A stretch of DNA of 64,000 nucleotides from an uncultured Candidatus Saccharibacteria bacterium. GTDB lineage: Bacteria > Patescibacteriota > Andersenbacteria > UBA10190. Where the stretch lies: assembly GCA_964359735.1 (NCBI GenBank), contig CAYHTZ010000003.1, positions 21,993 through 85,992 on the forward strand, read 5' to 3'. The notes under the pieces are model-generated. The model saw only the letters and a program-made list of their open reading frames with translations, was not told the origin of the DNA and made no database searches. Every line of letters begins with the position of its first letter. Positions within the stretch are counted from its first letter, which is position 1. A program made the translations under genes and the position numbers. This document shows positions 1 through 64,000 of this stretch, one piece after another.

Positions 1-225
1 AATGTGGTGCTTTTCCCTGACAGTGGAGCGAGAATTAAGCCGCTCGTAGCTAAGCTCAACGTATTGGAGACACAAAGCATGGAAGCAGGCGTGAAATTCG
101 CGTACCAGCATACCCGGGCGGGAGAGGCTGTCCTTCTCTCTACTGCCTCGCCGAGTTATAGTTTATGGACAAACTTTGAAGAACAAGGCAATGAATTTCA
201 AAAGTACACCCACGCACTCGCCTGA
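1..225 (+). CDS. murD: UDP-N-acetylmuramoylalanine--D-glutamate ligase MurD, C-terminal fragment (gene starts upstream of window)
   Basis: Open frame from window edge; C-terminal '...ASPSYSLWTNFEEQGNEFQ' resembles the MurD C-terminus (SPACASxDQFKNFEERGxxF). Directly upstream of ftsW-murG-murC (dcw order). Confidence 0.55.
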   Translation, partial: NVVLFPDSGARIKPLVAKLNVLETQSMEAGVKFAYQHTRAGEAVLLSTASPSYSLWTNFEEQGNEFQKYTHALA

Positions 226-1306
226 TATTTGGCTACTCCTCACCATCGTGGGCTTGGTGTTCCTTGGATTCATGATGGTGGGGTCGGCTTCAAGCGTGCT
301 CGCTGAGCGCTTTCGGGGAGATGTGTACTTTTTCCTAAAGCACCAAGTGCTCTTCGGCGGCGTGGCGGGAGTAGTTCTCTTTTGCTTAGGATACTTCGTG
401 CCGTACCGCAGCTGGCGACTTTTTGCTTTACCAGCGCTCATTGCTTCCCTAGTGCTCTTAGTGCTCGTATTTGTACCGGGCATCAGCCTACAGTATGGCG
501 GGGCTTCGCGCTGGATAGATATCGGACCGATTACGTTCCAGCCGACCGAACTCACAAAGCTGGCCTTTATTGTTTACTTGGCCGCTTTGCTGGAGCGGAA
601 AGGAGAGGAGATCCGCGACTTTCGCAAAAGTGTACTGCCGTTTGCAGTGATTACAAGTATTTTAACTGTCTTGGTTGCCCTCCAACCCGATTTCGGAACG
701 CTCTTCACTATCACCGCCATTGCGGGGGCGATGGTATTCGTGGCCGGCTTTCGCCTGCGCCACCTCGCACTGCTCATGGCGGGTGCTTTCGCAGTATTCC
801 TGGCCCTGATTACATCCGCGCGCCACGGGATTTCACGCCTCATTACATATCTCCACCCGGAGCTTGACCCGCAAGGAATCGGGTACCAAGTGAATCAGGC
901 GCTCCTAGCGGTGGGCACCGGGGGAATCTGGGGCCTGGGGCTCGGGCGCAGCCGGCAGAAATATCAGTTCTTGCCAGAGCCGGCGGGAGATTCGATATTT
1001 GCCATTATGGCCGAAGAATTGGGGCTGGTGCGTTCAGTGCTGCTGCTCCTGGCATTCGTTTGGATCGGCTGGCGGGGGTACACGATTGCCCGCCTCTCTC
1101 CGGATATGTTCGGGCGGCTCGTCGCAGCCGGCATCACCAGCTGGATTGTTATTCAAGCTTTCGTAAATATCGGGGCGATCTTGGCGATTATGCCGCTCAC
1201 AGGCATCCCTCTTCCCTTTATTAGCTACGGGGGGTCGTCACTCGCGATTTTACTTTTCGCCAGCGGGATTCTCCTGAATGTGAGTAAGTACACGGTGGTA
1301 GAATAA
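176..1306 (+). CDS. ftsW: SEDS family peptidoglycan polymerase FtsW/RodA
   Basis: 376 aa, about 10 TM helices, SEDS-like segments, C-terminal 'MPLTGIPLPFISYGGSSL' motif. Sits between murD and murG as in the dcw cluster. Confidence 0.85.
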   Translation: MKNKAMNFKSTPTHSPDIWLLLTIVGLVFLGFMMVGSASSVLAERFRGDVYFFLKHQVLFGGVAGVVLFCLGYFVPYRSWRLFALPALIASLVLLVLVFVPGISLQYGGASRWIDIGPITFQPTELTKLAFIVYLAALLERKGEEIRDFRKSVLPFAVITSILTVLVALQPDFGTLFTITAIAGAMVFVAGFRLRHLALLMAGAFAVFLALITSARHGISRLITYLHPELDPQGIGYQVNQALLAVGTGGIWGLGLGRSRQKYQFLPEPAGDSIFAIMAEELGLVRSVLLLLAFVWIGWRGYTIARLSPDMFGRLVAAGITSWIVIQAFVNIGAILAIMPLTGIPLPFISYGGSSLAILLFASGILLNVSKYTVVE

Positions 1307-1310
1307 TGGT

Positions 1311-2483
1311 ATGCGAATCGTTTTAACGGGCGGTGGAACGGGCGGACATTTGCTGCCGTTTGAGCCCATTATCGCCAGTTTGCGGATGCAATTCTTAGAA
1401 CAGCAGGCGACTCTGCCCAGTCGGCTTGACCCCGGGCAGCTTGAAATTGTTTTCCTGGGCCCGGTAGATGCGGCTACGCGATCATTTTTCTCCCAGTATG
1501 ATGTGCGAGCAATTCGTATCCCGTCTGGGAAACTGCGGCGCTACGCCTCGGGCCTCACCATTTTCGATTTACTGTGGAGATTACCGCTGGGAGTCGCTCG
1601 CGCGCTCGTCCTGATGTACTTCTTCATGCCTGATGCCGTGATCAGCCTCGGCGGATACGGGAGCGTACCTGGGATGCTGGCCGCAGTCTTCTATCGGATT
1701 CCGATTGTTTTACATGAAATGAATGCGGTGATGGGGCTGGCAAACCGAAGAATGGTTCGGCGAGCCGCGGTGGTAACTTTAGGGTTTGGCACACCTGCCC
1801 AGGTGCTGGGCAAGTATGCGTACAAAGGAGTAGTCACCGGCGACCCCGTACGCGAGGACATCCACCGTTTGACCAAACCGGAAGCGAAGCGCGAATTCCA
1901 CATCGAGGAGGGCGAACACGTGTTGTTGGTCACGGGAGGAAGCCAGGGGGCCAAACAACTCAACGAAGTTCTTCTGCAAATTTTGCCCAGAATCATTCTG
2001 GATACCACCATCATTCACTTAACAGGCAAGGATCACTTCACGGCTGTCTCCACGGTAGCGCAAGAACTCTTGGGGCAATCTTCGCGTAAGGATGCGTATC
2101 TGCCGTTTCCATATCTGACCACGACTATGGCGCATGCCTTAGTGGCCGCTGATTCCATCGTGACCCGGGCGGGTGCTAGTACTCTCTCGGAAATTGCCGC
2201 GCTCAAAACCCCAGCCCTGCTCATTCCTTTGGATAGTGCGGCGCACGATCACCAGCGTGCGAATGCCCAGGTGTTTGAGTCGGCCGGGGCAGCGCTCGTG
2301 CTAGACCCGGCAAATCTCACCCAGAATTTGTTCGAGAATAATGTACGGAGACTCGTCCTTGACGAGGAGGCACGGGAGCACATGGTGAGTAACCTAGCCG
2401 CAATAGACTATCCATCCGCCGCGCGGCAGATCGTGCAGATCGTACTCCAAGTTGCCAGTGGGTTCGCCCCGACAAAACCATGA
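1311..2483 (+). CDS. murG: Undecaprenyldiphospho-muramoylpentapeptide beta-N-acetylglucosaminyltransferase MurG
   Basis: N-terminal 'VLTGGGTGGHLLP' G-loop typical of MurG. 390 aa. Synteny ftsW-murG-murC. Confidence 0.9.
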   Translation: MRIVLTGGGTGGHLLPFEPIIASLRMQFLEQQATLPSRLDPGQLEIVFLGPVDAATRSFFSQYDVRAIRIPSGKLRRYASGLTIFDLLWRLPLGVARALVLMYFFMPDAVISLGGYGSVPGMLAAVFYRIPIVLHEMNAVMGLANRRMVRRAAVVTLGFGTPAQVLGKYAYKGVVTGDPVREDIHRLTKPEAKREFHIEEGEHVLLVTGGSQGAKQLNEVLLQILPRIILDTTIIHLTGKDHFTAVSTVAQELLGQSSRKDAYLPFPYLTTTMAHALVAADSIVTRAGASTLSEIAALKTPALLIPLDSAAHDHQRANAQVFESAGAALVLDPANLTQNLFENNVRRLVLDEEAREHMVSNLAAIDYPSAARQIVQIVLQVASGFAPTKP

Positions 2484-3718
2484 CGCTAGAAGCGGCTAAA
2501 ACAATCTTTATGCTCGGCATTGGAGGGACCGGCATGCGAGGGCTGGCGCGCCTTCTCTCTGCCCACGGGAAAACAGTGGTGGGCTCAGACCAGCAATACG
2601 ACGTGATTAAGAATTGGCCAGATCTCAAAGAGTACGACATTGTGCCTGAAGGAGAAGGCGAACGCTTGCTGAAAAAGGCGGACCTCCTGGTGCACACCGA
2701 CGCGGCCGAAAAAGATCACCCACTGATTAAGGCAGCCCAGCGGGAGAATATTCCCGTCCTGGCGTATCAAGAAGCACTGGGGGACTTTTCCCGCTCACTG
2801 ACAACAGTGGCGGTCACAGGCACTCACGGGAAGTCTTCCACGACGGCTTTTCTGGCTCACATTTTAATTGAGGCAGGAGCCGACCCCAATGTGCTCGTGG
2901 GGGCCCCTATGCCGGCGTGGGGTGGGAGTTCGAGAGTGGGGAAGAGCGATCTGTTTATTGTGGAGGCAGATGAATATAGGGAACACTTTCTGACATTCTC
3001 GCCGGCCCATGCCATCATTGTTTCTGTTGATTTCGACCACCCCGACTACTTCAAATCTCTGGAAGACGTGCAAGCGGCCTATGCGCGATTTAAGGCGCGC
3101 ATCGCGTCCGGAGGCGTTGTACTCACGACGGCGGATGTTCAGCATGAAATTGATGATGTGCCCTCTCCTTTGCCTGGGAGACACATGCAGCACAATGCCG
3201 CACTCGCGGTCAAGATGGCAGAGGTGTTGGGAGTGCCCCGCGAACAGGCAGTCGCAGCCCTCAAAACATTTCCGGGGATAGGTAGAAGATTCGAAAGGTT
3301 GGACAAGATTGGGAAGATGGATCTCTTCACAGACTATGGCCACCACCCTGCCGAGATTAAAGCCACCTTCCTGGCCACTCGAGGAAAGTTTGCCGGCCAG
3401 CGCATACTGACGCTGTTCGAAGCTCATACGTTAGAGCGCTTAAAAACTTTTTTTGACGGATACGTGGAAGCCTTATCAGGGGCAGATGGGGTACTCTTGG
3501 TACCAGTGTTTATACCGGCCGGGCGGGAGCACGAATCAGCGGAGGCAAGAGAGTGGCTCCAGAAATTAGAACGAAAACTTCCGGGTATTGTATGGCGTAT
3601 TGACGATTGGAAGGAGCTCCCAGCTCAACTTACGCAACTCTCGGATGAGTTTGACGTGGCCATTGCGTTCACCGCTGGACTCCTAGACGCAAAGTTGAGG
3701 ACTCTTTCCTTTACTTAA
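2480..3718 (+). CDS. murC: UDP-N-acetylmuramate--L-alanine ligase MurC (Mur ligase family)
   Basis: '[16 protein letters not shown]' MurC N-terminal Rossmann motif. '[12 protein letters not shown]' Mur-ligase P-loop. ATGA start/stop overlap with murG. Confidence 0.8.
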
Positions 3719-3731
3719 TAATATCTATGTA

Positions 3732-3759
3732 CCTCTCCATAGATCGATCTATGGAGAGG
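3732..3759. promoter_or_regulatory. 28-bp perfect palindrome CCTCTCCATAGATCGATCTATGGAGAGG (copy 1 of 3), candidate operator
   Basis: Read directly: perfect reverse-complement symmetry. Lies in the 61-nt gap between murC stop (3718) and the PEP-utilising domain gene (start 3780/3804). The same core recurs at 28416-28441 and 28890-28909 flanking a TrpR/YerC-like regulator gene. Confidence 0.5.
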
Positions 3760-3779
3760 TTGCCCGAAGAGGGCTTTCG

Positions 3780-4835
3780 TTGCATAGTCAGCTAGAGCTC
3801 GTAATGATCAAACTTTCGAAAGTATTCACACGTGAACGCTCACTGTTTTACATGCGCATGTGGAATGACAGCGATCGCATGGGCTTTTCCCGCTGGTTGA
3901 GTACTGATGTTCAGAACAATATGTTTTGGCGAGAGGGGAACATTAACAAGATTTCAGTTTGGTATGACCGAGAGGAATACGACCGGCTAGGAGAGCTAAC
4001 GGCCGAAAAACTCCACGTTGATTCAAAGTTATTTGAAAAAATGGTTCGTGTTTTTCACGATCTCTGGCGCCCGATAGCCCCATATGTGCAAAACGGTAAG
4101 CTCATAACATCTGCCGACGAGCTGGAAAAGTTCTACCAAGATGTGGTTGCGTGGTGGTCGGTGATGGCATTGATGTTTCTTATCCCTAATGTGCCAAGAA
4201 TCCCGAGGAAGCAACGTGAGGCGGCGCTGGCACTGCGCGAGAAGGTAGAACTTTTTTCAGATGCAATGGATCACCTCATGGTGCGCTATGTGGTAGAAGA
4301 ACTACCTCAATATAAAGAATTGGCGTGGGTTATGATGCCAGAAGAAGCTATCAAACTTGGTCGCGATGAGCTCTCTCAGTATGAGCTGGATAAGATCCGT
4401 GGGCGACTCCATGGATTCGCTCTCTTAAATGAAAAGATTTGCAGCAGGCAGGAATTGCCAGGCGCTTTAGCGAAGCAGGGAATACAGTTGGAGCAAGAAC
4501 ATACCACGGCGGGGCTGCATGAAATCAGTGGGACGCCGGCCAGCGCAGGAATCGCGCGAGGCAGGGTGCGCCAAATTTTGCTCAAGGAACAGATACACGA
4601 GCTCCAGAAGGGGGAGATCCTGGTGACAGAAATGACTAATCCTAATTACGTACCAGCCATGAAGAAGGCGTCGGCAATTGTCACTGATGAGGGAGGTATC
4701 ACCTGCCATGCGGCTATTGTCAGCCGGGAGCTGGGCAAGCCGTGCGTCATTGGCACTAAAATTGCAACGCGTGTCCTAAAAAACGGCGATGAAGTTGAGG
4801 TAGATGCAGACAAGGGAACAGTGAAGCTGCTTTGA
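3780..4835 (+). CDS. PEP-utilising enzyme mobile (His-swivel) domain protein, no PEP/pyruvate-binding barrel; N-terminal domain of unclear function
   Basis: C-terminus '[50 protein letters not shown]' is the phosphohistidine swivel domain of PEP synthase/PPDK/rifampin phosphotransferase-type enzymes. Start ambiguous: TTG 3780 or ATG 3804. Paralogue at 21879-23297. Confidence 0.7.
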
Positions 4836-4918
4836 CAAGAGATCGTCTGGCTTTAGGAACGGCTCTGGACAAATAGCCAGCAGTTTTGGTATTGTGTTTC
4901 GTTACAAGAACGTTAGTA

Positions 4919-4947
4919 TTGACGAAATGTCAAAAATACTTAATACT
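4919..4947 (+). promoter_or_regulatory. Candidate sigma70-type promoter (TTGACG, 17-nt spacer, AATACT) with an inverted repeat TTGACgaaatGTCAA overlapping the -35
   Basis: Sequence only. Located 9 nt upstream of the ATG at 4956 in a 120-nt non-coding gap. Confidence 0.3.
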
Positions 4948-4955
4948 CAACCGTT

Positions 4956-5972
4956 ATGGAGCACAGTGTAAATATCAACGACCTCACGGAGAAGCTGTTA
5001 AACAGCCTGGATGCCCGTTCCCGGGACATCGTTATTCGTAGATTTGGGCTTAAATCAGGCCAAGCGGAGACCCTGGAAAGCATCGGTAAGGAGTATGGAA
5101 TTACCCGTGAGAGGGTGCGCCAGATTGAGTCTTACACCAAAAAGACCCTGGCAACTTTACGGGAGCAAATAACCCCTCTGGTAGACTTGCTGGAAAAGAC
5201 CTTTGCGGAACACGGGGGGGTTATGGCCGAACCGCATGTCGTAGAGGTGATAGGCGCCGAACCCCAGGTTGTCCGTTTTTACCTGAATGTCTTGCCGGAA
5301 TACATATATGTCACTCACAAAGAGCTTTTCCACCCGCATTGGCGGCATGAACGGCGAGCAGGAGATGACGCCGATAAAATTGTGGAATGCGCTTGCGAAA
5401 TACTCGTTAAGAAGCAGCTGCCCCTTGAGGAGAGCGAGCTGATTGAAAGCGTAAAGGTACGGCTCGCAGGAGAGGGTGGCGCCTTACCTTCGCCTCACAT
5501 TATTGCGGCTTTTGTCGCCAGCAAACCGTTGGAGCGAACTGTGTTTCAGCAGTGGGGGCTAGCCGAGTGGCCGGAGGTGTCCCCCCGCGGAGTAGGTGAT
5601 AAGGCATACGCGGTGCTGCGTCGGCATGGGAAGCCCGCCCACTTCCGTGAAATCGCGAGCATGATTTCCGAGGCTAAATTTGATACGAAGGCAGCTAACC
5701 CCCAAACCGTGCACAATGAGTTGATTAAAGACGACCGCTTTGTACTGGTGGGGCGGGGGCTCTACGGGTTGAAAGAATGGGGATATGTGCCGGGCACCGT
5801 GGCGGATGTTTTAGAGGCAATCCTGCGCCGTGCCAAGGTTCCCATGACGCGCGAGGAGCTCACCGCCGAAGTGTTGAAACAAAGGATTGTTAAAAAGAAT
5901 ACCATTTTACTCGGCCTTCAGAACCACAAGCGGTTCGTGAGAACAGCTGATCAGCGGTACACATTGCGATGA
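4956..5972 (+). CDS. Sigma-70 region-4-like HTH + C-terminal HARE-HTH domain DNA-binding protein
   Basis: N-terminus 'ETLESIGKEYGITRERVRQIESYTKKTL' matches the sigma-70 region 4.2 signature (xTLEEVGxxFGVTRERIRQIEAKAL). C-terminal 'FVLVGRGLYGLKEWGY' matches the HARE-HTH signature seen in RpoE-delta N-terminal domains. Combination called from motifs only. Confidence 0.65.
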   Translation: MEHSVNINDLTEKLLNSLDARSRDIVIRRFGLKSGQAETLESIGKEYGITRERVRQIESYTKKTLATLREQITPLVDLLEKTFAEHGGVMAEPHVVEVIGAEPQVVRFYLNVLPEYIYVTHKELFHPHWRHERRAGDDADKIVECACEILVKKQLPLEESELIESVKVRLAGEGGALPSPHIIAAFVASKPLERTVFQQWGLAEWPEVSPRGVGDKAYAVLRRHGKPAHFREIASMISEAKFDTKAANPQTVHNELIKDDRFVLVGRGLYGLKEWGYVPGTVADVLEAILRRAKVPMTREELTAEVLKQRIVKKNTILLGLQNHKRFVRTADQRYTLR

Positions 5973-5988
5973 GGAGTAGCGAGAAGCA

Positions 5989-7332
5989 TTGTATACTGGA
6001 ATAATGCTTCTCGTCTCTCAAGGACTTAGCAGCAGCGCACCAAGTACGCTGCTCGTGCCGGAGTTCCTGGATATGGTGGTGACATTGGCGCCAGTGCTCT
6101 TAGGGTTGGCCTGGCTTCTGATAACATTTTTTGCCTTGTGGTTTGCGCGAGAACTGTATGGCTTTATCATTGCCGTGCCCATATATTTGGGGACGATAAA
6201 ATATACTATTCTGCAGGTAGTTTTGCCCGAGGATGCAGAGGAGACGCCGAAGTCGATGGAGGATGCGATCTCACACTGGGGCGGGATACACTACAATCCT
6301 GATGTGAAGGAGAGGTACTTTGATGGCTTTGTGGATTGGTGGTACAGCCTTGAGGTGCAATGCACTCCCGAGAAGGTGCGTTACTTTCTCTTTATCCCCA
6401 CTATATTCCGGCCTTTCTTTGAAGGCGTCATCTACGGCCAGTACCCCGAAGCAGAAATTCAAGAAGCCGAGGACTACACGCTGAACTATGATTACAGAAG
6501 AGTCCGGCAGGACTTCGAAGTGTACGGCACCGATATGATTTTGTCGCTGGACGATGTGTACCCGATTCGCTCGTATACTCAATACGGCGACCCCTTGTCT
6601 CCTACGGAAACATTCATTGATCCGCACCAATCCATGATTGAGGCTTACTCAAATGTTAACCCGGGCGAGGAATACTGGTTCCAAGTAATTGTTTGGCCGG
6701 CGAGTCCGGCTAAGAAAAAATCTTGGGTGGCGAAGGGGGAAAAAGAAATTGCTCAGATTACCGGGCGGGCAAAGGAGGCCGGCCCCGGCTTCTTTAAACA
6801 ACTGAGAAAGTTTTTTACGCGCATCCCTCAGGAGGTTGTGAACGTGCTGCGCGGCCGGCACGCCTCCGCCGGGGAGGAAGGAGAAGAGCAACTCGATGTC
6901 CACTTCTTCGATCCCGTGGAAACCATAAAAATGGAATCGATTTTGCGGAAAATTTCTCGAGATGTGTACCGCTGCATGGTGCGCCTGATATACATTGCGC
7001 CCAAGGGGAAGCTGCATAAGCCTAACATCGGCCGCGCCATTGGCCCTTTCAAGCAGTTTTGGGGCGCGAACGCATTTAGGCCTGATCCAAAAACAAAGTC
7101 GAATGGGGTGGATTACATCATGAAGGAGCGGCGCCGGCTTTACCGTGAACGCACTATCTTGGCCGAGTACCAGTGGCGGGACCCTTTGGGCATGGGACGC
7201 GGACCATATATGCTGACGGCGGAGGAAGTAGCCACGGTGTACCATTTCCCCACCAAATGGATACAGGCGCCTGTTTTAGAGCGCGCGAAAGCGGGAACCT
7301 ACTCGGCACCGGAGGAGGTACCGTATGTCTGA
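5989..7332 (+). CDS. Membrane protein (2-3 N-terminal TM helices + large soluble domain), partner of the downstream T4CP-like ATPase
   Basis: Hydrophobic N-terminus 'VVTLAPVLLGLAWLLITFFALWFA...IIAVPIYLG', then 360-aa hydrophilic domain. Stop overlaps the start of the next gene (ATGTCTGA), indicating translational coupling. Confidence 0.55.
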   Translation: MYTGIMLLVSQGLSSSAPSTLLVPEFLDMVVTLAPVLLGLAWLLITFFALWFARELYGFIIAVPIYLGTIKYTILQVVLPEDAEETPKSMEDAISHWGGIHYNPDVKERYFDGFVDWWYSLEVQCTPEKVRYFLFIPTIFRPFFEGVIYGQYPEAEIQEAEDYTLNYDYRRVRQDFEVYGTDMILSLDDVYPIRSYTQYGDPLSPTETFIDPHQSMIEAYSNVNPGEEYWFQVIVWPASPAKKKSWVAKGEKEIAQITGRAKEAGPGFFKQLRKFFTRIPQEVVNVLRGRHASAGEEGEEQLDVHFFDPVETIKMESILRKISRDVYRCMVRLIYIAPKGKLHKPNIGRAIGPFKQFWGANAFRPDPKTKSNGVDYIMKERRRLYRERTILAEYQWRDPLGMGRGPYMLTAEEVATVYHFPTKWIQAPVLERAKAGTYSAPEEVPYV

Positions 7333-9019
7333 AACACCTAAGATCCAAGAAATAACCGTGTTGGGGCAGACGAACTTCCGCGGGCAGGCGCGGGTGTTCG
7401 GCATCTACGAAGAAGACCGGCGGGGCCATGTCTATGTGTTGGGAAAGACAGGCATGGGAAAGACCACGCTGCTGCGGAATATGCTGGTGCAAGATATCCA
7501 AGGCGGCAAGGCGGTGGCACTCGTTGACCCGCATGGAGACCTAGCTAGTGAGCTGCTGGCTGCCGTGCCCTCGCGCCGATTGAACGATGTCATCTACTTC
7601 GACCCATCGGACGTGGCGTACCCCGTTGGCTTCAATGTGTTAGAAACTCCCAAGCCGGAGTATAAGTATCTCGTAGCCAGCGGCCTCATTGGCACGCTTA
7701 AGAAAATTTGGGCGGATTCGTGGGGGCCGCGGTTAGAATACATCTTGAGGAATACCATTTTAGCACTGCTTGATTACCCCGGCGCTACTATGCTCGGGAT
7801 ATCTCGTATGCTCACTGACAAAAAATACCGCGAACGGGTAGTGCGCAAAATTCAAGACCCGGTGGTGAGATCATTTTGGGTAAATGAGTTTGCTAACTAC
7901 AACGAGCGTTTTGCTAACGAAGCTATCTCTCCCATCCAGAACAAGGTAGGGCAATTTCTCTCCAGCGCCGTGATCCGCAATATTGTCTCGCAGCCGAAAA
8001 GTACCATTGACATCCATGACATTATGGACAACGGTAAGGTCTTGATTATGAATTTGTCGAAGGGGAAGATCGGGGAAGACAACTCGGCGCTCTTGGGAGC
8101 CATGATGATCACTCGCATCCAGCTGGCTGCCATGGACCGGGCGTATGTGCCGGAGAGCGAGCGGACAGATTTCTTTCTCTACGTGGATGAATTTCAAAAC
8201 TTCGCGACGGAATCGTTCGCCGGTATTCTTTCCGAGGCGCGCAAATACCGCCTGAATCTGGTGATTGCCCATCAATACATCACCCAGATGGAAGAACCTG
8301 TGCGCGATGCTGTCTTTGGAAACGTGGGCACCATCGTAGCCTATCGAGTGGGCGCCTTTGATGCCGAGTATTTGGAGAAGGAATTTGCACCATACTTTGT
8401 TCAATCGGACTTGGTAAACCTGGACCGATACTCAGCCTACATCCGCCTAATGATCCATGGCGTTACCAGCAAGCCATTCAGCATGAAGAACATTCCGCCG
8501 ACGCCGCAGTCGGAAGGAAATGCGGAGACGGTGCTCCGCGTCTCGCGCGAACGTTATGCCCGGCCGCGCGATATCGTGGAGGATAAAATCCTGCGGTGGA
8601 GCAGCAACACTGAGCCGAAACCGGTAAAGCGCACCCCCACGGCAGCCCCCCTTGCTCAAAAGCCCGTGCCGACGCAGCCCGCCCAGCCAGCCGCGCCGGC
8701 AAAACTTACTAAGGCTGTGCCGGCACCATTCCCGGCGATGTTCCAAACGCCGGTGGGAATGGCCGAGAGCGAGCCGCCAGAACCGGGGCCACTGATCACT
8801 GACCTCGCGAGCACACTCGCCGAAGAAGACCGCAAGCGCGGGCAGCAAAAAACTCAAGACCGAATTGGCAAGAAAATGTATGACACGTTGTGCGACCGCT
8901 GCGGGAAGGCGACGCAAGTACCTTTTCAGCCCACTCCGGGGAGGCCAGTGTATTGCCCAGAGTGCTTTGCGATTGTGAAAGCCGGGATTGAAGACCAGGA
9001 TTCGTCGATGCAGGGCTAA
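7325..9019 (+). CDS. VirD4/TraG/TraD-like (type IV coupling protein-like) P-loop ATPase with C-terminal zinc ribbon
   Basis: Walker A 'VLGKTGMGKTTLL'. Walker B-like 'LYVDEFQNFA' followed by 'LNLVIAHQYITQM' (the T4CP/FtsK-HerA clade pattern LDEF...Q...Q). P/A/Q-rich linker. C-terminal 'CDRCGK...YCPEC' CxxC-x17-CxxC. Confidence 0.65.
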   Translation: MSETPKIQEITVLGQTNFRGQARVFGIYEEDRRGHVYVLGKTGMGKTTLLRNMLVQDIQGGKAVALVDPHGDLASELLAAVPSRRLNDVIYFDPSDVAYPVGFNVLETPKPEYKYLVASGLIGTLKKIWADSWGPRLEYILRNTILALLDYPGATMLGISRMLTDKKYRERVVRKIQDPVVRSFWVNEFANYNERFANEAISPIQNKVGQFLSSAVIRNIVSQPKSTIDIHDIMDNGKVLIMNLSKGKIGEDNSALLGAMMITRIQLAAMDRAYVPESERTDFFLYVDEFQNFATESFAGILSEARKYRLNLVIAHQYITQMEEPVRDAVFGNVGTIVAYRVGAFDAEYLEKEFAPYFVQSDLVNLDRYSAYIRLMIHGVTSKPFSMKNIPPTPQSEGNAETVLRVSRERYARPRDIVEDKILRWSSNTEPKPVKRTPTAAPLAQKPVPTQPAQPAAPAKLTKAVPAPFPAMFQTPVGMAESEPPEPGPLITDLASTLAEEDRKRGQQKTQDRIGKKMYDTLCDRCGKATQVPFQPTPGRPVYCPECFAIVKAGIEDQDSSMQG

Positions 9020-9038
9020 ATGTGGTATAGTCAAGAGG

Positions 9039-9728
9039 ATGCGCGACATGGCGAGGGAAACAGAGAAAGTACCCATCGACCGACCATTTAATTTTAAAGA
9101 GGATGCCAACTGGCGGATTTTTCGCATTATGGCGGAGTTCGTCGAAGGCTTCGAGTTTTTAGCAGATCTGCGCAAAGAGGTGACGTTTTTTGGATCAGCA
9201 CGTTTCTCTGAGGAGTCCCGCTGGTACAAAGAGGCGCTGAAATTAGGGCGCCTGCTGGCCAAAGCTGGATTCACGGTGATCACGGGCGGGGGTCCGGGCA
9301 TTATGGAGGCCGGCAATCGAGGCGCCTATGAAGGCGGGGGGGAGTCGGTCGGTCTCGACATCGAATTACCAGCTGAACAGCGGCGCAACGCGTACGTGAA
9401 ACGCGGGATTGGATTCCACTACTTTTTCACACGCAAAGTTATGCTGAGAGCTTCTGCTCAAGCATATATCTTCTTCCCCGGAGGCTTTGGAACCGTGGAC
9501 GAATTTAGTGAGACAATTACGCTTATGCAGACTCAGAAAATGGAGCGCGTACCTGTTATCTGCATGGGCCGCGAGTTCTGGGAACCATTCCATGAGTGGG
9601 CGCGAACAATCATGCTCAGTAAGTTTGAAACCATCTCGCCTGAAGATCTTGACCTCTATACTATTGTGGATTCGGCAGAAGAAGTATTCGAGCTTATCAA
9701 GGATTCGCCAGAAAGAAAGTACTTTTGA
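9039..9728 (+). CDS. LOG family protein (TIGR00730; cytokinin riboside 5'-monophosphate phosphoribohydrolase-like Rossmann protein)
   Basis: 'VTFFGSARFSEES...VITGGGPGIMEAGNRGAYEGGGESVGL...FFPGGFGTVDEFSE' is the LOG/YvdD signature. Start set at ATG 9039 (AAGAGG just upstream); ATG 9048 is an alternative. The ORF-track start 8988 would overlap the previous gene. Confidence 0.85.
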   Translation: MRDMARETEKVPIDRPFNFKEDANWRIFRIMAEFVEGFEFLADLRKEVTFFGSARFSEESRWYKEALKLGRLLAKAGFTVITGGGPGIMEAGNRGAYEGGGESVGLDIELPAEQRRNAYVKRGIGFHYFFTRKVMLRASAQAYIFFPGGFGTVDEFSETITLMQTQKMERVPVICMGREFWEPFHEWARTIMLSKFETISPEDLDLYTIVDSAEEVFELIKDSPERKYF

Positions 9729-9773
9729 TCCACCAGTTTGAATCCAGTCAAGGGTCAGTGCTAGGCTTCTTGC

Positions 9774-11651
9774 ATGCGAAACATTAGTACAAATGAGCTG
9801 CGGGAACTCTACCAGCAATTCTTTGAGGGCAAAGGCCATACGCGGATTCCCAGCGCTCCGCTGGTGCCGGAGAACGACCCGACCACCCTTTTTACAGGAT
9901 CGGGAATGCAACCGCTCGTTCCGTACCTTTTAGGAGAGCCACACCCGCAAGGGAAGCGTCTCGTGAATTCGCAGAAATCATTTCGAGCCGAAGATATCGA
10001 GGAAATTGGTGACAACCGCCACACGACGTTTTTTGAAATGTTGGGCAACTGGTCACTCGGCGACTACTTCAAAGAAGAGCAGCTGTCGTGGATATTTGAG
10101 TTTTTGACTGAGGTGGTGGAGTTGGATCCCAGAAATTTATACGTAACTGTTTTTGCTGGCGATAAGAAAGCAAACATTCCCCGAGATACGGAATCCGTGG
10201 AAATTTGGAAGCGCTTGTTTCAAGAGAAGGGAATAGAAGCTCGTGACAGTGAGCTTCTCACTCCCCAGCAAGGAGGGCGGGAAGGCATGCAAGGAGGAAG
10301 AATTTTTTATTTCGGCGCTAGCAAAAATTGGTGGAGCAGAGCCGGACTCCCAGAGAACATGCCTCCCGGCGAGCCGGGCGGACCTGACTCCGAAATTTTC
10401 TATGATTTTGGAGCAGAGCATAATAGCGCTTTTGGCGAGCATTGCCATCCCAACTGCGATTGTGGCCGATTTATGGAAATTGGGAACTCTGTTTTCATGG
10501 AGTTTGTGAAACAGGCGGATGGCAGTTTTGTCTCTCTTCCTCAGAAAAACGTTGACTTCGGCGGCGGACTGGAGCGTATGGTGGCGGCGGCCCAACACAC
10601 TCCAGATATTTTTTCCGCGGTTGATCCATTGCGAGCGATCATTGAGCACATTGAGAACACGACTCACACCACCTATCAGAGCTCCGCGAACAAGGCTTCC
10701 TACCGGATCATGGCGGACCATATGCGTGCGGTGACGCTCCTTATCGGTGATGGCGTAGCTCCCTCGAACACGGATCGAGGATACGTGGTGCGTCGGTTGA
10801 TTCGACGCGCCGCGTACCACGCCCAGAAGCTAGCGGCTGAGGATGCTATCATCCAGCGGCTGGCCAACGTGGTCGCCGACCAATATGCCTCTGCCTACCC
10901 AGATGTAAAAAAACAATCGCGTCAGGTGGGGCACGCTATTCGGGAGGAAGTGCAAAAGTTTGGCGTGAGCTTGCGGCGGGCGCTAGTCAAGCTGGAGACC
11001 ATCTTAAACAAAGAATCGGGAATTTCTGGAGCAGAGATCTTCGAACTCAACACTGCCCATGGACTGCCACTCGATGCGATTTGGGATCGTCTCAAAGAGA
11101 GGAATATTCCCATCGGCTCAGGTGTTCAGGAGGACGTTCGGCGTAGGATTGCCGACCACCGGGAGAAATCCCGCACAGCGGGGACAGGGAAGTTTAAAGG
11201 AGGACTGGCTGACCACTCGGAAAAATCTGTCCACTACCACACGGCCACGCATTTGCTGCACCAGGCGCTGCGGGACGTGCTGGGAGAACATGTCTTTCAA
11301 AAGGGTAGCAATATTACGCCCGAGAGGCTCCGATTCGACTTTTCGCACACGGACAAAATGACACCCGACCAAATTCAGAAAATAGAAAACCTGGTGAACC
11401 AGAAAATCCAGGAGGATTTGCTCGTCCTCCGCGAGGAGACGACAGTCGCGGAAGCGAAGCAGAAGGGGGCGCTGGGCTTATTTGAAGAAAAGTATGCCGA
11501 CCGTGTGAGTGTATACTCTATGGGGAATTACTCCTGCGAAATTTGCGGGGGTCCGCATGTGGCACACACGGGGGAGTTGGGTCATTTCAAGATTACGAAG
11601 GAAGAGTCTGCCGGGGCTGGTGTACGCCGGATAAAAGCCGTATTAGAGTAG
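9774..11651 (+). CDS. alaS: Alanine--tRNA ligase (short form, 625 aa; catalytic + editing domains, C-terminal C-Ala domain apparently absent)
   Basis: N-terminal 'FFEGKGHTRIPSAPLVPENDPTTLFTGSGMQP...FEMLGNWSLGDYFKEE'. Editing-domain 'HTATHLLHQALRDVLG...GGPHVAHTGELG'. Confidence 0.9.
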   Translation: MRNISTNELRELYQQFFEGKGHTRIPSAPLVPENDPTTLFTGSGMQPLVPYLLGEPHPQGKRLVNSQKSFRAEDIEEIGDNRHTTFFEMLGNWSLGDYFKEEQLSWIFEFLTEVVELDPRNLYVTVFAGDKKANIPRDTESVEIWKRLFQEKGIEARDSELLTPQQGGREGMQGGRIFYFGASKNWWSRAGLPENMPPGEPGGPDSEIFYDFGAEHNSAFGEHCHPNCDCGRFMEIGNSVFMEFVKQADGSFVSLPQKNVDFGGGLERMVAAAQHTPDIFSAVDPLRAIIEHIENTTHTTYQSSANKASYRIMADHMRAVTLLIGDGVAPSNTDRGYVVRRLIRRAAYHAQKLAAEDAIIQRLANVVADQYASAYPDVKKQSRQVGHAIREEVQKFGVSLRRALVKLETILNKESGISGAEIFELNTAHGLPLDAIWDRLKERNIPIGSGVQEDVRRRIADHREKSRTAGTGKFKGGLADHSEKSVHYHTATHLLHQALRDVLGEHVFQKGSNITPERLRFDFSHTDKMTPDQIQKIENLVNQKIQEDLLVLREETTVAEAKQKGALGLFEEKYADRVSVYSMGNYSCEICGGPHVAHTGELGHFKITKEESAGAGVRRIKAVLE

Positions 11652-11655
11652 ATAT

Positions 11656-13020
11656 ATGCGGGATATTCGACCGGTACCTAAAAAACCTCCACTCGGAGGC
11701 ATGCCGCTGCCCAGCGAAGATGAGCTCTATGAAGTATCGCAATCGGCGAAGCAGCGGGGAAGCGAGCGAGCTTCAGTGCCAAGTAAAGCGCTGCGCGGGT
11801 CGCAAGTGCCGGTAACGAATGTGCACGTACCCGCTGAACCATCCCGGCCCCTGTTTGCGAAGGCACCACTCAGGGAGAAGAAACCTAAAACTCGCATCCG
11901 GCTGGGGAGCAAGGAGCGAGCGGCGGTATTAGTCCTCCTTTTAATTGTCGTGGTGGTGGTTTTGCTCAGTGCGGCTATTTTTTTGCCGCGAGCAGACGTT
12001 AAATTGATTTTACGAACGGCACCTCTTTTAGTGGATGAAGACCTGATTGTCCGCGCGGCGGCGGACGGCCCGAATGTTATTCCCGGAGCAACTTTTTTCC
12101 GACAGGTGTCAGTAGAAGGAACTGTCCCGGTCGAAAGTACCGAAATCGTGGGTACGAAGGCGACGGGCACGGTGCAGATTGTAAATCGCACTACTCAAGA
12201 GCAAAAAATCCGCGACAGAAGCCGGCTCATGACGAAAGAAGGGGTACTTTTTTACATGACACGGCATGTCATAGTTGCGCCGGACTCAAGAGCCAGCGTG
12301 GAAGTGGAGGCGGCCGAGGCGGGAGAAGTGGGGAATATTGCGCCGCAGCGGCTTAACTTTGCCGCACTCGACGCCTCGGCTCAGTCGGTAGTGTATGCCG
12401 AAGCAACCGCGGCCATCTCCGGCGGCAAGGGCGAGGAAGTGCGTGTGGTGCGTGAAGAAGATATTGAACGAGCCAGGATAGCCGCCAAAGAAGCCGCCCG
12501 CGCCAAGGTCCAAGAAGAAATTCAAAAAGAACTGCCCAGCGGCTGGGTGCTCCTGGAAGAGAGTTGGACAGCTGATTACGACTCTTTCAAGACAGACGGT
12601 GAGGTAGGCAGCCGGCAACCACAAATTGCTTACTCAGGCAATGCCACGGTACGCGTCTTAGGCTATGAATCAGCCAGGTTAGAAGAGCGTCTCCGCGCTG
12701 CGTTGGAAGAGAGGATCGACCAGGATTACGCGCTCTTCCCGGGGCCAATTTCCTACTCGAAAACAGTGAAAAGCGTGGATTGGGAGAAGGGAGAAGGGGT
12801 AATCGCGACCCGCGTCACCCACACTACGATTCCTGATTTTTCTTTAGAAACTCTCAAGGGGAAAATTGCGCGGCGTGGCGCAGATGAGGCGAAAACGTAC
12901 CTCGAAGGGCTTCCCGGGGTGCAGCGGGTAGAGCTGGCTTTTTCACCCTTCTGGGTGCGTTCGATCCCACGGATTGAAAAGCGAATTAACCTGGAAGTGA
13001 TCCCGGAGCGCCAGCCCTAA
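11656..13020 (+). CDS. Hypothetical membrane-anchored protein (basic cytoplasmic N-tail, single TM, large extracytoplasmic domain)
   Basis: ORF of 454 aa with TM 'AAVLVLLLIVVVVVLLSAAIFL'. No recognised domain. Confidence 0.5.
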   Translation: MRDIRPVPKKPPLGGMPLPSEDELYEVSQSAKQRGSERASVPSKALRGSQVPVTNVHVPAEPSRPLFAKAPLREKKPKTRIRLGSKERAAVLVLLLIVVVVVLLSAAIFLPRADVKLILRTAPLLVDEDLIVRAAADGPNVIPGATFFRQVSVEGTVPVESTEIVGTKATGTVQIVNRTTQEQKIRDRSRLMTKEGVLFYMTRHVIVAPDSRASVEVEAAEAGEVGNIAPQRLNFAALDASAQSVVYAEATAAISGGKGEEVRVVREEDIERARIAAKEAARAKVQEEIQKELPSGWVLLEESWTADYDSFKTDGEVGSRQPQIAYSGNATVRVLGYESARLEERLRAALEERIDQDYALFPGPISYSKTVKSVDWEKGEGVIATRVTHTTIPDFSLETLKGKIARRGADEAKTYLEGLPGVQRVELAFSPFWVRSIPRIEKRINLEVIPERQP

Positions 13021-13130
13021 GGGAATTTGACAGCCCGGAGGCTTCTCCTTATAGTGCTTCTATCTGCATTACAAGCTTTTGGGTTGAAGCAGAGGAAAGA
13101 GCTTATGCTCTTCGACTCCGCTCAGAGTAA

Positions 13131-13160
13131 GCCCGCTTGAAGTGCGGGTAATTTAATTTT
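13131..13160 (+). terminator. Weak hairpin (GCCCGC-ttgaagt-GCGGGT) followed by a T-rich tract; possible terminator after the 11656-13020 gene
   Basis: Seen in sequence. 6-bp stem including one G-U, then 'aatttaatttt'. Stability is modest. Confidence 0.3.
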
Positions 13161-13171
13161 AAGTACCCAGT

Positions 13172-13390
13172 CTGCCTAAAAGCGATTTCGTAGAGATTGA
13201 GGGGGTAATCACCGATACTCTTCCCAGCACGCAATTCCGCGTCAAGCTGGAAACAGGACAAGAAGTGATTGCCCATCTTTCCGGTAAGATGCGCCTTCAT
13301 AGAATCCGGGTTCTGCCTGGGGACCGCGTACGGGTCGCTTTCTCGCCGTACGATCTTACTAAAGGGAGAATTGTCAGCAGACTAGAGTGA
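13172..13390 (+). CDS. infA: Translation initiation factor IF-1 (no canonical start codon; CTG at 13172 proposed)
   Basis: In-frame translation '(L)[71 protein letters not shown]' is a full-length IF-1 (S1-like OB fold). Absent from the ORF track because there is no ATG/GTG/TTG between the upstream TAA (13160-13162) and the conserved N-terminus. Confidence 0.8.
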
Positions 13391-13392
13391 TT

Positions 13393-13506
13393 ATGAAAGT
13401 GCAAGCTTCCGTTAAAAGACGTTGTACGAAGTGCAAAATTGTCCGCCGCAGCGGCAAGTTGTACGTGATTTGCGACAATCCTAAACATAAGCAAAGACAG
13501 GGATAG
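13393..13506 (+). CDS. rpmJ: 50S ribosomal protein L36
   Basis: '[37 protein letters not shown]', 37 aa, C4-type zinc-binding L36 signature. Not in the ORF track (below length cut-off). Confidence 0.92.
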
Positions 13507-13508
13507 CT

Positions 13509-13901
13509 ATGCCAGTCCGTATTTCAGGAATTAACCTCCCCGACCAGAAGCGCATCGAAATTGCGCTCATGAGTATTTACGGTATCGGCCGAAAATTATC
13601 TGGCGCAATTTTACAGGAACTGGCGATTGACCCGAATGCTAAAACGCGCGATCTCACTTCTACCGAAGAACACAAGCTGCGCGAATACATCGAGAAAAAC
13701 CTCAAAGTTGAAGGAGACCTCAAGCGGGAGGTCGCCATGAATGTGAAGCACTTAAAAGATATCGGCAGCTTGCGCGGCACGCGGCACGCGAAACACCTAC
13801 CCGTACGCGGGCAGCGTACCCGCACGAATTCCCGCACGGTACGCGGCAACGTCAGGCGAACCGCCGGCAGCGGCCGTAAGGCATCGGCAGAAAAGACATA
13901 A
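13509..13901 (+). CDS. rpsM: 30S ribosomal protein S13
   Basis: 'RISGINLPDQKRIEIALMSIYGIGRKLSGAIL', C-terminal basic tail. Conserved rpmJ-rpsM-rpsK-rpsD-rpoA-rplQ order. Confidence 0.95.
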   Translation: MPVRISGINLPDQKRIEIALMSIYGIGRKLSGAILQELAIDPNAKTRDLTSTEEHKLREYIEKNLKVEGDLKREVAMNVKHLKDIGSLRGTRHAKHLPVRGQRTRTNSRTVRGNVRRTAGSGRKASAEKT

Positions 13902-13902
13902 T

Positions 13903-14292
13903 ATGGCAGAACCGAAGACAAAGAAAAAGGCAAAGGCACGACGCAAAGTTCGTGAAGGGAAGGTATTTATCCAATCCACGTATAACAATACGATTGTGAC
14001 GGTAACCGATACCTCTGGAAACGTGTTGGTCTCAAGCAGCGCCGGCCGGGTGGGATTCTCGGGGGCAAGAAAGGCAACGCCCTTTGCCGCACAGCAGGTA
14101 GTAACCAATATCGTGGAGCAGCTTCAGCCCATTGGACTGGAAGAAGTGCGTGTGTATGTGAAAGGCATCGGTTCGGCTCGCGAAGCGGCTGTGCGCAGCC
14201 TCTCCGGGGCCGGCCTCACTATTGCTTCAATTCGGGATATTACGCCGATTCCTCACAACGGGGTACGGCCTAAGAAACGACGGAGGGTATAA
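13903..14292 (+). CDS. rpsK: 30S ribosomal protein S11
   Basis: 'GKVFIQSTYNNTIVTVTDTSGNVLVSSSAGRVGFSGARKATPFAAQ'. Confidence 0.95.
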   Translation: MAEPKTKKKAKARRKVREGKVFIQSTYNNTIVTVTDTSGNVLVSSSAGRVGFSGARKATPFAAQQVVTNIVEQLQPIGLEEVRVYVKGIGSAREAAVRSLSGAGLTIASIRDITPIPHNGVRPKKRRRV

Positions 14293-14293
14293 T

Positions 14294-14812
14294 ATGCCGC
14301 TTCCCACTCAACAACACCAACGGCGGCGCCCCACCAGCAGATACGCACAGCAAATGCTGGAAAAGCAATCCTTAAAAGAAATTTACGGGCTGAGAGAAGA
14401 GCAGCTCAAGACATACTACCGCCAGGCGCTCTCCGCTCGCGGGGAAACCGGCCCATACATCATTCGGATGCTGGAGAGGCGGTTGGATAACGCTGTCTTT
14501 CGCTCGGGGATTGCACAAACCCGCCCACAAGCGCGGCAAATGGTGACACACGGGTTGTTCTTGGTAAATGGGCGCGGGGCGGATATCCCTTCCCGTCGGC
14601 TTACAGTAGGAGATGTGATCGCCATTAAAGAAGGGAAGCGCAAGAAAGCATTATTCGATAATTTCGAAAAGCGCATGCAGGGCGCGCGCCTCCCGAACTG
14701 GCTGGCGCTCGATGTAAAAGGGTACGGCTTCAAGGTAGTCGGCGAGCCGGCTCCAGAGGAAGCGGCTATCGGCGTGGATATTCGCGCCGTCGTGGAATTC
14801 TTCGCACGTTAA
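14294..14812 (+). CDS. rpsD: 30S ribosomal protein S4 (N-terminal zinc-finger region absent)
   Basis: 'LKEIYGLREEQLKTYYRQALSARGETGPYIIRMLERRLDNAVFRSGIAQTRPQARQMVTHGLFLVNGRGADIPS'. Start at ATG 14294 with GGAGGG 6 nt upstream. Confidence 0.9.
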   Translation: MPLPTQQHQRRRPTSRYAQQMLEKQSLKEIYGLREEQLKTYYRQALSARGETGPYIIRMLERRLDNAVFRSGIAQTRPQARQMVTHGLFLVNGRGADIPSRRLTVGDVIAIKEGKRKKALFDNFEKRMQGARLPNWLALDVKGYGFKVVGEPAPEEAAIGVDIRAVVEFFAR

Positions 14813-14838
14813 TTTTTAATTTCTTAACACAAGCTCTT

Positions 14839-15816
14839 ATGTTGTACCCCATCTACCTCCCCTCCCATGTGGAAATTGAGGATCACGGGAACTCCTCAGC
14901 CACCTTTACTATTCACCCATACCACCCTGGCTACGGGCCCACGGTGGCCAATGCGCTCCGGCGCGTACTGCTCTCCTCCCTTCCCGGGGCGGCCATCACC
15001 TCTATAAAAGTTGAGGGGGTTGACCATGAATTCACCACGATTCCAGGCATTAAAGAAGATATCGTGAGTCTCATCATGAACTTAAAACGCGTGCGGCTCA
15101 AAACTGAGTTGGAATCTCCAGTGGAAATCCGCCTCATAGTCTCGGGGGAGAAGCGGGCTACCGCTGGTGACTTTGAAACCCCACCCGAAGTTACGGTTGT
15201 GAACAAAGACCAACTCGTTGCGACGTTGACTGATAGCAAGGCTAAGCTTGAACTGCGCTGTACGGTGGAAGCAGGCCGCGGGTACCTCCCGGTTGAGGAA
15301 CGACGCGATGAGGCGCGGGCGATCGGCACGATTGCCATTGATGCGGTATTTACACCCGTGCAGAGAGTGAGCTTCAAAATTGAAAATGTGCGTGTTGGCC
15401 AAGACACGAACTACCATAAACTGCACCTGACCGTAGTCACCGACGGCACTATTACACCCCAGCAAGCATTACAACAGGCGGCATCTGTTTTGACGGACCA
15501 TTTCCAAGATTTAACTGGGGACTTTGCGGCGCGCCTCACTGCCTCGCGTCCTCAGGATGTTGTGCAGCCAGCACCGCTCCCAGAGATGAAGGAGCCGGAA
15601 AACACTTTGAGTCTGCTGCAGCTGCCTTCCCGCGTGCACAATGCACTCGAGCGAGTGGGAGTCACCACCGTAGAGCAAGTCTTGGAGCTTACCCCCGAAC
15701 AAATTCAGGATATTCCCGGGCTCGGCGCTAAGGCTGTAGACGACATTGCGAAGGCGCGGGACAGCTATGTGGCTACGGGAGGAAATGTATTTGGAGGCGC
15801 CAGCCATGAAGCATAA
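14839..15816 (+). CDS. rpoA: DNA-directed RNA polymerase subunit alpha
   Basis: N-terminal domain 'GPTVANALRRVLLSSLPGAAITSIKVEGVDHEFTTIPG'. C-terminal alpha-CTD 'LSLLQLPSRVHNALERVGVTTVEQVLELTPEQIQDIPGLG'. Confidence 0.95.
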   Translation: MLYPIYLPSHVEIEDHGNSSATFTIHPYHPGYGPTVANALRRVLLSSLPGAAITSIKVEGVDHEFTTIPGIKEDIVSLIMNLKRVRLKTELESPVEIRLIVSGEKRATAGDFETPPEVTVVNKDQLVATLTDSKAKLELRCTVEAGRGYLPVEERRDEARAIGTIAIDAVFTPVQRVSFKIENVRVGQDTNYHKLHLTVVTDGTITPQQALQQAASVLTDHFQDLTGDFAARLTASRPQDVVQPAPLPEMKEPENTLSLLQLPSRVHNALERVGVTTVEQVLELTPEQIQDIPGLGAKAVDDIAKARDSYVATGGNVFGGASHEA

Positions 15817-16174
15817 ACATGGCAATCGAATACTGAGCCGAGTGGCGGCCGACCGCCGACAGCTTCTCTCAAACTTAGCCGGAGCGGTACTTCGCCATGG
15901 TTCAATTGTGACCAGCGAAGCGAAGGGAAAGGAGCTCAAGAAGTTCCTCGAACCGCTGATTACCAAGGCCCGAAAGGGGACCAGTCTGCACGTCAGACGG
16001 AAACTCTTGAGCAGTCTCTTTCATCAAGAAGACGTAGAGCGGCTTTTTGCAGTGGCTCGTGCCAATGCGGAGAGAGCAGGGGGGTATTTGAGACTGACCC
16101 GCCTGCCGGCGCGGCGCGGGGATGACGGGCAAGAGGTACGAGTTGACATCATTGATACCGAAGCGAAAGAATAA
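15806..16174 (+). CDS. rplQ: 50S ribosomal protein L17
   Basis: 'MKHKHGNRILSRVAADRRQLLSNLAGAVLRHGSIVTSEAKGKELKKFLEPLITKAR'. ATG 15806 with GGAGG upstream. Overlaps rpoA end by 11 nt. Confidence 0.9.
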   Translation: MKHKHGNRILSRVAADRRQLLSNLAGAVLRHGSIVTSEAKGKELKKFLEPLITKARKGTSLHVRRKLLSSLFHQEDVERLFAVARANAERAGGYLRLTRLPARRGDDGQEVRVDIIDTEAKE

Positions 16175-16182
16175 AGGTTTTT

Positions 16183-16638
16183 ATGGCTACGAAGAAACAA
16201 GGTAGGCAGGAGGCCAAACACCATGAGGCGGCGGCTGACACATCCGAATGGCATCTTCTAGATGCCAAAAACAAGATTCTCGGACGGCTCGCCAGCGAAG
16301 TGGCTCATCTCCTCTTGGGCAAGCACCGCGCTGATTTTGCCAAACATGTTATCCCCTCTGTGAATGTGATAGTGATTAACGCTAAAGACGTGGCTGTCAC
16401 AGGCCGCAAGGAAACGCAAAAGCTCTACCGCCACCATACGGGGTACCCAGGGCATCTCAAGGAGCGGACGCTGGCGGAACAGCGTAGGCGCGACCCACGC
16501 CGGATTGTGCAACTGGCTGTGCAAGGGATGCTGCCGAAAAATGGCTTGCGCAAAGCGCGCATGAGCCATCTCAAGGTATACGCCGGGGCTGAGCACCCGC
16601 ATATGGCCCAAGTCGAAAAAGTAGTAAGTAGTAAGTAG
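16183..16638 (+). CDS. rplM: 50S ribosomal protein L13
   Basis: 'WHLLDAKNKILGRLASEVAHLLLGKHRADFAKHVIPSVNVIVINAKDVAVTGRKETQKLYRHHTGYPG'. Confidence 0.95.
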   Translation: MATKKQGRQEAKHHEAAADTSEWHLLDAKNKILGRLASEVAHLLLGKHRADFAKHVIPSVNVIVINAKDVAVTGRKETQKLYRHHTGYPGHLKERTLAEQRRRDPRRIVQLAVQGMLPKNGLRKARMSHLKVYAGAEHPHMAQVEKVVSSK

Positions 16639-16651
16639 TAAGTATCAAGCT

Positions 16652-17047
16652 ATGGTAGAGAAATCACAATTATATGGATTAGGCAGGCGTAAGACGGCGA
16701 TTGCTAAAGTTGTCCTCGTCCCTGATGCAGAAGAGCGCACTGTCAACGGCCAACCTTTTTTGAATTATTTCCCCACGATTAGCATGCAGCAGCGGGCTTT
16801 GCTTCCCTTGAACGTAACTTCCCAAGAAGCAAAATTTGGTTTTCAGGTCAAGGTGGTCGGTGGCGGCAAACACGGCCAAGCCGATGCAGTCCGGCTTGGG
16901 ATTGCTCGGGCGCTCCTTAAAGTTGACGAAGGTTGGCGTAAGCAACTCCGGGCGTCTGGCCTCTTAACCCGCGACCCGCGCGCTAAAGAGCGCAAGAAAC
17001 CCGGCTTAAAACGCGCTCGCCGCGCTCCACAGTTCAGCAAGCGGTAG
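16652..17047 (+). CDS. rpsI: 30S ribosomal protein S9
   Basis: 'YGLGRRKTAIAKVVL...GGGKHGQADAVRLGIARALL...RDPRAKERKKPGLKRARRAPQFSKR'. Confidence 0.95.
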   Translation: MVEKSQLYGLGRRKTAIAKVVLVPDAEERTVNGQPFLNYFPTISMQQRALLPLNVTSQEAKFGFQVKVVGGGKHGQADAVRLGIARALLKVDEGWRKQLRASGLLTRDPRAKERKKPGLKRARRAPQFSKR

Positions 17048-17062
17048 AGGCCCGCACAATCA

Positions 17063-18385
17063 TCACTCAAGCACCAGACGCGCTCGCACCAGCGAAGTTA
17101 CTCCGGTAGGGTTGCGTTTCAGGTAGTAGAGCCGCTCTCCGTCCTCACCTACGGCGACGGCCGCGTCACTCAAATTGGTAGAGTCAATGACATGGCTTTG
17201 CGCATGATCGCGCGTGTCAATTTCAGTTAGCACAACCTGATCTCCTACTTGGTAGATTAAGTGTTGCCCGCCGGCAAACCACTGGGGATGGCGAATGATT
17301 TGTGAAAGGCGAGTGACTAAATGTAGGCGGTGAGCGGGCACATGGGATAAGCGTTCGTCGCTGATATTGTAGACTACCAGCTCATTGGGAGCTGTCTGTA
17401 TGTACAAAAGTTGGCCATCGGGCGAGAACCCGAGTGAGGAGGCAGAGGCGACGAGAGGCTGGAATTTGTCTTCCTCCAACAGCTCGACACTGCCGTCGGC
17501 GTACCAAACTGCAGTACGATCCTCCGGAGAAGTGATCAGGCGCGCGACCGGCCGGGTGAGTTTCACACTTGGTCCGCCGACGGCTTCGCCAAGGAGCGTA
17601 AGCCGCCTGATCTCTTGGCTGGCCGTAGCTATGTATATTTCTTGCTTACTGAGAGAAAAGACGGACACGTTTTCGGCTATGATATGTTGCTGTCCAGTAC
17701 TGCTATCATAGGCACGAAGTACCTTCTGAGAAGTCAGAAAAAGGAGTTTCCCCGGAGTCCGCGGATCCCAGGCAATGGCGTCAGGAGACGCCAAAGTAGG
17801 AAGAGGCAACGTATGCCGTGCGCCCTCCGTCAGGGAAATAAGATCGAAGCGACTATTTGAATAGCTCACCAAGAGCAGCGTGCTATCCGGCGACCACAAA
17901 AGACTTCGCGGAGTAGCCAGCAGCTTCAGTGGGGGCAGGATCAAGTCATGATCTTCATCTTGCACAGCCAGGGTATCCTTCTCGGTTGAGGCCACGAGAG
18001 CCCGACTGGGGGACAACGTAAAATGGGTGGTGTTGGGAACAAACTCCTCTGAGGAAACTGCTTCCGGAATGAGCCTGATTGCCCGGGCTTCGCTCGTGAT
18101 ACCGGTCACCAAGGGCAGGCGCTTTCCCCAGGGGCGGTACCCCTCATGCTCTATCGCGACATCTACGACTACGCCTCCGCGCCCTGAGACGGTATACGGA
18201 GTAGTGCCTTGGTAGGTACCATCCACGAGCACCCGTGCCCCACTGGGGATTGACTCCAGTAGCAAGACCCCTACGCGTTCACTGGCCGGGCGAAAGCCCA
18301 AGGCGTAGAACACGACCGCCGGCGTTATCAAAATAAACACCACGAAACACACGGCGAGGAGGAAGAGGCGGAAACGTCGATTCAT
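17063..18385 (-). CDS. Membrane-anchored PEGA-domain + TolB-like beta-propeller (PD40/WD40-like) protein
   Basis: N-terminal TM. 'LESIPSGARVLVDGTYQGTTPYTV' is a PEGA-type motif. The remainder is repetitive beta-propeller-like sequence. Confidence 0.55.
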   Translation of the reverse strand: MNRRFRLFLLAVCFVVFILITPAVVFYALGFRPASERVGVLLLESIPSGARVLVDGTYQGTTPYTVSGRGGVVVDVAIEHEGYRPWGKRLPLVTGITSEARAIRLIPEAVSSEEFVPNTTHFTLSPSRALVASTEKDTLAVQDEDHDLILPPLKLLATPRSLLWSPDSTLLLVSYSNSRFDLISLTEGARHTLPLPTLASPDAIAWDPRTPGKLLFLTSQKVLRAYDSSTGQQHIIAENVSVFSLSKQEIYIATASQEIRRLTLLGEAVGGPSVKLTRPVARLITSPEDRTAVWYADGSVELLEEDKFQPLVASASSLGFSPDGQLLYIQTAPNELVVYNISDERLSHVPAHRLHLVTRLSQIIRHPQWFAGGQHLIYQVGDQVVLTEIDTRDHAQSHVIDSTNLSDAAVAVGEDGERLYYLKRNPTGVTSLVRARLVLE

Positions 18386-19536
18386 TGGGAACGCTTGAAA
18401 AGTAAACTTAAGCTAACCACGGCGGCAACTAACGCCCCAGCTTGGGTGAAGAGGCTGCCAAAGTCAACTTGGGTTAAAAGGTATCCTCCTGCGAGGGCCC
18501 CAAAAGCGGTGCCGAGAGGCGAGAGCATGGTGTCAATGACAGCGGCTGGCTCGCTGGTTTTAGATGAGCGGGATAGGAAAGCGGAGCGGCCGGAATTGGC
18601 GGAGAGCGCTCCCGCACCGCGAAGGGCGGCAAGCGTCAAGATACCCACAAATTCAAGGCGATGAGAGAGAATCCCAAATACAAAGGACCCCGCGGCGTAC
18701 AGAAGGCTGCCGCCATACACGTTGCGGGAGCTGCGCTGCTGCAAGGCGTACCGGGCGACCACCCAGGAAATGGGCACAAACAGAGCGGAGAAGACAGCGC
18801 CATAGAGAAGAATCATGTTCTGGCTCCAGCCGAGGTGTTCGAGAAAGAGTACAAAAAAAGGCTGGTAGATACCTCCGACTACCAGCACTACGAACGAAGG
18901 CAGGAGTAACGGCCAGGCGTGACCCAAGACTTTTTTCCCGAACTCGCGGTACGCTTCGCGCGAGGGTAAGGGTGGGGCCGCCTGGCGGACAATCTGAACT
19001 ACCCTTCGCTGAAGTGTGACATACAAAATGTTGGCGAGGTGGACAGCCAAGCTCACCAAAAATACCCCGGGAAATCCGAAGAAGAAAATAACCGCCGCCC
19101 CGACCGCCGGAGCGAGAACTTCAGCAGCATTCGGGGCAGCGTAAAAGTACCCAAAGGTACGATCCAGGTGGGGAAGCTCGGCGCGAGCCAAGAGAGATCG
19201 AACAGAAACAAAGAAGCAGGCCGCAGAGAGCCCTAACACTACTTGCATCACGTAAAAGACGGCCGGGGGGTGCGCGGCCATCATCACCAAAGAATACGCG
19301 GCATAACCAGCAATCCCTAGTAGCATGAAGTGTATGGGGCGAGTTTTGCTGTTTAAGGCACCGACAACGGGGGCGAAAAGGGCGATCGGCAGGTAAATCA
19401 GGAGATACGTGTAACCTACGGCGGGGAGAGATAACCCAAGCTTCACCAGGTAGAGAGGAAAGAAGAAAGAAAAGAGCTTGTAACCAAACATTAAAAGGAA
19501 ATGCGATACGAATGCGACGCGGGAAACCGTCTCCAT
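18382..19536 (-). CDS. MFS-type transporter (about 12 TM helices)
   Basis: 384 aa, uniformly hydrophobic with periodic TM segments. 4-nt overlap with the downstream gene. Confidence 0.6.
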   Translation of the reverse strand: METVSRVAFVSHFLLMFGYKLFSFFFPLYLVKLGLSLPAVGYTYLLIYLPIALFAPVVGALNSKTRPIHFMLLGIAGYAAYSLVMMAAHPPAVFYVMQVVLGLSAACFFVSVRSLLARAELPHLDRTFGYFYAAPNAAEVLAPAVGAAVIFFFGFPGVFLVSLAVHLANILYVTLQRRVVQIVRQAAPPLPSREAYREFGKKVLGHAWPLLLPSFVVLVVGGIYQPFFVLFLEHLGWSQNMILLYGAVFSALFVPISWVVARYALQQRSSRNVYGGSLLYAAGSFVFGILSHRLEFVGILTLAALRGAGALSANSGRSAFLSRSSKTSEPAAVIDTMLSPLGTAFGALAGGYLLTQVDFGSLFTQAGALVAAVVSLSLLFKRSQ

Positions 19537-19610
19537 ACCGCAGATGGTAGCACAAACTTTTTGGAATATTTTTCTTGATTTGACAAGCTCTCGGAGGTAT
19601 GATGAGGTTC

Positions 19611-20870
19611 ATGTCGAAATTTGTGATTCAGGGTGGCAAGCCGCTTGCCGGAGAGGTAGAAGTGTATGGGTCAAAGAATGCCGTCCTGCCACTGATTGCA
19701 GCGAGCCTTCTGACCACGGAGCCCTTCACTATTTCTAATGTGCCGGATATTTCCGATGTCAGCACAATGCTCGCCATACTTTCTGGCTGGGGCGCCAAGG
19801 TGAAAAGAGAAGATGGCCAGAGGGGAACGCTGGTAATTGAAACTCAATCTGTTAAAACTGACGGCGCCCAGGACGAGGCGGTCGGGAAGCTTAGGGGTTC
19901 GATCCTTTTCTTAGGGGCCCTCTTGGGAAGAGAGCGTAACGTCAGCCTGCCGCGGCCAGGAGGAGATGTGATAGGCGCCCGGCCGATTGATGTGCATTTG
20001 GATGGCTTCCGGCAGCTGGGTGCTGAAATCAACGAGGAAGGGGATCAGGTGCTAATTTCCGGCCAGGCAATGCAGGCGGGAGAGGTGACGCTCTCAGAAT
20101 TTTCGGTGACGGCCACCGAGAATATGTTGCTGGTCGCCGCGACCCTGCCGGGGAAAACTACCATATACACTGCCGCGGCTGAGCCGCACGTAGTGGCACT
20201 GGCCGGGGCCCTCACCCGCATGGGAGCGAGTATCACGGGGGCAGGTACGCATACTCTGGTGGTAGAAGGCAGTACCAAGCTGGCCGGGGCTACGGTTGAA
20301 AATATTTCGGATATGCTTGAGGCCGGATTTTTTATTCTACTCGCGGCGGCAACAAAATCAGATATGAATATCCGCCAGGTGCCTACGCAGGATTTGCGCC
20401 TCTTTTTTAAGAAGCTCACTCAGATCGGGGTCGCGTACTCAGTTGACCACGACACAGTTACCGTCCGCCCAGCTCCGCTACGCGCTTTTCGCTTGCAAGT
20501 CCTGCCGCACCCTGGCATCGCCACCGACTTGCAGGCGCCGTTTGCTGTGCTGGCTACTCAGACGCAGGGAAGTTCATTGATTCATGACCCGCTCTACGAA
20601 AGCCGTTTCAAGCACATAGATGAGCTCGCAAAAATGGGAGCAGACGCGGTGGTTTGCGATCCTCATCGCGTGATCATTAATGGCCCCACACCTCTCGCGG
20701 GCCGCGAGATCCCGAGCCTCGACATACGCAGTGGGGCTACTCTCGTTATGGCTGGGCTTACCGCCCGCGGGCAAACTACGATTCGGGAAGCAGAAATAGT
20801 GGACCGGGGATATGCACGGCTGACAGAGCGGCTCCAGGCTCTGGGGGCTGATATTCAACGAATCGAATGA
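19611..20870 (+). CDS. murA: UDP-N-acetylglucosamine 1-carboxyvinyltransferase MurA
   Basis: 'MSKFVIQGGKPLAGEVEVYGSKNAVLPLIAASLL' is the MurA N-terminus. ATG 19611 preferred (GGAGG 13 nt upstream) over the ORF-track ATG 19599. Confidence 0.9.
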   Translation: MSKFVIQGGKPLAGEVEVYGSKNAVLPLIAASLLTTEPFTISNVPDISDVSTMLAILSGWGAKVKREDGQRGTLVIETQSVKTDGAQDEAVGKLRGSILFLGALLGRERNVSLPRPGGDVIGARPIDVHLDGFRQLGAEINEEGDQVLISGQAMQAGEVTLSEFSVTATENMLLVAATLPGKTTIYTAAAEPHVVALAGALTRMGASITGAGTHTLVVEGSTKLAGATVENISDMLEAGFFILLAAATKSDMNIRQVPTQDLRLFFKKLTQIGVAYSVDHDTVTVRPAPLRAFRLQVLPHPGIATDLQAPFAVLATQTQGSSLIHDPLYESRFKHIDELAKMGADAVVCDPHRVIINGPTPLAGREIPSLDIRSGATLVMAGLTARGQTTIREAEIVDRGYARLTERLQALGADIQRIE

Positions 20871-21877
20871 ATATTACCCGCCAAATTGCCATCGATCTCG
20901 GGACTACCAGTACGTTGATGTACGTGCCTAAGAAGGGAATTGTGCTCAATGAGCCATCGGTGGTGGCGGTATCGCTGGATGAGAATGCGGTACTGGCCAT
21001 CGGCAATGACGCGAAAGAAATGATTGGCCGCACTCCCGAAACAATTGTGGCCCATCGGCCGCTGAAAGACGGGGTGATTGCGGACTACCGCGTCACGGAA
21101 GCAATGCTCCGCTACCTACTGCAAAAGGCAGGCGCATCCACGCGGTTCCTGCGTCCCGAGGTTCTCGTGAGCGTACCGGCCGGGATCACCAGCACCGAAC
21201 GCCGAGCGGTGGTAGATGCGGCGCTCTCCGCGGGAGCCCGCGCTGCCTTCCTGATAAAAGAACCGGTAGCCGCCGCGATTGGGGCAGGCATTCCGATCGG
21301 GGAAAGCTCTGGGCATATGATCGTAGATATTGGGGGAGGAACTACTGAAGCCGCTGTCATTTCCCTCGGAGGTATTGTGGTAGCCCATTCAGCCCGGGTA
21401 GCTGGCAATCGCTTTGACGAGGCGATTGCCGACCACGTGCGTAAGCGCTATGGCGTTGTGATCGGAGAACAAACGGCTGAGGTGATTAAAAAAACGATTG
21501 GATCAGCCGTCATTGAAGAGACGCCGCGCGAGATGGCGATCCGCGGGCGCGACCTGGCTTCGGGGCTGCCTCGCGAGACCACAATTTCTTCCCACGAAAT
21601 CGCCGAGGCACTGCGCCATCCCTTGGAAGAGGTGTTGCAAGCCATTAAATATGTTTTGCAAGATACGCCACCAGAGCTCGCAGCCGACGTTATCGATAAA
21701 GGCATTGTGCTTTCCGGCGGCGGAGCGTTACTCAAAAATATTGACCAACTTATCTCCCGTACGATTACGGTGCCGGTGTACGTGGCAGACGACCCACTCG
21801 TGTGTGTGGTAAAAGGGGCGGGAGCAGCGCTCGAGAACATCAACGCCTACAAGCGCAGTGTCTTGCTGACGAGGTAA
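20867..21877 (+). CDS. mreB: Rod-shape-determining actin homologue MreB (paralogue 1)
   Basis: 'IAIDLGTTSTLMYVPKKGIVLNEPSVVAV', 'DIGGGTTEAAVISLGGIV'. ATGA overlap with murA. Confidence 0.9.
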   Translation: MNITRQIAIDLGTTSTLMYVPKKGIVLNEPSVVAVSLDENAVLAIGNDAKEMIGRTPETIVAHRPLKDGVIADYRVTEAMLRYLLQKAGASTRFLRPEVLVSVPAGITSTERRAVVDAALSAGARAAFLIKEPVAAAIGAGIPIGESSGHMIVDIGGGTTEAAVISLGGIVVAHSARVAGNRFDEAIADHVRKRYGVVIGEQTAEVIKKTIGSAVIEETPREMAIRGRDLASGLPRETTISSHEIAEALRHPLEEVLQAIKYVLQDTPPELAADVIDKGIVLSGGGALLKNIDQLISRTITVPVYVADDPLVCVVKGAGAALENINAYKRSVLLTR

Positions 21878-21878
21878 T

Positions 21879-23297
21879 GTGAGCGAAGATTGGGTAAAAG
21901 TCGTGGAAAGGCGTGGTCAAAGTGTCCTTATAAGTTCCTATTTCTATAATGGCGTTCGAACTAAGTACTTTCGTAAAACACTGGGAGTTGAGCACGGAAT
22001 TGATCACTACTTGATTGTAGATTTTTTTAACTATTACCTGGAATCTGAAGTGCTCAGATTCCAGGAGGCGATCAAGAGCGAAATTGAAAGCAACGACGCC
22101 AAATTCATTTCTCAGGCTCTTGAACAGCTCACGCGCAAGGGAGAGGAGTTAACTCATCTCGCCACAACTATTTCCAGAACAAAGAATCTGACTGCGCATC
22201 CAGCTTCGTTACTTCAAGAGTTTTCGGAGTTGTGTCTTGAATTTGGCCCTGCTATGTATTTCCCCATTCTCATCGAGCCGATAGTAGAGGCAAGGGCTCT
22301 AAACATTATTCAGCGGAGAATCCCCAAAGAAACCGAAAAATACTTTGCTCTCCTGACTGCTTCTCATCAGCCCACTGATGGAACAAAGGAACTGGTAAGC
22401 TTCTACAGACTTGCCGAGATGTATCACAAGAATCATCGGAAAATCACACTTCCAATTAAGCAAGCAGTTGATAAACACTTGCGGCAATTTGGTTGGCTAG
22501 CATTTACCAAATTCGTTGGCCGCCCATGGACTCAGCGAAGCATCATGGCACGCCTTGAGAAAATACCCAATCCCGGGGAAAGGTTACGTGAGCTCGAGAG
22601 ACAATACAAGCAAGAAAAAATTCAGGTTGAGAAGATCTTTAAGGAATATCAATTTACTAAAGCTGAGCGCGAATTTCTTCGGGAAGTCCAGCATCTGGCT
22701 TACTTTCGAACCTATCGGGTTGATGTGTACTCGAAAGCTGGTTATTTAATTAAGGATTTGCTCAGAATCATTTCCCGCAGACTCGATTTAACGGTTGCGG
22801 AGACAGTCTGGCTCACGTATGAAGAGATTCTTTCTCACCTTAGACGAGGGAAAAAATTCCCTAGGAAGATTGCCCGAAAACGTCAATACGGGACTTGGCA
22901 GCTGCTTTTTGAAAAAGGAAAAATGACGTTTCAGTACGAACCGCCATTCTTGGTGAAGGAACAAAAGCTCGATATTAACATTGTCAAAGGAACTCCCGCC
23001 TGTAGTGGGAAAGCCGAAGGACCCGTTGCGATAATCCGCGGAGTCAAGGAATTCGATAAAATGACTGATAAGGCCATTCTTGTCACCTCTATGACCACAC
23101 CAGACTTTGTGCCCCTAATGCAGCAAGCCGCTGCCATTATAACTGACGAGGGCGGCATAACGTGTCACGCAGCTATCGTTTCGCGAGAGCTCGGCGTGCC
23201 ATGTGTCATTGGCACTAAAATTGCGACCAAGGCTCTCAAAGACGGCGATGTCGTAGAAGTGGACGCAGATAAGGGACTAGTGCGAAAGCTGGCCTAG
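21879..23297 (+). CDS. PEP-utilising enzyme mobile (His-swivel) domain protein, long paralogue of 3780-4835
   Basis: C-terminus '[51 protein letters not shown]' nearly identical to the 3780 gene. The upstream 370 aa align with the 3780 protein over its length plus an extra N-terminal region. Confidence 0.7.
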   Translation: MSEDWVKVVERRGQSVLISSYFYNGVRTKYFRKTLGVEHGIDHYLIVDFFNYYLESEVLRFQEAIKSEIESNDAKFISQALEQLTRKGEELTHLATTISRTKNLTAHPASLLQEFSELCLEFGPAMYFPILIEPIVEARALNIIQRRIPKETEKYFALLTASHQPTDGTKELVSFYRLAEMYHKNHRKITLPIKQAVDKHLRQFGWLAFTKFVGRPWTQRSIMARLEKIPNPGERLRELERQYKQEKIQVEKIFKEYQFTKAEREFLREVQHLAYFRTYRVDVYSKAGYLIKDLLRIISRRLDLTVAETVWLTYEEILSHLRRGKKFPRKIARKRQYGTWQLLFEKGKMTFQYEPPFLVKEQKLDINIVKGTPACSGKAEGPVAIIRGVKEFDKMTDKAILVTSMTTPDFVPLMQQAAAIITDEGGITCHAAIVSRELGVPCVIGTKIATKALKDGDVVEVDADKGLVRKLA

Positions 23298-23527
23298 GAA
23301 ACCTTAGCGGAGTCCAACTTTCCAGTATCCCGGCGCATGCGATCGCGTTTTTCGAGCATACGAACTTCATATTCGAGTCGCGCAACTGCTTGGGGTATCC
23401 AAGCCATTTTCTCTACGTGTCTTTTGATGCGCTCGAGATACATGATCAGCACTTGACCAAGCTCTTCTGCCGTGCGCTCAGGCGCGTTTATCCACTCCTC
23501 GCCGTATTTCTTAGGACGGCACGACAT
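23294..23527 (-). CDS. Hypothetical small protein (77 aa)
   Basis: Charged, helical-looking minus-strand ORF directly downstream of the 23534-23806 ORF. The competing + strand ORF 23390-23773 is F/L-rich low-complexity. Confidence 0.35.
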   Translation of the reverse strand: MSCRPKKYGEEWINAPERTAEELGQVLIMYLERIKRHVEKMAWIPQAVARLEYEVRMLEKRDRMRRDTGKLDSAKVS

Positions 23528-23533
23528 GCGCGA

Positions 23534-23806
23534 TTAGAAAAAGCCGAGATGGCGCTGAATGGCCCGAATTTTATCTTTGATCCAAGAAATTTCGTCCTTG
23601 TTGGCCGAGGATACATCCTTGTGAATATTTTCAGTGATAGCTTTGAACTCATAAAGAATTTTCTCAGTTTGTTCCTCCATTTTCGACGAAAGGCGTGTTT
23701 CCAACTGATTCAAGTCAAGGTGAATATCTTCCTGCAACTCAGCGAGATGGTCCAACGCTGCAGGTTCTTTTGACTTAATCCAGGCCTTCCGGACTTTCAT
23801 GATCAT
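23534..23806 (-). CDS. Hypothetical small coiled-coil protein (90 aa)
   Basis: K/E-rich heptad-like sequence 'LAELQEDIHLDLNQLETRLSSKMEEQTEKILYEFKAITENIHK'. ATG at 23806 lies in the palindromic ATGATCAT. Confidence 0.4.
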   Translation of the reverse strand: MIMKVRKAWIKSKEPAALDHLAELQEDIHLDLNQLETRLSSKMEEQTEKILYEFKAITENIHKDVSSANKDEISWIKDKIRAIQRHLGFF

Positions 23807-23863
23807 TAGTGTATCAGATGGTTGCCCTTCGACAAGCTCAGGGTAAAACAGTAAACTGTTTTG

Positions 23864-25006
23864 ATGTCTAAGGGGGATTTTAGAATTGCTTTAGTGCATG
23901 ACGAACTGATACGCCGGGGCGGGGCGGAGGTAGTATTTGAGGAATTGGTGCGGATTTTCCCACACGCAGATATTTACACTCTATACGCCGGAGAGCCATG
24001 GTTGAACCTGGGAGAAATTCAAAAACCTATCGCGACCTCGTTTTTGCAACGTTTCCCCACATGGTTCCGGCGCCACCCGGGCAGGGTTTTACCATTCCTG
24101 CTTCCGGCCGCGGAGCAATTCGACTTCTCTGCCTACGACATCGTGCTCTCGAGTGCCAGTGCTTTTGCCAAAGCTATTATCACCCGCTCGGGCGTGCCTC
24201 ACGTGTGTTACTGCCACACGCCTACACGATACCTTTGGGAGCCCACTCAGCTTGCGCTTCGCGGGCCAAAGTTGCTAGCCATGCCGTTGCTTCATTACTT
24301 ACGTATGGCCGATTACGCTGGTGCTCAGCGCGTTGATTATTACCTGGCAAATTCAAAATACACGCAGCAACGGATTAAAAAGTATTACGGTAGAGAAAGC
24401 GAGGTGGTGTATCCACCAATACGAACAGAGTTCTACACTCCCAAAAGTTCAGGCTCAGCTTTCGCTGAGGCTTCCGCCGGCAGGCAGCGACCCTTTCTAG
24501 TCGTAGGGAGACTCACGCCAACGAAACATTTTGAACAGGCGATTGCGGTCTGTGAGAAGTTGCAGTTGCCAATCCTGGTGGTAGGCGGCGGCCAGGCCGG
24601 AGCGGAACTCACGCGACGGGCGGGCAAATACACTACTTTTACGGGGACGGTTTCTGACGAAGAGCTGCGCACGTACCTGCGCCGCGCACGGGCAGTCCTC
24701 ATCCCAGGCGTGGAAGATTTTGGCATGGTTGCGGCGGAGGCTCTCGCGTGCGGAACACCAGTAGTGGCTCAAGCGCGCGGCGGTGTCAAAGAAATTATGA
24801 CAGATGGGCGCCATGGTATTTTATACGACGGGCAAGGAGTAGAAGCCCTGGCTGAGGGGCTCCGGCGCTTCTCGGCAGCCGAGGCGAGGTTTCAGCCGGA
24901 GGCGCTCCAGCAGCAGGCCATGCAATTTTCGTCAGGAATTTTCCACAATTCGATTACAAAATACATTGCGAAAATTCTGGAACGCCGCCACAGTACATAT
25001 GGATGA
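23864..25006 (+). CDS. Glycosyltransferase family 4 (GT-B, group 1)
   Basis: 'RIALVHDELIRRGGAEVVFEEL' N-terminal GT4 domain. C-terminal 'VVGGG...E.FGMVAAEALACGTPVVA' E-x7-E region. Confidence 0.8.
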   Translation: MSKGDFRIALVHDELIRRGGAEVVFEELVRIFPHADIYTLYAGEPWLNLGEIQKPIATSFLQRFPTWFRRHPGRVLPFLLPAAEQFDFSAYDIVLSSASAFAKAIITRSGVPHVCYCHTPTRYLWEPTQLALRGPKLLAMPLLHYLRMADYAGAQRVDYYLANSKYTQQRIKKYYGRESEVVYPPIRTEFYTPKSSGSAFAEASAGRQRPFLVVGRLTPTKHFEQAIAVCEKLQLPILVVGGGQAGAELTRRAGKYTTFTGTVSDEELRTYLRRARAVLIPGVEDFGMVAAEALACGTPVVAQARGGVKEIMTDGRHGILYDGQGVEALAEGLRRFSAAEARFQPEALQQQAMQFSSGIFHNSITKYIAKILERRHSTYG

Positions 25007-25290
25007 GATATACCCTTTCCACGCATGGCGTCGTGTTATCAGCCTTCAACCGCCGTCAGATAGAGGAGAAGGCAGCGCGCCTCTCGAAGTACTTACAGCA
25101 TCCCCTGCCAATTGAAATTACGCTGAGACGAGAAGGGAAAGGCCTGATTACATGTGGAGTCACATACGGAGAGGGGAAACGCGTACTGCATGCGGAACGC
25201 AGCCACCAATCCCTGGAAGCGGGGCTTGATGAGGCGCTCGAGGCTTTGAAAAAAGAAATTATACGCACTCGCGAACGAAGCCGCGCCTAG
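25003..25290 (+). CDS. hpf: Ribosome hibernation promoting factor / RaiA (short HPF)
   Basis: 95 aa 'MRYTLSTHGVVLSAFNRRQIEEKAARLSKYL...ITLRREGKG...HAERSHQSLEAGLDEALEALKKEIIRTRE' fits the HPF/YfiA fold pattern. Immediately upstream of secA, the hpf-secA arrangement common in Gram-positive-type genomes. Confidence 0.75.
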   Translation: MRYTLSTHGVVLSAFNRRQIEEKAARLSKYLQHPLPIEITLRREGKGLITCGVTYGEGKRVLHAERSHQSLEAGLDEALEALKKEIIRTRERSRA

Positions 25291-25346
25291 GAACTTTCGG
25301 GCTTGCACAGTAGCCTAAAGCGATTATACTGGCTATTCTTTTACGT

Positions 25347-27983
25347 ATGGCACTTTTTGGGCTTTTCAAAACTACTTCTCGTCATGAGAAGGCCGCTACC
25401 ACCTATACCGGAACGGTAGAGGCTATCAATAAACTCGCGCCTGAAATGAAAGCGCTTTCTGATGAGGCGTTGGCCGCACGCGTTACCCAGCATAAGGGAA
25501 AAAGCTGGGAAGACCTGCAAACACATGTGGCTGAAATTTTTGCGGCGGTGAGAGAAGCATCCGACCGGACCTTAAAGCTGCGGCACTTTGACGTGCAGCT
25601 CACCGGGGGGCTGGCGCTGCTGGAGGGAAGGATCGCGGAAATGAAAACTGGAGAGGGTAAAACTCTGGTGGCAACGCTGCCTCTCACCTTCGCGGCGCTC
25701 GCAGGCCGCGGGGCTCACTTGGTGACAGTCAATGACTACCTCGCTCGCCGAGACGCCGAATGGATGGCGCCTATTTACCGTTTCTTTGGTCTGTCGGTGG
25801 GGATAGTGGTGCCGGGGCAATCCAGCGAAGAGAAACGTGCGGCGTATGCGGCTGACGTCACCTACGGCACAAATAATGAATATGGCTTTGATTACTTGCG
25901 CGACAATATGGCGCAGCGGCGAGAAGACTTGACCCAGCGGGAGCTTACCTATGCGATTGTGGATGAGGTCGACAGCATCTTAATTGATGAGGCGAGAACA
26001 CCTCTCATTATCTCGGCGCCGGATGCCGAATCCACGCAGCTTTATGTGCAATTCGCGAGGCTGGTGCCACAGCTCAAAGAGAACGTTCACTATAACTTGG
26101 ACGAAAAGCGCAAGGCGGCGACATTGACAGACGATGGGGTAAATGAAGTGGAACGAATTTTAGGTATGAGCAATATCTATGAGGAAAAGGGCGTCCGGTT
26201 TGTGCACCATTTAGAACAGGCACTCCGGGCTCATTCGCTCTATCATCGCGATAAAGATTACGTGGTACAAGACGGACAAGTAAAAATAGTCGACGAGTTT
26301 ACCGGACGTATTCTCGAGGGCAGGCGGTATTCTGAGGGCCTCCACCAAGCGCTGGAAGCTAAGGAAGGAGTAGCAGTACAGCAAGAAAGCCGGACACTCG
26401 CTACAATCACTTTCCAGAATTACTTCCGTTTGTACCAACGGCTCGCCGGCATGACCGGCACCGCCGTCACCAGCGCCGAAGAGTTTGAGCGCGTATACAA
26501 CTTAGAAGTGGTAGTCGTTCCCACCGACAAGGCCATGGTTCGAAACGATAGAACCGACCGCGTGTTCGTGAATGAAAATGCAAAGTTCCAGGCCGTGGTG
26601 AAAGAGATTAGGGAACGCCACGCTAAAGGGCAGCCGGTGCTGGTGGGCACCATTGCGATCGAAAAATCGGAGCGCTTATCGGCCTATTTGCAACGGGAAG
26701 GAGTCCCGCATGAGGTGCTGAATGCTAAACACCACGCGCGCGAGGCGGAAATTGTGGCCAAGGCGGGGCAGAAGGGAACAGTCACTATTTCAACTAACAT
26801 GGCCGGCCGCGGTACTGACATTAAGCTGGGTCAAGGAGTGGTGGATCTCGGCGGGTTATTCATTCTGGGCACTGAGCGGCATGAAGCCCGGCGCATCGAC
26901 AACCAGTTGCGGGGAAGATCTGGCCGCCAAGGAGACCCAGGAGAAACACAGTTCTTTGTCTCACTGGACGATGATGTCATGCGCATCTTCGGAGGAGATC
27001 GGATTAAGAACCTCATGCAACGCCTCAAGTTGCCGGAAGACGAGCCCATCGAAAACCGAATGGTCAGCCGCGCTATTGAAAGCGCGCAGGAGCGGGTAGA
27101 GGGCTACTACTTCGACATGCGCAAACATGTCCTCTCCTACGACGACGTGTTGAATCGCCAGCGCAATGCAATTTATACCTTGCGTAAGAGTGTCTTGCTC
27201 GACGGCAAGTGGAAAGATTTTGGCAAGGAATCGCGGGAATTACCCGCCGCCATTCAAGATGTCATCCGCGACCAAGCCGGGGAGTTTGTACGAGCGCACA
27301 CCGGTGAGGGCAGACCGGAAGATTGGGATTTGGAGGAGTTGCGCGAGATTGTATTCACGCTGACGGGCAAGCGGGAGACATTTTCGGTGGATGATTCTGA
27401 CGGCATAGAATCCGCTCGAGAGAAATTGACTGAAGACGTAGCCAAGGCGCTCCTGGGACGGTTAGCAGAACGTGAAAAACAATTTGGCAGCGATGTTATG
27501 CGCGCGCTCGAGCGTGCCGCTACACTGCGGGCAATTGACACGTACTGGATGGAGCACCTAGATACCATGGATTACCTGCGGACGGGGATTGGGCTGCGCG
27601 GCTACGGCCAGAAAGACCCGTTGGTTGAATACCAGCGAGAGGGGCACCAGCTCTTCCAGCGCCTCCTAGCTACCATCAAAGGCACGATCGTGGAAATTGT
27701 GTTCAAGGCTGAGCCCACTATGGCTGAGCGGGCGTCGGCAGAGGAGCAGCCCAAAGGGGTTACCGCCCAACACCAAGAAGTCTCCTTGCACCAAACGGCG
27801 ACCGGGGCCGCCTCCGCTCCGGCCGGAGCTTCGGCGAGCCAAGGCAGCCAGCGCGTACAAACGTCAGTCGAGCCACTCAAAAACCCTTACAAAAATGTCG
27901 GCCGCAACGACCCATGCCCGTGCGGCAGTGGCCTAAAGTACAAGAAGTGCGGCCTGATTAATGCCCCTCAACACCGTGGATAA
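25347..27983 (+). CDS. secA: Preprotein translocase ATPase SecA
   Basis: 'MKTGEGKTLVATLP' Walker A, DEAD-like 'VDEVDSILIDEARTPLIIS', C-terminal zinc-binding 'CPCGSGLKYKKCG'. 878 aa. Confidence 0.95.
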   Translation: MALFGLFKTTSRHEKAATTYTGTVEAINKLAPEMKALSDEALAARVTQHKGKSWEDLQTHVAEIFAAVREASDRTLKLRHFDVQLTGGLALLEGRIAEMKTGEGKTLVATLPLTFAALAGRGAHLVTVNDYLARRDAEWMAPIYRFFGLSVGIVVPGQSSEEKRAAYAADVTYGTNNEYGFDYLRDNMAQRREDLTQRELTYAIVDEVDSILIDEARTPLIISAPDAESTQLYVQFARLVPQLKENVHYNLDEKRKAATLTDDGVNEVERILGMSNIYEEKGVRFVHHLEQALRAHSLYHRDKDYVVQDGQVKIVDEFTGRILEGRRYSEGLHQALEAKEGVAVQQESRTLATITFQNYFRLYQRLAGMTGTAVTSAEEFERVYNLEVVVVPTDKAMVRNDRTDRVFVNENAKFQAVVKEIRERHAKGQPVLVGTIAIEKSERLSAYLQREGVPHEVLNAKHHAREAEIVAKAGQKGTVTISTNMAGRGTDIKLGQGVVDLGGLFILGTERHEARRIDNQLRGRSGRQGDPGETQFFVSLDDDVMRIFGGDRIKNLMQRLKLPEDEPIENRMVSRAIESAQERVEGYYFDMRKHVLSYDDVLNRQRNAIYTLRKSVLLDGKWKDFGKESRELPAAIQDVIRDQAGEFVRAHTGEGRPEDWDLEELREIVFTLTGKRETFSVDDSDGIESAREKLTEDVAKALLGRLAEREKQFGSDVMRALERAATLRAIDTYWMEHLDTMDYLRTGIGLRGYGQKDPLVEYQREGHQLFQRLLATIKGTIVEIVFKAEPTMAERASAEEQPKGVTAQHQEVSLHQTATGAASAPAGASASQGSQRVQTSVEPLKNPYKNVGRNDPCPCGSGLKYKKCGLINAPQHRG

Positions 27984-28404
27984 CGACCACCAGAAACAGA
28001 GAATTCTGGGCTTTCTCAAACATCACCAGATAGGTGTAATTGCCACTACCAAGAGCGGTTTGCAGCCAGAAGCGGCGGCGGTTGAATATGGAGAAACAGA
28101 AGACTTGGAACTTATCATTGATACGTTTGTGAATTCCCGAAAATGGGGGAATATCCAGAAAAATCCCCGGGTAGCCTTTGTCGTTGGTTGGGATCAAGAT
28201 ATTACAGTGCAATACGAAGGCAGGGTAACTCAATTGCAGGGTGAAGAGCTTACGAAGAGTAAGAATACTTACTTTGCGAAAAATCCACGCGCTCAAAAAT
28301 GGGAAGGGAGAGAAGGGGTTATATATTTCAAGATTGTTCCCACCTGGATTCGCTATACAGATACAAATAAGAATCCTTGGGAAATATTTGAACTCACCTT
28401 TTAG
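27961..28404 (+). CDS. Pyridoxamine 5'-phosphate oxidase-like FMN-binding split-barrel protein
   Basis: 'ILGFLKHHQIGVIATTKSGLQPEAAAVEYGE...NPRVAFVVGWD' typical PNPOx-like family pattern. 147 aa. Confidence 0.7.
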   Translation: MPLNTVDNDHQKQRILGFLKHHQIGVIATTKSGLQPEAAAVEYGETEDLELIIDTFVNSRKWGNIQKNPRVAFVVGWDQDITVQYEGRVTQLQGEELTKSKNTYFAKNPRAQKWEGREGVIYFKIVPTWIRYTDTNKNPWEIFELTF

Positions 28405-28415
28405 AACTCATCAAT

Positions 28416-28441
28416 CTCTCCATAGATCGATCTATGGAGAG
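28416..28441. promoter_or_regulatory. 26-bp perfect palindrome CTCTCCATAGATCGATCTATGGAGAG (copy 2 of 3)
   Basis: Read directly. Lies between convergent stops of the PNPOx-like gene (28404) and the TrpR/YerC-like gene (28432-28434, overlapping). Could act as a bidirectional hairpin or second operator. Confidence 0.45.
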
Positions 28442-28884
28442 GCTCTGCGAGAGCCGACCACAGATTCGGAAATGCCGCGAGTGATGAGATCAATAATCAG
28501 CCAGCGTGGATCGCGATGTCGGAGACGGGGAATGAGGTTACGCCTGTGCTGCTCACGCCACTTCTCATCACGCCGTTGCCTAGCACGGATTTCGTGATAG
28601 TCGCGTACAACATGCTTAAGCCAGCCATCAACTGATTGAATAGTCGAAAAACCAATGCCAGTTTCTTCACGGACAGTATAGTACGACTTCCCCTGCAATA
28701 AGCCCTCAGCAGCCTGCAAACGGCGGCCAATCATGATGAGCTCGCTTGCTGTAAGCAGTCTCGACAAGAATTCGTATAACTCTTTTTTCGTCTTCAAGCC
28801 GTGGAGCGCTTCCACGAGAGGGTCAATAATCGCCTTCCGTTCTTTCATGCTCAGGGCGGCGTAATCAAACCGGGGCATACTCAT
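28432..28884 (-). CDS. TrpR/YerC/YecD-family DNA-binding protein (Trp-repressor-like HTH)
   Basis: 'LLTASELIMIGRRLQAAEGLLQGKSYYTVREETGIGFSTIQSV' matches the YerC/YecD TrpR-like HTH (LLTPxExxMxxxRLQxAxxLLxGxSYREIxxxTGxSxATISR). ATG 5 nt from the 28890-28909 palindrome. Confidence 0.75.
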   Translation of the reverse strand: MSMPRFDYAALSMKERKAIIDPLVEALHGLKTKKELYEFLSRLLTASELIMIGRRLQAAEGLLQGKSYYTVREETGIGFSTIQSVDGWLKHVVRDYHEIRARQRRDEKWREQHRRNLIPRLRHRDPRWLIIDLITRGISESVVGSRRASP

Positions 28885-28889
28885 ACCTT

Positions 28890-28909
28890 ACCATAGATCG
28901 ATCTATGGT
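28890..28909. promoter_or_regulatory. 20-bp perfect palindrome ACCATAGATCGATCTATGGT (copy 3 of 3) in the divergent promoter region
   Basis: Read directly. Sits between the divergent starts of the TrpR/YerC-like gene (28884, -) and the TIM-barrel gene (28951, +). Confidence 0.5.
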
Positions 28910-28950
28910 GATATGGACGAAGAGTCTGACATATCGTAGGTTAGATCTTT

Positions 28951-29874
28951 ATGATCATCGGATTCAAAACTGGGCCGAGGAATTGGGATGTGGCGCAAAA
29001 AATCGTGGAGGAAGACGGCGCCACTATGTGCGAAGCGTGGTTTAACGTGGGGAAAGAAAGTGAATACCAAGAAATGTTTGCCTGGCTGCAAGAGCACAGT
29101 GTGAAAATCGGGCTGCATCACTGGGGCCTGGCGCAGAAGGAATTTAAAACCAATCTCTCCACGAACAATTCGGCGGTGCGCAAAGAAAGCCTGGCACAGA
29201 TGAAACACACTATCGACATCGGTAAAGAAATTGGCGCAGCGTATGTGAATGTACACCCGGGGGCACGGTGGCTGGAACGGATTAATTTTTCCACGGATGA
29301 CCAAGAACGAGTAGAAGGAAGCGAAACTCCACCGGACGCAGCGCGGGACCTGCTGCTTGCCGGAGCAGCCGAGCTCAACTCTTATGCCGAAGAGCGTGCT
29401 GTATTGTTTACCGTAGAAACCTTGCCGGGAAGGGAAGCGTACAATTCTCTCAGGCGCGAGGGCATCTATGACTCAGGCAACCCTCCGCTGGCATGGATCG
29501 AAGAAATAGGTTCCCGCGGCGGATATGTTGCCAATGACATTACTCACAGCGCCTCGGTAGTAGCCTTGGCGGATAGCTCGCCGGCAGGCATGTGGCAGGG
29601 CCTGCTGGATTTCACCCGTCGCGTGGCTCCGCACACAAAACTCGTGCATGTGAACACGATGATCCCTCCTTTCGACGGCAGGGATTCTCATAATGGATTG
29701 CTGCCGGCCGATTTTTCCCAAGGCAGCGTTCCTACTCGCGAGCAAATCGTACAATTGCTCTCTTTATTCGCTCAACGAGACGACGTGTACGTTGTGCCGG
29801 AACCCCAAATTCAGTTTACCCGGGAAAACTTCCTGGCACTCAAGGAAATTGCCGAAGAGGCCAAAGTCGCTTAG
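28951..29874 (+). CDS. Sugar phosphate isomerase/epimerase-like (xylose isomerase-like TIM barrel) protein, putative
   Basis: 'MIIGFKTGPRNW...VKIGLHHWGL...NLSTNNSAVRKESLAQMKHTIDIGKEIGAAYVNVHPG' resembles the AP-endonuclease-2/xylose-isomerase-like TIM-barrel family. Family assignment from pattern only. Confidence 0.5.
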   Translation: MIIGFKTGPRNWDVAQKIVEEDGATMCEAWFNVGKESEYQEMFAWLQEHSVKIGLHHWGLAQKEFKTNLSTNNSAVRKESLAQMKHTIDIGKEIGAAYVNVHPGARWLERINFSTDDQERVEGSETPPDAARDLLLAGAAELNSYAEERAVLFTVETLPGREAYNSLRREGIYDSGNPPLAWIEEIGSRGGYVANDITHSASVVALADSSPAGMWQGLLDFTRRVAPHTKLVHVNTMIPPFDGRDSHNGLLPADFSQGSVPTREQIVQLLSLFAQRDDVYVVPEPQIQFTRENFLALKEIAEEAKVA

Positions 29875-29884
29875 GCTGGATTTT

Positions 29885-31213
29885 GTGACGCGCGAACGAA
29901 AACGACAACTCTTTAGCCTGCTTATCATAGGGATCCTCGCGGTCGTGGCCGTCTGGTTTAACACTCCTTGGCGGCCGCAGGTACAGATAGGCTCATTTGA
30001 ACGGGATTTAAGCCTCCGGTTAGGCCTTGATCTCCAAGGAGGGTCCCACCTGATCTACCGCGCGGATATTAAGGGGGTTCCTGAAGCAGAAATCGAAGAG
30101 GCGGTCGCGGGCGTGCGCGATGTGATTGAGCGCCGGGTGAACGCGTTTGGCATTTCAGAGCCTATTGTCCAGACCAGTAAGGTGGGTGAGGAGCGGCGGA
30201 TTGTGGTAGAGCTGGCGGGGGTACATAACCCTGAGACAGCGATATCTCTCATCGGGGCTACCCCCCAGCTCGACTTCCGCAAAGAAGTATCCGCCACCGT
30301 CAATGTGGATGACCAAACCGGCATCACGGGGCCAACCTTTGAGCGGACAGCGCTCACGGGCCGGCACCTGAAACGAGCCACGGTGGATTTCGACCAGGTA
30401 CTGGGGGCTCCGCAGGTGGGACTCGAGTTTGATGGCGAGGGCAGCGACCTCTTTGCCGCCTTAACTCGGGAAAGCGTCGGGAAGCGGGTAGCTATCTACC
30501 TAGATGGCATTCCCATTAGCGCCCCAGTGGTACAAACAGAAATCACAAACGGCCAAGCCATCATCAGCGGGGGATTCTCTTTGGAAGAAGCCAAACAGCT
30601 GGCCCGCAACTTGCGCGCCGGGGCACTGCCTGTCCCGATTGAACTGATTGGGCAGCAAACGATTGGCCCGACTTTGGGGCGGCTTTCGATACAGGAGAGC
30701 ATTGCCGCCGGGCTGTTGGGGCTTATCGCCGTAGCCGCTTGGATGATAACGTTTTACCGTCTGCCGGGACTCATTGCCTCGATAGCATTGGTGTTATATG
30801 CCGTGTTCTTCTTGGCCATCATTCGGGCGCTTGGAGTAACCATGACACTGGCAGGGGTGGCTGGTTTCATTCTGTCGATTGGAATGGCGGTAGACGCCAA
30901 CGTGCTCATCTTTGAACGCCTCCGAGAAAACCTCCGGGCAGGCAAGACTATTCGCTACGCGCTGACCGACGGCTTTCGAGAAGCGTGGAGCTCAATCCGG
31001 GACTCCAATGTGACTGGGCTGCTGTCGGCCATCATTATGTATTACTTTGGGTCATCGATCATCCGAGGTTTTGCCGTGACGCTGGCGATTGGCACCCTCC
31101 TTTCTATGTTCACGGCTATTACGATAACGCGTGCCTTGCTCCACCTGGTTATGGCCTGGAAGGCAACACACCGTCCCTTCTTACTCGCAGTGAAAAGCAT
31201 GAAAGCGCTATGA
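29885..31213 (+). CDS. secD: Protein translocase subunit SecD
   Basis: 'LGLDLQGGSHLIYRAD' SecD signature, RND-like C-terminal 6-TM bundle. Start assigned to GTG 29885, the first candidate after the upstream stop at 29874. The ORF-track start 29693 overlaps the previous gene. Confidence 0.85.
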   Translation: MTRERKRQLFSLLIIGILAVVAVWFNTPWRPQVQIGSFERDLSLRLGLDLQGGSHLIYRADIKGVPEAEIEEAVAGVRDVIERRVNAFGISEPIVQTSKVGEERRIVVELAGVHNPETAISLIGATPQLDFRKEVSATVNVDDQTGITGPTFERTALTGRHLKRATVDFDQVLGAPQVGLEFDGEGSDLFAALTRESVGKRVAIYLDGIPISAPVVQTEITNGQAIISGGFSLEEAKQLARNLRAGALPVPIELIGQQTIGPTLGRLSIQESIAAGLLGLIAVAAWMITFYRLPGLIASIALVLYAVFFLAIIRALGVTMTLAGVAGFILSIGMAVDANVLIFERLRENLRAGKTIRYALTDGFREAWSSIRDSNVTGLLSAIIMYYFGSSIIRGFAVTLAIGTLLSMFTAITITRALLHLVMAWKATHRPFLLAVKSMKAL

Positions 31214-32079
31214 TTGTGAACCCAAAACTCTGGTTCTGGATTTCCCTGATTACCATTGCAGCCAGTGTTCTCATTATCGTTTTGGTCCGCCCGCTGTGGG
31301 GTATTGATTTCGTGGGCGGTTCGCTGCTTGAGGTTAAAGCTCCCGAAGAAAACTTGGAAAAGGTACAGGTACTGCTGGAGGACACGTTCAGTATTAGCTC
31401 GACTATTCAACCCACCCCGGAAGGCACACTCATTATTCGCACTCCCGTACTCACGAGCGAGCAGCATCAAAAAATCCTCGGGGCGCTGACTGCCGAAGGG
31501 TTAGCAGAAGAGGAACTTCGCTTCGAAGCGGCCGGGCCCACCATCGGAGCGGCGCTGCGCCGGCAGGCCATCGTGGCGCTGGTTCTCTCGATTGTACTGA
31601 TGATTGCCTACCTGGCTTACACATTCCGGGGAGCCGCCGGCCTCACCAACCCATGGAAGTTCGGCGTGGCTGCGGTGTATGCGGTGCTCCATGATTTACT
31701 TTTAGTCACTGCCATATTTGCACTGCTGGGAAAAACCTGGAACGTGCCGGTAGACTCCTTATTTGTGACGGCGCTCCTGGCTATTTTCGGCTATTCCGTT
31801 AACGACACCATCGTACTTTTCAACCGTATGGCCACCAATTGGGTAGCTCGTCGCAGCGGCAACCTGCTGACGAACATCGACCAGGCCATCCGGGAGACGC
31901 TGATGCGTTCCATTAATACTTCTATGACCATTTTGCTTGTGCTGGTGACCATGCTCCTCTTCGGAGGGACAACGCTGCGCTGGTTCGTGGTGGCTCTCAC
32001 CCTAGGCACCATTACGGGGGCATACTCCACTATTTTTGTAGCGACGCCATGTCTCTACTATCTGACGAAGCGGCGATAG
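31210..32079 (+). CDS. secF: Protein translocase subunit SecF
   Basis: 'MIVNPKLWFWISLITIAASVLIIVLVRPLWGIDFVGGSLLEV' is the SecF N-terminus, followed by a 6-TM domain. ATGA overlap with secD. Confidence 0.9.
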   Translation: MIVNPKLWFWISLITIAASVLIIVLVRPLWGIDFVGGSLLEVKAPEENLEKVQVLLEDTFSISSTIQPTPEGTLIIRTPVLTSEQHQKILGALTAEGLAEEELRFEAAGPTIGAALRRQAIVALVLSIVLMIAYLAYTFRGAAGLTNPWKFGVAAVYAVLHDLLLVTAIFALLGKTWNVPVDSLFVTALLAIFGYSVNDTIVLFNRMATNWVARRSGNLLTNIDQAIRETLMRSINTSMTILLVLVTMLLFGGTTLRWFVVALTLGTITGAYSTIFVATPCLYYLTKRR

Positions 32080-32741
32080 AAAAAAACAATACGTGGTTGC
32101 ACGAGTGGTTTAAAAGGAGCACGCAGGCACCGGCGCTCCTCATTGTAGGAGAGTGGGAAGGCCTCTCAGAAGGACCAGTGGCTGCCCTACCTACTCAAGA
32201 CCGCTACCTTCTCGAAACCTCTCGCCGGTCCATTAGTATTGAGGATATACGTAACCTGATTCGAGCTAGCATCAGCACGACACCTTTTGGCAAGCGGCTC
32301 ATTATTATTCCAGACTGCGAACGCCTCTCCTTACCGGCTGCCCAGGCTTTACTCAAATTTTTAGAAGAGCCAACGGCGGGAAATCGAGTACTGCTCACCA
32401 CCCGTTTCCCTCGCCGGCTACTCCCCACCATCCGCTCCCGCGTCGATATTCTCCGTTTCAAACAGCTTGAGCGTAGGAGACCTGAGGCGCCGGAAGTGCG
32501 TATTGACCCGGCCGAGCTCATGACTGCGAAGAGCCGCCGGCCTCTCACCGAAGAGGAACTCACCTACATCGGCCAGGTGATAGATGTCCACCTCGCTCGC
32601 GGCGGGAATGTCGGTCCCATTTACCGCGCGCTGCTGCGGCTGCGAGATTACTACAAGATCCGGGCGGCGGGTGGAAACGAAAAGTTAGCTGCAGATGTTC
32701 TCCTGGCGAGTTTGCTTGAACTTGGACATGAAACACGATAA
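32049..32741 (+). CDS. holB: DNA polymerase III delta' subunit-like clamp-loader protein (short)
   Basis: 'AAQALLKFLEEPTAGNRVLLTT...LLPTIRSRV' matches clamp-loader sensor-1/SRC motifs (NALLKTLEEP...TIRSRC). No Walker A, consistent with delta'. Confidence 0.6.
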   Translation: MSLLSDEAAIEKNNTWLHEWFKRSTQAPALLIVGEWEGLSEGPVAALPTQDRYLLETSRRSISIEDIRNLIRASISTTPFGKRLIIIPDCERLSLPAAQALLKFLEEPTAGNRVLLTTRFPRRLLPTIRSRVDILRFKQLERRRPEAPEVRIDPAELMTAKSRRPLTEEELTYIGQVIDVHLARGGNVGPIYRALLRLRDYYKIRAAGGNEKLAADVLLASLLELGHETR

Positions 32742-32744
32742 CTT

Positions 32745-33311
32745 TTGACTATGCCGCTCCAGGATGCATACGATATGTTTAACCTAGGGAAGGAAGAGGC
32801 TTTGGAGTGGTTTCAGCTAGAAACTGTGAGCTTGCGCAGCGGACGAGTGAAGCCGGACCTGGTCACGAAGCTCCAAGTTGAACATTACGGCACTCGCAAT
32901 CCGCTGCAGAGTCTGGCGGGTATTTCCAGCATTGATGCACGCACGTTAGCCATTTCCCCGTATGACCCGGGAACTATTCGAGCGATCGAGAAGGCACTTG
33001 CTGATGCCGACCTCGGCGTTAACCCGACCGTTGACGGCCAAATCATACGCTTGTCATTTCCATCACTTACCGAAGAGGTGCGCGAACGCACAGTCAAGCA
33101 GCTGCATAAGAAGGCGGAAGAGGCGAGAGTGAGACTCAGGCAAGCGCGGGATGAGGCCTTAAAAATGGTGCGTGAAGAAAAAGAAGCTAGCACCATTACG
33201 GAGGACGATTTTTACAACGGAAAAGAAAAGTTGGATGAGATGATTCAGGCCGCCAACGAAGAGATCGAGCAGCTGATGCAAAAAAAGGAAGAAGAAGTAC
33301 GCGCGGTATAA
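32745..33311 (+). CDS. frr: Ribosome recycling factor
   Basis: 188 aa 'VSLRSGRVKPDLVTKLQVEHYGTRNPLQSLAGISSIDARTLAISPYDPGTIRAIEKA...LTEEVRERTVKQLHKKAEEARVRLRQAR'. Confidence 0.9.
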   Translation: MTMPLQDAYDMFNLGKEEALEWFQLETVSLRSGRVKPDLVTKLQVEHYGTRNPLQSLAGISSIDARTLAISPYDPGTIRAIEKALADADLGVNPTVDGQIIRLSFPSLTEEVRERTVKQLHKKAEEARVRLRQARDEALKMVREEKEASTITEDDFYNGKEKLDEMIQAANEEIEQLMQKKEEEVRAV

Positions 33312-33352
33312 GGCCCTAGCGGATTCATGAGTTTGCCAGTAGGATAGAGGGC

Positions 33353-34429
33353 ATGTTATTCGTGACCATCATTGTTTTTGCAGTTCTCCTCTTGGCCCTC
33401 GTTCTTGTACACGAGTGGGGGCATTTAATTGTGGCGAAAAAGGCGGGCTGTACCGTAGAGGAATTCGGGTTTGGGTTTCCACCCAGGATTTTATCAAAAG
33501 TGTGGCACGGTACGCGCTACTCGCTGAACCTGCTGCCGATCGGTGGGTTCGTAAAAATTGAAGGGGAAGATATGCAGGACCCGAATCCGGGACCGGAGAG
33601 CTTTGCCACTAAATCAGCGGGATGGAGAATCGCCATTCTGGCAGCGGGGGTTACGGCTAACGTGGCTCTTGCCATTGTCTTGCTTTCTCTCCAAGCGGGA
33701 ATAGGCATGCCGACGCTGGTGACAGCAGAAAATGGGCGCGAACTCACCGATTTAAAAACATACATTCTGAAGGTGGCTCCCGGCTCTCCGGCGGTGGAGG
33801 CTGGCATCAAAGAACTGGACAGAATTGTGCGCGTCAATGAAGCACCCAATCCATCAATTGAACAGGTGCAAGCGGCTATCGCCGCGGCCAAGGGAAAAGA
33901 AGTAGTGGTAGAGGTAGAGCGGCAGGGCCAGCATAAAATAGTCACGGTACACCCACGCGAGAATCCGCCGCCGGGAGAAGGCCCGATGGGCATTAGCTTA
34001 GGAGCAGCGGGACTGGCCCGTGCTCCTTGGTGGCAAGCACCATTTATCGGTTTACAACGAACCGGGGAAATGTTGGTGGCTATCATTGCTCAATTCTCCG
34101 CCATCATTTCCCGTCTCGTGACCAGCGGGAGCGTAGGCGAAACGCTGACCGGGCCGATTGGGATAGCTGTCTACACCAACGAAGCGACCCAAATGGGTTT
34201 GCCGTATATCCTTGAATTCGGCGCACTGATTAGCCTTAACTTGGCTTTAATCAACATTTTGCCGCTACCGGCGCTGGACGGGGGGAGGATTCTCTTTGTA
34301 GTGTTAGAGAAGATCGCCGGTAGGCGGTTTCCTGGCAAGATCGAGCAAGTGACACACACGATAGGATTTGTGCTTCTCATTTTGCTGATGGTGCTCATTA
34401 CATTCCGTGATGTTCAGCGGTTCTTCTAG
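33353..34429 (+). CDS. rseP: RIP metalloprotease RseP (site-2 protease, M50 family, with PDZ domain)
   Basis: 'LVHEWGHLIVAKKAG' HExxH. PDZ-like 'ILKVAPGSPAVEAGIKELDRIVRVNE'. C-terminal 'LNLALINILPLPALDGG' LDG motif. Confidence 0.85.
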   Translation: MLFVTIIVFAVLLLALVLVHEWGHLIVAKKAGCTVEEFGFGFPPRILSKVWHGTRYSLNLLPIGGFVKIEGEDMQDPNPGPESFATKSAGWRIAILAAGVTANVALAIVLLSLQAGIGMPTLVTAENGRELTDLKTYILKVAPGSPAVEAGIKELDRIVRVNEAPNPSIEQVQAAIAAAKGKEVVVEVERQGQHKIVTVHPRENPPPGEGPMGISLGAAGLARAPWWQAPFIGLQRTGEMLVAIIAQFSAIISRLVTSGSVGETLTGPIGIAVYTNEATQMGLPYILEFGALISLNLALINILPLPALDGGRILFVVLEKIAGRRFPGKIEQVTHTIGFVLLILLMVLITFRDVQRFF

Positions 34430-34584
34430 CGCGAGTATTATTGTGTTCTCGGACACGCGTCGGCCGCCCAGCGGGCGAGCCGCGCTCGTTCTCAGCTCGC
34501 CACTGTCAAGCAACATGCCTTGACAGACCCTGCTGGCTTCGCTTCCGTGCGGTCCTCGAACACAACATTACTCGCTTAAAACTT
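34430..34584 (+). promoter_or_regulatory. 155-nt GC-rich structured leader upstream of proS (multiple hairpins; not a T-box)
   Basis: Stems seen: GGCGAGC...GCTCGCC (7 bp) and CTGTCAAG-caacatgc-CTTGACAG (8 bp). No ORF. Function unknown. Confidence 0.25.
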
Positions 34585-36294
34585 ATGCGATACTCTCAAT
34601 TCTTCTTAAAAACGAGCAAAGACGCCAAGGAGTTCGACTCCGTAAATGCCACGCTACTCCAAAAGGGCGGCTTTATTCACCAAACCATGGCCGGCGTGTA
34701 CACGTTTTTGCCGCTGGGACTGCGCGTACTTAACAAAATTGAAAATATTGTGCGCGAGGAAATGGATAAACTGGGCAGTGAACTCCTGATGCCGGCGCTC
34801 TCCCCCAAAGAGTTGTGGCAAACAACCGGTCGGCTAGAAACGGTTGACGTTCTATTCGAAGCGCGCGGAGCAAACGAGGCTTCGCGTAAGAAAAATGATG
34901 CAAGCTATGTGCTGAACGCCACCCACGAGGATGTTTTAACGCCCATAGCGCAGCAGTTCAGGCCAAGTTATAAAGATTTGCCAGCAGCCGTATACCAGAT
35001 TCAGACAAAGTTTCGAAACGAACCCAGAGCTAAATCGGGGTTGCTTCGTGGCCGTGAGTTTCGCATGAAAGACCTATATTCTTTTCATGCTTCCGAAGAA
35101 GACTTCGAGGATTTCTACGAGAAAATGAAAGTTGCCTACACAAACACTTTTCAGCGCCTGGGAATAGGTAATGATACATATGTCGTGATGGCGTCGGGAG
35201 GTTCATTTTCGAAGCATTTTTCGCACGAATTCCAGACGAGGTGTGATACAGGCGAAGATGTTGTTTTCCATGCAATGACCGCAAATGTCCTATTTAACCG
35301 CGAAATTGCCCCCAGTCATGCTCCTCCGCTTACCCAACAAGGAGAAGCGGAATTGCCCATTCAGGAGGTTGAGGGAAAAGGCTTGATTGGCGTTGAGCCA
35401 CTGGCTGAGTATCTCAAGATTCCAGTAGAGAAGACTACAAAGACCATTTTGTTTGAAACTCAGGAAGGTGAGGTTATTGCGGCAGCTGTGCGAGGCACAT
35501 ACGAGATAAATGAAAATAAGTTGGAGAAAATTGTAGGGAAGGAATTTCGACTTGCGAGTCCAGAAACGGTGAAGCAAGTGACCGGCGCAGAGGTGGGCTA
35601 TGCTGGTCTACTTAATCTTCCTTCCGAAGTTCAAATCTATATGGACGAATCAGTAAAAGGTAGAAAAAATTTCGAGACAGGAGCCAATCGGACACACTAT
35701 CATACTATTAACGTAAACTTTGGTCGCGACCTCCCAGAACCTGATCAGTTTTACGATATCAAGGTTGCCCGAGAAGGAGATTTGCATCCGGAAACAGGTG
35801 AGGTATATGAGGTATTTCGAGCATCTGAAGTGGGTAACGTTTTTCGCTTGGGAACCAAGTTTACGGAGGCATTCGGCTATACATACACCGACGAGAAAGG
35901 AACGCAGCAGCCGGTGCTCATGGGATCATATGGAATCGGCACAAGTAGGATAATGGGCGTATTGGTGGAGAAGTTCCATGATGACAGAGGTATTATCTGG
36001 CCATCACAGGTAGCGCCGTTTCAGGTGTACTTGGCGGAGTTGAGCGCGGACCTGCTAGTTCAGCGGGCAGGCGCGAGCGCTTACGAGCAATTAACTAAGG
36101 CTGGAATCGAGGTACTGTATGACGACCGAAAAAACGCTTCAGCTGGCGAAAAATTGGCCGATGCTGACCTGCTCGGCATCCTATGGCGGCTGGTAGTGTC
36201 GAAAAAAACTGGCGATAAAGTTGAAGTAAAGAGGCGGACAGAGGATAGTGTAGAGATGATGGGGGTTAAAGAGTTCCTTCGCCATGCGTTTTAG
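34585..36294 (+). CDS. proS: Proline--tRNA ligase (archaeal/eukaryote-like short type, no INS editing domain)
   Basis: 'MRYSQFFLKTSKDAKEFDSVNATLLQKGGFIHQTMAGVYTFLPLGLRVLNKIENIVREEMDKLG' class II ProRS N-terminus. 569 aa from ATG 34585. Confidence 0.9.
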   Translation: MRYSQFFLKTSKDAKEFDSVNATLLQKGGFIHQTMAGVYTFLPLGLRVLNKIENIVREEMDKLGSELLMPALSPKELWQTTGRLETVDVLFEARGANEASRKKNDASYVLNATHEDVLTPIAQQFRPSYKDLPAAVYQIQTKFRNEPRAKSGLLRGREFRMKDLYSFHASEEDFEDFYEKMKVAYTNTFQRLGIGNDTYVVMASGGSFSKHFSHEFQTRCDTGEDVVFHAMTANVLFNREIAPSHAPPLTQQGEAELPIQEVEGKGLIGVEPLAEYLKIPVEKTTKTILFETQEGEVIAAAVRGTYEINENKLEKIVGKEFRLASPETVKQVTGAEVGYAGLLNLPSEVQIYMDESVKGRKNFETGANRTHYHTINVNFGRDLPEPDQFYDIKVAREGDLHPETGEVYEVFRASEVGNVFRLGTKFTEAFGYTYTDEKGTQQPVLMGSYGIGTSRIMGVLVEKFHDDRGIIWPSQVAPFQVYLAELSADLLVQRAGASAYEQLTKAGIEVLYDDRKNASAGEKLADADLLGILWRLVVSKKTGDKVEVKRRTEDSVEMMGVKEFLRHAF

Positions 36295-36324
36295 CGACCG
36301 CGTCCTGGTAAGTTTTCTCAGGAC

Positions 36325-37341
36325 ATCGGGATTGATTTAGGCACTGCCAATACGCTCGTGTACGTGCGAGGCAAAGGCATTGTGATCAACGAGCCGTCAG
36401 TAGTGGCGCTTAACAAGAAAACGAATGAAGTGCTAGCCATTGGAAAGGAAGCCCAACGTATGGTGGGCAAAACGCCGGCTCACATCGTCGCCGTCCGCCC
36501 TTTGAAAGATGGCGTTATTTCCGACTTTGAAGTGACCGAACAAATGCTGCGTTACTTTATTCAGAAAGTTCATGAAGAGGCCTTCGCACTCTTGGCGCGG
36601 CCGCGGGTGGTAGTAGGGCTCCCTAGCTCGGTTACGGAGGTAGAACGAAGAGCAGTAGAAGAAGCGAGCCTCCGAGCCGGCGCCCGGGCGGTATTTTTGA
36701 TTGAAGAGGTTATGGCGGCGGCCATTGGCACGAGGCTGCCTGTCCATGAGGCCACTGGCAGCTTTATCGTCGACGTGGGTGGGGGAACAACAGATATCGC
36801 GGTCATATCGTTAGGCGGCATTGTGGTTAGTAAGACGCTGCGCGTGGCTGGAGACGAGATGAATGAAAGCATTGTCCAGTACGGACGTGATAATTTTAAT
36901 ATCTTAATCGGAGAAAGAACTGCCGAGGACCTGAAAATTCGTATCGGGGCAGCCACTGAGCTTCCTGAGATGTTAGAAGCCCCGCTGCGGGGCCGAGATC
37001 TGGTGACTGGGCTGCCTAAGGAGGTAGTGATTAATGCGATGCAAGTGCGAGAGGCGCTGTTGCGCCCTACCAGCGCGATTGTGGAGGCAGTGAAGGGAGT
37101 GGTAGAGGAAACTCCGCCTGAACTCATCGCTGACATTATTGACCAAGGTATCCACTTGGCGGGTGGCGGGTCGCTCTTGCGCGGCCTGGACCAGGTTATA
37201 TCGGCGGCAACCCAAATTCGAGCGCGCGTGGTAGATGACCCGCTGACGGCGGTGGTGCGCGGCACAGGCGTAGTTCTCGAAGACGTGGAAGCGCTCCACG
37301 AAGTGCTGCTCCCCAGCGTGCATGGCACACAGTTGAAATAG
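36325..37341 (+). CDS. mreB: Rod-shape-determining actin homologue MreB (paralogue 2); start codon non-canonical/uncertain
   Basis: '(FSQD)IGIDLGTANTLVYVRGKGIVINEPSVVAL...' The essential IDLGT phosphate-1 motif is encoded upstream of the first GTG (36358). Only ATC (36325) or ATT (36331) are available in frame after the proS TAG stop at 36292-36294. Followed by mreC-mreD-PBP2. Confidence 0.8.
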   Translation: MGIDLGTANTLVYVRGKGIVINEPSVVALNKKTNEVLAIGKEAQRMVGKTPAHIVAVRPLKDGVISDFEVTEQMLRYFIQKVHEEAFALLARPRVVVGLPSSVTEVERRAVEEASLRAGARAVFLIEEVMAAAIGTRLPVHEATGSFIVDVGGGTTDIAVISLGGIVVSKTLRVAGDEMNESIVQYGRDNFNILIGERTAEDLKIRIGAATELPEMLEAPLRGRDLVTGLPKEVVINAMQVREALLRPTSAIVEAVKGVVEETPPELIADIIDQGIHLAGGGSLLRGLDQVISAATQIRARVVDDPLTAVVRGTGVVLEDVEALHEVLLPSVHGTQLK

Positions 37342-38109
37342 ATGAGGCTACGCGGAAAAATACTCGTTGGTATTTTAGCAATCCTTATCGCGGGGCTGGC
37401 CGCACTGCAAGCACCAGTCCTGACACGGGTCAGGGGCTTGGCCTGGGATGGGTGGGTGGGGAGTACCGGCTACCTATTTTCAGCGGGAGAGACTGAGGTT
37501 TCACCGGATGTCCTATCCCAACTCGGGGAACTGCGGGCGGAGAACGTGAGGCTCTCGGCTACGCTCATGCGCTTTCAGCGGCTCGAACGCCAGTTGGGAG
37601 AAATAACGCTGCGAAATTTTACGGCTATTCCGGCCTTGGTGGGCTCACAAACTTCAGACACCTTCCGTTCCCAGTACTTTCTCAACCGCGGGGCTCTGGA
37701 TGGCGTTACCCTCCACGCCCCCGTGGTCACTCAGGGCTCAGTGCTGGTGGGTACAGTGGCTGAGCTTTCTCCCAGGAGTTCAGTGGTCCAGCTGCTGCTT
37801 CACCCGGCGACGAGCATTCCGGTCGAGGTGGTGCTCCCCGATGAGGAAAAGGGGATCACACGAGGGTTAGTACAAGGGCAGTCGTACACAGGCATTCTCT
37901 TAACCACGGTGCCCCGGGACAAGGAACTGTCGACAGGAGCCGCGGTGGTGACCAGCGCTCACGAAGACGGTTTTCCCTACGGACTTACAGTCGGCACCGT
38001 CGCAAAAATCCAAAGCACGGAACGAGACGCCTACCAAAGCGCCTCTCTGGATTTACCGTACGACCCTGATGCGCTTGAAGCCGTCCAGGTTTTAATACCA
38101 TTCAAGTGA
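37342..38109 (+). CDS. mreC: Rod shape-determining protein MreC
   Basis: N-terminal TM, coiled-coil 'LRAENVRLSATLMRFQRLERQLGE', C-terminal beta-domain. Sits immediately after mreB. Confidence 0.65.
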   Translation: MRLRGKILVGILAILIAGLAALQAPVLTRVRGLAWDGWVGSTGYLFSAGETEVSPDVLSQLGELRAENVRLSATLMRFQRLERQLGEITLRNFTAIPALVGSQTSDTFRSQYFLNRGALDGVTLHAPVVTQGSVLVGTVAELSPRSSVVQLLLHPATSIPVEVVLPDEEKGITRGLVQGQSYTGILLTTVPRDKELSTGAAVVTSAHEDGFPYGLTVGTVAKIQSTERDAYQSASLDLPYDPDALEAVQVLIPFK

Positions 38110-38110
38110 T

Positions 38111-38569
38111 ATGGCGGGACGTACCCCATGGTGGTTCTGGCTGGCAGCTCTCATCGCTACCTGGTGGATCCCTTTTGTCTTGCTGATGGCGGTTATTCTT
38201 ACATACACGGCTACTCACCCGCGGCGTTGGCTCGTGGTGTTGGCAATTCTCGGAGAACTCTTGACTGCATTGCCGTTGGGAATTGTATCGTGCGTTATAT
38301 TTACTCCTCTCTTAATGCAGCGTCTTTTACCTTCGGAGAAAAGTTTCCCCTCGTTCTCTCTTTTGGGCATTCTTTTCCTCACGATTACTGTCCAGTATCT
38401 TATCTTGGGAAGTTTTGATTTGGGATCGGCCATTGTGCGCGAGGGTGTGGGGACAGCCGAGCGTTACATACCGTACCTGCCGCTTGCTACTGGTATCGTG
38501 AGCGCCACGCTGGCGGCTTTCGTGCTTTTTTCTTCGCGGGCACTGGCGCGCGCGAACAGAATGCCATGA
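38111..38569 (+). CDS. mreD: Rod shape-determining protein MreD (putative)
   Basis: 152-aa polytopic membrane protein between mreC and PBP2. Call rests on position and hydropathy. Confidence 0.5.
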   Translation: MAGRTPWWFWLAALIATWWIPFVLLMAVILTYTATHPRRWLVVLAILGELLTALPLGIVSCVIFTPLLMQRLLPSEKSFPSFSLLGILFLTITVQYLILGSFDLGSAIVREGVGTAERYIPYLPLATGIVSATLAAFVLFSSRALARANRMP

Positions 38570-40356
38570 TGTTTGATGATGACGTGATTGTAGCCCCTGA
38601 CAGGCTACCCTCCGCTAGGGTACCGCCGCGCTTCTGGGTACTGAGTGCGAGTATGGGAGTGGTACTCGCCCTGCTGGTGGGGAGAAGCTTTACGTTGCAA
38701 ATTCTGCGGGGAGAAGATTTTCGCAGAACCGCTGAAGGCAACCGCGTGGCGGCCCTGCCCATTGCGGCCCCCCGCGGCATTCTGTACGACGCCAGCGGGA
38801 AGGCATTGACAGAAAACATTGCCAGCACGGATGTTCTCCTGGACCCCTCCACCCTTCCGGCAGAGGAAGACGAGGCCTACCTTCTCGAAAAGATTCCTGC
38901 TCTGCTTTCTGGAATTACTCCTGAGGCTGTGAGGGAGGGAATCCACCGAGCCAGGGAGCTTAAGCGCCCCGTTGTTCTCAAGAAAGCTGCTTCACATATG
39001 GAGGTGCTGGCCCTGGAAGCAGCGCAGCAGGAGATCGCCGGTGTGCGGCTGGTATCGGCGCTCGTACGTAAATACCCCTATGGTGAAGACTTGGCCCACG
39101 TGGTTGGATATACCGGGGCGGTTACAGCCGAGGAGCTGGAGAGGAACCCAAGTCTCTTGCCGATTGACACCACTGGTAAAATAGGCCTCGAAAAAACATA
39201 CGAGGATAGCCTTAGGGGAAGGCCAGGCTATGTGTATTCCGAGGTCAATGCGGCAGGCAGGCCGCAGAAAGACCTCGGCAGACAGCAGCCGACGGCGGGA
39301 AAAGATCTCGCACTCACGATTGATGTAGAATTGCAACAATTTATCGCTGGGCAGCTCCGGGACGGGAAGCGGCAGGGAGCAGTCGTGGTGCTTGATCCTC
39401 GAGATGGAGCTATCAAAGCATTGGTAAGTTTTCCTACGTTTGATCCTAATGTATTCTCCCAGCCCGGGCAGGGGGAGGCAGCCGCGTCAGCCACGAACGA
39501 ACCTTCGCAGCCTTTATTTAACCGGGCGTTAGCCGGCGCCTACCCGCCAGGTTCGACTATTAAACCTTTTTTGGCAGTCGGGGGGCTCGCGGAAGGCGTG
39601 ATAGATGAGCAAACCACCGTGCTCTCGAGCGGAGGTATTCGGATAGGGCAGTGGTATTTCCCCGATTGGAAGGCAAGCGGACACGGCAGTACCGATGTAA
39701 AAAAGGCGATTGCCGAATCCGTTAACACCTTCTTTTACTTGTTGGCCGGCGGAGACGAGACACGAACGGGGCTAGGGGTTGAGCGGGCAACCGAGTACTT
39801 GGGGCTGTTCGGCTGGGGGAGTACTCCTGAAATTGACCTCCCGGGTGCGGAAGATGGATTCCTACCGTCAAAAGCTTGGAAAGAAAAAACAAAGGGAGAG
39901 CGCTGGTACATTGGAGATACCTACCACTTGGGCATCGGGCAGGGAGGTGTTTTGGTTACCCCCTTACAACTGGCCGACTCCACCGCCGCCATTGCCAATG
40001 GCACTCACTCGATACAGCCTCATTTGAGCAGCGACGTCACGGGGAAGAGAAAGCGCCTGCCATTTCACGCAGAGCACATAACGATCGTACGCGAGGGGAT
40101 GCGTCAAACAGTGACGGAGGGTTCAGGCAGGCGTCTCTCCAGTTTCCCGGTAGCAATAGCGGGGAAAACAGGCACGGCGCAGGTAGGCGGTACTGATAAA
40201 ACTCACGCCTGGTTCACTAGTTTTGGGCCGTACGAGGAACCACAGCTGGTGATAACAGTCCTGCTTGAGTATGCCGGCGAAGGCGATGATGAAGCAGTGC
40301 CATTTACGGAAACTATCTGGCGGTGGTGGCTCGAAAACCGCCATGTAGCACGCTGA
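38566..40356 (+). CDS. mrdA: Penicillin-binding protein 2 (class B transpeptidase)
   Basis: N-terminal TM. 'PGSTIKPF' SxxK motif, 'AGKTGTAQV' KTG motif. ATGA overlap with mreD. Confidence 0.85.
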   Translation: MMFDDDVIVAPDRLPSARVPPRFWVLSASMGVVLALLVGRSFTLQILRGEDFRRTAEGNRVAALPIAAPRGILYDASGKALTENIASTDVLLDPSTLPAEEDEAYLLEKIPALLSGITPEAVREGIHRARELKRPVVLKKAASHMEVLALEAAQQEIAGVRLVSALVRKYPYGEDLAHVVGYTGAVTAEELERNPSLLPIDTTGKIGLEKTYEDSLRGRPGYVYSEVNAAGRPQKDLGRQQPTAGKDLALTIDVELQQFIAGQLRDGKRQGAVVVLDPRDGAIKALVSFPTFDPNVFSQPGQGEAAASATNEPSQPLFNRALAGAYPPGSTIKPFLAVGGLAEGVIDEQTTVLSSGGIRIGQWYFPDWKASGHGSTDVKKAIAESVNTFFYLLAGGDETRTGLGVERATEYLGLFGWGSTPEIDLPGAEDGFLPSKAWKEKTKGERWYIGDTYHLGIGQGGVLVTPLQLADSTAAIANGTHSIQPHLSSDVTGKRKRLPFHAEHITIVREGMRQTVTEGSGRRLSSFPVAIAGKTGTAQVGGTDKTHAWFTSFGPYEEPQLVITVLLEYAGEGDDEAVPFTETIWRWWLENRHVAR

Positions 40357-40395
40357 GGTGTCAAATTTTTATGACAAGGCTGTGAACAACCCTGC

Positions 40396-40424
40396 TTGAC
40401 CGAGTAATCCCGGCTACCTACACT
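40396..40424 (+). promoter_or_regulatory. Candidate sigma70-type promoter TTGACC, 17-nt spacer, TACACT upstream of greA
   Basis: Seen in sequence, 26 nt upstream of the greA ATG (40451). Confidence 0.4.
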
Positions 40425-40450
40425 GCAAGACACTAAAATTAAATCATCCT

Positions 40451-40909
40451 ATGAAAGACCGGTACCTTACCAAGGAGGGGTTATCTGATCTCAAAACGAA
40501 GCTTCAAGTCTTGAAGACTGAGCGAAGGCGCGAGATTGCTGAGGCTATTCACACAGCCAAGGAGCAGGGAGATCTTTCGGAAAATGCTGAGTACGTGAGT
40601 GCGAAAGAAGAACAGCGAAGGTTAGAGGAAGAAATTGCAGAACTCGAGGCGACGGTTAAGCATGCTAAGCTGATTACCAAATCAAGTGATCTGGCGCACG
40701 TGGACTTGGGCGATACCGTGACACTCCAGTGCAACGGCCTGGAAAAGACATACGTGATTGTAGGGTCTGATGAAGCTAACCCGTTGGAGGGGAAAATCAG
40801 CAACGAGTCTCCAATGGGCCAAGCCCTTTTGGGTAAGCAGAGAGGAGAGATAGTAAAGATCCCAACACCCGTGGGAGAGAAGGACTGCGAAATAGTAGGG
40901 ATCAGCTGA
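40451..40909 (+). CDS. greA: Transcription elongation factor GreA
   Basis: 'LTKEGLSDLKTKLQVLKTERRREIAEAIHTAKEQGDLSENAEYVSAKEEQRRLEEEIAELE' coiled-coil, plus FKBP-like C-terminal domain. Confidence 0.9.
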   Translation: MKDRYLTKEGLSDLKTKLQVLKTERRREIAEAIHTAKEQGDLSENAEYVSAKEEQRRLEEEIAELEATVKHAKLITKSSDLAHVDLGDTVTLQCNGLEKTYVIVGSDEANPLEGKISNESPMGQALLGKQRGEIVKIPTPVGEKDCEIVGIS

Positions 40910-40918
40910 CGCGGATCA

Positions 40919-40990
40919 AGAAAATAGAAATTGGAAATTGAGAAAATAGGGGTTGCCAATCTCTATTTTCTATTTTCTGTTTTCTATTTA
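40919..40990. repeat. Intergenic A/T-rich inverted repeat (AGAAAATAG...CTATTTTCT) followed by tandem heptamers (TTTTCTA/TTTTCTG x4)
   Basis: Seen in sequence between greA stop and lysS start. Possible terminator hairpin plus simple-sequence repeat. Confidence 0.4.
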
Positions 40991-41000
40991 CTCTTACATC

Positions 41001-42476
41001 ATGGCTGAAGAGCGCCTAGAGGAAATACGCGAGGCCAGGCTCGAAGCCCGCCGGCAACTGCTTGAGGCGGGTCTTCCCCCGTATCCAGCTGAGGTACGCC
41101 GCACGCACACCTTGCGGGAAGTTCATGATGCCTTCGCCAAGCTCCTGAAAGACAACCCTTCGCTGATGGTGCTGGGAAGAGTTACGAGTATGCGTAAGCA
41201 TGGAGCAGTGGTGTTTCTGGACCTGACCGATGCCTCAGGCACCCTGCAGTTACAAGTCACGCGCGGCGAGGTGGAGTCAGAAATTTTTGACCGACTGGAA
41301 CTCCTCGATACAGGAGATTGGATCCAAGCGGTGGGCAAAGCGGTAAAGACGCAGCGGGGGGTTAAAACACTGCTGGTGCAAGCCTGGCATATCGTCAGCA
41401 AGGCGATCCGGCCCCTGCCTTCGCAGTGGTATGGGCTGCGCGACCATGAGAAGCGGTACCGAGAGCGGGAAGTGGATCTCTTGCTCAACCCGGAGGTGCG
41501 GCGAACATTCGAAATGAGAAGCAACATTATCCGCTGGGTCCGGGAGTTCATGCACACTGAAGGGTACACGGAAGTGGAAACGCCTGTGCTCTCGCACCAA
41601 GCCGGAGGAGCGGCGGCGCGGCCGTTTCAGACCCATCACAACGCCTTGAACATGCCGCTGTATCTCCGGATCGCCACGGAAATCCACCTGAAACGCTTGC
41701 TGGTGGATGGATTTGAAAAAGTCTTTGAACTGGGCGTGCGCTTTCGCAACGAAGGCATGGACCGTCAGCACAACCCTGAGTTTACAATGCTGGAGTCGCA
41801 ATGGGCCTACGCAGACTACGAAGACCTCATGGATTTTACCGAAGAAGCCCTCTACCGGCTGACGACTGAACTCTTGGGCACGAGCGAGGTCACCTGGCAG
41901 GGAAAAGCCCTTTCATTCCAGAGACCATTTACGCGAGTCCGCTACGTCGATGTCGTGAGCAAGCGGATCGGCGTGGATATCTTGAAGGAAAAAAACACGG
42001 ATGTATACGTCAAGATTTTTGAAAAAGAGAAACTGCCCTTACCAGAAGTTACCACCTACTACCAACTCGTGGATGAACTCTATAAAGAGTTGATCCGCCC
42101 CACGCTCATCCAACCTACCATTGTCTACGATTACCCCGCAGAAATGGTGCCGCTGGCGAAGCGCAGTCTCACCGACCCAAGAATCGCGGAAAAATTCCAA
42201 ACTCTGGCGGCGGGGATGGAACTGAATAACTGTTACACCGAACTCAACGACCCGGTGTTGCAACGCGAAGCGTTCGAAGAGCAAATGAAAGCGCGCGCAG
42301 CAGGGGACAGCGAGGCCCAAGAAATTGACGAGGAATACTTGCGCGCGATGGAATATGGCATACCGCCGAATGCAGGTTGGAGTCTGGGAATTGACCGCGT
42401 GGTGATGCTTCTCACCGATTCTCCCAGTATCCGTGATGTAATTTTATTCCCGCTCTTAAAGCCTGACAATGATTGA
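41001..42476 (+). CDS. lysS: Lysine--tRNA ligase (class II)
   Basis: OB anticodon-binding '[29 protein letters not shown]'. Motif 2/3 region '[12 protein letters not shown]...', 'NCYTELNDP', '[20 protein letters not shown]'. Start ATG 41001. Confidence 0.9.
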
Positions 42477-43773
42477 TATTGAAATCATCCGGCGGGAGAA
42501 GAGCCGTGTGCAGGAAGCTGCTAGAAATAAGAACGTTACGGTTGACCTTGACCGGCTGCTCAAACTAGACGAGAAGCGTCGAGAACTTGCCCAAGGAGTT
42601 GCGAGTGTCGAGCAAAAACGCAATAAAGTGGCCAAGGCGGGGCAGGGGGGCAGACCGAGCGTTGAAGCAATTGCTCAAGGCAAAGAATTAAAAGAGGAGG
42701 TTGCCCGCCTTCAGGCGCAACTCGAGGAAATAGAGAAAGAGCTCGCACCTTTACTTGAAGCAGTACCAAACATTCCGAGCGAGGACACCCCGATCGGGAA
42801 AGATGAATCGGCGAATGTTGTCGTACGGCACGTGGGGAAGGTGCCCACATTTGATTTTCAGCCTAAAGAGCACTGGGAACTAGGGGAGGCTCTAGGAATT
42901 ATTGATATAGAGACGGCTGCGAACATATCCGGTTCTAGGTTTTACTACCTCAAGGGTGAGCTCGTTTGGCTCGAACTTGCGCTTATTCAGCATGCATTTC
43001 GTGTACTCACAGATACAAACACTCTGCGCAGTATTGCTGAGAAAGCAGGGGTACGTGTTCCAGTAACGCCCTTTCTGCCGGTACTGCCGCCGGTCTTAAT
43101 GAAGTCTGAGGTTATGCAGAAAATGGCACGGCTTGAACCGCGTGAGCAACGTTACCATACACCGACAGATGACCTGTACCTCGTGGGTAGCGCGGAGCAC
43201 ACGCTTGGACCTATGCACATGGGTCACACCTTTCGCGAGGAAGATCTACCCCGACGGTACGTAGGTTTCTCGACCGCTTTCCGCCGAGAGGCGGGCACGT
43301 ATGGAAAGGATACGCGCGGGATCCTACGTGTCCACCAGTTCGACAAGGTGGAGCTAGAATCCTTCACTCTGCCTGAGACAGGCGTGGCAGAGCAGGATTT
43401 TATGGTGGCAATTCAGGAGCATCTTATGCAGTCTCTCGGTGTTGCCTACCAAGTTGTCTTGAAGTGCACCGCCGATATGGGCACCCCTAATGCGCGGGGG
43501 ATTGATATCGAAACATGGCTGCCTGGACAAAATCGATACCGCGAGACTCACTCAGCCGACTACATGTCTGACTACCAGGCGCGTCGGCTTAATACGAAGG
43601 TCAAGAGGGCCAGCGGGAAGAAGGAGCTGGTACACATGAATGACGCCACCGTGTTCGCGATTGGGCGCACGCTCATTGCCGTTATGGAAAACTATCAGCT
43701 GCCCGACGGCTCAATTGCTGTGCCAGAAGTTTTAAAACCTTACGTTCCATTCGAGCGAATTGCACGTACGTGA
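42469..43773 (+). CDS. serS: Serine--tRNA ligase
   Basis: N-terminal coiled-coil arm '[21 protein letters not shown]...', class II core '[22 protein letters not shown]'. Confidence 0.9.
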
Positions 43774-43793
43774 GTACGTGAGATACTGACTCC

Positions 43794-44681
43794 ATGCGGC
43801 TTACCTTCCTCTGGAAAAGGGTTTTAACGTACGTACCGTCAGTTTTCTTAGGACTGCTTATCGCCGTGCCGGTCTTCAGCTTGGTTTGGTTTGTGCTTTT
43901 TACCGACACCTTCACGGTGCAAACTGTCACTGTTGTAGATGCACGACCGCAGACGGTGGAGCAAATTATGGGTGTGGCCCAGCGCATGCAAGGGAAGAAT
44001 ATCTTGTTTTTGCAAACTGATATTCTGGAGCAGCAAATTCTTACCGAACTGGCGCAAGTACGCATCGTCCATGCCGCGCGTAAACTCCCGGGAACTCTTA
44101 AGCTCGTGATTCAAGAAAAAACACCACAGGCGTTGCTGTTGGCATCGTCTACGTATTACTTCCTCGATGAAGGAGGCACAGCCTACGAAGAAGCGCGCCT
44201 CGACACCTTGCCGGGGGTGGTGCTGCCTACACTAAAAGTGAGCGGCGGCGAGGCTACCGTCACGATTGGGACGCAAGTGGTAGAGCCAGCCTTCATTCAG
44301 TTCGTTGAGCACGTGCAAACAGAGCTGCCGAACTTGGTGGCCGCCCAAGTGGTGGAAATCCGCATTCCCTCTCTCTCCGCTCGGGAAGTTCACTTTTCTT
44401 TAAGTAACAACTGGGAAGTGCGATTTGATAGCACCCGGGGAGCACAGTCTCAGCTCAACGTGCTTCGTCAGCTCATTACCAGCACCATACCTCCGGCAGA
44501 ACAGCAAACTTTAGAGTATATCGATTTGCGCATTCCTCAGCGTGTCTACTACAAGTCGAGAGGCAAGGCGGCTACTCCCGCTGCCACTGCGACACCATCA
44601 CCTCGCCCTGATGCGGAAACACCTCCTGATACTTCTCCTCGCGAGTCCGCTCCCACGGAGGCGGAAGCACAAGGGGAGTAG
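43794..44681 (+). CDS. FtsQ/DivIB-like cell-division protein (TM + POTRA) with P/A/T-rich disordered C-tail
   Basis: N-terminal TM 'VFLGLLIAVPVFSLVWFVLF'. POTRA-like 'FTVQTVTVVD...KNILFLQTDILEQQILTELAQVRIVHAARKLPGTLKLVIQEKTP'. Assignment by pattern. Confidence 0.5.
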   Translation: MRLTFLWKRVLTYVPSVFLGLLIAVPVFSLVWFVLFTDTFTVQTVTVVDARPQTVEQIMGVAQRMQGKNILFLQTDILEQQILTELAQVRIVHAARKLPGTLKLVIQEKTPQALLLASSTYYFLDEGGTAYEEARLDTLPGVVLPTLKVSGGEATVTIGTQVVEPAFIQFVEHVQTELPNLVAAQVVEIRIPSLSAREVHFSLSNNWEVRFDSTRGAQSQLNVLRQLITSTIPPAEQQTLEYIDLRIPQRVYYKSRGKAATPAATATPSPRPDAETPPDTSPRESAPTEAEAQGE

Positions 44682-46170
44682 CGCCAAAACCAGTTGTGTC
44701 GATTACCCACAATGAATGGTCTTCGCTGGCCACTACGCTTTCCCAGGAGGCCACGTCGTCGGGCACGAGCGCCGCTACGCCAGCGTAGTGGGGCAGCGCC
44801 TTGGGATCGGCGATGAGCTTGAGAGGAGGCAGCGGCACGGCCCGGTGCCCAGCATGAAAAACGGCAGGTAAAAAAATGAAGGGCGATGAAACATACAGTT
44901 TCTCTTCAGGCTGGAGTTGATTTGCGAGAGACACTACGGCTGCCTGCAACCCGGGACGGCGCGCGATTTCAAGCTCCTGCTGGTAGGCAAGCGCGGCGGA
45001 GAGGGAGAGGACAAGGACGCAGAGCCCAAGCGTCCAAGCGAGGCCTCGCGAGCGGAACCGTGTCAAAAGAGCGGCCAAGGCTACCCCAAAAAATATGTGC
45101 GCGAAAATGAGGAAACGATCGTGATAGAGGCTTTGGCCCATCACTGATATCACAATAATGAACGCGATCGGTACGACAGTGAGCGTCGCCACGAAATAGG
45201 CAGCGGCGTGCGACCGTGACTCGCCGACAACCAGCCAGAGGAAGGCGAGGAGGGTAAGCATCAACGCAAAATAAGCCCAGCCTTTGGCTACTGGTTCAAG
45301 CGTAGGTGCCGCAAAATGATAAAATGTGGTGATAGCCGTAGTCGCACTGAATTCGGGAACCCAAAAATTACCCTGCAGGCGTTGGACTTGTTGTACGAGA
45401 GTGGGCAGCCAGGGCAAATACATGAGGGCGGCAGCGAGGAAGGCCAGGGCGGCATGGCGAGCCAAAGGTTCCCGAACCACTTCATACAAGCGGGCGCGCG
45501 TGCGGACAAACAGCATACCTACGACAAAGAGCATCTGGGCCGCGAGCGTGAGAAAACCAAAGTTATGCACGTATACAAGCATAGCGGCGAGTACGCTGTA
45601 CGCTGCCCAGCTGAGAAGCGGGCGCGCGGAAGGGTTGCGCCCGAGACTGAGACGGCATGAGCGTAGGAGCAACCAGCTGGAAAGAAGAACGAGCGCGGGA
45701 ACAAGCGTGTACATCCGTGCATCCCACGCAAAGGGAATCTGCCAGGCTGAGACAGCGGTGAACGCGGCGGCGAGAATACCTGTCTCGCGCGAACGCCAGC
45801 TTGAGGCCGCAAACAGGTACGCTGAGGCGACTGCGACTCCCGCGAAAGCTACAGAAAGAGAACGCAGGCCTAGCAGTGAAGATCCAAAGACCCAGGTCCA
45901 CGCTTTGAGCAAGAGATAGTAGAGCGGGGGATGGACATCGGCCGCCGTGCGGCTGATTATTTCTGCAACAGGGAACAGCGTGATCCGCCACGTGAAAGCT
46001 TCATCAAACCAAATACTGCGGCTCGTCAACGGGTGCACGCGCAGGGCGATGCTCCCGGCGACCACTACCAAAAGAATTGTGAGTGCAAGACGGCGAGACA
46101 TACGGTTTTGAGTTCTACCTTTGAAAGGTATACTATAGAGGTCAAGACAGACAAAACACAGAAAGAGCAC
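44572..46170 (-). CDS. GT-C fold glycosyltransferase (family 39/ArnT/PMT-like, dolichyl-/undecaprenyl-phosphate sugar dependent)
   Basis: 'SIWFDEAFTWRI' DE motif in the first periplasmic loop, more than 10 TM helices, C-terminal soluble domain. 532 aa. Confidence 0.65.
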   Translation of the reverse strand: MLFLCFVCLDLYSIPFKGRTQNRMSRRLALTILLVVVAGSIALRVHPLTSRSIWFDEAFTWRITLFPVAEIISRTAADVHPPLYYLLLKAWTWVFGSSLLGLRSLSVAFAGVAVASAYLFAASSWRSRETGILAAAFTAVSAWQIPFAWDARMYTLVPALVLLSSWLLLRSCRLSLGRNPSARPLLSWAAYSVLAAMLVYVHNFGFLTLAAQMLFVVGMLFVRTRARLYEVVREPLARHAALAFLAAALMYLPWLPTLVQQVQRLQGNFWVPEFSATTAITTFYHFAAPTLEPVAKGWAYFALMLTLLAFLWLVVGESRSHAAAYFVATLTVVPIAFIIVISVMGQSLYHDRFLIFAHIFFGVALAALLTRFRSRGLAWTLGLCVLVLSLSAALAYQQELEIARRPGLQAAVVSLANQLQPEEKLYVSSPFIFLPAVFHAGHRAVPLPPLKLIADPKALPHYAGVAALVPDDVASWESVVASEDHSLWVIDTTGFGATPLVLPPPWERTREEKYQEVFPHQGEVMVSQWQRE

Positions 46171-46193
46171 TCAATCAAAGCACACAAACAATT

Positions 46194-46736
46194 ATGCCCC
46201 TTGATCCTAAAGCAGTTGCCCTAATCCGCCAGCGTTTGGATGAAGCCGAGCGGAATATTCAATACGCATTACGCGCGCTTGAGGAAGACCCCAATTCGCT
46301 CGCTCCTAAGGAGCTTCCCGGGGCAGGGGATGTGCCAGCCAAAGAAGAACACGTGGGAGAGCGTGTCATTGAAGGCGTGTTTGACGGGCAAAATATGCAG
46401 GGAAACGACGGCGAGGAGTACCCGGTTCCTCCCAATTACGCCTCAAAATCGAAACTGGTTGAGGGCGATGTTCTGAAACTAACGATTGGCGCTGATGGCT
46501 CGTTTATTTACAAGCAAATTGGACCGGTGGAGCGGCGGCGCGAGGTAGGTGTGCTCACGGTGGACCCCCACGGGAATTTTGGCGTGAAGGTGGGAGATCG
46601 ATGGTACAAGGTGCTGCTCGCGAGCGTCACATTTTACAAAGCTGAGGAAGGAGACGAAGTTACAATTTTGCTGCCGAAAAATGCCGAAGCACAGTGGGGC
46701 GCAGTTGAGTATGTGATTCACCAGCATGCCGGCTAG
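46194..46736 (+). CDS. Hypothetical protein (180 aa, acidic)
   Basis: ORF with reasonable composition in the correct strand context. No recognised motif. Confidence 0.45.
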   Translation: MPLDPKAVALIRQRLDEAERNIQYALRALEEDPNSLAPKELPGAGDVPAKEEHVGERVIEGVFDGQNMQGNDGEEYPVPPNYASKSKLVEGDVLKLTIGADGSFIYKQIGPVERRREVGVLTVDPHGNFGVKVGDRWYKVLLASVTFYKAEEGDEVTILLPKNAEAQWGAVEYVIHQHAG

Positions 46737-46744
46737 GCAAGTCT

Positions 46745-47263
46745 ATGGCCCATGAGACAATAATCGCACTCCTGGAGCGATACGTGCCTGAACGCTACGT
46801 GGGCTCGGCCAAGCAATTCCTGAAATTTGCGGTGGTAGGCTCGGTCGGCGCCATCGTGGATTTCGGCAGCTACAACATTATGACGCGCCTCTTCGACTGG
46901 AACACGATTTACCACGTTTTCGGCCTTCAGATTATCGCCGCCAACCTGGTGAGCGTCTTCGTGGCGATTATGTGTAATTTTCTTTTGAATAAGTATTGGA
47001 CATTCCGTAACCCGAGCAAATCTGTGCTGCAGCAGGGGGCCGGCTACTTTACGCTCAACTTCATTACCTTTGTGCTGAACCAAATTCTGACTTCTTTCTT
47101 CGCGTTTCAAGTGCCGATCGTGGGGGCGGTCTTCGGGAATCAGCGAGATAATGCAGCTAAGGTAATTTCAGTCGGCTTTATTCTCTTTATCAATTTTTTT
47201 GGCAGCAAATTCATAATCTTCCGCAAAAAGCCTGTGCAAACAGTAGAGAATTCTGTAGGGTAA
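46745..47263 (+). CDS. GtrA-family membrane protein (polysaccharide/glycosylation-associated)
   Basis: 'FAVVGSVGAIVDFGSYNIM...ANLVSVFVAIMCNFLLNKYWTFRN' GtrA signature, 4 TM. Confidence 0.75.
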   Translation: MAHETIIALLERYVPERYVGSAKQFLKFAVVGSVGAIVDFGSYNIMTRLFDWNTIYHVFGLQIIAANLVSVFVAIMCNFLLNKYWTFRNPSKSVLQQGAGYFTLNFITFVLNQILTSFFAFQVPIVGAVFGNQRDNAAKVISVGFILFINFFGSKFIIFRKKPVQTVENSVG

Positions 47264-47272
47264 GGTTGAAAT

Positions 47273-48682
47273 ATGACCACACTCTACCGGAAATACCGGC
47301 CCCGGGAGTTCCAGGACATCATGGGGCAGGACCACGTCACCAAGACGTTAGCCGCCGCTGTCGAGAAGCAGAGAATTGCCCACGCGTATCTCTTTTACGG
47401 CGCACGGGGAACGGGAAAGACCACGACCGCTCGTGTACTGGCACAGAATTTGGGAGCTTCGGGACTCAACGTGATTGAAATTGATGCGGCTTCCAACCGG
47501 GGCATCGACGACATTCGCTCACTCCGGGAGAACGTGGCGCTCTCGCCCACGGAAGGAAAATACAAAGTGTACATCATTGACGAAGTGCACATGCTCACAA
47601 AAGAAGCTTTCTCAGCATTGCTTAAAACACTCGAGGAGCCGGTAAAACACGTGGTTTTCATTTTGGCTACGACTGAGCTCCACAAGGTGCCGGCGACAAT
47701 TATCTCGCGCTGCCAGGTCTACCGTTTTCGCCGAGCCACCGATGAGGAAATGCGGCAGCGCCTGTCATGGATCTTGCAGCAGGAGAAGCGGGAGGTAGCG
47801 GATGACGCGATAGACTTCCTCGTAGCCCGCAGCGACGGCTGCTACCGGGATGCTGAGTCTCTCCTAGGACAAGTGCTCACCTGGAAAGAGGGGAAGATAA
47901 CCGCGGAGGACCTGGCCTCATTCCTGGGATTGCCAGAGCGCGAACTGTTAGAGCAATTTCTGGCGGCACTGGTGGGCGGTAGCGCCCAGGCGGCGCTCTC
48001 CACCATCGACGCCGTCTACAACGAAGGGGTAGACCCAGACCAATTCCTCCATGAATCCATACGCGCGGCGCGGGACGAAGCCCTTCGACTTGCTACGCTC
48101 GCTCAGGGTAAAGCCGCAGATATGCAAAAGTTATCACGGTTACCGGTAATTATTCGCGCCTTACTACAGGCGGTACAAGATTTGGCGTACGTGCCGGAGC
48201 CCCGGGTAGCGCTACAGCTGGCGGCGCTCTCTGTGACAACTTCGAGTGAAATCGTGCCCCGGGGTTCGCAGGCTGCTCCGCCACCTGCGAAAGCATTGGC
48301 GCCGGCTCTTATCAAAAGTAAAAAAGCCCCCGAGCAGCCAGGCAACGTGAGTGCCGTCAAAAAAGTCTGGGCCAAGCTCATCACGAACGTAAAATCCGCC
48401 AACCCTGTGGCCTCAACGTTTTTGCGGGCAACAGATCCGACAGCGTGGGGAGAAGGTATCATAACAGTGCGAGTGCAATATCCACTGCACCGCAACTTTT
48501 TTGAGAGGCCGGAGAACAAAAAAATAGTGGAAGAAGAGCTGAGCAAACTTTTAGACACTCCCGTGACGGTGCGCTTTCAGTTAGAAGAGCCGACCATAAC
48601 TTCAGGAGTGGCAGTTCAACAGGTCCAGAAGCAAGAAGAGGACCTCTTCGAGGCGGCCAAGCAAGTGTTTGCAAAGAAGTAA
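47273..48682 (+). CDS. dnaX: DNA polymerase III subunit gamma/tau
   Basis: 'LYRKYRPREFQDIMGQDHVTKTLAAAVEKQRIAHAYLFYGARGTGKTTTARVLAQ', 'IIDEVHMLT', 'TIISRCQ'. Confidence 0.9.
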   Translation: MTTLYRKYRPREFQDIMGQDHVTKTLAAAVEKQRIAHAYLFYGARGTGKTTTARVLAQNLGASGLNVIEIDAASNRGIDDIRSLRENVALSPTEGKYKVYIIDEVHMLTKEAFSALLKTLEEPVKHVVFILATTELHKVPATIISRCQVYRFRRATDEEMRQRLSWILQQEKREVADDAIDFLVARSDGCYRDAESLLGQVLTWKEGKITAEDLASFLGLPERELLEQFLAALVGGSAQAALSTIDAVYNEGVDPDQFLHESIRAARDEALRLATLAQGKAADMQKLSRLPVIIRALLQAVQDLAYVPEPRVALQLAALSVTTSSEIVPRGSQAAPPPAKALAPALIKSKKAPEQPGNVSAVKKVWAKLITNVKSANPVASTFLRATDPTAWGEGIITVRVQYPLHRNFFERPENKKIVEEELSKLLDTPVTVRFQLEEPTITSGVAVQQVQKQEEDLFEAAKQVFAKK

Positions 48683-48685
48683 TTT

Positions 48686-49540
48686 TTGTGGTTTGATACG
48701 GGTATGCCAGAAGGTCAAGAGGTGAGTCACTTTCGCAAGGTAAGCGCTCGCGTCGATCAGTACCCAGCAGGGTCAGTGGGTGCTCAGATTGATGGGAATC
48801 TCGTGCAAATCAGCGCTGCGTTGGCTACCGCAAAGGCTGATACTGATCCACGCGCTCGAAAACGAGAGTTGGCTCTTACTAGACTACAGACGTTTTACGG
48901 TGATTTGCGTTTAGAGCTGGACGCGGAAGATAAACTTGCCACTCCCGATTCCGCTTTGACGGTCGCAGCGGGAATACTTGCAAAAGCAATTGAACGAGAA
49001 GAGGTATTGCCAGCCGAGGCGCTCTTGAAAACTGCCCAGTTAGCTAACGGATTCGGAGATCTGCGAGACTTTGTTGCGAAGACTCCGCGCATGCGGCCGG
49101 TCGGCTGGGAAGCGTCTCAGCGCGCCGAGGTGGGGGTAAAACCAGTAGAATACCCACCAGGCTCGGTAGGAGAACTCTTGCAGCGGGCACTCGACAGTGT
49201 TACGCATGGGCTTGCTGAAGAAGGAAACCCCACAGGGGAGCTGATAAGCGAAAGAGCGCTAAGACTCAGGCGATTAGATACGTTCTACCGTGCTCTGGGA
49301 AATTTACTAGAGACCCAGAAACTGACTCTGGTTGATCACCCTACAGTGGTGAACACGATCGGTGCAATGGCGAGAGCGGTGGATAGAGGGGAGTTATCGA
49401 TAACCGACGCTTTGGTTAGAATTCCTCCCCTAGTTATGCATTACTCGCGAATAGGACAGCGAGGTGGAGGACACCCGCTATTCAGAACGGTCGGGCACGA
49501 GGAAGAAATTGATCCACCGAACCCACCTGACAAGCAGTGA
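48686..49540 (+). CDS. Hypothetical protein with a two-fold internal repeat
   Basis: Repeat units 'YPAGSVGAQIDGNLVQI...RARKRELALTRLQTFYGDLRLELD' and 'YPPGSVGELLQRALDSV...SERALRLRRLDTFYRALGNLLE'. No known domain. Confidence 0.45.
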   Translation: MWFDTGMPEGQEVSHFRKVSARVDQYPAGSVGAQIDGNLVQISAALATAKADTDPRARKRELALTRLQTFYGDLRLELDAEDKLATPDSALTVAAGILAKAIEREEVLPAEALLKTAQLANGFGDLRDFVAKTPRMRPVGWEASQRAEVGVKPVEYPPGSVGELLQRALDSVTHGLAEEGNPTGELISERALRLRRLDTFYRALGNLLETQKLTLVDHPTVVNTIGAMARAVDRGELSITDALVRIPPLVMHYSRIGQRGGGHPLFRTVGHEEEIDPPNPPDKQ

Positions 49541-49606
49541 TCAGCAGTTTTGTTGAGATCACCTGGCTTGCGAAAGCTGTGGTTTGACCGTTACATAGAA
49601 CGTATA

Positions 49607-49704
49607 TTCCCGGGGTCGTCTAACCACCGCCTCAAGCGGGGCTCCGCCAAAGGCGGGAGTGGCTCCCGCAGCAGCGGAGTTCCGCCAGCTGGCGGGAACA
49701 GGAC
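49607..49704 (+). repeat. tRNA 5'-half-like repeat unit A (starts TTCCCGGGGTCGTCTAA; conserved CCGCC-AAA-GGCGG hairpin; internal expansion)
   Basis: Shares its first 16 nt with the tRNA-Gln at 50030 and about 80% identity with unit B (49959-50028). Ends ...GAACAGGAC, 7 nt before the GIY-YIG ATG. Confidence 0.5.
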
Positions 49705-49710
49705 TTGCCT

Positions 49711-49974
49711 ATGTCTTACTTCACTTACGTTCTCCAGAGTCAAAAAACAGGTCGGTATTACGTAGGTTCAGCTACAAACATCCCAGCGCGACTTAAAAGA
49801 CATAACTCCGGGTATGTACGATCAACAAAAGCGGGTCTCCCTTACATTTTGGTTTATCAAGAGGAGCATCCAACTAAACAAGATGCGTATCGTCGAGAAA
49901 GAGAAATCAAAAGGTATAAAGGTGGAAATGCTTTCAAAAAGCTAGTACAATCGTCACACTCCGGGATCGTCTAA
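49711..49974 (+). CDS. GIY-YIG nuclease family protein (small, YhbQ/UPF0213-like)
   Basis: 'YFTYVLQSQKTGRYYVGSATNIPARLKRHNSG...PYILVYQEEHPTKQDAYRREREIKRYKG' gives GIY...YIG, R and E of the GIY-YIG fold. Stop codon TAA lies inside repeat unit B (atcgTCTAA). Confidence 0.75.
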   Translation: MSYFTYVLQSQKTGRYYVGSATNIPARLKRHNSGYVRSTKAGLPYILVYQEEHPTKQDAYRREREIKRYKGGNAFKKLVQSSHSGIV

Positions 49975-50028
49975 TGGCCACCGCAGTAGCGGGGTCCCGC
50001 CAAAGGCGGGGACAGGACTCTGGAGGTA
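49959..50028 (+). repeat. tRNA 5'-half-like repeat unit B (CTCCGGGATCGTCTAA...GTCCCGCC-AAA-GGCGGGGAC hairpin...ACAGGACTCTGGAGG)
   Basis: Diverged copy of unit A. Ends 1 nt before the intact tRNA-Gln, whose 5' 16 nt it repeats. Confidence 0.5.
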
Positions 50029-50029
50029 T

Positions 50030-50103
50030 TCCGGGGTCGTCTAAAGGCAGGACGGGAGGCTTTGGACCTCCTAATATAGGTTCGATTCCTATCCCCGGAA
50101 CCA
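50030..50103 (+). tRNA. tRNA-Gln (anticodon UUG), CCA encoded
   Basis: Hand-folded. Acceptor TCCGGGG/CCCCGGA 7 bp. D-arm GTCT-AAAGGCA-GGAC. Anticodon stem GGAGG/CCTCC with loop CTTTGGA (U33, anticodon TTG). T-arm ATAGG-TTCGATT-CCTAT. Discriminator A + CCA. Confidence 0.8.
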
Positions 50104-50154
50104 CGTCGGCAAAATTTTGACTTTTGGGGGATTTTTATAATAGTGTGATGCCAT

Positions 50155-52194
50155 ATGATAAACGCTTTGAGCTTTTCGCTGATTGTGCCGGTGGCCGCAC
50201 TGCTTTTTGTGTGGTGGCTGTACCGGTGGATCATGGCGAAAGATCCGGGCTCGGCAGAAATGCAGGAGATCGGGGGTGCCATTCAGGAAGGGGCGGCCGC
50301 ATTCTTAAAGCGTCAATATAAAACCATTGCCGTGATCGGCATCGTGGTAGCGGTAGCCCTCTGGGTCATGTACAGCTTGCTGGGAAAGGGGGATTTGGGG
50401 CAGCACACAGCGGTTTCTTTCCTCTTAGGAGCCATTCTCTCAGCTGTTTCAGGAGTGATCGGCATGATGGTGGCCGTACGCACCAATGTGAGAAGTGCGG
50501 CCGGAGCCAAGCACGGCTTTGCCGAGGCGCTCACGATTGCGCTACGGGGCGGGGCTGTCTCGGGTATCACGATTGTGGCGCTCAGTTTAATCGGCATCGC
50601 CGGGCTATTCATGGTGTATCAGTGGCTCGGATTTGCAACTGAAGAAATTCCTTCCTTGATCGTCGGCTTCGGTTTCGGAGCTTCTTTGGTGGCTTTGTTC
50701 GCGCAACTGGGCGGCGGCATCTACACCAAAGCGGCGGACGTCGGCGCAGATTTAGTCGGAAAAATTGAAGCAGGTATTCCCGAAGACGATCCGCGTAACC
50801 CGGCAGTCGTGGCAGACTTGGTGGGCGATAATGTAGGGGATTGCGCCGGGCGCGGAGCAGATTTATTTGAGTCAACCGCGGCGGAAAATATTGGGGCCAT
50901 GATCCTGGGCGTAGCGCTCTTTCCCGTGTTCGGGGTAGCGGGCATTTTCTACCCCTTGGTACTACGCGCGTTTGGGCTGATTGCTTCTGTGGTTGGCGTC
51001 ATGGCGGCTCGTAGCAGAAACACGGATAGCCCGATGGCGGCTTTGAATCGGGGTTTCTACGTCACGGCGGCGCTAGCGGCCGTAGCGTTTTACTTCGTGA
51101 CCGACCAAATGCTCGGGAACACCTGGTTCTTCTGGACGGGTTTGGTGGGTATCGCTACAAGTCTTGTCTTCATCTACATCACACAGTATTACACCGAAGC
51201 GAAGTACCGCCCGGTTAAGGAAATAGCTGAGGCTTCTCAAACAGGGCACGGCACAAACATTATTTCCGGTTACGCCGTGGGTTTGGAATCAACCGGGCTG
51301 ACGGTGCTCACAATTTCCATCGCACTCTTCGTGGCATATAAGCTCGGGGTCATGTCGGGAGTGGAAGGCGGGGGACTCTACGGCACGGCAGTGGCCACGA
51401 TGGGAATGTTAGCCACGGCGGCATACGTGCTCGCTATGGACACGTTTGGGCCGATTGTCGACAACGGCGCAGGTATTGCAGAGTTCGCAGGCGCGGGAGA
51501 TTCCATGCGCGAAGTTATGGATAAATTGGATGCAGCCGGCAACACGACGAAAGCTTTAACGAAAGGGTATGCCATCGGCAGCGCGGCCTTGGCAGCGTTC
51601 TTGCTCTTTACGGCGTACTTGGAAGAAGTTCACCTCGAAGTGGTGGACTTAGCCAAAGTGGAAGTCTTCATCGGGGCTTTGGTAGGTGCCACGCTGGTGT
51701 TTGTGTTCTCCTCATTCGCGATTCGCGCGGTCAGCAGGGCAGCGTACTCCATCATCAACGAAGTTCGCCGGCAGTTTAAGGAACGCCCAGGGATCATGGC
51801 CGGCACAGAAAAGCCGGATTACTCTCGAGCAGTGGACATTACGACGCAGGGTGCGCTCAAGCAAATGATTTTGCCGGGTATGCTGGCAGTGGTTGTGCCC
51901 GTGGCCGTCGGCCTCTTACTGGGAGCTGAAGCGGAAGCGGGACTCATTATGGTAGGCACGATCGCAGGCATTTTGATGGCCACGCTGATGAACAACGCCG
52001 GTGGAGCCTGGGATAATGCGAAGAAATGGATTGAGCAAGGCAACTTGGGCGGTAAAAAATCTCCGACCCATCAAGCGGCTGTTACCGGGGACACAGTAGG
52101 CGACCCATTTAAGGACACCGCCGGGCCTTCACTGCACGTTTTGATCAAACTCCTGGCCACGCTGACCTTGGCGCTCGCCCCACTGTTTATCTAG
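50155..52194 (+). CDS. hppA: Membrane-bound H+/Na+-translocating pyrophosphatase
   Basis: 'GGGIYTKAADVGADLVGKIEAGIPEDDPRNPAVVADLVGDNVGDCAGRGADLFES' and 'GDTVGDPFKDTAGPSL' signatures. 679 aa, about 16 TM. Confidence 0.9.
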   Translation: MINALSFSLIVPVAALLFVWWLYRWIMAKDPGSAEMQEIGGAIQEGAAAFLKRQYKTIAVIGIVVAVALWVMYSLLGKGDLGQHTAVSFLLGAILSAVSGVIGMMVAVRTNVRSAAGAKHGFAEALTIALRGGAVSGITIVALSLIGIAGLFMVYQWLGFATEEIPSLIVGFGFGASLVALFAQLGGGIYTKAADVGADLVGKIEAGIPEDDPRNPAVVADLVGDNVGDCAGRGADLFESTAAENIGAMILGVALFPVFGVAGIFYPLVLRAFGLIASVVGVMAARSRNTDSPMAALNRGFYVTAALAAVAFYFVTDQMLGNTWFFWTGLVGIATSLVFIYITQYYTEAKYRPVKEIAEASQTGHGTNIISGYAVGLESTGLTVLTISIALFVAYKLGVMSGVEGGGLYGTAVATMGMLATAAYVLAMDTFGPIVDNGAGIAEFAGAGDSMREVMDKLDAAGNTTKALTKGYAIGSAALAAFLLFTAYLEEVHLEVVDLAKVEVFIGALVGATLVFVFSSFAIRAVSRAAYSIINEVRRQFKERPGIMAGTEKPDYSRAVDITTQGALKQMILPGMLAVVVPVAVGLLLGAEAEAGLIMVGTIAGILMATLMNNAGGAWDNAKKWIEQGNLGGKKSPTHQAAVTGDTVGDPFKDTAGPSLHVLIKLLATLTLALAPLFI

Positions 52195-52209
52195 TGATAG
52201 GCTGCACGT

Positions 52210-53298
52210 ATGGTGCAGGCCTTGAGTGTTTCGCAGTTTGTAGAGCTCATAAATGTCACCCTCTCTGAACTAGAGGACATTACCGTGGAAGGGGAAGTCG
52301 GGGAATACAAAGTCATCCACAACAAGTGGGTTACGTTCCAACTGAAGGATGAACGCTCAAACGTAGGCTGTTTTATGCCGGTGTGGGAACTCAGAACAGC
52401 CGTGGAGGATGGAATGCTGGTACGTGTAGTCGGGCAGCCGAAATTGCGCGATAAAGGTTTTTTCAGTTTTGTGCTGAGAGCCGTACAACCAGCGGGCGAG
52501 GGGTCGCTCAAGCGAGCGTTTGAGCTGTTGCGCATGAAGCTCTCAGAAGAGGGGCTATTCGCGGCGGAGCGCAAACGGCCGTTGCCGCAATTTCCTCAGC
52601 ATGTGGCACTCATCACCTCGCGCGATGCGGCGGCCTACAGCGACTTCCTCAAGATTCTCAAGGGAAGGATCGGCGGGCTTACCATCTCGTTCATTCATAC
52701 CCAAGTACAGGGAGAAGACGCACCCGCGCAGTTAATCCGGGCGCTCGAGCAGGCGAATACAGATTTAAAAGATTTAGATGCGATTGTGATGGTGCGCGGC
52801 GGCGGCAGCTTGGAAGACTTACAAGCGTTTAACGATGAACATGTGGTGCGCGCAGTGGCCGCCTCCCGTACACCCACCATTATTGGCATCGGACACGAAC
52901 GGGATGTAACGCTGGCGGAGCTGGCGGCAGACGTACGCGCGTCAACTCCCAGTAATGCGGCGGAGCTCCTGGTGAGATCCCGCCAAGAACTTTTTCTGCA
53001 ACTCTCCGGCTGGCAGAATTTTCTCTCGAACCGAGTGCAGGAGCATTTACAACGACAACGGCACTTTATAGAACACGGCGTCAGTGTTCTCAAGGGGCAG
53101 ATGCGCGCCACCATGCAACACGTGGCCCAACTCGTGCGCATGCTGAAATCCCTTTCTCCCGAGGAAACCTTAAAGCGTGGATACAGCATTACCCAGACAG
53201 TTGAGGGGACAGTACTGAAAGAGACGAACCAAGTGAAAGTAAAGCAGAGAATTAAAACACGGCTATGGAAAGGGGAGTTTGACTCAATAGTGAAATAA
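52210..53298 (+). CDS. xseA: Exodeoxyribonuclease VII large subunit
   Basis: N-terminal OB-fold 'LSVSQFVELINVTLS...ITVEGEVGEYKVIHNKWVTFQLKDERSNVGC', catalytic core 'VALITSRDAAAYSDFLKIL...MVRGGGSLEDLQAFNDEHVVRAV'. Confidence 0.85.
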   Translation: MVQALSVSQFVELINVTLSELEDITVEGEVGEYKVIHNKWVTFQLKDERSNVGCFMPVWELRTAVEDGMLVRVVGQPKLRDKGFFSFVLRAVQPAGEGSLKRAFELLRMKLSEEGLFAAERKRPLPQFPQHVALITSRDAAAYSDFLKILKGRIGGLTISFIHTQVQGEDAPAQLIRALEQANTDLKDLDAIVMVRGGGSLEDLQAFNDEHVVRAVAASRTPTIIGIGHERDVTLAELAADVRASTPSNAAELLVRSRQELFLQLSGWQNFLSNRVQEHLQRQRHFIEHGVSVLKGQMRATMQHVAQLVRMLKSLSPEETLKRGYSITQTVEGTVLKETNQVKVKQRIKTRLWKGEFDSIVK

Positions 53299-53352
53299 CA
53301 TCCCTCTTGACATTCTAGTGATAGTTCTGCATGTTAATTTCGGATCTACCTT

Positions 53353-54657
53353 ATGCCTTTGTTTGAACAATCATTGCCAGAACACCGAGGCCAGCTCGGC
53401 GAAAGGTTGTCACAGACATTATCTCAAGCGAGAACTCAAGTAGGCGCTTATGAATATAAGACTGGGTCAGCAACCGTTCCCGAAGCGGAGCGCGCTGCCC
53501 ACCAATTTGCCGCGGCCAGCGGATATACCATGCTGCTCGCAGAATTCAATCGGGGTTCGCAAATGGATGTTGACATGGCTCGAGCAGCGGCGATTGAAGG
53601 AAGGCGCCAACTTGCGGGGGCGCAGGAGCTTATCGGACAAATACGAGAGGCGATCGGTTCAGACGATAGCTCGCTGCCGCAGCTTGCGACACGACTTTTT
53701 CATCACCTCATGGATCTGCGCGCTTCGGCGCTTGCCACAGGTCGGGTTTTGGTAGAACAGTACGAGATAACGAGAGATCGTGCCCTGAGCTCGGATGAAA
53801 CTATCAATTTATTCCAGACTGAGTTCCTGGGGCTCTTACGACAGATTAGTGCAGACGGGGATCTGTGCGAAGTGCTAAGTACCCAGGTTGATTCTAATCT
53901 TCCTCTGGCTTTCATCAGACACATGCAGGCAGGAGAAACTCTCGAGGTTTCTTCGTTCATTCGCGGCGGCAGTCCGGACGATGTGGAGCGTCTGGAACAA
54001 TCTCAACTCACGCTGTTACTCCTGCGGTCCTTCATGGACAGAACTTCTTATGCCAAGCTGCTAACTGGCCACTTAACCGATGATCCAGGCAAGCGCCCGA
54101 ACTACTTCGAAAGACATGAACTTGAGGGATTTGTAGCCCGCCACGTGAAAGCGGGGCTAGCACCTGAGGAAATTGCACTCTTGGTAAAGCTACAAATACT
54201 TAAGAATACATACCGGGATGACCCTGCTGGATGGGGGGACCTTCTCTACAATAACGCTATCTACGCTATGCTTTTTTCAAGGGCAACCGATGACTTTGGG
54301 GGAGGAGGCAGCACAATTGAATACGTTAGAGAATTCCAGATGATGGGGCCTGATACATACATTTCGGCCAATGAGAAGATCCTTGACTACCTCATTCAAG
54401 CGCGAGGCAACGGATCCTTCGAACAAATGCTGGTCTGGGGGAGAAGTGTTAAATATGGGACACTTCCTTACGATGAAAGTCTTTTGCGGCCATTATATGA
54501 GCATACGGGCGGGTATCGGGATGCAGTTCAAAAGTACCTTAAAGGAGAACTGACGAAGGACAGTTGGGCCGAGGCCTATGGCAGGTACTACCGACTGTGT
54601 GACCATTTGGAACATTTGCTAAAAGTAGCTGACGAGGAAGATAGCCAGGAAAAATGA
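53353..54657 (+). CDS. Hypothetical cytoplasmic alpha-helical protein (434 aa) inserted between xseA and xseB
   Basis: Clean ORF with normal composition. No motif recognised. Confidence 0.5.
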   Translation: MPLFEQSLPEHRGQLGERLSQTLSQARTQVGAYEYKTGSATVPEAERAAHQFAAASGYTMLLAEFNRGSQMDVDMARAAAIEGRRQLAGAQELIGQIREAIGSDDSSLPQLATRLFHHLMDLRASALATGRVLVEQYEITRDRALSSDETINLFQTEFLGLLRQISADGDLCEVLSTQVDSNLPLAFIRHMQAGETLEVSSFIRGGSPDDVERLEQSQLTLLLLRSFMDRTSYAKLLTGHLTDDPGKRPNYFERHELEGFVARHVKAGLAPEEIALLVKLQILKNTYRDDPAGWGDLLYNNAIYAMLFSRATDDFGGGGSTIEYVREFQMMGPDTYISANEKILDYLIQARGNGSFEQMLVWGRSVKYGTLPYDESLLRPLYEHTGGYRDAVQKYLKGELTKDSWAEAYGRYYRLCDHLEHLLKVADEEDSQEK

Positions 54658-54699
54658 CGCCGTTTCCATCATTTTGGTGGATTCTGTTACACTCTTCTC

Positions 54700-54912
54700 A
54701 TGCCAAAAAAGAAATTCAATTTTGCGAAAGCGTACCAGGAACTGGAGCAGATTGTGCAGGAGTTTGAGTCACGGGAGATTGATTTAGAAAAAGACCTGCC
54801 GAAGTTCGAGCGGGGAATGGAGTTGGCGCAGCAGCTCACGAAGCAACTTAAGGAGATGGAAAACAAAGTGGTTGAAGTGGAGCGAAAATTTGGGAATAGC
54901 GAAGACGTATGA
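54700..54912 (+). CDS. xseB: Exodeoxyribonuclease VII small subunit
   Basis: 70 aa 'FAKAYQELEQIVQEFESREIDLEKDLPKFERGMELAQQLTKQLKEMENKV' is the XseB helical-hairpin signature. Confidence 0.8.
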   Translation: MPKKKFNFAKAYQELEQIVQEFESREIDLEKDLPKFERGMELAQQLTKQLKEMENKVVEVERKFGNSEDV

Positions 54913-56291
54913 ATCTCCCACCCCTTCTTGCATCTCCCCCTCCGGCAGGGGGAGCAAAGTATTTTCGAGTTCCTAAAGCATTTTGGCGTGTCCTGCTCTG
55001 GGTGAACGTGGCTATTATTTTGTGGTACTGGTGGCAGGGTTCGAGCACTCTGTTTACAGCAGGGTGGGGCAGTGTGCTGGTGGCGCTGGGGAAACTTTCA
55101 GGGTTACTCGCGGCCGGAAGCGTGCTCTTGCAGTTTGCCTTCATGGGCAGGAATCCTTGGCTGGAGCGTTCGTTCGGTTTGGATAAGCTCGCACGCATTC
55201 ACGCCAGAAGCGGCAAACGCAGTTTTTACTTTCTTGTTCTTCACCCCATTTTGATAACGCTGGGGTACGCAATCTTGTCCCAGACTAATGTGATCAGTCA
55301 ATTTTTGACGTTTTGGTTTAGCTACCCGTACGTGTGGTGGGCCTCCCTCGCGTTGATACTTTTCGTGGTTGTAATCGCGACATCAATTATGATCGTGCGA
55401 ACGAGGCTGCCTTACGAGGCTTGGTACTTTGTGCACCTGCTGGTATACGTGGCGGTTTTCCTTTCGCTGTGGCATCAGTTCGTGGTGGGCACGGATTTAC
55501 TGGCGAGCCGAGTCTTTTATACCTATTGGGTCGGTATCTATACAGTTGTTCTCGGTAGTCACCTTATTTTCCGCTTCGGGCGGCCGGTGTACCTATTTTT
55601 TCGCCATCAGTTCCGAGTGAGTCGAATATTTCGGGAAAACTACAACACAGTTTCGATCTACTTTACGGGGAAGAGCACAGACCAATTTAATATCTACCCG
55701 GGGCAATTTATGATTCTGCGGTTTTTCACGAAAGGCCTTTGGTGGCAGGCGCATCCATTTTCGCTCTCGCGAGTGCCAGACGGAAAAGAAATCCGAATAA
55801 CGGCGAAGGCAGTAGGCGATTTTACTCAGAAACTTGGCAGTGTCCCGGTGGGTACAAAAGTTTTGATTGACGGTCCCTATGGAATATTCACAGAGTGGAC
55901 TAATGAATCGCCTAAGGTGCTGTTTATCGCGGGTGGCATTGGCATTACCCCCATTCGATCCCTGATGGAGCGTCTCGTATCCCGAGGCCGCGAGGCAGTG
56001 TTGCTTTACGCTAACAAAACCGAAAAAGATATCGTTTTCAAAAAAGAATTAGAAGAGGTGGTTAAGCGATATGGGGGGGATATTGTTCATGTGTTGAGTG
56101 ACGAGCCAGCCTATGCTGGGGAAAAGGGATTTATTGATACGAATAAAATCAAGCGCTTGGTGCCCGACGTGGCCAAGCGGGATGTGTACCTGTGTGGGCC
56201 GCCACCCATGATGAAAGCCGTGATCGCTGCGCTGCAAAACTTAGGCGTGTCCGCCGAACGAATTCACTGGGAACGATTTGCGCTGGAATAA
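54909..56291 (+). CDS. Ferric-reductase-like transmembrane domain + FAD/NAD(P)-binding (FNR-type) oxidoreductase
   Basis: 6-TM heme-b-type domain with conserved His spacing, 'HPFSLS' FAD-binding motif, 'LFIAGGIGITP' NAD(P)-binding glycine-rich motif. ATGA overlap with xseB. Confidence 0.7.
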   Translation: MNLPPLLASPPPAGGAKYFRVPKAFWRVLLWVNVAIILWYWWQGSSTLFTAGWGSVLVALGKLSGLLAAGSVLLQFAFMGRNPWLERSFGLDKLARIHARSGKRSFYFLVLHPILITLGYAILSQTNVISQFLTFWFSYPYVWWASLALILFVVVIATSIMIVRTRLPYEAWYFVHLLVYVAVFLSLWHQFVVGTDLLASRVFYTYWVGIYTVVLGSHLIFRFGRPVYLFFRHQFRVSRIFRENYNTVSIYFTGKSTDQFNIYPGQFMILRFFTKGLWWQAHPFSLSRVPDGKEIRITAKAVGDFTQKLGSVPVGTKVLIDGPYGIFTEWTNESPKVLFIAGGIGITPIRSLMERLVSRGREAVLLYANKTEKDIVFKKELEEVVKRYGGDIVHVLSDEPAYAGEKGFIDTNKIKRLVPDVAKRDVYLCGPPPMMKAVIAALQNLGVSAERIHWERFALE

Positions 56292-56293
56292 AT

Positions 56294-56671
56294 ATGGTTC
56301 CTCCTTTTCTTCCAGATTTTGACTTGGCTCTCCTTGCGTTGCGGCTCGCGCTGGGAATAGTGTTCCTGGCGCATGGGCCGATAAAGTTCGTAAAAACACA
56401 GGAGATGGCGAAGGGGTTGGGCATAGCCGAGAATTCGGTGCGTGCTATTGGGACGTTAGAAGTGCTGGGGTCTGCCTCAGTAATCTTAGGAATATGGTCC
56501 CAGGTGGGTGCGGCCTTGCTGGTGATCGTTATGCTGGGGGCCATCTACTTCAAAACGCAAAAATGGGGTAAGAACTTCACCGGCGAGGGCGGCTGGGAAT
56601 TTGAATTTACGTTGCTGGCCGCGGCACTGGCTATTTTCTTTGCCGGCTCCGGCGCCTATGCACTCTTTTGA
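56294..56671 (+). CDS. DoxX-family membrane protein
   Basis: 'ALLALRLALGIVFLAHGPIKF...' DoxX signature, 4 TM. Start ATG 56294 (the ORF-track start would overlap the upstream gene). Confidence 0.65.
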   Translation: MVPPFLPDFDLALLALRLALGIVFLAHGPIKFVKTQEMAKGLGIAENSVRAIGTLEVLGSASVILGIWSQVGAALLVIVMLGAIYFKTQKWGKNFTGEGGWEFEFTLLAAALAIFFAGSGAYALF

Positions 56672-56702
56672 AGTTTTACCTGCGAACGCCTAGACTAAAA
56701 AT

Positions 56703-57809
56703 ATGCGCCTATCAGCTACTCTCGCAGTTTCCCTGAGCCTACTTTTAGTTCCCATGGTAGGACTCGCGGCGGTATTTGTAACCGACGAAGAAACAGCGCA
56801 GTTGACTGAATCAGTGAGCGATGACGTATATGCCGCGAGCCAGACAGTGCGCATTTCTGGAAATGTAACAGGAGACGTAGCGGCGGCCGGGGAGAAAGTG
56901 GAGATTACTGGCAACGTAACACAGGACGTGCACGCGGCTGGGGAAACGGTAAGCCTTGAAGGCGAGGTTGGTGATGATGTGCATGCGGCGGGAGCAAACG
57001 TGGCACTCTTGGGAAAAGTAGCGGGTGACGCTTTCTTGGCGGGATCCGAGGTTATGGTGGGTGAGGAAGCATCGGTTGGCGGAGATGTATATGCGGGTTC
57101 TTCGAATTTGGTTATCTCCGGCAACGTACAGGGAGATGTATGGGCGGCTGGGCAGGTCCACGTTACGGCGGGAGCGGTGATCAACGGAGGTCTCCTCGTT
57201 ATGAGCAACGAAGCTCCAGTGATCGATGAAGGGGCTCAAATCGCTGGCGAAGTGAAATTGGAAGCGTTGACACACGATGACCGCGAGCGCCCCTTTCAGC
57301 TCATGGGGTGGGTACGGTCAGTGGTTTCTCTCTTTATAGTTTCGCTGGTGCTCGTGTACGGTGCACGGGCGCTTACCACATCAACGGTACGCACGGTGGT
57401 AACGAAGAGCTGGCGATCCCTCTTAGTGGGAGGGCTCTGGACTCTTCTTTTTGTTCCGGTCAGCCTTATCTTGCTCGTTACTATCGCGGGTATTCCTCTC
57501 GCTTTGGGGGTGCTGGCGTTCAGTGTTCTCGCGTATATCATGGCAACAGGCATCGCTGCTGCCCACGTAGGCCGGTGGATCATGGGGAAAGTGGCTCGAG
57601 AGGGCACCCAGGAAATAACCTGGGCGCATGCGTTGTTGGGAGCCGTAGTGTATGAAAGCGTACAACTCCTGCCCGGGGTGGGAGAACTCCTCACATTTAT
57701 TTTGGTTCTCTTCTTCTTGGGGGCAACTCTCTTAACATTCTTTAACTTAATCCGCCACCATTATGGCAAACCAAGTGCAGGCGCTCAGCAAAACCCAGCC
57801 TCCGCATAA
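56703..57809 (+). CDS. Bactofilin-repeat (polymer-forming cytoskeletal, DUF583-like) protein with signal/TM N-terminus and C-terminal multi-TM domain
   Basis: Repeats 'ISGNVTGDVAAAGEKVEITGNVTQDVHAAGETVSLEGEVGDDVHAAGANVALLGKVAGDAFLAG...' typical of bactofilin beta-helix rungs. Hydrophobic C-terminal third. Confidence 0.55.
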   Translation: MRLSATLAVSLSLLLVPMVGLAAVFVTDEETAQLTESVSDDVYAASQTVRISGNVTGDVAAAGEKVEITGNVTQDVHAAGETVSLEGEVGDDVHAAGANVALLGKVAGDAFLAGSEVMVGEEASVGGDVYAGSSNLVISGNVQGDVWAAGQVHVTAGAVINGGLLVMSNEAPVIDEGAQIAGEVKLEALTHDDRERPFQLMGWVRSVVSLFIVSLVLVYGARALTTSTVRTVVTKSWRSLLVGGLWTLLFVPVSLILLVTIAGIPLALGVLAFSVLAYIMATGIAAAHVGRWIMGKVAREGTQEITWAHALLGAVVYESVQLLPGVGELLTFILVLFFLGATLLTFFNLIRHHYGKPSAGAQQNPASA

Positions 57810-58374
57810 AACTACAGCGGGCAAGGCCCGGGAAGATGCTTGGGATTTACTCAATAAGTACACAAAAAATAAAAACCTAATTAAGCACTCGCTGGCGGTG
57901 GAAGCGGCGATGCGCCACTATGCCAATATTTTTGGAGAGGACCCAGCGCTCTGGGGAATGGTCGGGCTCCTGCATGATTTTGACTACGAAACGTATCCGA
58001 CTTTAGACAAACATCCGTACGAAGGTCAGAAGATCTTAGAGCAAGAAGGCTATCCGGAAATTATCCGACACGGCATTATGGCCCATGCGCCCCACACAGG
58101 CACGCCGCGTGTCACAAAGATGGAAAAAGCAATCTTCGCGGTGGATGAGCTGACCGGGTTTATAGTGGCATGCGCACTCGTAAAGCCGAACAAGAAGTTA
58201 GCCGAAGTGGATGTGGAATCTGTGAAAAAGAAAATGAAATCAAAAGGCTTCGCGGCGGCGGTGAAGCGGGAAGACATTGAGCTCGGAGCGCAAGAACTTG
58301 GACTTACGCTGGAAGAACACATTCAGCATGTGCTGACAGCTATGCAAGGGATTTCAGCCGAGCTCGGGTTGTAA
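57763..58374 (+). CDS. HD-domain phosphohydrolase (HDIG-like)
   Basis: 'IKHSLAVEAAMRHYANIFGEDPALWGMVGLLHDFDYE...HGIMAHA' H...HD...H...D metal ligands. Confidence 0.75.
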   Translation: MANQVQALSKTQPPHKTTAGKAREDAWDLLNKYTKNKNLIKHSLAVEAAMRHYANIFGEDPALWGMVGLLHDFDYETYPTLDKHPYEGQKILEQEGYPEIIRHGIMAHAPHTGTPRVTKMEKAIFAVDELTGFIVACALVKPNKKLAEVDVESVKKKMKSKGFAAAVKREDIELGAQELGLTLEEHIQHVLTAMQGISAELGL

Positions 58375-59007
58375 CTTGCCCGGGCGAATAATTTCTATTT
58401 TCCCATTTTCGAGTTTGCCGATGGTGGTGGGGGGGTTGTGAGCAAGTGTGCCGCCATCGAGAATAGCGGCGAGAGAGAGATTGTAGGTGGTGCCTTGTGT
58501 GGGATCCGGCCCTCCTCCGCCAAGGCTTCGGCGGGCGGGCGCAACAGTACCGGGAAAATACTCCAGAATTTTTTCTGGAGTATATGCAGGTGGTGCGCCC
58601 GAAATGTTGGCGCTGGTGGCGGTGAGAGGAACATTAACGACATCGGCCAATTGCTGCATGAGCGGGTGATCGATTATACGCAGGCCGACTTTATCATCTT
58701 GAGCCAAATGCTCAAGATCTGGCTTCGGTTTTAGGAGCAGCGTTAACGGCTGGCCTTGATACTTTTCCCAAAGAGTCTGTTCATCTTTCGATATTACGAA
58801 ATATCGAAACATCAACTCATCTTCCATAAAAACCGTAAAGGTTTTTTCTTGGGGGCGCTGCTTTAAGGTGCGCAGGCGCTGTAAGGCATGGCCTTGCAGG
58901 GCATCACAGGCCAAGGCATAGGCAGTACCCGTAGGGATGGCAACAATGCGCCCTTCTTGAATGAATCTCGCGGCCTGCCCGATATCTTTTGCTATAATGG
59001 CATACAC
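58354..59007 (-). CDS. tsaC: L-threonylcarbamoyladenylate synthase TsaC/YrdC/Sua5 family
   Basis: '(M)YAIIAKDIGQAARFIQEGRIVAIPTGTAYALACDA...LTATSANISGAPP' YrdC-domain signature. GTG start at 59007. Confidence 0.85.
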   Translation of the reverse strand: MYAIIAKDIGQAARFIQEGRIVAIPTGTAYALACDALQGHALQRLRTLKQRPQEKTFTVFMEDELMFRYFVISKDEQTLWEKYQGQPLTLLLKPKPDLEHLAQDDKVGLRIIDHPLMQQLADVVNVPLTATSANISGAPPAYTPEKILEYFPGTVAPARRSLGGGGPDPTQGTTYNLSLAAILDGGTLAHNPPTTIGKLENGKIEIIRPGKLQPELG

Positions 59008-59922
59008 ATGGCTAAAAGTACGATCTTCTTTGCCTGCTTGGCAATCGTATTTGCGGGAACGACCGTCGCGGTTTCCTGGCGGCTTATCGCGGGAAAGGGT
59101 ACGCCGGCCCCGCAGGTGGAGGGGGTCAACATTGCCTTAGGCCTGCCTACCGGACAGGCAGGGCTCCTCAGCGAAGGAGGAGGGGAAACCGAGGGGCTTT
59201 TTCGGGCGGGAAGCGCGCTGGTTTGGAACACAGAGACGGATGCAATTCAATTCGAACAGAATGGGTTTGAGCGGCGGCCGATCGCCAGTATCACCAAGCT
59301 GGTGACAGCCATGGTAGCCCTTGACCACGGTATTCCCTGGGAGGAGGCTGCAACCATCGAGCTCGAGGAATACGTACAAGGAGGACGGCTTTTACTCCAC
59401 CCCGGCGAGACGGTGAGTGTACGAGATTTATTCCATGCCTCGCTTGTGGCGTCCGCAAATAATGCCACCCTCGCGTATGTGCGCGCCCTCAAGATCTCCG
59501 AGGAAGAGTTCGTGCGCGAAATGAACCGCAAGGCAGTCTCCCTCGGCCTCGAACAAACTGAATTTACGGACGTCACAGGGCTGGATGTAGGGAATATCTC
59601 CACTGCCTACGAGGTGGCGCGCCTCGCTGAAGCCGCCTTTACCTATCCGGAGATTGCGGCCGCGAGTAGCCTCAAGGAATACACCATGCACGTAGGCGGC
59701 AGCGGGAGAGAGCATACGCTCCGCAACAGCAATAAACTGATCACCGAGTGGGGAATAGAGGTAAGCGGCAGTAAAACGGGGTACTTGTACGAGGCGCGCT
59801 ATTGCTTGGTGGTGCGGGGGGCGGGGGGCGCAGCGAATACGCTGGCGGTCGTGCTTGGAAGTCCCAGCGAGATCGAAAGCCTGGCAGAAATGAAAAAGTT
59901 GTTGCAGCGGGCCCCGCTGTGA
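59008..59922 (+). CDS. D-alanyl-D-alanine carboxypeptidase (peptidase S11, low-molecular-weight PBP)
   Basis: 'IASITKLVTAMVAL' SxxK motif, 'SANNA' SxN motif, 'GSKTGYL' KTG motif, N-terminal signal/TM. ATG 59008 with TATAAT 10 nt upstream. Confidence 0.8.
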   Translation: MAKSTIFFACLAIVFAGTTVAVSWRLIAGKGTPAPQVEGVNIALGLPTGQAGLLSEGGGETEGLFRAGSALVWNTETDAIQFEQNGFERRPIASITKLVTAMVALDHGIPWEEAATIELEEYVQGGRLLLHPGETVSVRDLFHASLVASANNATLAYVRALKISEEEFVREMNRKAVSLGLEQTEFTDVTGLDVGNISTAYEVARLAEAAFTYPEIAAASSLKEYTMHVGGSGREHTLRNSNKLITEWGIEVSGSKTGYLYEARYCLVVRGAGGAANTLAVVLGSPSEIESLAEMKKLLQRAPL

Positions 59923-59936
59923 TATACTAAAAGCCT

Positions 59937-60392
59937 GTGGCAGAGGAATTTAAACCCAACATTTACCCGATTATCTACTGGGCCCTAGCGTACGGCGTCA
60001 TTGCCGGGTTCTTACTTTTCCTGGTGTATCTCCTGTCCCGCTACATTACGGTTGTATGGTTCCCGGTATTCGCCGTAGGGCTCATATGGGGAGCCTACCG
60101 CAATTACCGCAAGCAGAAACGTGTCTGGTCACAAGCGTCAGGAGTACCGCTTGCCGCCAAACCTCCGCTCCAGGAATTCCGAGACGCGATTAGCGATGTG
60201 GTAGATGCCTCCCGAGACATGGTGGCCCAACAGCGCGCCGAAGATGAAGCTATCGCGTCTGAGGTAGCGGAAGCGGAAGCAGATGCTATTGAAGAAGAGG
60301 CTGCGTACGCCAGAGGGTTCCGGCGCGAAATAGAATCTCAAAGATCAACTGAAACTACGCCTCCTCCGCCACCGCCCCCTGCGGCTGCGTAA
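59937..60392 (+). CDS. Hypothetical small membrane protein with acidic/poly-Pro C-terminus
   Basis: 2 TM helices, 'TTPPPPPPPAAA' tail. 3' end overlaps the convergent dehydrogenase gene by 38 nt. Confidence 0.4.
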   Translation: MAEEFKPNIYPIIYWALAYGVIAGFLLFLVYLLSRYITVVWFPVFAVGLIWGAYRNYRKQKRVWSQASGVPLAAKPPLQEFRDAISDVVDASRDMVAQQRAEDEAIASEVAEAEADAIEEEAAYARGFRREIESQRSTETTPPPPPPPAAA

Positions 60393-61683
60393 CGGCCATT
60401 TGAGTCCGGCCAATACCGTAGTAGAGAACTCCGGCAGAGGCAACTTGCGCGGGATCCAGGGCATTCTTGCCGTCAACCAGCAAACGGATCTGGTGGCGGC
60501 GCAGAGCCGCCGGCGTCAAAGCTTTAATGAATTGCGTATGGTTGGTAGCGAGCATGACTGCATCAGCAGCAGCGAGGGCTTCTTCCAACGTCGCGACGTT
60601 CGAGGACGCCGGGAAGTACGGATCAAAGACAACAACTTGAAAGCCGCCTTCCTCAAGGAGCCGGCGCACCTCAATGGCCGGGCTTTCCCGGTCGTCGGCA
60701 GTGTCCTTCTTATACGAAACGCCGAGTACGGCCACGGTTAGGTCACGCTCACGTACGTGGAGCTCCGCGAGCCCGCGGCGCAGCAACTCCACGGTAAAGG
60801 CCGGCATGCTGTTGTTTATCTCGCGGGCCAGTTTCAAGAATTGGTGGTCAAACCCCACGCTATGTCCACGCTCGATCATGTAGTAAGGGTCTACGCCGAT
60901 GCAGTGCCCACCCACGCCGTTACCGGGGAAGTGGGCGAGGAAAGCAAAAGGTTTGGTTGAAGCACCTTCAATCACGTTCATAACATCAATGCCCAGACGG
61001 TCGAACGAACGGGCCATTTCATTGACAAAGGCAATGTTCACATCACGAAAACTATTCTCGAAAATTTTCACGGCTTCGGCCTCAGTCACCGAATTCATAA
61101 CCTTCACCGGCGCTTCCAGGATGCTGGTATAGAAATGCAGTGCGCTTGCCTCTGCCTCTTTTGTATACGCACCTAAGACACGGGGAATGTTACGTACTGT
61201 CCATTTTTTGTCACCGGGGTTAATGCGCTCAGGACAGTAGGCAACGCGTAGCTCCTTCAGCCCCCCCCGGCTCTGAATGAGAGGCAGCACCACTTCATCC
61301 ATCACGCCGGGGTTGACGGTTGATTCTACAATGAGCGTTTGCTTCGCTTTGAGGTGGGGTAGGATATCTTTTACCGATCCGATGAGAGGGGCCAGATCCG
61401 GCTGTTTATCATGAGTGACTGGCGTGGGGACGGCGATGACGATGACATCGGCGTGGGCTACTACGGCAGGGTCAGTTGAGGCAACAAGCGGAAACTTTTC
61501 GAGTGCCTGATCTTCTACCACATCTTTGACGGGGGAGACACGGCGGTTAATAGCCTCTACCTTCTTTTGGTCGATATCGTACCCGACCACGTCCCAGCCT
61601 TTTTCCTTGGCGAGCACAGCGAGAGGCAGGCCTACGTATCCCGTGCCTACGACTGCAAGTTTGCCAAGTTTTTTCATGCGCAA
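60355..61683 (-). CDS. Nucleotide-sugar dehydrogenase (UDP-glucose/GDP-mannose dehydrogenase family; UDP-ManNAc-dehydrogenase-like)
   Basis: 'KLAVVGTGYVGLPLAVLAKEKGWDVVGYDIDQKKVEAIN' Rossmann N-terminus, central 'GGHCIGVDP' catalytic Cys motif. 442 aa. Confidence 0.85.
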   Translation of the reverse strand: MRMKKLGKLAVVGTGYVGLPLAVLAKEKGWDVVGYDIDQKKVEAINRRVSPVKDVVEDQALEKFPLVASTDPAVVAHADVIVIAVPTPVTHDKQPDLAPLIGSVKDILPHLKAKQTLIVESTVNPGVMDEVVLPLIQSRGGLKELRVAYCPERINPGDKKWTVRNIPRVLGAYTKEAEASALHFYTSILEAPVKVMNSVTEAEAVKIFENSFRDVNIAFVNEMARSFDRLGIDVMNVIEGASTKPFAFLAHFPGNGVGGHCIGVDPYYMIERGHSVGFDHQFLKLAREINNSMPAFTVELLRRGLAELHVRERDLTVAVLGVSYKKDTADDRESPAIEVRRLLEEGGFQVVVFDPYFPASSNVATLEEALAAADAVMLATNHTQFIKALTPAALRRHQIRLLVDGKNALDPAQVASAGVLYYGIGRTQMAVTQPQGAVAEEA

Positions 61684-61784
61684 ATAATGATATAAATTAA
61701 AGGTCTTGTCAATATAGCAAGCTAGCTAAGCTTGCAGTGGGTGGTATACTTAGACACATTCATATATAAATATACACCTTACAT

Positions 61785-62042
61785 ATGGCAAACAAACCCG
61801 TCACCATTTACAGCACACAAACATGCCAGTACTGCCGAGCCACGAAAGCATTTTTGCAGGAGCATAGTATTCCCTATAAGGATATTGACGTTGGCAGTGA
61901 TCCGGAAAAGGCTCGAGAAATGATTCAGAAGTCCGGACAAATGGGAGTGCCCGTCATCTTGATTGGAGAAGGACCGGAGGAGCAGCACATCGTGGGGGTT
62001 GACCAAGCGCGTATCGCCAGTGCTCTTGGCATAACGACATAA
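61785..62042 (+). CDS. Glutaredoxin-like protein (NrdH/Grx family)
   Basis: 'VTIYSTQTCQYCRATKAFL' CxxC, 'GVPVILIG'. 85 aa. Confidence 0.75.
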   Translation: MANKPVTIYSTQTCQYCRATKAFLQEHSIPYKDIDVGSDPEKAREMIQKSGQMGVPVILIGEGPEEQHIVGVDQARIASALGITT

Positions 62043-62061
62043 CCGAGGCACACTGAGCCGT

Positions 62062-62994
62062 ATGTCAGAACGCGTTTTTGACGTGGCGATTGTTGGATAT
62101 GGCCCGGCTGGGATCACGGCGGGAATTTATACGGCGCGGCGCAGGCTCACGTCCGTGCTTTTTGGAGACATCCCGGCAGGGGAAGTAGTTAACTCGGGCG
62201 AAATCGAGAACTGGCCGGGAGACCGCACTACCGAGGGGACGGTGCTTGCCGATAAGATGGTACAGCACGTTCGCGACCACAGTGATATGGTTACGATTGT
62301 ACCGAAGAAGATCACACGGGTGCGCAAAGAAGAAAAACTGTTTCAGATAGAAGTTGAAGATAAGAGCACGTACCAGGCAAAAACGGTGATTTACGCCACC
62401 GGCCGCCACCCTCGGCTACTCAACATTCCGGGCGAGAAAGAGTTCAAAAATAAAGGTGTTTCATACTGCGCCAACTGTGACGCACCTCTCTTTGCGGATA
62501 AGACAGTCGCAGTGATTGGCGGGGGAGACTCAGGAGCCGAAGCGGTGATTATGCTTCAGCGTATTGCCAAAAAAGTGTACTTGCTTCACATCGATGAGAA
62601 GCTGCGAGCGGAACCAATTCTGGTGGATAATTTTCAGCAGAGTCCGAATGTAACTGTGCTCACGCGGGCAAAGACGACACATATCTTCGGAGATACATTT
62701 GTCACCGGACTTGAGTACGAAGATCTCTCCACCGGTGAAAAGAAGAGTCTAACTCTTGACGGTATTTTTGTAACCATTGGGGCTATTCCTAATACGGAAC
62801 CAGTCTCGCAGCTTGTACCTCTCGATGAGCAGGGAGCAGTGGTGGCCGACCGATACGGAAAAACGAGCGTGGAAGGGTTCTTTGCCGCGGGGGATGTCAC
62901 CGATACCCGTGATGCGCAAATTGTGGTGGCGGCGGGGCAAGCCTGTTCAGCCGCACTTTCGGTGGATGATTACCTCAGCCGAAATAAGTTCTAA
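62062..62994 (+). CDS. trxB: Thioredoxin-disulfide reductase
   Basis: 'FDVAIVGYGPAGITAGIY' FAD motif, redox-active 'CANCD', 'VAVIGGGDSGAEA' NADPH motif. Confidence 0.85.
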   Translation: MSERVFDVAIVGYGPAGITAGIYTARRRLTSVLFGDIPAGEVVNSGEIENWPGDRTTEGTVLADKMVQHVRDHSDMVTIVPKKITRVRKEEKLFQIEVEDKSTYQAKTVIYATGRHPRLLNIPGEKEFKNKGVSYCANCDAPLFADKTVAVIGGGDSGAEAVIMLQRIAKKVYLLHIDEKLRAEPILVDNFQQSPNVTVLTRAKTTHIFGDTFVTGLEYEDLSTGEKKSLTLDGIFVTIGAIPNTEPVSQLVPLDEQGAVVADRYGKTSVEGFFAAGDVTDTRDAQIVVAAGQACSAALSVDDYLSRNKF

Positions 62995-62997
62995 CCT

Positions 62998-63759
62998 ATG
63001 CCAATAGGAGAGGTCTGGCGAACGCTACGGCGGCGGCTGCCGGCTTCCCACTACGTCCTCGTGGTCATGCTTTTCTTCGCCGGGCTGGAGGCAACGTTTG
63101 CCTTGCAAAGATTCGTAGCGATTTCTCTCCTCACTCTCTTCGGGCTGGTGACGGCGGGGGTGCTGGTTCTGCGCAAGGAAGAAAGCGAGGATTTTCACTT
63201 CACCCAGGCTTTTTTGCCGATCTTGGCCGCCATTGGGCTTACGGCATTCGCTCTCTTCTTGCCAGCCAGCCCGCTCCTCCACCTCTACTTCTTAGCGGCG
63301 AGTATTATATTCTACTTTTTGCTTCAGTTCGCCGCGAGGCTGGCGTACCCTACCTGGAACTGGGGCGTATCGGCCCTGGTTCTATTTGTGGATTTAGCCG
63401 CCGTGCTGGGCTGGCACTTTCATATGGCGAAATCGCTCACCATAACGCTCGCGCTTACCTGGCTCATTACGCTCTTACTCGCCTGGCAAGCGCTGCGCCG
63501 TATTGCGGCTGCCCGTTCAGAAGCATTCCTTTTGGCGCTCTGTATAAGCTTGGCGGTGGCCGAGATTATTTGGGTACTGCAGTTCACGCCCTTTCACTTC
63601 TTTGCCCAGGCAGGGATAGGGCTCACAGCCTATTACCTTCTTCTCCAGGGACTGACGCGCAGTTTTGAAAGGCGCCTGGCCCGTCAAGACATGGTAGAAT
63701 ATATGCTGATTGGAGGCGCAGCTTTTATTATTCTTTTTCTTTCTGTGCAGTGGATATGA
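62998..63759 (+). CDS. Hypothetical polytopic membrane protein (7-8 TM)
   Basis: Hydropathy only. Confidence 0.45.
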   Translation: MPIGEVWRTLRRRLPASHYVLVVMLFFAGLEATFALQRFVAISLLTLFGLVTAGVLVLRKEESEDFHFTQAFLPILAAIGLTAFALFLPASPLLHLYFLAASIIFYFLLQFAARLAYPTWNWGVSALVLFVDLAAVLGWHFHMAKSLTITLALTWLITLLLAWQALRRIAAARSEAFLLALCISLAVAEIIWVLQFTPFHFFAQAGIGLTAYYLLLQGLTRSFERRLARQDMVEYMLIGGAAFIILFLSVQWI

Positions 63760-64000
63760 TCCTAAATCCTAAGCCAGCCAGCGGTGAACACGTAATTCGC
63801 CTGTCCCTAACGTGGGTGGTGCTGATTGGGGTGGCCGTGCTTGCGCTTGGCGCCATGGGGGGAATGATTGCGCAGTGGTGGTGGCAACCGAACCTCCCGC
63901 CTCTCCCGACAACTGAAGATAGGCTCATTACCACCATTCAGGAAGTAACTATCTCTCCGAGCACAGCCACGGCGGAACTCACGAAGAATCATGAGCGCTC
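63756..64000 (+). CDS. Hypothetical protein, N-terminal fragment (continues beyond window); single TM then soluble
   Basis: ATG 63756 overlaps the previous stop (ATGA). Open to window end: 'MILNPKPASGEHVIRLSLTWVVLIGVAVLALGAMGG...'. Confidence 0.3.
   Translation, partial: MILNPKPASGEHVIRLSLTWVVLIGVAVLALGAMGGMIAQWWWQPNLPPLPTTEDRLITTIQEVTISPSTATAELTKNHER

Follow-up and report, generated by a model that had tools for sequence, protein, structure and literature searches.

Two swivel-domain proteins encoded beside cell-wall genes are likely substrate-binding and phosphocarrier subunits of RPH-superfamily dikinases

What reaction could be served by a protein that carries a phosphohistidine swivel domain and neither an ATP-grasp nor a PEP/pyruvate-binding barrel? 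The question is raised twice in the stretch of DNA analysed here (64 kb in full length, hereafter the window), whose host bacterium is probably ultra-small. The two genes, ORF A and ORF B, encode real, intact swivel proteins, full-length and free of frameshifts, with the following features:

21879..23297, + strand: ORF A, 472 aa from a GTG start (ORF call), predicted to consist of an RPH-like helical domain for substrate binding and, C-terminal to it, a swivel
21879..22976, + strand: N-domain of ORF A (aa 1-366), mainly helical with small beta hairpins (AF2 secondary structure), predicted counterpart of the RPH rifampin-binding domain
22707..22709, + strand: codon of Arg277 in the FRTYRxD motif, aligned with the phosphate-binding, essential Arg666 of RPH-Lm
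22983..23294, + strand: swivel domain of ORF A (aa 369-472), PEP-synthase-like from its Pfam, NCBIfam and PDB matches
23166..23168, + strand: codon of His430 in GGITCH, predicted phospho-carrier from the motif position and the invariant column
3780..4835, + strand: ORF B, 351 aa from TTG, or 343 aa from the ATG at 3804, with a short helical N-domain and a swivel
3804..4520, + strand: N-domain of ORF B (~239 aa), apparently a shortened A-type relative, with R145-E146 (343-aa numbering) at the FRTYR position
4524..4832, + strand: swivel domain of ORF B, with the His302 codon at 4707-4709

The start of ORF B differs between public annotations (ATG 3804, 343 aa, in P0012; 351 aa in P0164), and an independent assembly encodes the same B protein. 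A six-frame motif scan of the window showed exactly two copies of the 15-letter swivel motif, at 23151 and 4692. PF00391 is the sole Pfam domain in both proteins (residues 397-466 of A, E = 5e-26, 90.5 bits; residues 276-346 of B, E = 1.4e-27, 95.5 bits; gathering cut-off 23.1 bits) and their swivels share 62% identity over 103 aa (BLASTP, E = 3e-39), in agreement with the sequence-only reading of this DNA, which had described two swivel proteins of 472 and 351 aa. The absence of a PEP/pyruvate barrel, also described there, is borne out by Pfam, where neither A nor B matches PEP-utilizers_C (PF02896) or PPDK_N (PF01326; none at E <= 1). The GGITCH sequence is intact in both proteins and the phospho-carrier His is invariant across the family; 156 GGxT[SC]H motifs were counted in about 163 relatives, 134 with CH and 22 with SH. 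The A swivel finds its best PDB sequence match in the PEP synthase 8a8e (E = 5.7e-29) and also resembles the C-terminal domain of the pyruvate kinase 2e28 (E = 4.8e-16).

Searched by sequence, the N-domain of A retrieved nothing from Pfam, NCBIfam or the PDB (phmmer/hmmsearch), and it had been considered unassignable. This view had to be abandoned after inspection of the AF2 model (pLDDT 89.7, pTM 0.86), whose best Foldseek matches are all six RPH-Lm entries, with alignments spanning both the RIF-binding and the swivel domains (E = 5.6e-16 to 1.1e-13). The TMq values for the wild-type entries (5fbt, 5fbu, 5fbs and 5hv1) range from 0.58 to 0.64, those for 5fbt, 5fbu and 5hv1 being 0.62-0.64. 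On the basis of the model and its Foldseek matches, the only approach that gave an assignment, the N-domain of A is predicted to fold like the domain with which RPH binds rifampin, its second substrate; the substrate domain would thus be present and the absent part would be the ATP-grasp. The earlier suggestion of a substrate domain that is missing or supplied in trans therefore stands in one half: a domain is needed in trans by both A and B, but it is the ATP-grasp nucleotide domain that must be supplied. In the ungapped HMM alignment Arg277 of A (FRTYRxD), which is invariant in 11 sequences, falls at RPH residue 666, and the Arg666Ala replacement in RPH abolishes the second phosphotransfer (PMC4844700). 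RPH-Lm (5FBT, 5FBS, 5FBU, 5HV1) is like A in its fold over both domains and in its C-terminal swivel with the phospho-carrier His; it differs in domain content, its one chain beginning with an ATP-grasp that is absent from A and B, and in sequence, with 15-16% identity to A and a Thr of A at the position of RPH Glu667. The scores against the rifamycin phosphotransferase models lie below their cut-offs (NF041857, 67.8-72.3 bits against 999; NF000283, 44.6-54.6 bits against 1700).

The N-domains measure about 365 aa in A, 240 aa in B and 430 aa in RPH. From sequence comparison ORF B appears to be a shortened version of A, in which only some 50 residues N-terminal of the swivel align significantly with A. 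The claim that the two N-terminal parts are mutually alignable is accordingly reduced: outside the swivel BLASTP gave no match, and hhalign gave none when the A family was compared with the single B sequence, but the comparison of the short-form family with the A family pairs residues 156-208 of B with 291-343 of A (~53 residues, E = 2.2e-5, probability 76%), and weak collinear HMM matches are seen over the first ~135 residues and at the Arg motif. In an HMM alignment Arg145 of B is weakly aligned to the 'RTAR' of P0118 ('alalR' on 'yiRtaR'). A B-like domain was found in P0045 (residues 141-366, E = 4e-20); the global alignment of B with P0045 gave nothing meaningful, a word-indexed search with the B N-domain had B itself as its sole match, and the single-sequence AF2 model of ORF B (pLDDT 37.5) was unusable. 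A B-derived profile matched the A N-domain twice in late HMM iterations, a hint of an internal repeat that may be mere profile drift in a small, all-homologous database.

The term 'orphan' does not suit A, since an exhaustive profile search places its N-domain in a family of 2,737 representatives (50% identity clusters, E <= 1e-3). Neither Pfam nor NCBIfam has a model for this family, and no description of it in CPR or DPANN organisms turned up in the literature searched. The build of an N-domain plus a swivel recurs in 132 of the ~163 nearest relatives, and the full-length relatives from word-indexed searches (456-495 aa) all carry PF00391 only; this conserved two-domain architecture indicates that the A and B genes are not fragments. 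A PPDK_N ATP-grasp is fused ahead of the A-type N-domain and swivel in P0032, P0108, P0112, P0140 and P0039, while at locus L005 the gene of P0015, a two-domain distant relative, overlaps by 4 nt with the next one, whose 315-aa product consists of PPDK_N only. Across the loci of distant relatives, PPDK_N is fused or adjacent in 6 of 10. The three-domain relatives (e.g. P0032, 838 aa) and the polyproteins P0021, P0042, L017, L023 and L025 share the A-type N-domain (E = 1e-54 to 1e-32) and the same swivel, and differ from A and B, which have no ATP-grasp, in holding one or two of them in cis and sometimes up to four N-domain/swivel modules per chain. None of them reaches an NCBIfam cut-off, and we know of no study of any of these proteins. 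The swivels keep 55-72% identity and the N-domains drop to 21-25%, a pattern that would fit the docking of a conserved swivel to a common ATP-grasp partner.

Such a partner was sought around A and B. PPDK_N is absent from the 64-kb window (six-frame hmmsearch --max with an own profile, tblastn, and Pfam on the larger ORFs) and from ~9 kb of extra flank, both window ends having been extended via a sister assembly, ENA ERZ1292627 from Hainich groundwater H51, apparently of the 0.1 µm fraction. Among the larger window ORFs scanned with Pfam there was no PEP-utilizers_C or other donor domain, and the separately encoded PEP-binding/TIM-barrel partner for which the sequence-only reading had asked did not appear. 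The close A-clade loci (L001, L002, L003, L007, L009, L010, L011 and L012) show no PPDK_N within the available sequence, and a trans ATP-grasp partner is for this reason assumed, not seen, for the A clade.

Known representatives of the RPH superfamily are one enzyme of antibiotic resistance, some pigment ligases and a handful of kinases acting on aromatic compounds. A and B stay far short of every curated NCBIfam cut-off; on the PRK08296 models (cut-offs 578-730), which we take to represent the two-component dikinase H/A subunit group (HpeH, CreH, PpsA), they score 96.4 and 107.6 bits, in both cases over the last ~105 residues only. The build of A, an RPH-like helical domain with a C-terminal His swivel, is that of the H/A subunits of HpeHI (Rhodococcus rhodochrous), CreHI (Corynebacterium glutamicum) and PpsAB (Thauera aromatica). 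In these systems the ATP-grasp resides on a separate polypeptide and there is no PEP/pyruvate TIM barrel (PMC12167813), an absence that is normal in the RPH superfamily (PMC4844700, PMC12167813). The dikinase HpeHI is built of two components, HpeH with a RIF-binding-like domain and a swivel and HpeI with the ATP-grasp, and needs the conserved His; dikinases of this two-component kind have been recognised as a subfamily of their own only since 2025 (PMC12167813). The corresponding gene pair is seen for P0015, the distant relative of A, and not beside A or B. Other differences are the size of A (472 aa, ~54 kDa) and B (343-351 aa), much smaller than HpeH (71 kDa), the PpsA-like GGxTCH that the A and B swivels retain, unlike the two-component dikinases, and the lack of aromatic-catabolism genes near A or B. 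With respect to PpsA/PPDK, the swivels are closest to that of PpsA and show the same 13-letter motif; in PpsA/PPDK the swivel is central, whereas in A and B it is C-terminal, without PPDK_N or a TIM barrel.

In view of these comparisons, A and B are each likely to be a stand-alone subunit, with a substrate-binding domain and a phosphohistidine swivel, that serves an ATP-dependent dikinase for small molecules within the RPH superfamily. By homology, a separate PPDK_N ATP-grasp protein, encoded outside the window, would bind ATP and pass its beta-phosphate on to the swivel, where His430 of A or His302 of B would accept it. The charged swivel would then turn back to its own helical N-domain, where the conserved Arg (Arg277 of A and, probably, Arg145 of B) would hold the phosphate during its transfer to a small-molecule hydroxyl, with AMP, Pi and the phospho-product as products. 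As the two N-domains are very different, A and B presumably act on different substrates.

Both genes are placed among genes of cell-wall synthesis and shape, with these additional features:

19599..21877, + strand: murA (19599-20870) and mreB (20867-21877), forming an apparent operon with ORF A
23388..23404, + strand: terminator-like hairpin with a T-run, 91 nt 3' of the ORF A stop (consensus match only)
3731..3760, no strand: perfect 30-bp palindrome ACCTCTCCATAGATC/GATCTATGGAGAGGT, 20-44 bp upstream of ORF B
28432..28884, - strand: TrpR-family repressor gene (Pfam PF01371, E = 1.1e-11), with the same palindrome on either side

murA and mreB overlap by 4 nt and a gap of 1 nt separates the mreB stop from the start of ORF A; a second MreB gene (36358..37341) is found together with MreC and PBP2. 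The hairpin is a possible end of the murA-mreB-A transcript, terminator-like consensus sites being no more frequent in the window than in shuffles. ORF B comes last in the dcw cluster, behind murC (mraY-murD/L-ftsW-murG-murC-B). The positions given earlier, one copy directly after mreB and the other below a palindrome, are confirmed. The palindrome is a probable operator: its 22-bp core is repeated at 28418-28439 and 28889-28910, where 0 repeats are expected by chance, and from this arrangement the TrpR-family protein is a candidate regulator of ORF B. The contexts of the relatives vary (purine genes, paralogue arrays, citrate-lyase-like genes, and glmS ahead of one relative), and a cell-wall-specific role was rejected at the level of the family because A-clade neighbourhoods share nothing conserved except paralogous swivel genes and the synteny of one pair of loci. 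None of the anti-phage defence profiles of PADLOC-DB matched A or B (E <= 0.01).

The composition of ORF A is unusual, its GC content being the lowest of the 43 window genes (45.6% against a mean of 53.8%, z = -3.1; GC3 z = -2.6), and that of ORF B is the fourth lowest. In the GTDB species representatives the single match for A is a Woesearchaeota contig (L007), and other loci of A relatives bear archaeal signs, namely an archaeal-type CCA enzyme in L003 and a RadA-like gene in L001. The archaeal relatives lie in arrays of long and short paralogues; the window copies are 17 kb apart. The lowest GC, together with closest identifiable relatives in DPANN archaea, suggests that ORF A came by horizontal transfer, probably out of the DPANN/CPR gene pool, and joined the murA-mreB operon as its last gene.

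Several other readings of A and B have been considered. That they are truncated PEP synthase or PPDK, either pseudogene fragments or products of mis-assembly, is extremely improbable. Their best NCBIfam and PDB sequence matches are indeed PEP synthases, but these matches span the ~105-residue swivel only and reach 126.7-138.1 bits, far below the cut-offs of PRK06464 (at least 598) and TIGR01418 (at least 739.75). Pfam, the NCBIfam scores and the length and architecture of the relatives refute this reading: no PPDK_N matches in the N-domains, relatives of the same size and build, no orthologues with a PEP-binding domain, and a swivel that is C-terminal instead of central. The sequence-only reading was in this respect right not to take the genes for PpsA/PPDK pieces. 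It is also unlikely that A and B are phosphotransferases working independently of an ATP-grasp, with the swivel His shuttling phosphate from one small molecule to another or accepting it from a different donor (e.g. PEP via a PpsA/PPDK/EI-type domain in trans). This would agree with the absence of PPDK_N from the window and the close A-clade loci, with the proximity of the A swivel to true PEP synthases (8a8e; PRK06464 as best model), including a GGxTCH with the regulatory-site Thr kept, and with the ability of HpeH alone to move phosphate from 4-phosphoacetophenone to acetovanillone (PMC12167813). However, such partial reactions of HpeH and PpsA are side activities with no known physiological role, the window holds no PEP-utilizers_C or other donor domain, the absence of PPDK_N is judged on part of the genome only, and the wider family repeatedly has the ATP-grasp fused or adjacent.

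A role as regulators or sensors, in which the swivel would be a phosphorylatable signal module and the N-domain would bind a ligand or partner, linking the cell wall to the metabolic state, is quite unlikely. The location of both genes inside cell-wall/shape operons, the relative that follows glmS and the likeness of the swivel to the pyruvate kinase C-terminal domain (2e28) speak for it, the C-terminal PEPut domain of Bacillus/Geobacillus pyruvate kinase having a regulatory role. Against it, gene context is unconserved among the relatives, many of which belong to DPANN archaea, organisms that to our knowledge lack peptidoglycan, and the catalytic Arg of the second RPH site is invariant, which points to catalysis. 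There is likewise a slim chance that A and B are functionless passengers, decaying remnants of a horizontally acquired archaeal multi-gene dikinase array whose ATP-grasp partner was lost. Such an origin would account for the low GC of both genes, for the archaeal, array-borne character of the closest placeable A relatives and for window copies that lie apart with no partner in sight; decay, however, is made less likely by full-length ORFs without frameshifts, by the retention of all invariant family residues (His430, Arg277, GGITCH), by the 1-nt spacing of A from mreB, by the operator-like palindrome of B and by the same B in an independent assembly.

Taking the dikinase-subunit reading one step further, A and B could be part of an extensive system, so far unrecognised, of ultra-small DPANN/CPR symbionts, in which one ATP-grasp charging module would serve many interchangeable pocket-plus-swivel modules (arrays of up to six paralogues, polyproteins of up to four modules, scattered orphans), two of them captured here and wired into cell-wall operons and a TrpR-type regulon; this is a speculative proposal, and we consider it rather improbable. 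If true, the system would be a combinatorial toolkit for small-molecule phosphorylation, with which metabolites of the host or the environment could, for example, be salvaged or rendered harmless, and a shared ATP-grasp charging modules in trans would let minimal genomes diversify their kinase specificities at low cost. The window offers compact, as yet uncurated substrate/phosphocarrier subunits (343-472 aa), and their correct annotation would keep such genes from passing as gluconeogenic PEP synthase or phenol degradation in metabolic reconstructions of CPR/DPANN organisms; 'phenylphosphate synthase' genes have been reported in DPANN genomes without phenylphosphate carboxylase (PMC8091004).

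Two intact genes ending in a phosphohistidine swivel domain are present in the window, as claimed in the sequence-only reading:

21879-23297, + strand: ORF A, GTG start, 472 aa
3780-4835, + strand: ORF B, TTG start, 351 aa

Public annotations differ on the start of ORF B: P0012 begins at ATG 3804 (343 aa), whereas P0164 has the 351-aa form. In a six-frame scan of the whole window, the swivel motif occurs just twice, once in ORF A (23151) and once in ORF B (4692). The proposed profile searches gave PF00391 (PEP-utilising enzyme mobile domain) as the sole Pfam match, C-terminal in both A (E 5e-26) and B (E 1.4e-27), and the two swivels share 62% identity across 103 aa. Neither the ATP-grasp domain PPDK_N nor a PEP-binding barrel was detected by Pfam in either ORF, in agreement with the barrel-less architecture first described. 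The observation is real.

The part of A preceding the swivel (N-domain) had been considered unassignable, a view that the predicted structure contradicts. No PDB match was found for it by sequence alone. The AlphaFold2 model of A, calculated from an 11-sequence alignment, is confident (pLDDT 89.7, pTM 0.86); ahead of the swivel, ~365 residues form a predominantly helical domain with small hairpins. The single-sequence model of B (pLDDT 37.5) is too poor to be read. When the A model is compared with the PDB by Foldseek, the six Listeria rifampin phosphotransferase (RPH) structures all come out on top, with E values of 5.6e-16 to 1.1e-13 and query-normalised TM values of 0.58-0.64 for the four wild-type entries, while those ranking after RPH cover the swivel only (TM about 0.2). 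The Listeria enzyme aligns with the full-length A-family profile from profile position 209 through the end and, because the block containing the FRTYR motif extends over 103 columns with zero gaps, the invariant Arg277 of A is placed on RPH residue 666. In RPH, Arg666 and Glu667 touch the transferred phosphate, and their substitution leads to the loss of rifampin phosphorylation with the ATP-side partial reaction kept (PMC4844700). The N-domain of A therefore corresponds to the second-substrate domain of RPH and retains its key arginine.

A search with the A N-domain alone (368 aa) retrieved relatives of 456-495 aa carrying PF00391 only (N-domain identity 39-48%), together with a few short partial sequences. 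Their N-domain alignment is strongly conserved at the motifs VVERRGQSVLISSYFYNG, LEFGPAMYFPILIE, FGWLSFTKFVG.PW, LAYFRTYRLDVYTKAG and FLTYEEI. When the N-domain profile was run exhaustively with HMMER against 1.84 billion cluster representatives, the matches at E<=1e-3 numbered 2,737 (1,264 at <=1e-10 and 149 at <=1e-30), mostly proteins of 470-510 aa. Among the ~163 nearest relatives, scored with profiles built in this analysis, 132 show the N-domain plus swivel build and four carry PPDK_N ahead of it; several are multi-module chains, e.g. ppdk-N-sw-N-sw-N-sw (1,794 aa). The full-length relatives of the same build and the conserved N-domain motifs rule out that A and B are gene fragments.

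The ATP-grasp domain is found fused, adjacent or absent. According to Pfam, P0032, P0108, P0112, P0140 and P0039 carry PPDK_N and the A-type N-domain in one chain, PPDK_N coming first. In the full-length alignment, the two-domain protein P0015 (478 aa) is 31% identical to A; its gene overlaps by 4 nt with the one after it, which encodes a 315-aa protein consisting of PPDK_N only (locus L005). In a survey of 27 loci with profiles built in this analysis, PPDK_N was adjacent or fused in 6/10 loci of distant relatives (L005, L017, L020, L023, L025, L026) and in none of the eight close A-clade loci. It was likewise not found in the window by tblastn, six-frame hmmsearch --max or Pfam on the larger ORFs, nor in ~9 kb of extra flank from the sister assembly. 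Part of the enzyme would have to come in trans, as anticipated; the missing part is the ATP-grasp and not the substrate domain, which A possesses. Some relatives encode uninterrupted ORFs of 1,100-2,300 aa with one or two PPDK_N and up to four N-domain/swivel modules, so that a single ATP-grasp may serve several substrate modules; P0075 (1,500 aa) contains three such modules but no ATP-grasp.

Multi-module ORFs in relatives' loci (proteins P0021, P0022, P0042, P0075)
L017, 5485-9888
L023, 1861-6207
L025, 8417-13531
L026, 3164-6700

In the two-component dikinase HpeHI, HpeH is equivalent to the RIF-binding plus swivel portion of RPH, and HpeI to its ATP-grasp; activity depends on the conserved His, and product-to-substrate phosphate transfer is possible with HpeH alone (Dexter et al., PMC12167813). 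A, and probably B, has this HpeH-type build, a substrate-binding-type domain plus swivel, and the missing PEP/pyruvate barrel is therefore normal for the superfamily. Both are much shorter than HpeH (71 kDa). Their NCBIfam matches are confined to the swivel with scores far under the cut-offs, none of the fused relatives comes up to an NCBIfam cut-off, and A and B fall outside the curated families of known two-component dikinases. The swivels of A and B and the ATP-grasp domains of their relatives are closest to true PEP synthase. A and B are a compact, uncurated variant of an already known enzyme type.

The N-terminal parts of A and B had been described as mutually alignable, and direct comparison yielded nothing outside the swivel. 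A word-indexed search gave no relatives of the B N-domain (~240 aa). It matches residues 141-366 of P0045 (E 4e-20), directly ahead of an A-type module, this being the only relative found beyond the source organism. P0045 (856 aa, one called protein) consists of a swivel end, a B-type N-domain and an A-type N-domain with swivel, which reflects either a genuine fusion or the merging of gene calls. In archaeal loci, a profile seeded with B picks up ~350-aa short forms that neighbour A-type genes (L011, 1.7e-7; L003, 2e-4; E values relative to a database of just 228 sequences). It also extends to A-type proteins, in two collinear segments: the first ~135 residues and the final ~45. Comparison of an 8-member short-form alignment with the A family by hhalign gave one significant segment, B 156-208 against A 291-343 (E 2.2e-5, probability 76%). 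Since 'ALALRE' of B aligns with the motif 'YIRTAR' in an A-type protein, the arginine is probably retained in B, followed by Glu as in RPH. We infer that B is a shortened form of the A-type domain without its central ~130-180 residues.

The window is bacterial, with genes for FtsW, MurG, MurC, MurA, two MreB, MreC, PBP2, SecA, SecDF, RpoA and several tRNA synthetases. A Hainich groundwater assembly, apparently from a 0.1 µm filter fraction, contains identical genes, consistent with a CPR bacterium. A single nucleotide separates ORF A from the preceding murA-mreB, which confirms the position after mreB noted earlier, and a terminator-like hairpin lies 3' of ORF A; mraY-murD/murL-ftsW-murG-murC precede ORF B. 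Relatives lie after glmS, among purine genes or in paralogue arrays, and no neighbour common to their loci was found; therefore, no cell-wall function is inferred for the family. In GC content, ORF A ranks lowest among the 43 genes (45.6% vs 53.8%, z = -3.1) and ORF B fourth lowest. The only GTDB representative with a close relative is a Woesearchaeota archaeon, and other close loci contain archaeal-type genes. Horizontal acquisition is likely. A low-GC (44-47%) stretch 3' of ORF A (23298-23860), enclosing a 90-aa ORF (23534-23806, - strand) with no Pfam match, may have been acquired in one segment with ORF A. One MreB paralogue (20867-21877) lies in the murA-mreB-ORF A unit and the other (36358-37341) in a canonical mreB-mreC-(152-aa ORF)-PBP2 cluster. 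In the sister assembly, 5' of the window (L030, 2536-5187), an 883-aa fusion of MurL (N-terminal and epimerase domains) with Mur ligase domains belongs to the dcw cluster ending with ORF B.

Arrays in relatives' loci contain four to six successive swivel-ending paralogues with very different N-domains, in which short members (~350 aa) are interspersed with long ones (~460-510 aa); L003 looks archaeal. In three unrelated loci, a HAD-family hydrolase gene is the direct neighbour of a swivel-family gene, possibly forming a kinase/phosphatase pair; the window has no such arrangement.

Paralogue arrays and HAD-family hydrolase genes in relatives' loci
L021, 657-11348: paralogue array
L010, 1289-11020: paralogue array
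L003/L013, 5946-11404: paralogue array
L027, 111-7192: paralogue array
L001, 11380-12015: HAD-family hydrolase
L010, 5392-5976: HAD-family hydrolase
L005, 9381-9956: HAD-family hydrolase

ORF B had also been placed under a palindromic operator; the palindrome is present and is a probable operator:

3731-3760: perfect 30-bp palindrome, upstream of ORF B
28432-28884, - strand: TrpR-family repressor gene

The 22-bp core of the palindrome is found again on both sides of the TrpR-family gene, as an exact copy at the 3' end (28418-28439) and, with 3 mismatches, immediately upstream of the gene start (28889-28910), with 0 recurrences expected by chance. This suggests a TrpR-type regulon under autoregulation, with ORF B as a member. 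Downstream of ORF B, the gene at 4956-5972 combines Sigma-70 region 4 and HARE-HTH domains, an unusual pairing. Within the block at 5989-13020 are a 447-aa ORF that matches nothing in Pfam, a TrwB/HerA-like ATPase (7325-9019) that carries a treble-clef zinc finger at its C-terminus, and a Baseplate_J-like protein (11656-13020), possibly secretion- or mobile-element-related genes.

Follow-up and report, generated by a model that had tools for sequence, protein, structure and literature searches.

Conserved Palindromes That Bracket a TrpR-Fold Regulator Gene in a CPR Bacterium Are Probably the Operators of the Encoded Protein

The stretch of 64 kb of DNA analyzed here (the window) contains a gene for a TrpR-fold regulator flanked by two copies of one palindromic core, with a third copy located 3′ of murC, and the explanation that we favor, and which we consider rather probable on the evidence of the sequences compared, is that the regulator recognizes all three palindromes as its cognate operators, its own gene lying between two of them. 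The copy at the 5′ end of the gene (O1) would serve autorepression, the copy at its 3′ end (O2) would be an auxiliary operator, a roadblock or a hairpin, and the third copy (O3) would correspond to a further target or to a gene boundary. Well supported by the comparison of loci is the description of a predicted TrpR-family autorepressor, belonging to a CPR-specific clade of long proteins, with a conserved bracket of two putative operators and a leaderless extended −10 promoter. The TrpR-like gene is thus probably autoregulated, and we infer binding, repression, and looping or a roadblock from the arrangement of these elements.

In the TrpR family, dimers bind palindromes of 18–20 bp, and the autoregulation of TrpR is documented. 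To our knowledge, almost nothing has been established experimentally about the regulation of transcription in Patescibacteria/CPR, and we found no paper in the literature searched on TrpR-like regulators in Patescibacteria or Saccharibacteria.

The Regulator Gene and the Palindromes of the Window

The 18-nt core CCATAGATCGATCTATGG is present in three exact copies in the window, starting at positions 3737, 28420, and 28891, and a search of the window that allowed up to three mismatches returned nothing beyond these three; the number expected by chance is 0.02 according to dinucleotide shuffles, and none of 100 shuffles reached three matches. The palindromes around the regulator gene and their coordinates, which had already been reported in a preliminary description of this DNA, were found exactly as described when the sequence was re-read. 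The features involved are the following:

3695..3722, plus strand: weak sigma-70-like promoter match, TTGAGG-16-AATAAT, with 9/12 consensus matches (0.3 expected in shuffles), a consensus match only
3731–3760, no strand: O3, the third copy, a 30-bp perfect palindrome of the 3′ type with outer arms CCTCTCC/GGAGAGG
3780..4835, plus strand: candidate target gene 3′ of O3, with a PEP-utilizers mobile domain (PF00391, 1.3e-27) and an N-terminal region without assignment; start at TTG 3780 or ATG 3804
27961..28404, plus strand: convergent PNPOx-like gene (PF01243 at 1.5e-13), the last of the SecA-PNPOx plus-strand run that faces the 3′ end of the regulator gene
28416–28441, no strand: O2, the 3′ palindrome, perfect over 26 bp and sharing its 18-bp core with O1
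28432..28878, minus strand: TrpR-fold regulator gene (PF01371), 148 aa from MPRFDY
28885..28893, minus strand: predicted extended −10 promoter TGG-TAAGGT (hexamer 28885–28890), the hexamer ending 6 nt before ATG 28878
28890–28909, no strand: O1, the 5′ palindrome as read in the sequence, 20 bp and perfect, or 24 bp with one mismatch (28888–28911)
28891–28908: core dyad of O1, CCATAGATC-GATCTATGG, an exact match to the core, at about −30 to −13 as counted from the A of ATG 28878
28951..29874, plus strand: divergent xylose-isomerase-like TIM-barrel gene (PF01261 at 8e-14)

The stop codons of the PNPOx-like gene (28404) and of the regulator converge on a 27-nt gap occupied by O2, and the TAG of the regulator (28432–28434) is part of this palindrome; inspection of O2 revealed no −10 element on either strand. 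O3 lies 13 nt 3′ of the murC stop codon and 20–44 nt 5′ of the next gene. The regulator is a lone minus-strand gene within a long plus-strand run, with SecA and the PNPOx-like gene on one side and the TIM-barrel gene, SecD, and SecF on the other.

The start of the regulator gene needs to be corrected with respect to the preliminary description, which had chosen ATG 28884, with a protein of 150 aa and a distance of 5 nt from the palindrome. As the N-termini of the orthologues in the alignments all have the form M-[PGA]-[KR]-F-D-Y, the start is almost certainly the second ATG (28878), which gives a protein of 148 aa and a distance of 11 nt, and the first ATG of the open reading frame is probably not used.

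The protein matches the Pfam model PF01371 (Trp_repressor) with 45 bits over residues 21–99 (cut-off 27), and it is a borderline miss for the NCBIfam model TIGR02531 (YerC/YecD), with 41.3 bits for a cut-off of 42.2. The score with TIGR01321, the TrpR equivalog, is 18.6 bits and falls far below the cut-off of 67.25, which is one of the differences from Escherichia coli TrpR. Only Trp_repressor and yecD_yerC were returned by the domain search in Pfam and NCBIfam, with no transposase, recombinase or HUH domain. In the AF2 model (pLDDT 84.9) the helices are TrpR-like and the fold is all-helical with an HTH, and three parts can be distinguished: (i) a TrpR-like core (residues 11–90); (ii) a long basic helix (94–115); (iii) and finally, a hydrophobic C-terminal helix (124–146), where the pLDDT is about 60–75. 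The closest structures in the PDB, by Foldseek and sequence search, are the YerC-type 3kor, 3frw, and 3g1c, with TrpR next, and YerC-type or TrpR structures make up the whole of the top 34 Foldseek matches in the PDB (TM-scores 0.60–0.72 on the target). The C-terminal motif R-H-R-x-P-x-(W/F)-L-L-x-(D/N)-L-L is kept across the clade down to 28% identity, and the modeled helix 124–146 is a candidate for the dimer-dimer contact interface that looping would require.

Conservation of the Bracket Among Orthologous Loci

Protein searches recovered 8 relatives and then, by profile, 41; one relative is a partial protein, 99% identical, annotated from a Patescibacteria MAG. The comparison set comprises 13 distinct orthologous loci from different samples, with 39–75% identity, and a scan of metagenomes with the protein alignment contributed a single additional locus, L006. 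The preliminary description had proposed that a conserved flanking dyad be sought in related genomes, and this is what the loci contain: the 5′ palindrome is present in all 13 that have upstream sequence, although in L119 only the center and the right half of the dyad remain, and the 3′ palindrome in 12 of the 13 that have downstream sequence, the exception being L007 (L010 ends too early to count).

The consensus of the dyad is CCAnnnAT-CG-ATnnnTGG, that is, 8+2+8. It has the form CCAnnnATCGATnnnTGG in 12 loci, and L121 has instead CCATATTA-CA-TAATATGG. The central ATCGAT is its most conserved segment, and C-C mismatches are tolerated at position ±4. From one genome to another the cores vary (CCATAG.., CCACAT.., CCATTC.., CCACAC.., CGACAT.., CCATATTA..), as in the following examples:

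window: CCATAGATCGATCTATGG
L005, L007, and L118: CCACATATCGATATGTGG
L008: CCATTCATCGATGAATGG
L119: CCACACATCGATGTGTGG
L123: CGACATATCGATATGTCG
L121: CCATATTACATAATATGG

The two copies of one genome, in contrast, are nearly alike, with a mean core distance of 2.4 within genomes vs. 5.7 between genomes, and not one of 20000 label permutations was as good; the within-genome mean includes one mis-centered site of L119, and when this is centered by hand (distance 6, not 14) it becomes about 1.6. The recognition helix STIQSVD is identical in close orthologues whose operators differ at positions 4–6, and thus the argument for protein-DNA co-evolution rests on the linkage of gene and sites and not on matched residue changes.

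The genes next to the regulator across the loci include SecA, PNPOx-like, TIM-barrel, SecDF, MazG-like, HD, Maf, and glycan genes, and they form groups: the SecA side is shared by the window, L003, and L006, a MazG-like gene by L003 and L009, and a methyltransferase-like gene by L004, L010, and L117. No his genes were found near the regulator in the window or in the orthologous loci.

With respect to dispersal, a position weight matrix made from 23 sites gave only three strong hits in the window, of 29.9 bits each, the next best being one of 11.5 bits at 57216, inside a gene; matches of at least 8 bits are found about once per shuffled window. The long flanks (about 65 kb) of L005, L117, L118, L119, and L123 contain no additional sites. 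There is one extra site in L009, between the MazG-like and HAD genes (746–763), and in L121 each intergenic gap of more than 50 nt has a copy, four in 1.8 kb, including solo copies at 3766–3795 and 4289–4328, a pattern that looks more like that of a repeat element. The preliminary description had considered that the operator reading would fall if the palindrome were a generic dispersed repeat, and within the 64 kb of the window and about 100 kb of orthologous flanks it does not behave as one. At a larger scale, the exact 18-mer has two unrelated single matches in 185,579 species genomes, among which the source genome is not included, one in BMS3Bbin05 bacterium and the other in a Micrarchaeota archaeon, and the degenerate dyad has 106 single-copy matches in viral contigs, which is the estimated chance number for 14 specified bases.

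The 5′ Copy and the Predicted Promoter of the Regulator

The distance from the center of the 5′ dyad to the conserved start codon is 21 nt in nine loci (window, L003, L004, L007, L008, L009, L010, L117, L118) and 22 nt in L005 and L119, the values for L009 and L119 having been taken by reading the sequence directly. In L121 and L123, the most distant loci, the dyad is 54–61 nt from the start, so that only in the closer clade is it fused to a predicted leaderless promoter. The 11 loci of this clade have TGG-TAnnnT between −15 and −7, counted from the A of the start codon, and TGn-TAnnnT in this position is the canonical geometry of leaderless mRNAs. The hexamers that follow TGG are TAAGGT, TAACAT, TAGGAT (in four cases), TAGGGT, TAGAAT, TACAAT, TAATCT, and TACATT; the first T, the A, and the final T are invariant in the 11 orthologues, the three middle bases are variable, and the next 6–7 nt vary freely. 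Since 5/11 of these hexamers have no Shine-Dalgarno character, the conserved feature would be a −10 element and not a ribosome-binding site. We also considered the 5′ palindrome as a hairpin that sequesters a Shine-Dalgarno sequence, and rejected it because those same five hexamers are not of that type, while the TA...T and the 6-nt spacing are invariant.

This type of start is not exclusive to the regulator. In the window, 15 of 59 genes have a TAnnnT 5–8 nt ahead of their first start codon, in comparison with 4.2% of random start triplets (P = 1.6e-8), and only 11 of the 59 have a Shine-Dalgarno sequence, even loosely defined. The geometry implies that the regulator would be transcribed, without a leader, from the predicted extended −10 promoter.

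The dyad overlaps the predicted core promoter of the regulator's own gene and is kept there at fixed spacing in 11 loci. If we accept this promoter, transcription would start at or beside the A of ATG 28878, giving a leaderless mRNA, and a dimer bound to O1 would shut out the RNA polymerase, in other words, a classical negative autoregulation.

The preliminary description had gone further and suggested that the divergent TIM-barrel gene, across a gap of 66 nt, is under the control of O1 as well. The gap and the start codon at ATG 28951 are confirmed, whereas the control is not supported: the center of O1 is about 51 nt upstream of that ATG, outside the likely core promoter, and the gene has a leaderless-type −10 of its own (TAGGTT, 28937–28942, 8 nt before the ATG), so that simple occlusion by O1 is unlikely. 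A promoter scan offers as an alternative for this gene a promoter that overlaps the ATG. The TIM-barrel protein has no sequence relative in the PDB.

The 3′ Copies

The 3′ copies begin between −9 and about +90 nt from the stop codon, usually between convergent genes, and compared with the 5′ copies they are longer and closer to perfect, the arms measuring 13–16 bp in most loci. Their outer arms are GGAGAG, GGAGGG or GGTGAGG, and most of them have no TAnnnT on either side. As RNA hairpins, O2 has a calculated energy of −19 to −21 and O3 of −21.8 kcal/mol, and the energies across the 3′ copies extend from −13 to −28 kcal/mol; for the 3′ copies and the murC copy that fold at −17 to −28 kcal/mol, the z-scores are −3.3 to −7.2. 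No T-run was found 3′ of the palindrome copies, and the terminator scan calls none of the sites; with no U-tract after the hairpin, these are not intrinsic (Rho-independent) terminators. No known RNA family of Rfam overlaps the palindromes.

The 3′ copy is probably, to judge by its place and form, an auxiliary operator and/or a hairpin or roadblock. As an auxiliary operator, O2 would be bound by the same protein and would cooperate with O1 by means of a loop of about 470 bp, held perhaps by dimer-dimer contacts of the clade-specific C-terminal helix. The spacing between the two operators is 471–575 bp across the loci, and no convincing helical phasing was found in these distances. Alternatively, O2 could be a protein roadblock or an RNA hairpin, which would end the transcript of the regulator and shield the lone minus-strand gene from read-through coming from the SecA-PNPOx run.

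The third copy could mark one more target, the PEP-utilizers-domain gene, or another gene boundary. From its position we infer that O3 may control that gene, and a start from the weak promoter match at 3695–3722 would put O3 at about +3 to +30.

Alternative Explanations for the Palindromes

The proposal of the preliminary description that the palindromes are the operators of the protein itself is very probably right, in view of the bracket in 12 of 13 loci, the covariation within each genome, the fusion of the 5′ copy with the predicted promoter, and the lack of dispersal within the DNA scanned. Points against it are the recognition helix that stays the same where operators differ, the four copies of L121, the length of the palindromes (26–30 bp), which exceeds the footprint of a single TrpR-type dimer, and the fact that the 3′ copies are strong hairpins just after stop codons, which would fit a role at the RNA level too. 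Taken to its limit, this last point leads to the explanation that the copies are RNA hairpins only, either terminators without a U-tract or stabilizers of 3′ ends, bidirectional between convergent genes, the encoded protein being irrelevant. In agreement with this, the 3′ copies and the murC copy fold strongly and are among the strongest 3′-end hairpins of the window, where other genes also end in hairpins without T-tails, they start within −9 to +90 nt of stop codons, and they are more perfect than the 5′ copies. However, a terminator need not match a palindrome at the 5′ end of the gene, yet the two co-vary in every genome, and the 5′ copy is upstream of the inferred transcription start; furthermore, the ATCGAT that would form the loop is the most conserved segment, the mismatches of the arms are not enriched for G-U-compatible pairs (4 vs. 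12 in the 3′ copies), there is neither a U-tract nor a call by the terminator scan, and the sequence is used at only 1 of about 57 other gene ends of the window. An exclusively RNA role is therefore unlikely. A different agent acting on the DNA, be it another DNA-binding protein or a methylation/restriction system for which the TrpR-like gene is just a conserved target, seems to us distinctly unlikely. It would account for a recognition helix that stays constant where operator positions 4–6 change, and in most of the genomes compared the core does hold common methylase/restriction motifs (GATC, TCGA, and ATCGAT in the window). Nevertheless, the variant of L121 (with TTACATAA at its center) has neither GATC nor TCGA and keeps the architecture, and sites that accompany a single gene across 13 genomes, with hardly any copies elsewhere in the DNA scanned, are the signature of an autoregulated local regulator and not of a global factor.

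The third alternative is a cassette that moves or inverts, or a REP-like element by analogy with the RAYT genes and their REPs, in which the palindromes would be recombination sites or terminal repeats and the bracket would reflect mobility and not regulation. A gene between mutually inverted repeats and solo copies at gene ends (3731–3760 in the window, and those of L009 and L121) would be expected of such an element, and so would the inversion of the regulator between two loci that share their neighborhood. L008 and L117 have LepA on one side and two small genes (g93/g97 and g119/g96) followed by a dTDP-sugar isomerase, 76% identical between them, on the other, and between these shared flanks the regulator gene points in opposite directions in the two loci. 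The inversion is established at the level of genes, as the aligned intergenic flanks are too diverged for the breakpoints to be mapped to the palindromes. It is what recombination between mutually inverted palindromes would produce; any pair of inverted repeats can give rise to such an inversion by rare homologous recombination, and we read it as a by-product of the bracket and not as its purpose. Against mobility, Trp_repressor is the only kind of domain in the protein, with no transposase, recombinase or HUH among the domains searched for, there is one cassette per contig, the neighborhoods form conserved groups, relatives of the regulator were not found among 2.9 million viral contigs, and the roughly 165 kb scanned contain no dispersed copies. 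We regard a cassette as very unlikely, and return to the operators of a self-repressing regulator as the frame for what follows.

Comparison With Known Systems

The window protein and E. coli TrpR have in common the TrpR fold and a palindromic operator, a predicted one in the window, that overlaps the promoter of its own gene, which in E. coli results in negative autoregulation. At trpR, in turn, there is only one operator, the mRNA has a leader, and the corepressor is tryptophan; CPR bacteria generally lack amino-acid biosynthesis. The C-terminal extension of the window clade is absent from both TrpR and HisR, each of which has fewer than 100 aa.

The preliminary description considered the YerC/YecD proteins largely uncharacterized, a view that is now outdated, as YerC of Bacillus subtilis is now known to be the histidine-dependent repressor HisR, whose 20-bp operator, cacTTTAnnnnnnTAAAgtg, is defined (PMC9413887). 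In Proteobacteria the HisR operator is TGTAnTArnnnnyTnTTACA, and autoregulation is predicted for about half of the hisR genes (PMC9413887). HisR and the window protein share PF01371, HisR is a small dimeric HTH repressor recognizing a palindrome of about 20 bp, as is predicted for the window protein, and the solved structures closest to the window protein are those of the HisR/YerC type already mentioned. In contrast, the window protein has 148 aa, with the conserved basic helix and the hydrophobic C-terminal helix, its motif is CCAnnnATCGATnnnTGG and not cacTTTAnnnnnnTAAAgtg, it has no his genes nearby, its TIGR02531 score is just under the cut-off, and a two-site bracket around hisR is not described in PMC9413887. 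We have therefore discarded the regulator as an orthologue of HisR, given that operator, length, and gene context all differ.

The layout has parallels in the looping repressors, such as LacI (O1-O2), GalR (OE-OI), DeoR, and lambda CI (OL-OR), where the operator at the promoter is accompanied by a second one, without a promoter and often stronger, at a distance of hundreds of bp, inside the regulated gene or past its end, and in lambda the operators bracket the repressor gene cI itself. These belong to other protein families, though, and in the present case looping and higher-order oligomerization are conjectured. The REP/RAYT systems also have a gene between two palindromic copies, and other genes, too, have copies at their 3′ ends; however, RAYTs are HUH/Y1 transposases and REPs exist in tens to hundreds of copies, whereas the window protein has an HTH repressor fold without a catalytic domain and its palindromes are rare (3 in 64 kb).

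Autoregulation in the TrpR family was already known, and what stands out is the conserved two-site layout, together with a predicted leaderless promoter, of what is most likely an otherwise ordinary self-repressing regulator, a second putative operator conserved at the 3′ end of the gene being unusual for the TrpR family. This constitutes a compact and testable CPR system, with a defined regulator, a predicted operator of ~18 bp with variants that follow the lineage, and a leaderless extended −10 promoter predicted at an exact position. A looping or roadblock function of O2 would illustrate how single genes are delimited in small genomes that lack canonical terminators; if there is only autoregulation and a hairpin, this would be a routine annotation of a regulator.

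Beyond this, one could imagine a CPR-wide class of self-bracketed long TrpR-like regulators, in which the two operators and the C-terminal helix would loop a leaderless gene into an insulated single-gene domain, the inverted repeats would let this domain flip, as between L008 and L117, and the sites might double as protein-dependent gene-end signals in genomes without canonical terminators. The regulon could then be centered on nucleotide house-cleaning or salvage (MazG-like, HD, Maf, HAD), with a ligand related to nucleotides and not an amino acid. This broader picture is speculative, and as a whole we consider it rather unlikely. The family to which the regulator belongs is sizeable: 292 representative clusters were counted at a threshold of E < 1e-10, and at E < 1e-3 the count is 1368.

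Palindromes around the regulator gene in related loci

In one low-GC relative (locus L121, 39% identity), four palindromes of 30–44 bp occupy four consecutive intergenic gaps (L121 2485–4328), around the regulator gene itself, an HD-domain gene, Maf and a weak nucleoside-deoxyribosyltransferase-like gene. Their core is TACCATATTA-CA-TAATATGGTA, and every one of them bears TGGTAATAT on both strands.

The palindrome-bracketed regulator gene has also been flipped with respect to both of its flanks between two orthologous loci, L008 (1620–2207) and L117 (8977–9498), which share a common neighbourhood of LepA on one side and two small genes with a dTDP-sugar isomerase on the other, L117 carrying a methyltransferase-like gene in addition. 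As a separate observation, the palindrome tends to coincide with breaks in the assemblies: the contig of orthologue locus L007 begins precisely at a 30-bp dyad (L007 1–30), and in L119 a run of N (9946–9955) is found about 45 nt upstream of the 5′ palindrome site.

Operator-like sites elsewhere and the neighbouring genes

A further operator-like site, CAATAGAACGATGTATGG (16.8 bits), is located at 746–763 of orthologue locus L009, with a MazG-like gene on one side and a HAD gene on the other; a divergent MazG-like gene, called from inspection of its N-terminal sequence, is also present in L003 (~1–75). Together with HD and Maf in the low-GC relative, these MazG-like genes hint at a theme of nucleotide house-cleaning among the neighbours.

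Within the window, CCAGTGATCGATGAAGGG (57216–57233, 11.5 bits), inside the gene 56703–57809, agrees with the operator at 11 of its 12 specified positions, and is probably due to chance, despite the fact that only ~0.14 one-mismatch matches would be expected in 64 kb by hand arithmetic. Probably coincidental too, as a product of conserved coding sequence, are the codons of the recognition helix (S-T-I-Q-S-V-D-S-W), which in several orthologues read like the operator, as CCACCATTCAATCAGTGG or CAATCAGTCGATAGTTGG, with 2 mismatches:

Operator-like recognition-helix codons (locus, position)
L003, 387
L004, 1449
L005, 1326
L006, 76

C-terminal motif of the regulator

The regulator protein carries a clade-specific C-terminal motif, R-H-R-D-P-R-W-L-(I/L)-I-D-L-(I/L), kept down to 28% identity; in distant members the protein closes with it, as ...FLLLNLLLD. 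As candidate roles, the motif may form an oligomerisation interface, direct the protein to the membrane or act as a degron.

C-terminal region with the motif
28432–28560, (-), protein residues 107–148

Apparent leaderless-type promoters in the window

Judging from sequence, promoters of the leaderless type seem to be the usual kind across the window: TAnnnT lies 5–8 nt ahead of the start in 15 of the 59 genes, against a background of 4.2%, frequently with an upstream TG, as in murG (TGGTAGAAT-N6-ATG), while SD-like motifs accompany just 11 of the 59 starts.

Examples of leaderless-type promoters
1290–1313
9753–9776
25326–25349
47252–47275

Directly 3′ of the sigma-70-r4/HARE-HTH gene there is a hairpin with a 13-bp stem (GAGAAGCATT...AATGCTTCTC, 5976–6015), whose loop holds TGTATACT; after a spacer of 6 nt comes an ATG, at 6004. 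Its sequence differs from that of the regulator's 5′ site, but the layout of palindrome, extended -10 and leaderless start is the same.

A GIY-YIG gene beside tRNA-Gln

Immediately upstream of a tRNA gene lies a small gene with a GIY-YIG domain:

49705–49974, GIY-YIG-domain gene, 89 aa (PF01541, 1e-13)
50030–50103, tRNA-Gln(ttg)

A comparison of 49600–50105 with Rfam returned nothing beyond the tRNA, and the region looks like an insertion of the homing-endonuclease type, next to or into the tRNA gene. The 5′ end of the tRNA, TTCCGGGGTCGTCTAA, recurs near ~49608 and ~49958, and a GC hairpin repeat, AGCGGGG..CCGCCAAAGGCGGG, is found on both sides of the GIY-YIG gene, at 49635 and 49988.

Follow-up and report, generated by a model that had tools for sequence, protein, structure and literature searches.

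A small GIY-YIG nuclease gene set between hairpin-bearing partial tRNA copies points to a selfish DNA module at tRNA genes

Ssn is a single-domain GIY-YIG nuclease that binds the hairpin repeats flanking its own gene and cleaves single-stranded DNA just upstream of the NTS/SRM hairpin (Chenal et al. 2025, Nat Commun, PMC11893778). The Ssn/NTS pair is the closest known system to the locus described here, which lies in a 64-kb stretch of DNA (the window, that is, the whole of the sequence analysed). As in the Ssn system, the protein is an approximately 90-aa single-domain GIY-YIG enzyme with catalytic Tyr6, Tyr17 and Glu63/64 at equal positions, and GC-rich hairpin repeats with a core of the TCCCGC...GCGGGA type stand on either side of its gene and also occur dispersed. 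The likeness to the Ssn family (cd10448) is one of size, residues and flanking hairpins, and the best solved relative is a UPF0213 protein. By comparison, the present locus has its hairpins at the loop positions of incomplete tRNA copies and its gene directly next to a tRNA, and tRNA is not mentioned in the Ssn paper (PMC11893778). The published SRM motif HGTCWYN(0-2)YYVSBRHN(0-5)WNVSBRGN(0-2)RNCYNB has no match on either strand, whether in the window region or in 265 kb from related loci, since the repeats here lack the oriented flank that carries GTC. An assignment of the repeats as SRMs was rejected, given this result and the double-hairpin form of the repeat.

REP/REPIN-RAYT systems reportedly consist of palindromic doublets flanking a single-copy gene presumed to mobilise them. 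The present locus resembles them in that a gene stands between palindromic doublets, each about 35 nt long, and non-autonomous copies are scattered; however, RAYTs are HUH/Y1 transposases, which can cut and rejoin single-stranded DNA, whereas the gene here matches Pfam GIY-YIG only (a hydrolytic nuclease), and we know of no REPINs in tRNA loops or beside tRNA duplications. tRNA-targeting integrative elements leave partial tRNA direct repeats (att sites), mostly with the 3′ part of the tRNA duplicated. Like these elements, the insert has part of a tRNA gene on one side and the whole of that gene on the other, so that the tRNA stays functional, and it occurs in 5′-side, 3′-side and tandem forms. 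Unlike them, it carries no integrase, spans about 350 bp with one 87-aa ORF and has a partial copy interrupted by cassettes, and, unlike in most of them, the duplicate is mostly of the tRNA 5′ part. Rickettsia palindromic elements (100–150 bp) are said to be small palindromic repeats in-frame in protein genes and in RNA genes, as the cassettes described here are; the latter are only 33–37 nt long and are linked to a GIY-YIG gene, and to our knowledge no associated nuclease gene has been identified for the Rickettsia elements. Seg and I-TevI enzymes have a DNA-binding domain at the C terminus and cleave DNA that is double-stranded, whereas the protein here is the catalytic domain alone and is not phage-borne. 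A literature search for a GIY-YIG–tRNA module returned nothing relevant besides the Ssn paper (PMC11893778) and T4 SegB, a free-standing GIY-YIG homing endonuclease in the phage tRNA gene cluster (PMC2330249). Both the SegB gene and the present gene have tRNA genes as neighbours, and each may favour its own transmission by cutting DNA.

The locus reads, in order and on the plus strand, as tRNA-Gln nt 1–15 with two cassettes and nt 19–24 (unit A), the nuclease gene, tRNA-Gln nt 1–18 with one cassette and nt 19–30 (unit B), and the intact tRNA-Gln. Unit A opens with the copy of nt 1–15 at 49608–49623 (TCCCGGGGTCGTCTAA, with one extra C), of which 14 nt (CCGGGGTCGTCTAA, 49610–49623) are identical to 50031–50044 of the intact tRNA. 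This copy is followed by the double-hairpin cassette A1 at 49624–49659 (CCACCGCC-TCAA-GCGGGG / CTCCGCC-AAA-GGCGGGAG; covariance model R1, 50.4 bits, E 9e-7), a member of cassette alignment A4, and by the more diverged double-hairpin cassette A2 at 49663–49698 (CTCCCGC-AGCA-GCGGAG / TTCCGCC-AGCT-GGCGGGAA; R1 23.4 bits, E 0.03). The original prediction had noted a 38-nt internal expansion of unit A, and this is the second cassette (direct repeat family D1, spacing 38). Unit A ends at 49699–49704 with CAGGAC, which equals tRNA-Gln nt 19–24 (D stem 3′ strand), and the AGGA inside this D-stem remnant, 7 nt ahead of the ATG, is by its sequence a possible ribosome-binding site. The single-domain GIY-YIG nuclease gene (49711–49974; Pfam PF01541, E 9e-14) encodes 87 aa if translated from its ATG, and 89 aa if a TTG at 49705 is taken as the start. 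Its last codons overlap the start of unit B, a copy of tRNA-Gln nt 1–18 with two mismatches at 49960–49977 (TCCGGGATCGTCTAATGG) that contains the counterpart of the 14-mer, CCGGGATCGTCTAA, at 49961–49974, and its TAA stop (49972–49974) is the TCTAA of unit B. The double-hairpin cassette B follows at 49978–50012 (CCACCGC-AGTA-GCGGGG / TCCCGCC-AAA-GGCGGGGA; R1 45.3 bits, E 6e-6) and the remainder of unit B at 50013–50029, composed of CAGGAC (nt 19–24), TCTGGAGG (resembling nt 25–30) and TAT, the same three nucleotides found just before unit A. Beyond a gap of one base stands the intact tRNA-Gln(UUG) at 50030–50103, with its CCA encoded (ARAGORN; Rfam RF00005, 60.3 bits). All of the features described beforehand are therefore present, including the bracketing of the ORF by two units that begin with the 5′ end of the downstream tRNA, the shared stop codon and the one-base distance to the tRNA.

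The two units further share CCGCCAAAGGCGGG, found at 49644 and 49997 only, and both terminate in ACAGGAC. Since tRNA nt 19–24 resume after the hairpins, and unit B adds GGAGG, an anticodon-stem match, the units represent tRNA nt 1 to about 24–30 with a D-loop insertion. The earlier description, in which they begin with the first 16 or so nucleotides of the tRNA (acceptor 5′ strand plus D stem), holds for their 5′ start, and the tRNA-derived sequence reaches further than the D stem's 5′ strand. Likewise, the conserved hairpin had been taken as part of the tRNA-derived unit, and it proves to be a separate 35-nt double-hairpin cassette in D-loop position that is also dispersed elsewhere. The GIY-YIG gene is the sole ORF between the tRNA repeats, and no tyrosine or serine recombinase is encoded there. 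In the window alone the 14-mer triple is modestly unusual (three matches against 0.75 expected; at least three in 7 of 100 shuffles), and the decisive evidence against chance comes from the comparison with related loci.

Compared with shuffled sequence, units A and B both form more stable folds (z −3.0 and −3.3); they share the orientation of the tRNA and the ORF and are probably co-transcribed with them. These features would suit an RNA-level element, in which the units are tRNA-derived leaders or spacers in a tRNA-operon transcript that serve processing (RNase P/E/Z), stability of the nuclease mRNA or translation control. The AGGA ahead of the ATG, the maintenance of the hairpins by compensatory changes and the position of the stop codon inside the tRNA in many loci, where RNase P cleavage would affect the mRNA, also agree with such a role. 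However, Rfam searches of the region at gathering and permissive thresholds passed the intact tRNA alone, and the best match of the units, DUF3800-XI, reached 17.3 and 12.9 bits where 37.8 would be required. ARAGORN called neither unit as a tRNA gene or half, the 3′ half being missing, and partial copies of this kind cannot form a tRNA-like substrate. The original prediction had offered a structured tRNA-derived RNA as its alternative, and neither the Rfam families nor the tRNA calls lend it positive support. In addition, hairpins that act as single-stranded DNA would be expected to covary just as much, the cassette occurs in unrelated places, including in-frame in protein genes on either strand, which fits a DNA repeat better, and the Ssn enzyme of Neisseria shows no RNA binding (PMC11893778). 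We accordingly regard a function of the units at the RNA level as distinctly unlikely.

The nuclease matches PF01541 with 51.9 bits against a cut-off of 22.6; the profile spans residues 3–69 and is followed by one helix. The catalytic residues Y6, Y17, R27, H31 and E63 are invariant among 24 relatives. The AlphaFold model of the window protein (pLDDT 86.7) has the beta-beta-alpha-alpha-beta-alpha fold of the superfamily and is matched in Foldseek by UPF0213 BH0048, Slx1, At-HIGLE, I-TevI and UvrC-N, the nearest solved proteins being UPF0213 BH0048 (E 7e-7) and EF2693. A classical GIY-YIG homing endonuclease of the I-TevI or Seg type was rejected, as TIGR01453 scored 19.3 bits against a cut-off of 56 over residues 5–33 only and the model shows no C-terminal domain. 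The homing-endonuclease type assigned previously thus gives way to the UPF0213/Slx1/Ssn kind, here a catalytic domain of 87 aa on its own, which lacks a DNA-binding domain. A 100% identical protein is annotated in a Patescibacteria MAG, and the family comprises 4,868 representatives (50% identity) at E<=1e-10, is chromosomal and is currently annotated merely as 'GIY-YIG nuclease family protein'. Among plasmid, phage and viral sequences, the search for relatives gave one weak plasmid match, three weak phage matches and zero viral contigs; an origin from any of these was rejected, the family being essentially missing from all three sequence sets.

Our genome survey covered 98 family ORFs from 88 loci, collected with the closer protein set A3, the broad alignment A2 being too diverse for a locus scan. 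Directly downstream of 68 of the 98 ORFs lies a tRNA of the same orientation, which begins −40 to +150 nt from the ORF stop; the adjoining tRNAs are Ser, Tyr, Pro, Gln, Thr and Lys. Most of the other ORFs are followed by tRNA copies riddled with hairpins or run up to the end of a contig. An upstream copy of the local tRNA 5′ end (at least 9 nt) is found in 48 of the 68 tRNA-adjacent cases, against a chance expectation of 8.4 when the tRNA seeds are permuted and 3.1 when they are shuffled, such that direct repeats of a partial tRNA bracket the insert and leave one tRNA intact, as in the window. In most loci the upstream duplicate starts at tRNA nt +1, and the stop codon is often supplied by the tRNA. 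In the closest comparison (L001; protein 68% identical, tRNA-Gln), the stop lies inside the tRNA and unit A alone is present, with cassettes A2 and B missing, so that the same arrangement varies between relatives, as the check set by the original prediction demanded. Other examples include a tRNA-Ser locus (L002), whose upstream unit begins with that tRNA's GGAGACGTG, and two loci with the module at tRNA-Tyr (L005 and L006). A mirror layout ([tRNA][ORF][3′ fragment and cassettes]) and a tandem layout are seen too, both expected from recombination at a tRNA segment. Protein clusters combine tRNA-Ser with tRNA-Tyr isoacceptors and also combine phyla, which fits target switching and horizontal spread as judged from these groupings. 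The module occurs in Patescibacteria, Bacteroidota, Omnitrophota, Ignavibacteria and others. The search for further copies and for GIY-YIG genes beside tRNAs therefore returned the layout at many tRNA genes in many phyla, and the window locus is a single instance of a compact, widely distributed module composed of the nuclease gene, at least one cassette and a partial duplicate of the adjacent tRNA. The related loci agree with the predicted insertion or duplication at the tRNA 5′ part tied to a GIY-YIG gene, to which three corrections have been made.

The double-hairpin cassette is about 35 nt long (33–37 nt) and GC-rich, and its sequence is conserved. Pairing in the two-hairpin fold amounts to 93%, and the outer pairs of hairpin 2 show compensatory changes. 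Across the 64-kb window, the R1 model gave three matches, all at the nuclease locus and none elsewhere, and in the related loci R1 matches lie directly upstream of the ORF or within pseudo-tRNA arrays. Of 43 cassette insertions in tRNA sequence, 39 occupy unpaired or edge positions of the cloverleaf (expectation 55%; binomial p = 5e-7, which is optimistic, as are p-values for these loci generally, since the loci are phylogenetically non-independent). Twelve of the 43 lie inside the anticodon, and T-loop insertions are seen as well. The loop preference could partly reflect selection or a sequence preference such as G|AAA, not a reading of structure. An intron or split-tRNA interpretation was discarded, the intact tRNA standing alongside and the interrupted copies being truncated, and so was a CRISPR-like array for L024-type arrays, whose 'spacers' are two alternating tRNA fragments. 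Dispersed copies account for 54 of 66 genuine cassettes, which have no GIY-YIG gene or tRNA nearby, and some of them lie in-frame inside long protein-coding frames, on either coding strand.

This dispersal would also be in keeping with passive relics, that is, with a housekeeping GIY-YIG gene placed in tRNA operons for expression, decaying local tRNA duplicates and generic REP-like hairpins that are functionally unlinked. The large size and chromosomal location of the family agree with such an origin, and no mobility event has been directly observed: the upstream neighbour used for an empty-site search, a 284-aa protein, is an orphan that matches nothing but itself, and neither an empty site nor presence/absence polymorphism between close strains was found, so that we infer mobility from distribution only. 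Against unlinked relics, the triple of nuclease, cassette and tRNA recurs at different tRNAs in different phyla, 36 or more loci have cassettes 8–25 nt ahead of their start codon, and the window's only three cassettes flank the nuclease gene. Furthermore, the partial copies are near-perfect matches of the local tRNA, yet the proteins are just 45–68% identical. Passive relics are, in our judgement, an unlikely explanation.

The order of a flank identical to the target, conserved hairpins and an ORF is also reminiscent of IscB/TnpB omega RNAs, in which the flank equals the guide and is followed by the scaffold and the ORF. By analogy, the tRNA-derived segment and the hairpin scaffold could form a DNA or RNA guide directing the nuclease to intact tRNA genes, and Ssn cuts even when the hairpin stem is made from two separate oligonucleotides (PMC11893778). 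However, no guide-binding module is known for a domain of 87 aa, the cassette splits the tRNA segment, whose length varies from 7 to 36 nt, the mirror configurations place the cassettes downstream of the ORF, and the literature search returned no RNA-guided GIY-YIG enzyme. A guide-type nuclease is thus highly improbable.

Taken together, the layout points to an undescribed tRNA-associated selfish DNA module, and we lean, somewhat beyond even chances, towards a nuclease-plus-hairpin module that lodges in a tRNA gene by duplicating part of the tRNA. Such a module would carry or create a second tRNA 5′ part, and with this second copy the tRNA stays intact. By analogy with Ssn nucleases, the enzyme would most likely bind the cassette hairpins in single-stranded DNA and nick beside them, and the nicks would drive recombination between the tRNA repeats, giving integration, tandem amplification (as in unit B), deletion and spread of cassettes. 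Strand joining is beyond GIY-YIG nucleases, which hydrolyse DNA, so the model has to call on host recombination. In a bolder and rather doubtful version, the nuclease and cassette would constitute a minimal autonomous mobile system that reads folded single-stranded DNA, inserts cassettes into exposed loops and spreads its gene via nuclease-triggered recombination at tRNA genes. The loops targeted would be the D, anticodon and T loops of tRNA and other hairpin loops, together with tolerated in-frame sites in protein genes.

The Ssn/hairpin story has so far been one of biochemistry, without clear biology outside Neisseria. If the selfish-module reading is true, direct genomic evidence for mobility would be added to it, and a large, vaguely annotated GIY-YIG family would gain a genomic lifestyle, as tiny nuclease-plus-hairpin modules in tRNA genes. 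It would also account for many puzzling tRNA and pseudo-tRNA calls, and for gene calls with N-terminal extensions, in metagenome-assembled genomes, and would provide natural enzyme–site pairs with defined flanks for single-stranded-DNA tools. The strict placement in tRNA loops opens to testing the long-standing question whether small palindromic repeats choose their targets via DNA secondary structure. Were the autonomous version to hold, it would represent structure-targeted DNA mobility driven by a GIY-YIG enzyme, and no smaller module that is both mobile and self-contained may be known in bacteria.

The GIY-YIG open reading frame (ORF; 87 aa; 49711–49974; Pfam GIY-YIG, E 9e-14) lies between two partial copies of the 5′ part of tRNA-Gln, units A and B, upstream of an intact tRNA-Gln(UUG) gene (50030–50103; called by ARAGORN; Rfam tRNA, 60.3 bits). 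Unit A contains an exact copy of tRNA-Gln nucleotides 2–15, CCGGGGTCGTCTAA, at 49610–49623, and unit B a copy of the same nucleotides with one mismatch at 49961–49974. The stop codon of the ORF is the TAA in the TCTAA of unit B, and CCGCCAAAGGCGGG occurs in both units and at no other place in the window. This layout, including the hairpin sequence common to both units, is as the original prediction had described it. Both units end at their 3′ termini in CAGGAC, which corresponds to tRNA-Gln nucleotides 19–24 (the 3′ strand of the D stem), and in unit B this motif is followed by TCTGGAGG, which is similar to the 5′ strand of the anticodon stem. Judged from these sequence matches, the units are copies of tRNA-Gln nucleotides 1 to about 24–30, broken at the D-loop position. 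The ORF that immediately precedes unit A (284 aa; 48686–49540, + strand) is an orphan whose only relative among 5.8 billion proteins searched is itself, and a search for Pfam domains in it found none.

The insert in the units is a discrete 35–36-nt cassette of two GC-rich hairpins, with the pattern CCACCGC(C)-loop-(G)GCGGGG followed by YNCCGCC-loop-GGCGGNR. A covariance model trained on 22 cassettes from related loci matched three places only in the 64-kb window, at 49624–49659 (50.4 bits) and 49663–49698 (23.4 bits) in unit A and at 49978–50012 (45.3 bits) in unit B, the next best hit having E = 1.5. Unit A thus carries two tandem cassettes and unit B one, and the 38-nt expansion noticed earlier in unit A is present and is identified by the model as the second cassette. 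The two-hairpin fold is 93% paired over the 22 copies, with compensatory changes in the outer pairs of hairpin 2 (CG 10/UA 9, and so on), and slid controls were all far lower. A conserved fold of this kind might also belong to a leader or processing element acting at the RNA level, which we consider quite improbable.

One metagenome-assembled genome (MAG) of Patescibacteria has an annotated protein 100% identical to the window nuclease. The nuclease is a bare GIY-YIG catalytic domain, with Y6, Y17, R27, H31 and E63 invariant across relatives, and its confident AlphaFold model (pLDDT 86.7) resembles UPF0213 BH0048, the structure-specific nuclease Slx1, At-HIGLE, I-TevI and UvrC-N. Assignment to the group I intron endonucleases was rejected, the score of 19 bits being well below the cut-off of 56. 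The family comprises 21,083 representatives at E ≤ 1e-3 and 4,868 at E ≤ 1e-10, and searches of plasmids, phages and viral contigs turned up next to no members. Clusters of close proteins mix Ser and Tyr isoacceptors as well as phyla; a Bacteroidota clade pairs with tRNA-Pro, and the window protein and that of its closest relative, locus L001, pair with tRNA-Gln. Many representatives (among P0029–P0176; e.g., P0011) carry 20–50 extra N-terminal residues, most likely artefacts of gene callers that began ahead of the true start and read through the tRNA fragment and cassette there.

Scanning one genome per species recovered 232 relatives, the best 80 loci being from Patescibacteria, Bacteroidota, Omnitrophota, Ignavibacteria, Bdellovibrionales and MAGs labelled Gammaproteobacteria. 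L001 (68% identity) precedes tRNA-Gln as in the window and has one upstream unit with one cassette; unit B is exactly the 70-nt block missing from it, and its ORF runs directly into the tRNA, stopping at a TAA in the D loop. A relative with 63% identity precedes tRNA-Ser(GCU), its upstream unit opening with GGAGACGTG of that tRNA before a like cassette, and others precede tRNA-Tyr and have its 5′ part in one or two copies that bear hairpins. A co-oriented tRNA (Ser, Tyr, Pro, Gln, Thr or Lys) starts −40 to +150 nt from the stop of 68 of the 98 family ORFs, and 48 of these 68 have a copy of at least the first 9 nt of the local tRNA within 350 nt upstream. By comparison, tRNA seeds permuted among loci gave 8.4 and shuffled seeds 3.1, and a search downstream of the tRNA instead gave 6 of 59. 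Most ORFs without a called downstream tRNA have a hairpin-riddled tRNA copy, a contig end or an N run. The related loci support a duplication tied to the GIY-YIG gene, as originally proposed, and it appears unlikely, beside these counts, that nuclease, hairpins and tRNA are passive relics without any link. The partial copies are near-perfectly identical to the local tRNA although the proteins have diverged, and at 5′-type loci the duplication mostly starts 0–3 nt from tRNA nucleotide +1, reaching at least 7 nt upstream of the tRNA in five loci. Such identity could also recall a guide-type nuclease with the tRNA segment as guide, a reading to which we give very little credence.

Directly after the same tRNA there is often a second, divergent small GIY-YIG gene (32–37% identical to the window protein), so that the tRNA sits between two different GIY-YIG genes (L001, 3472–3726; L013, 1878–2120; L018, 1885–2109; also L041, L058 and L074). 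In L001, an IS200-like Y1 transposase gene is located about 1.2 kb away. In many Patescibacteria (L005, L013, L016, L033, L034, L045, L046 and L061), the module separates tRNA-Thr from tRNA-Tyr within the tRNA cluster preceding rpmG (L33). Since this gene neighbourhood is generally conserved across bacteria, the modules there would be clear insertions relative to the ancestral gene order.

Alignment of the upstream units to their own tRNAs, with long insertions permitted, revealed precise insertions of 34–37 nt after tRNA nucleotide 14 (D loop) or 35/36 (inside the anticodon), past which the tRNA sequence resumes for 6–16 nt, with the ORF starting 0–13 nt further on. Unpaired or edge positions of the ARAGORN cloverleaf hold 39 of the 43 insertions (D loop 17, anticodon 12) against an expected share of 55% (binomial p = 5e-7, optimistic because the loci are related), and alignment ambiguities are among the four exceptions. 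Insertions into the T loop are seen in downstream tRNA copies. A second cassette type, a single hairpin YCCCGC-loop-GCGGGR followed by TAAA (L042, 1239–1268; L055, L058, L072, L081), sits after tRNA nucleotides 8–9 (the acceptor/D-stem connector) or in the D loop, and has a core similar to TCCCGC...GCGGGA, the dRS3/NTS palindrome of Neisseria.

The order of the parts also varies. L035, L041 and L086 show a mirror form, with an intact tRNA, then the ORF, then a cassette-bearing 3′ tRNA fragment. In L024 (1840–2240), the 3′ part of tRNA-Ser(UGA) is repeated as 2.5 tandem 159-nt units, and both its anticodon loop and its T loop contain cassettes; the CRISPR-like look of the array is superficial, there being two alternating "spacers" only. 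In Bacteroidota, an intact tRNA-Pro and the ORF precede a full-length tRNA-Pro in which GCCCCGCC-N4-GGCGGGGC stands in place of the D arm, and tandem arrays of this arrangement are frequent. In ARAGORN-called "tRNA-Pro" genes of Bacteroidales and other Bacteroidota (L019, L049, L052, L068, L074), a 7-bp GC hairpin takes the place of the D arm, and in the tandem arrays, which follow a single normal tRNA-Pro, such copies and GIY-YIG genes take turns. These copies probably have no function, and they are likely to inflate tRNA counts in MAGs.

Scanning metagenome contigs for the cassette pattern gave matches in at least 120 stretches. Among the 80 loci listed, 66, on contigs with G+C below 0.56, are genuine, and the other 14, on GC-rich contigs, look like chance matches; only 12 of the 80 adjoin a GIY-YIG gene of the family, and 21 have a tRNA nearby. 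The dispersed cassettes among the matches listed tend to sit after G and before AAA, and a few occupy the loop of a pre-existing hairpin (e.g., L101, L120). Twenty of the 66 (33–36 nt; L089–L168) lie within long stop-free frames of 150–962 aa (e.g., L094, 3152–3184; L142, 1449–1479; L138, 3564–3597; L157, 2050–2082). As palindromes inserted in frame into protein genes, they recall the palindromic elements of Rickettsia. Each adds 11–12 residues such as TAVGGTPLKAVE, and one such frame looks like LepA.

The Ssn family offers a precedent for part of this arrangement. Ssn proteins are single-domain GIY-YIG nucleases of about 94 aa, encoded between hairpin repeats (NTS/SRM). They bind the hairpin only when the DNA is single-stranded, the cut falls a few nucleotides upstream, and their Y6A, Y17A and E64A mutants are inactive (PMC11893778). 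Chenal et al. 2025 likened the repeat–gene–repeat layout to an insertion sequence (PMC11893778). The present module appears alike in outline, a nuclease with flanking hairpin repeats. We do not file it as an Ssn member because the published SRM motif has no match at the window locus or related loci and the Ssn paper never mentions tRNA (PMC11893778). No description of a GIY-YIG–tRNA module of this kind was found in the literature searched, and the arrangement is widespread and apparently undescribed.

Its anatomy, that is, the parts and their order, their recurrence across tRNAs and phyla, the loop-position cassettes, the tandem and mirror forms and the cassette dispersal, is far more secure than its enzymology. 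On the whole, we lean towards a nuclease-plus-hairpin module that acts via its cassettes and recombines at tRNA genes. The nuclease would recognize its own cassettes in single-stranded DNA and nick beside them, after which the host would repair the breaks by recombining the tRNA repeats. Unit B most plausibly reflects a further round of this process or a local tandem duplication, either of which would leave a cassette-bearing fragment without the ORF. A small circle or fragment comprising a cassette-split tRNA segment and the ORF may recombine with a chromosomal tRNA gene, which would produce all three observed forms, the window type from a 5′ segment, the mirror type from a 3′ segment and the Bacteroidota arrays from a full tRNA, with one tRNA left intact each time.
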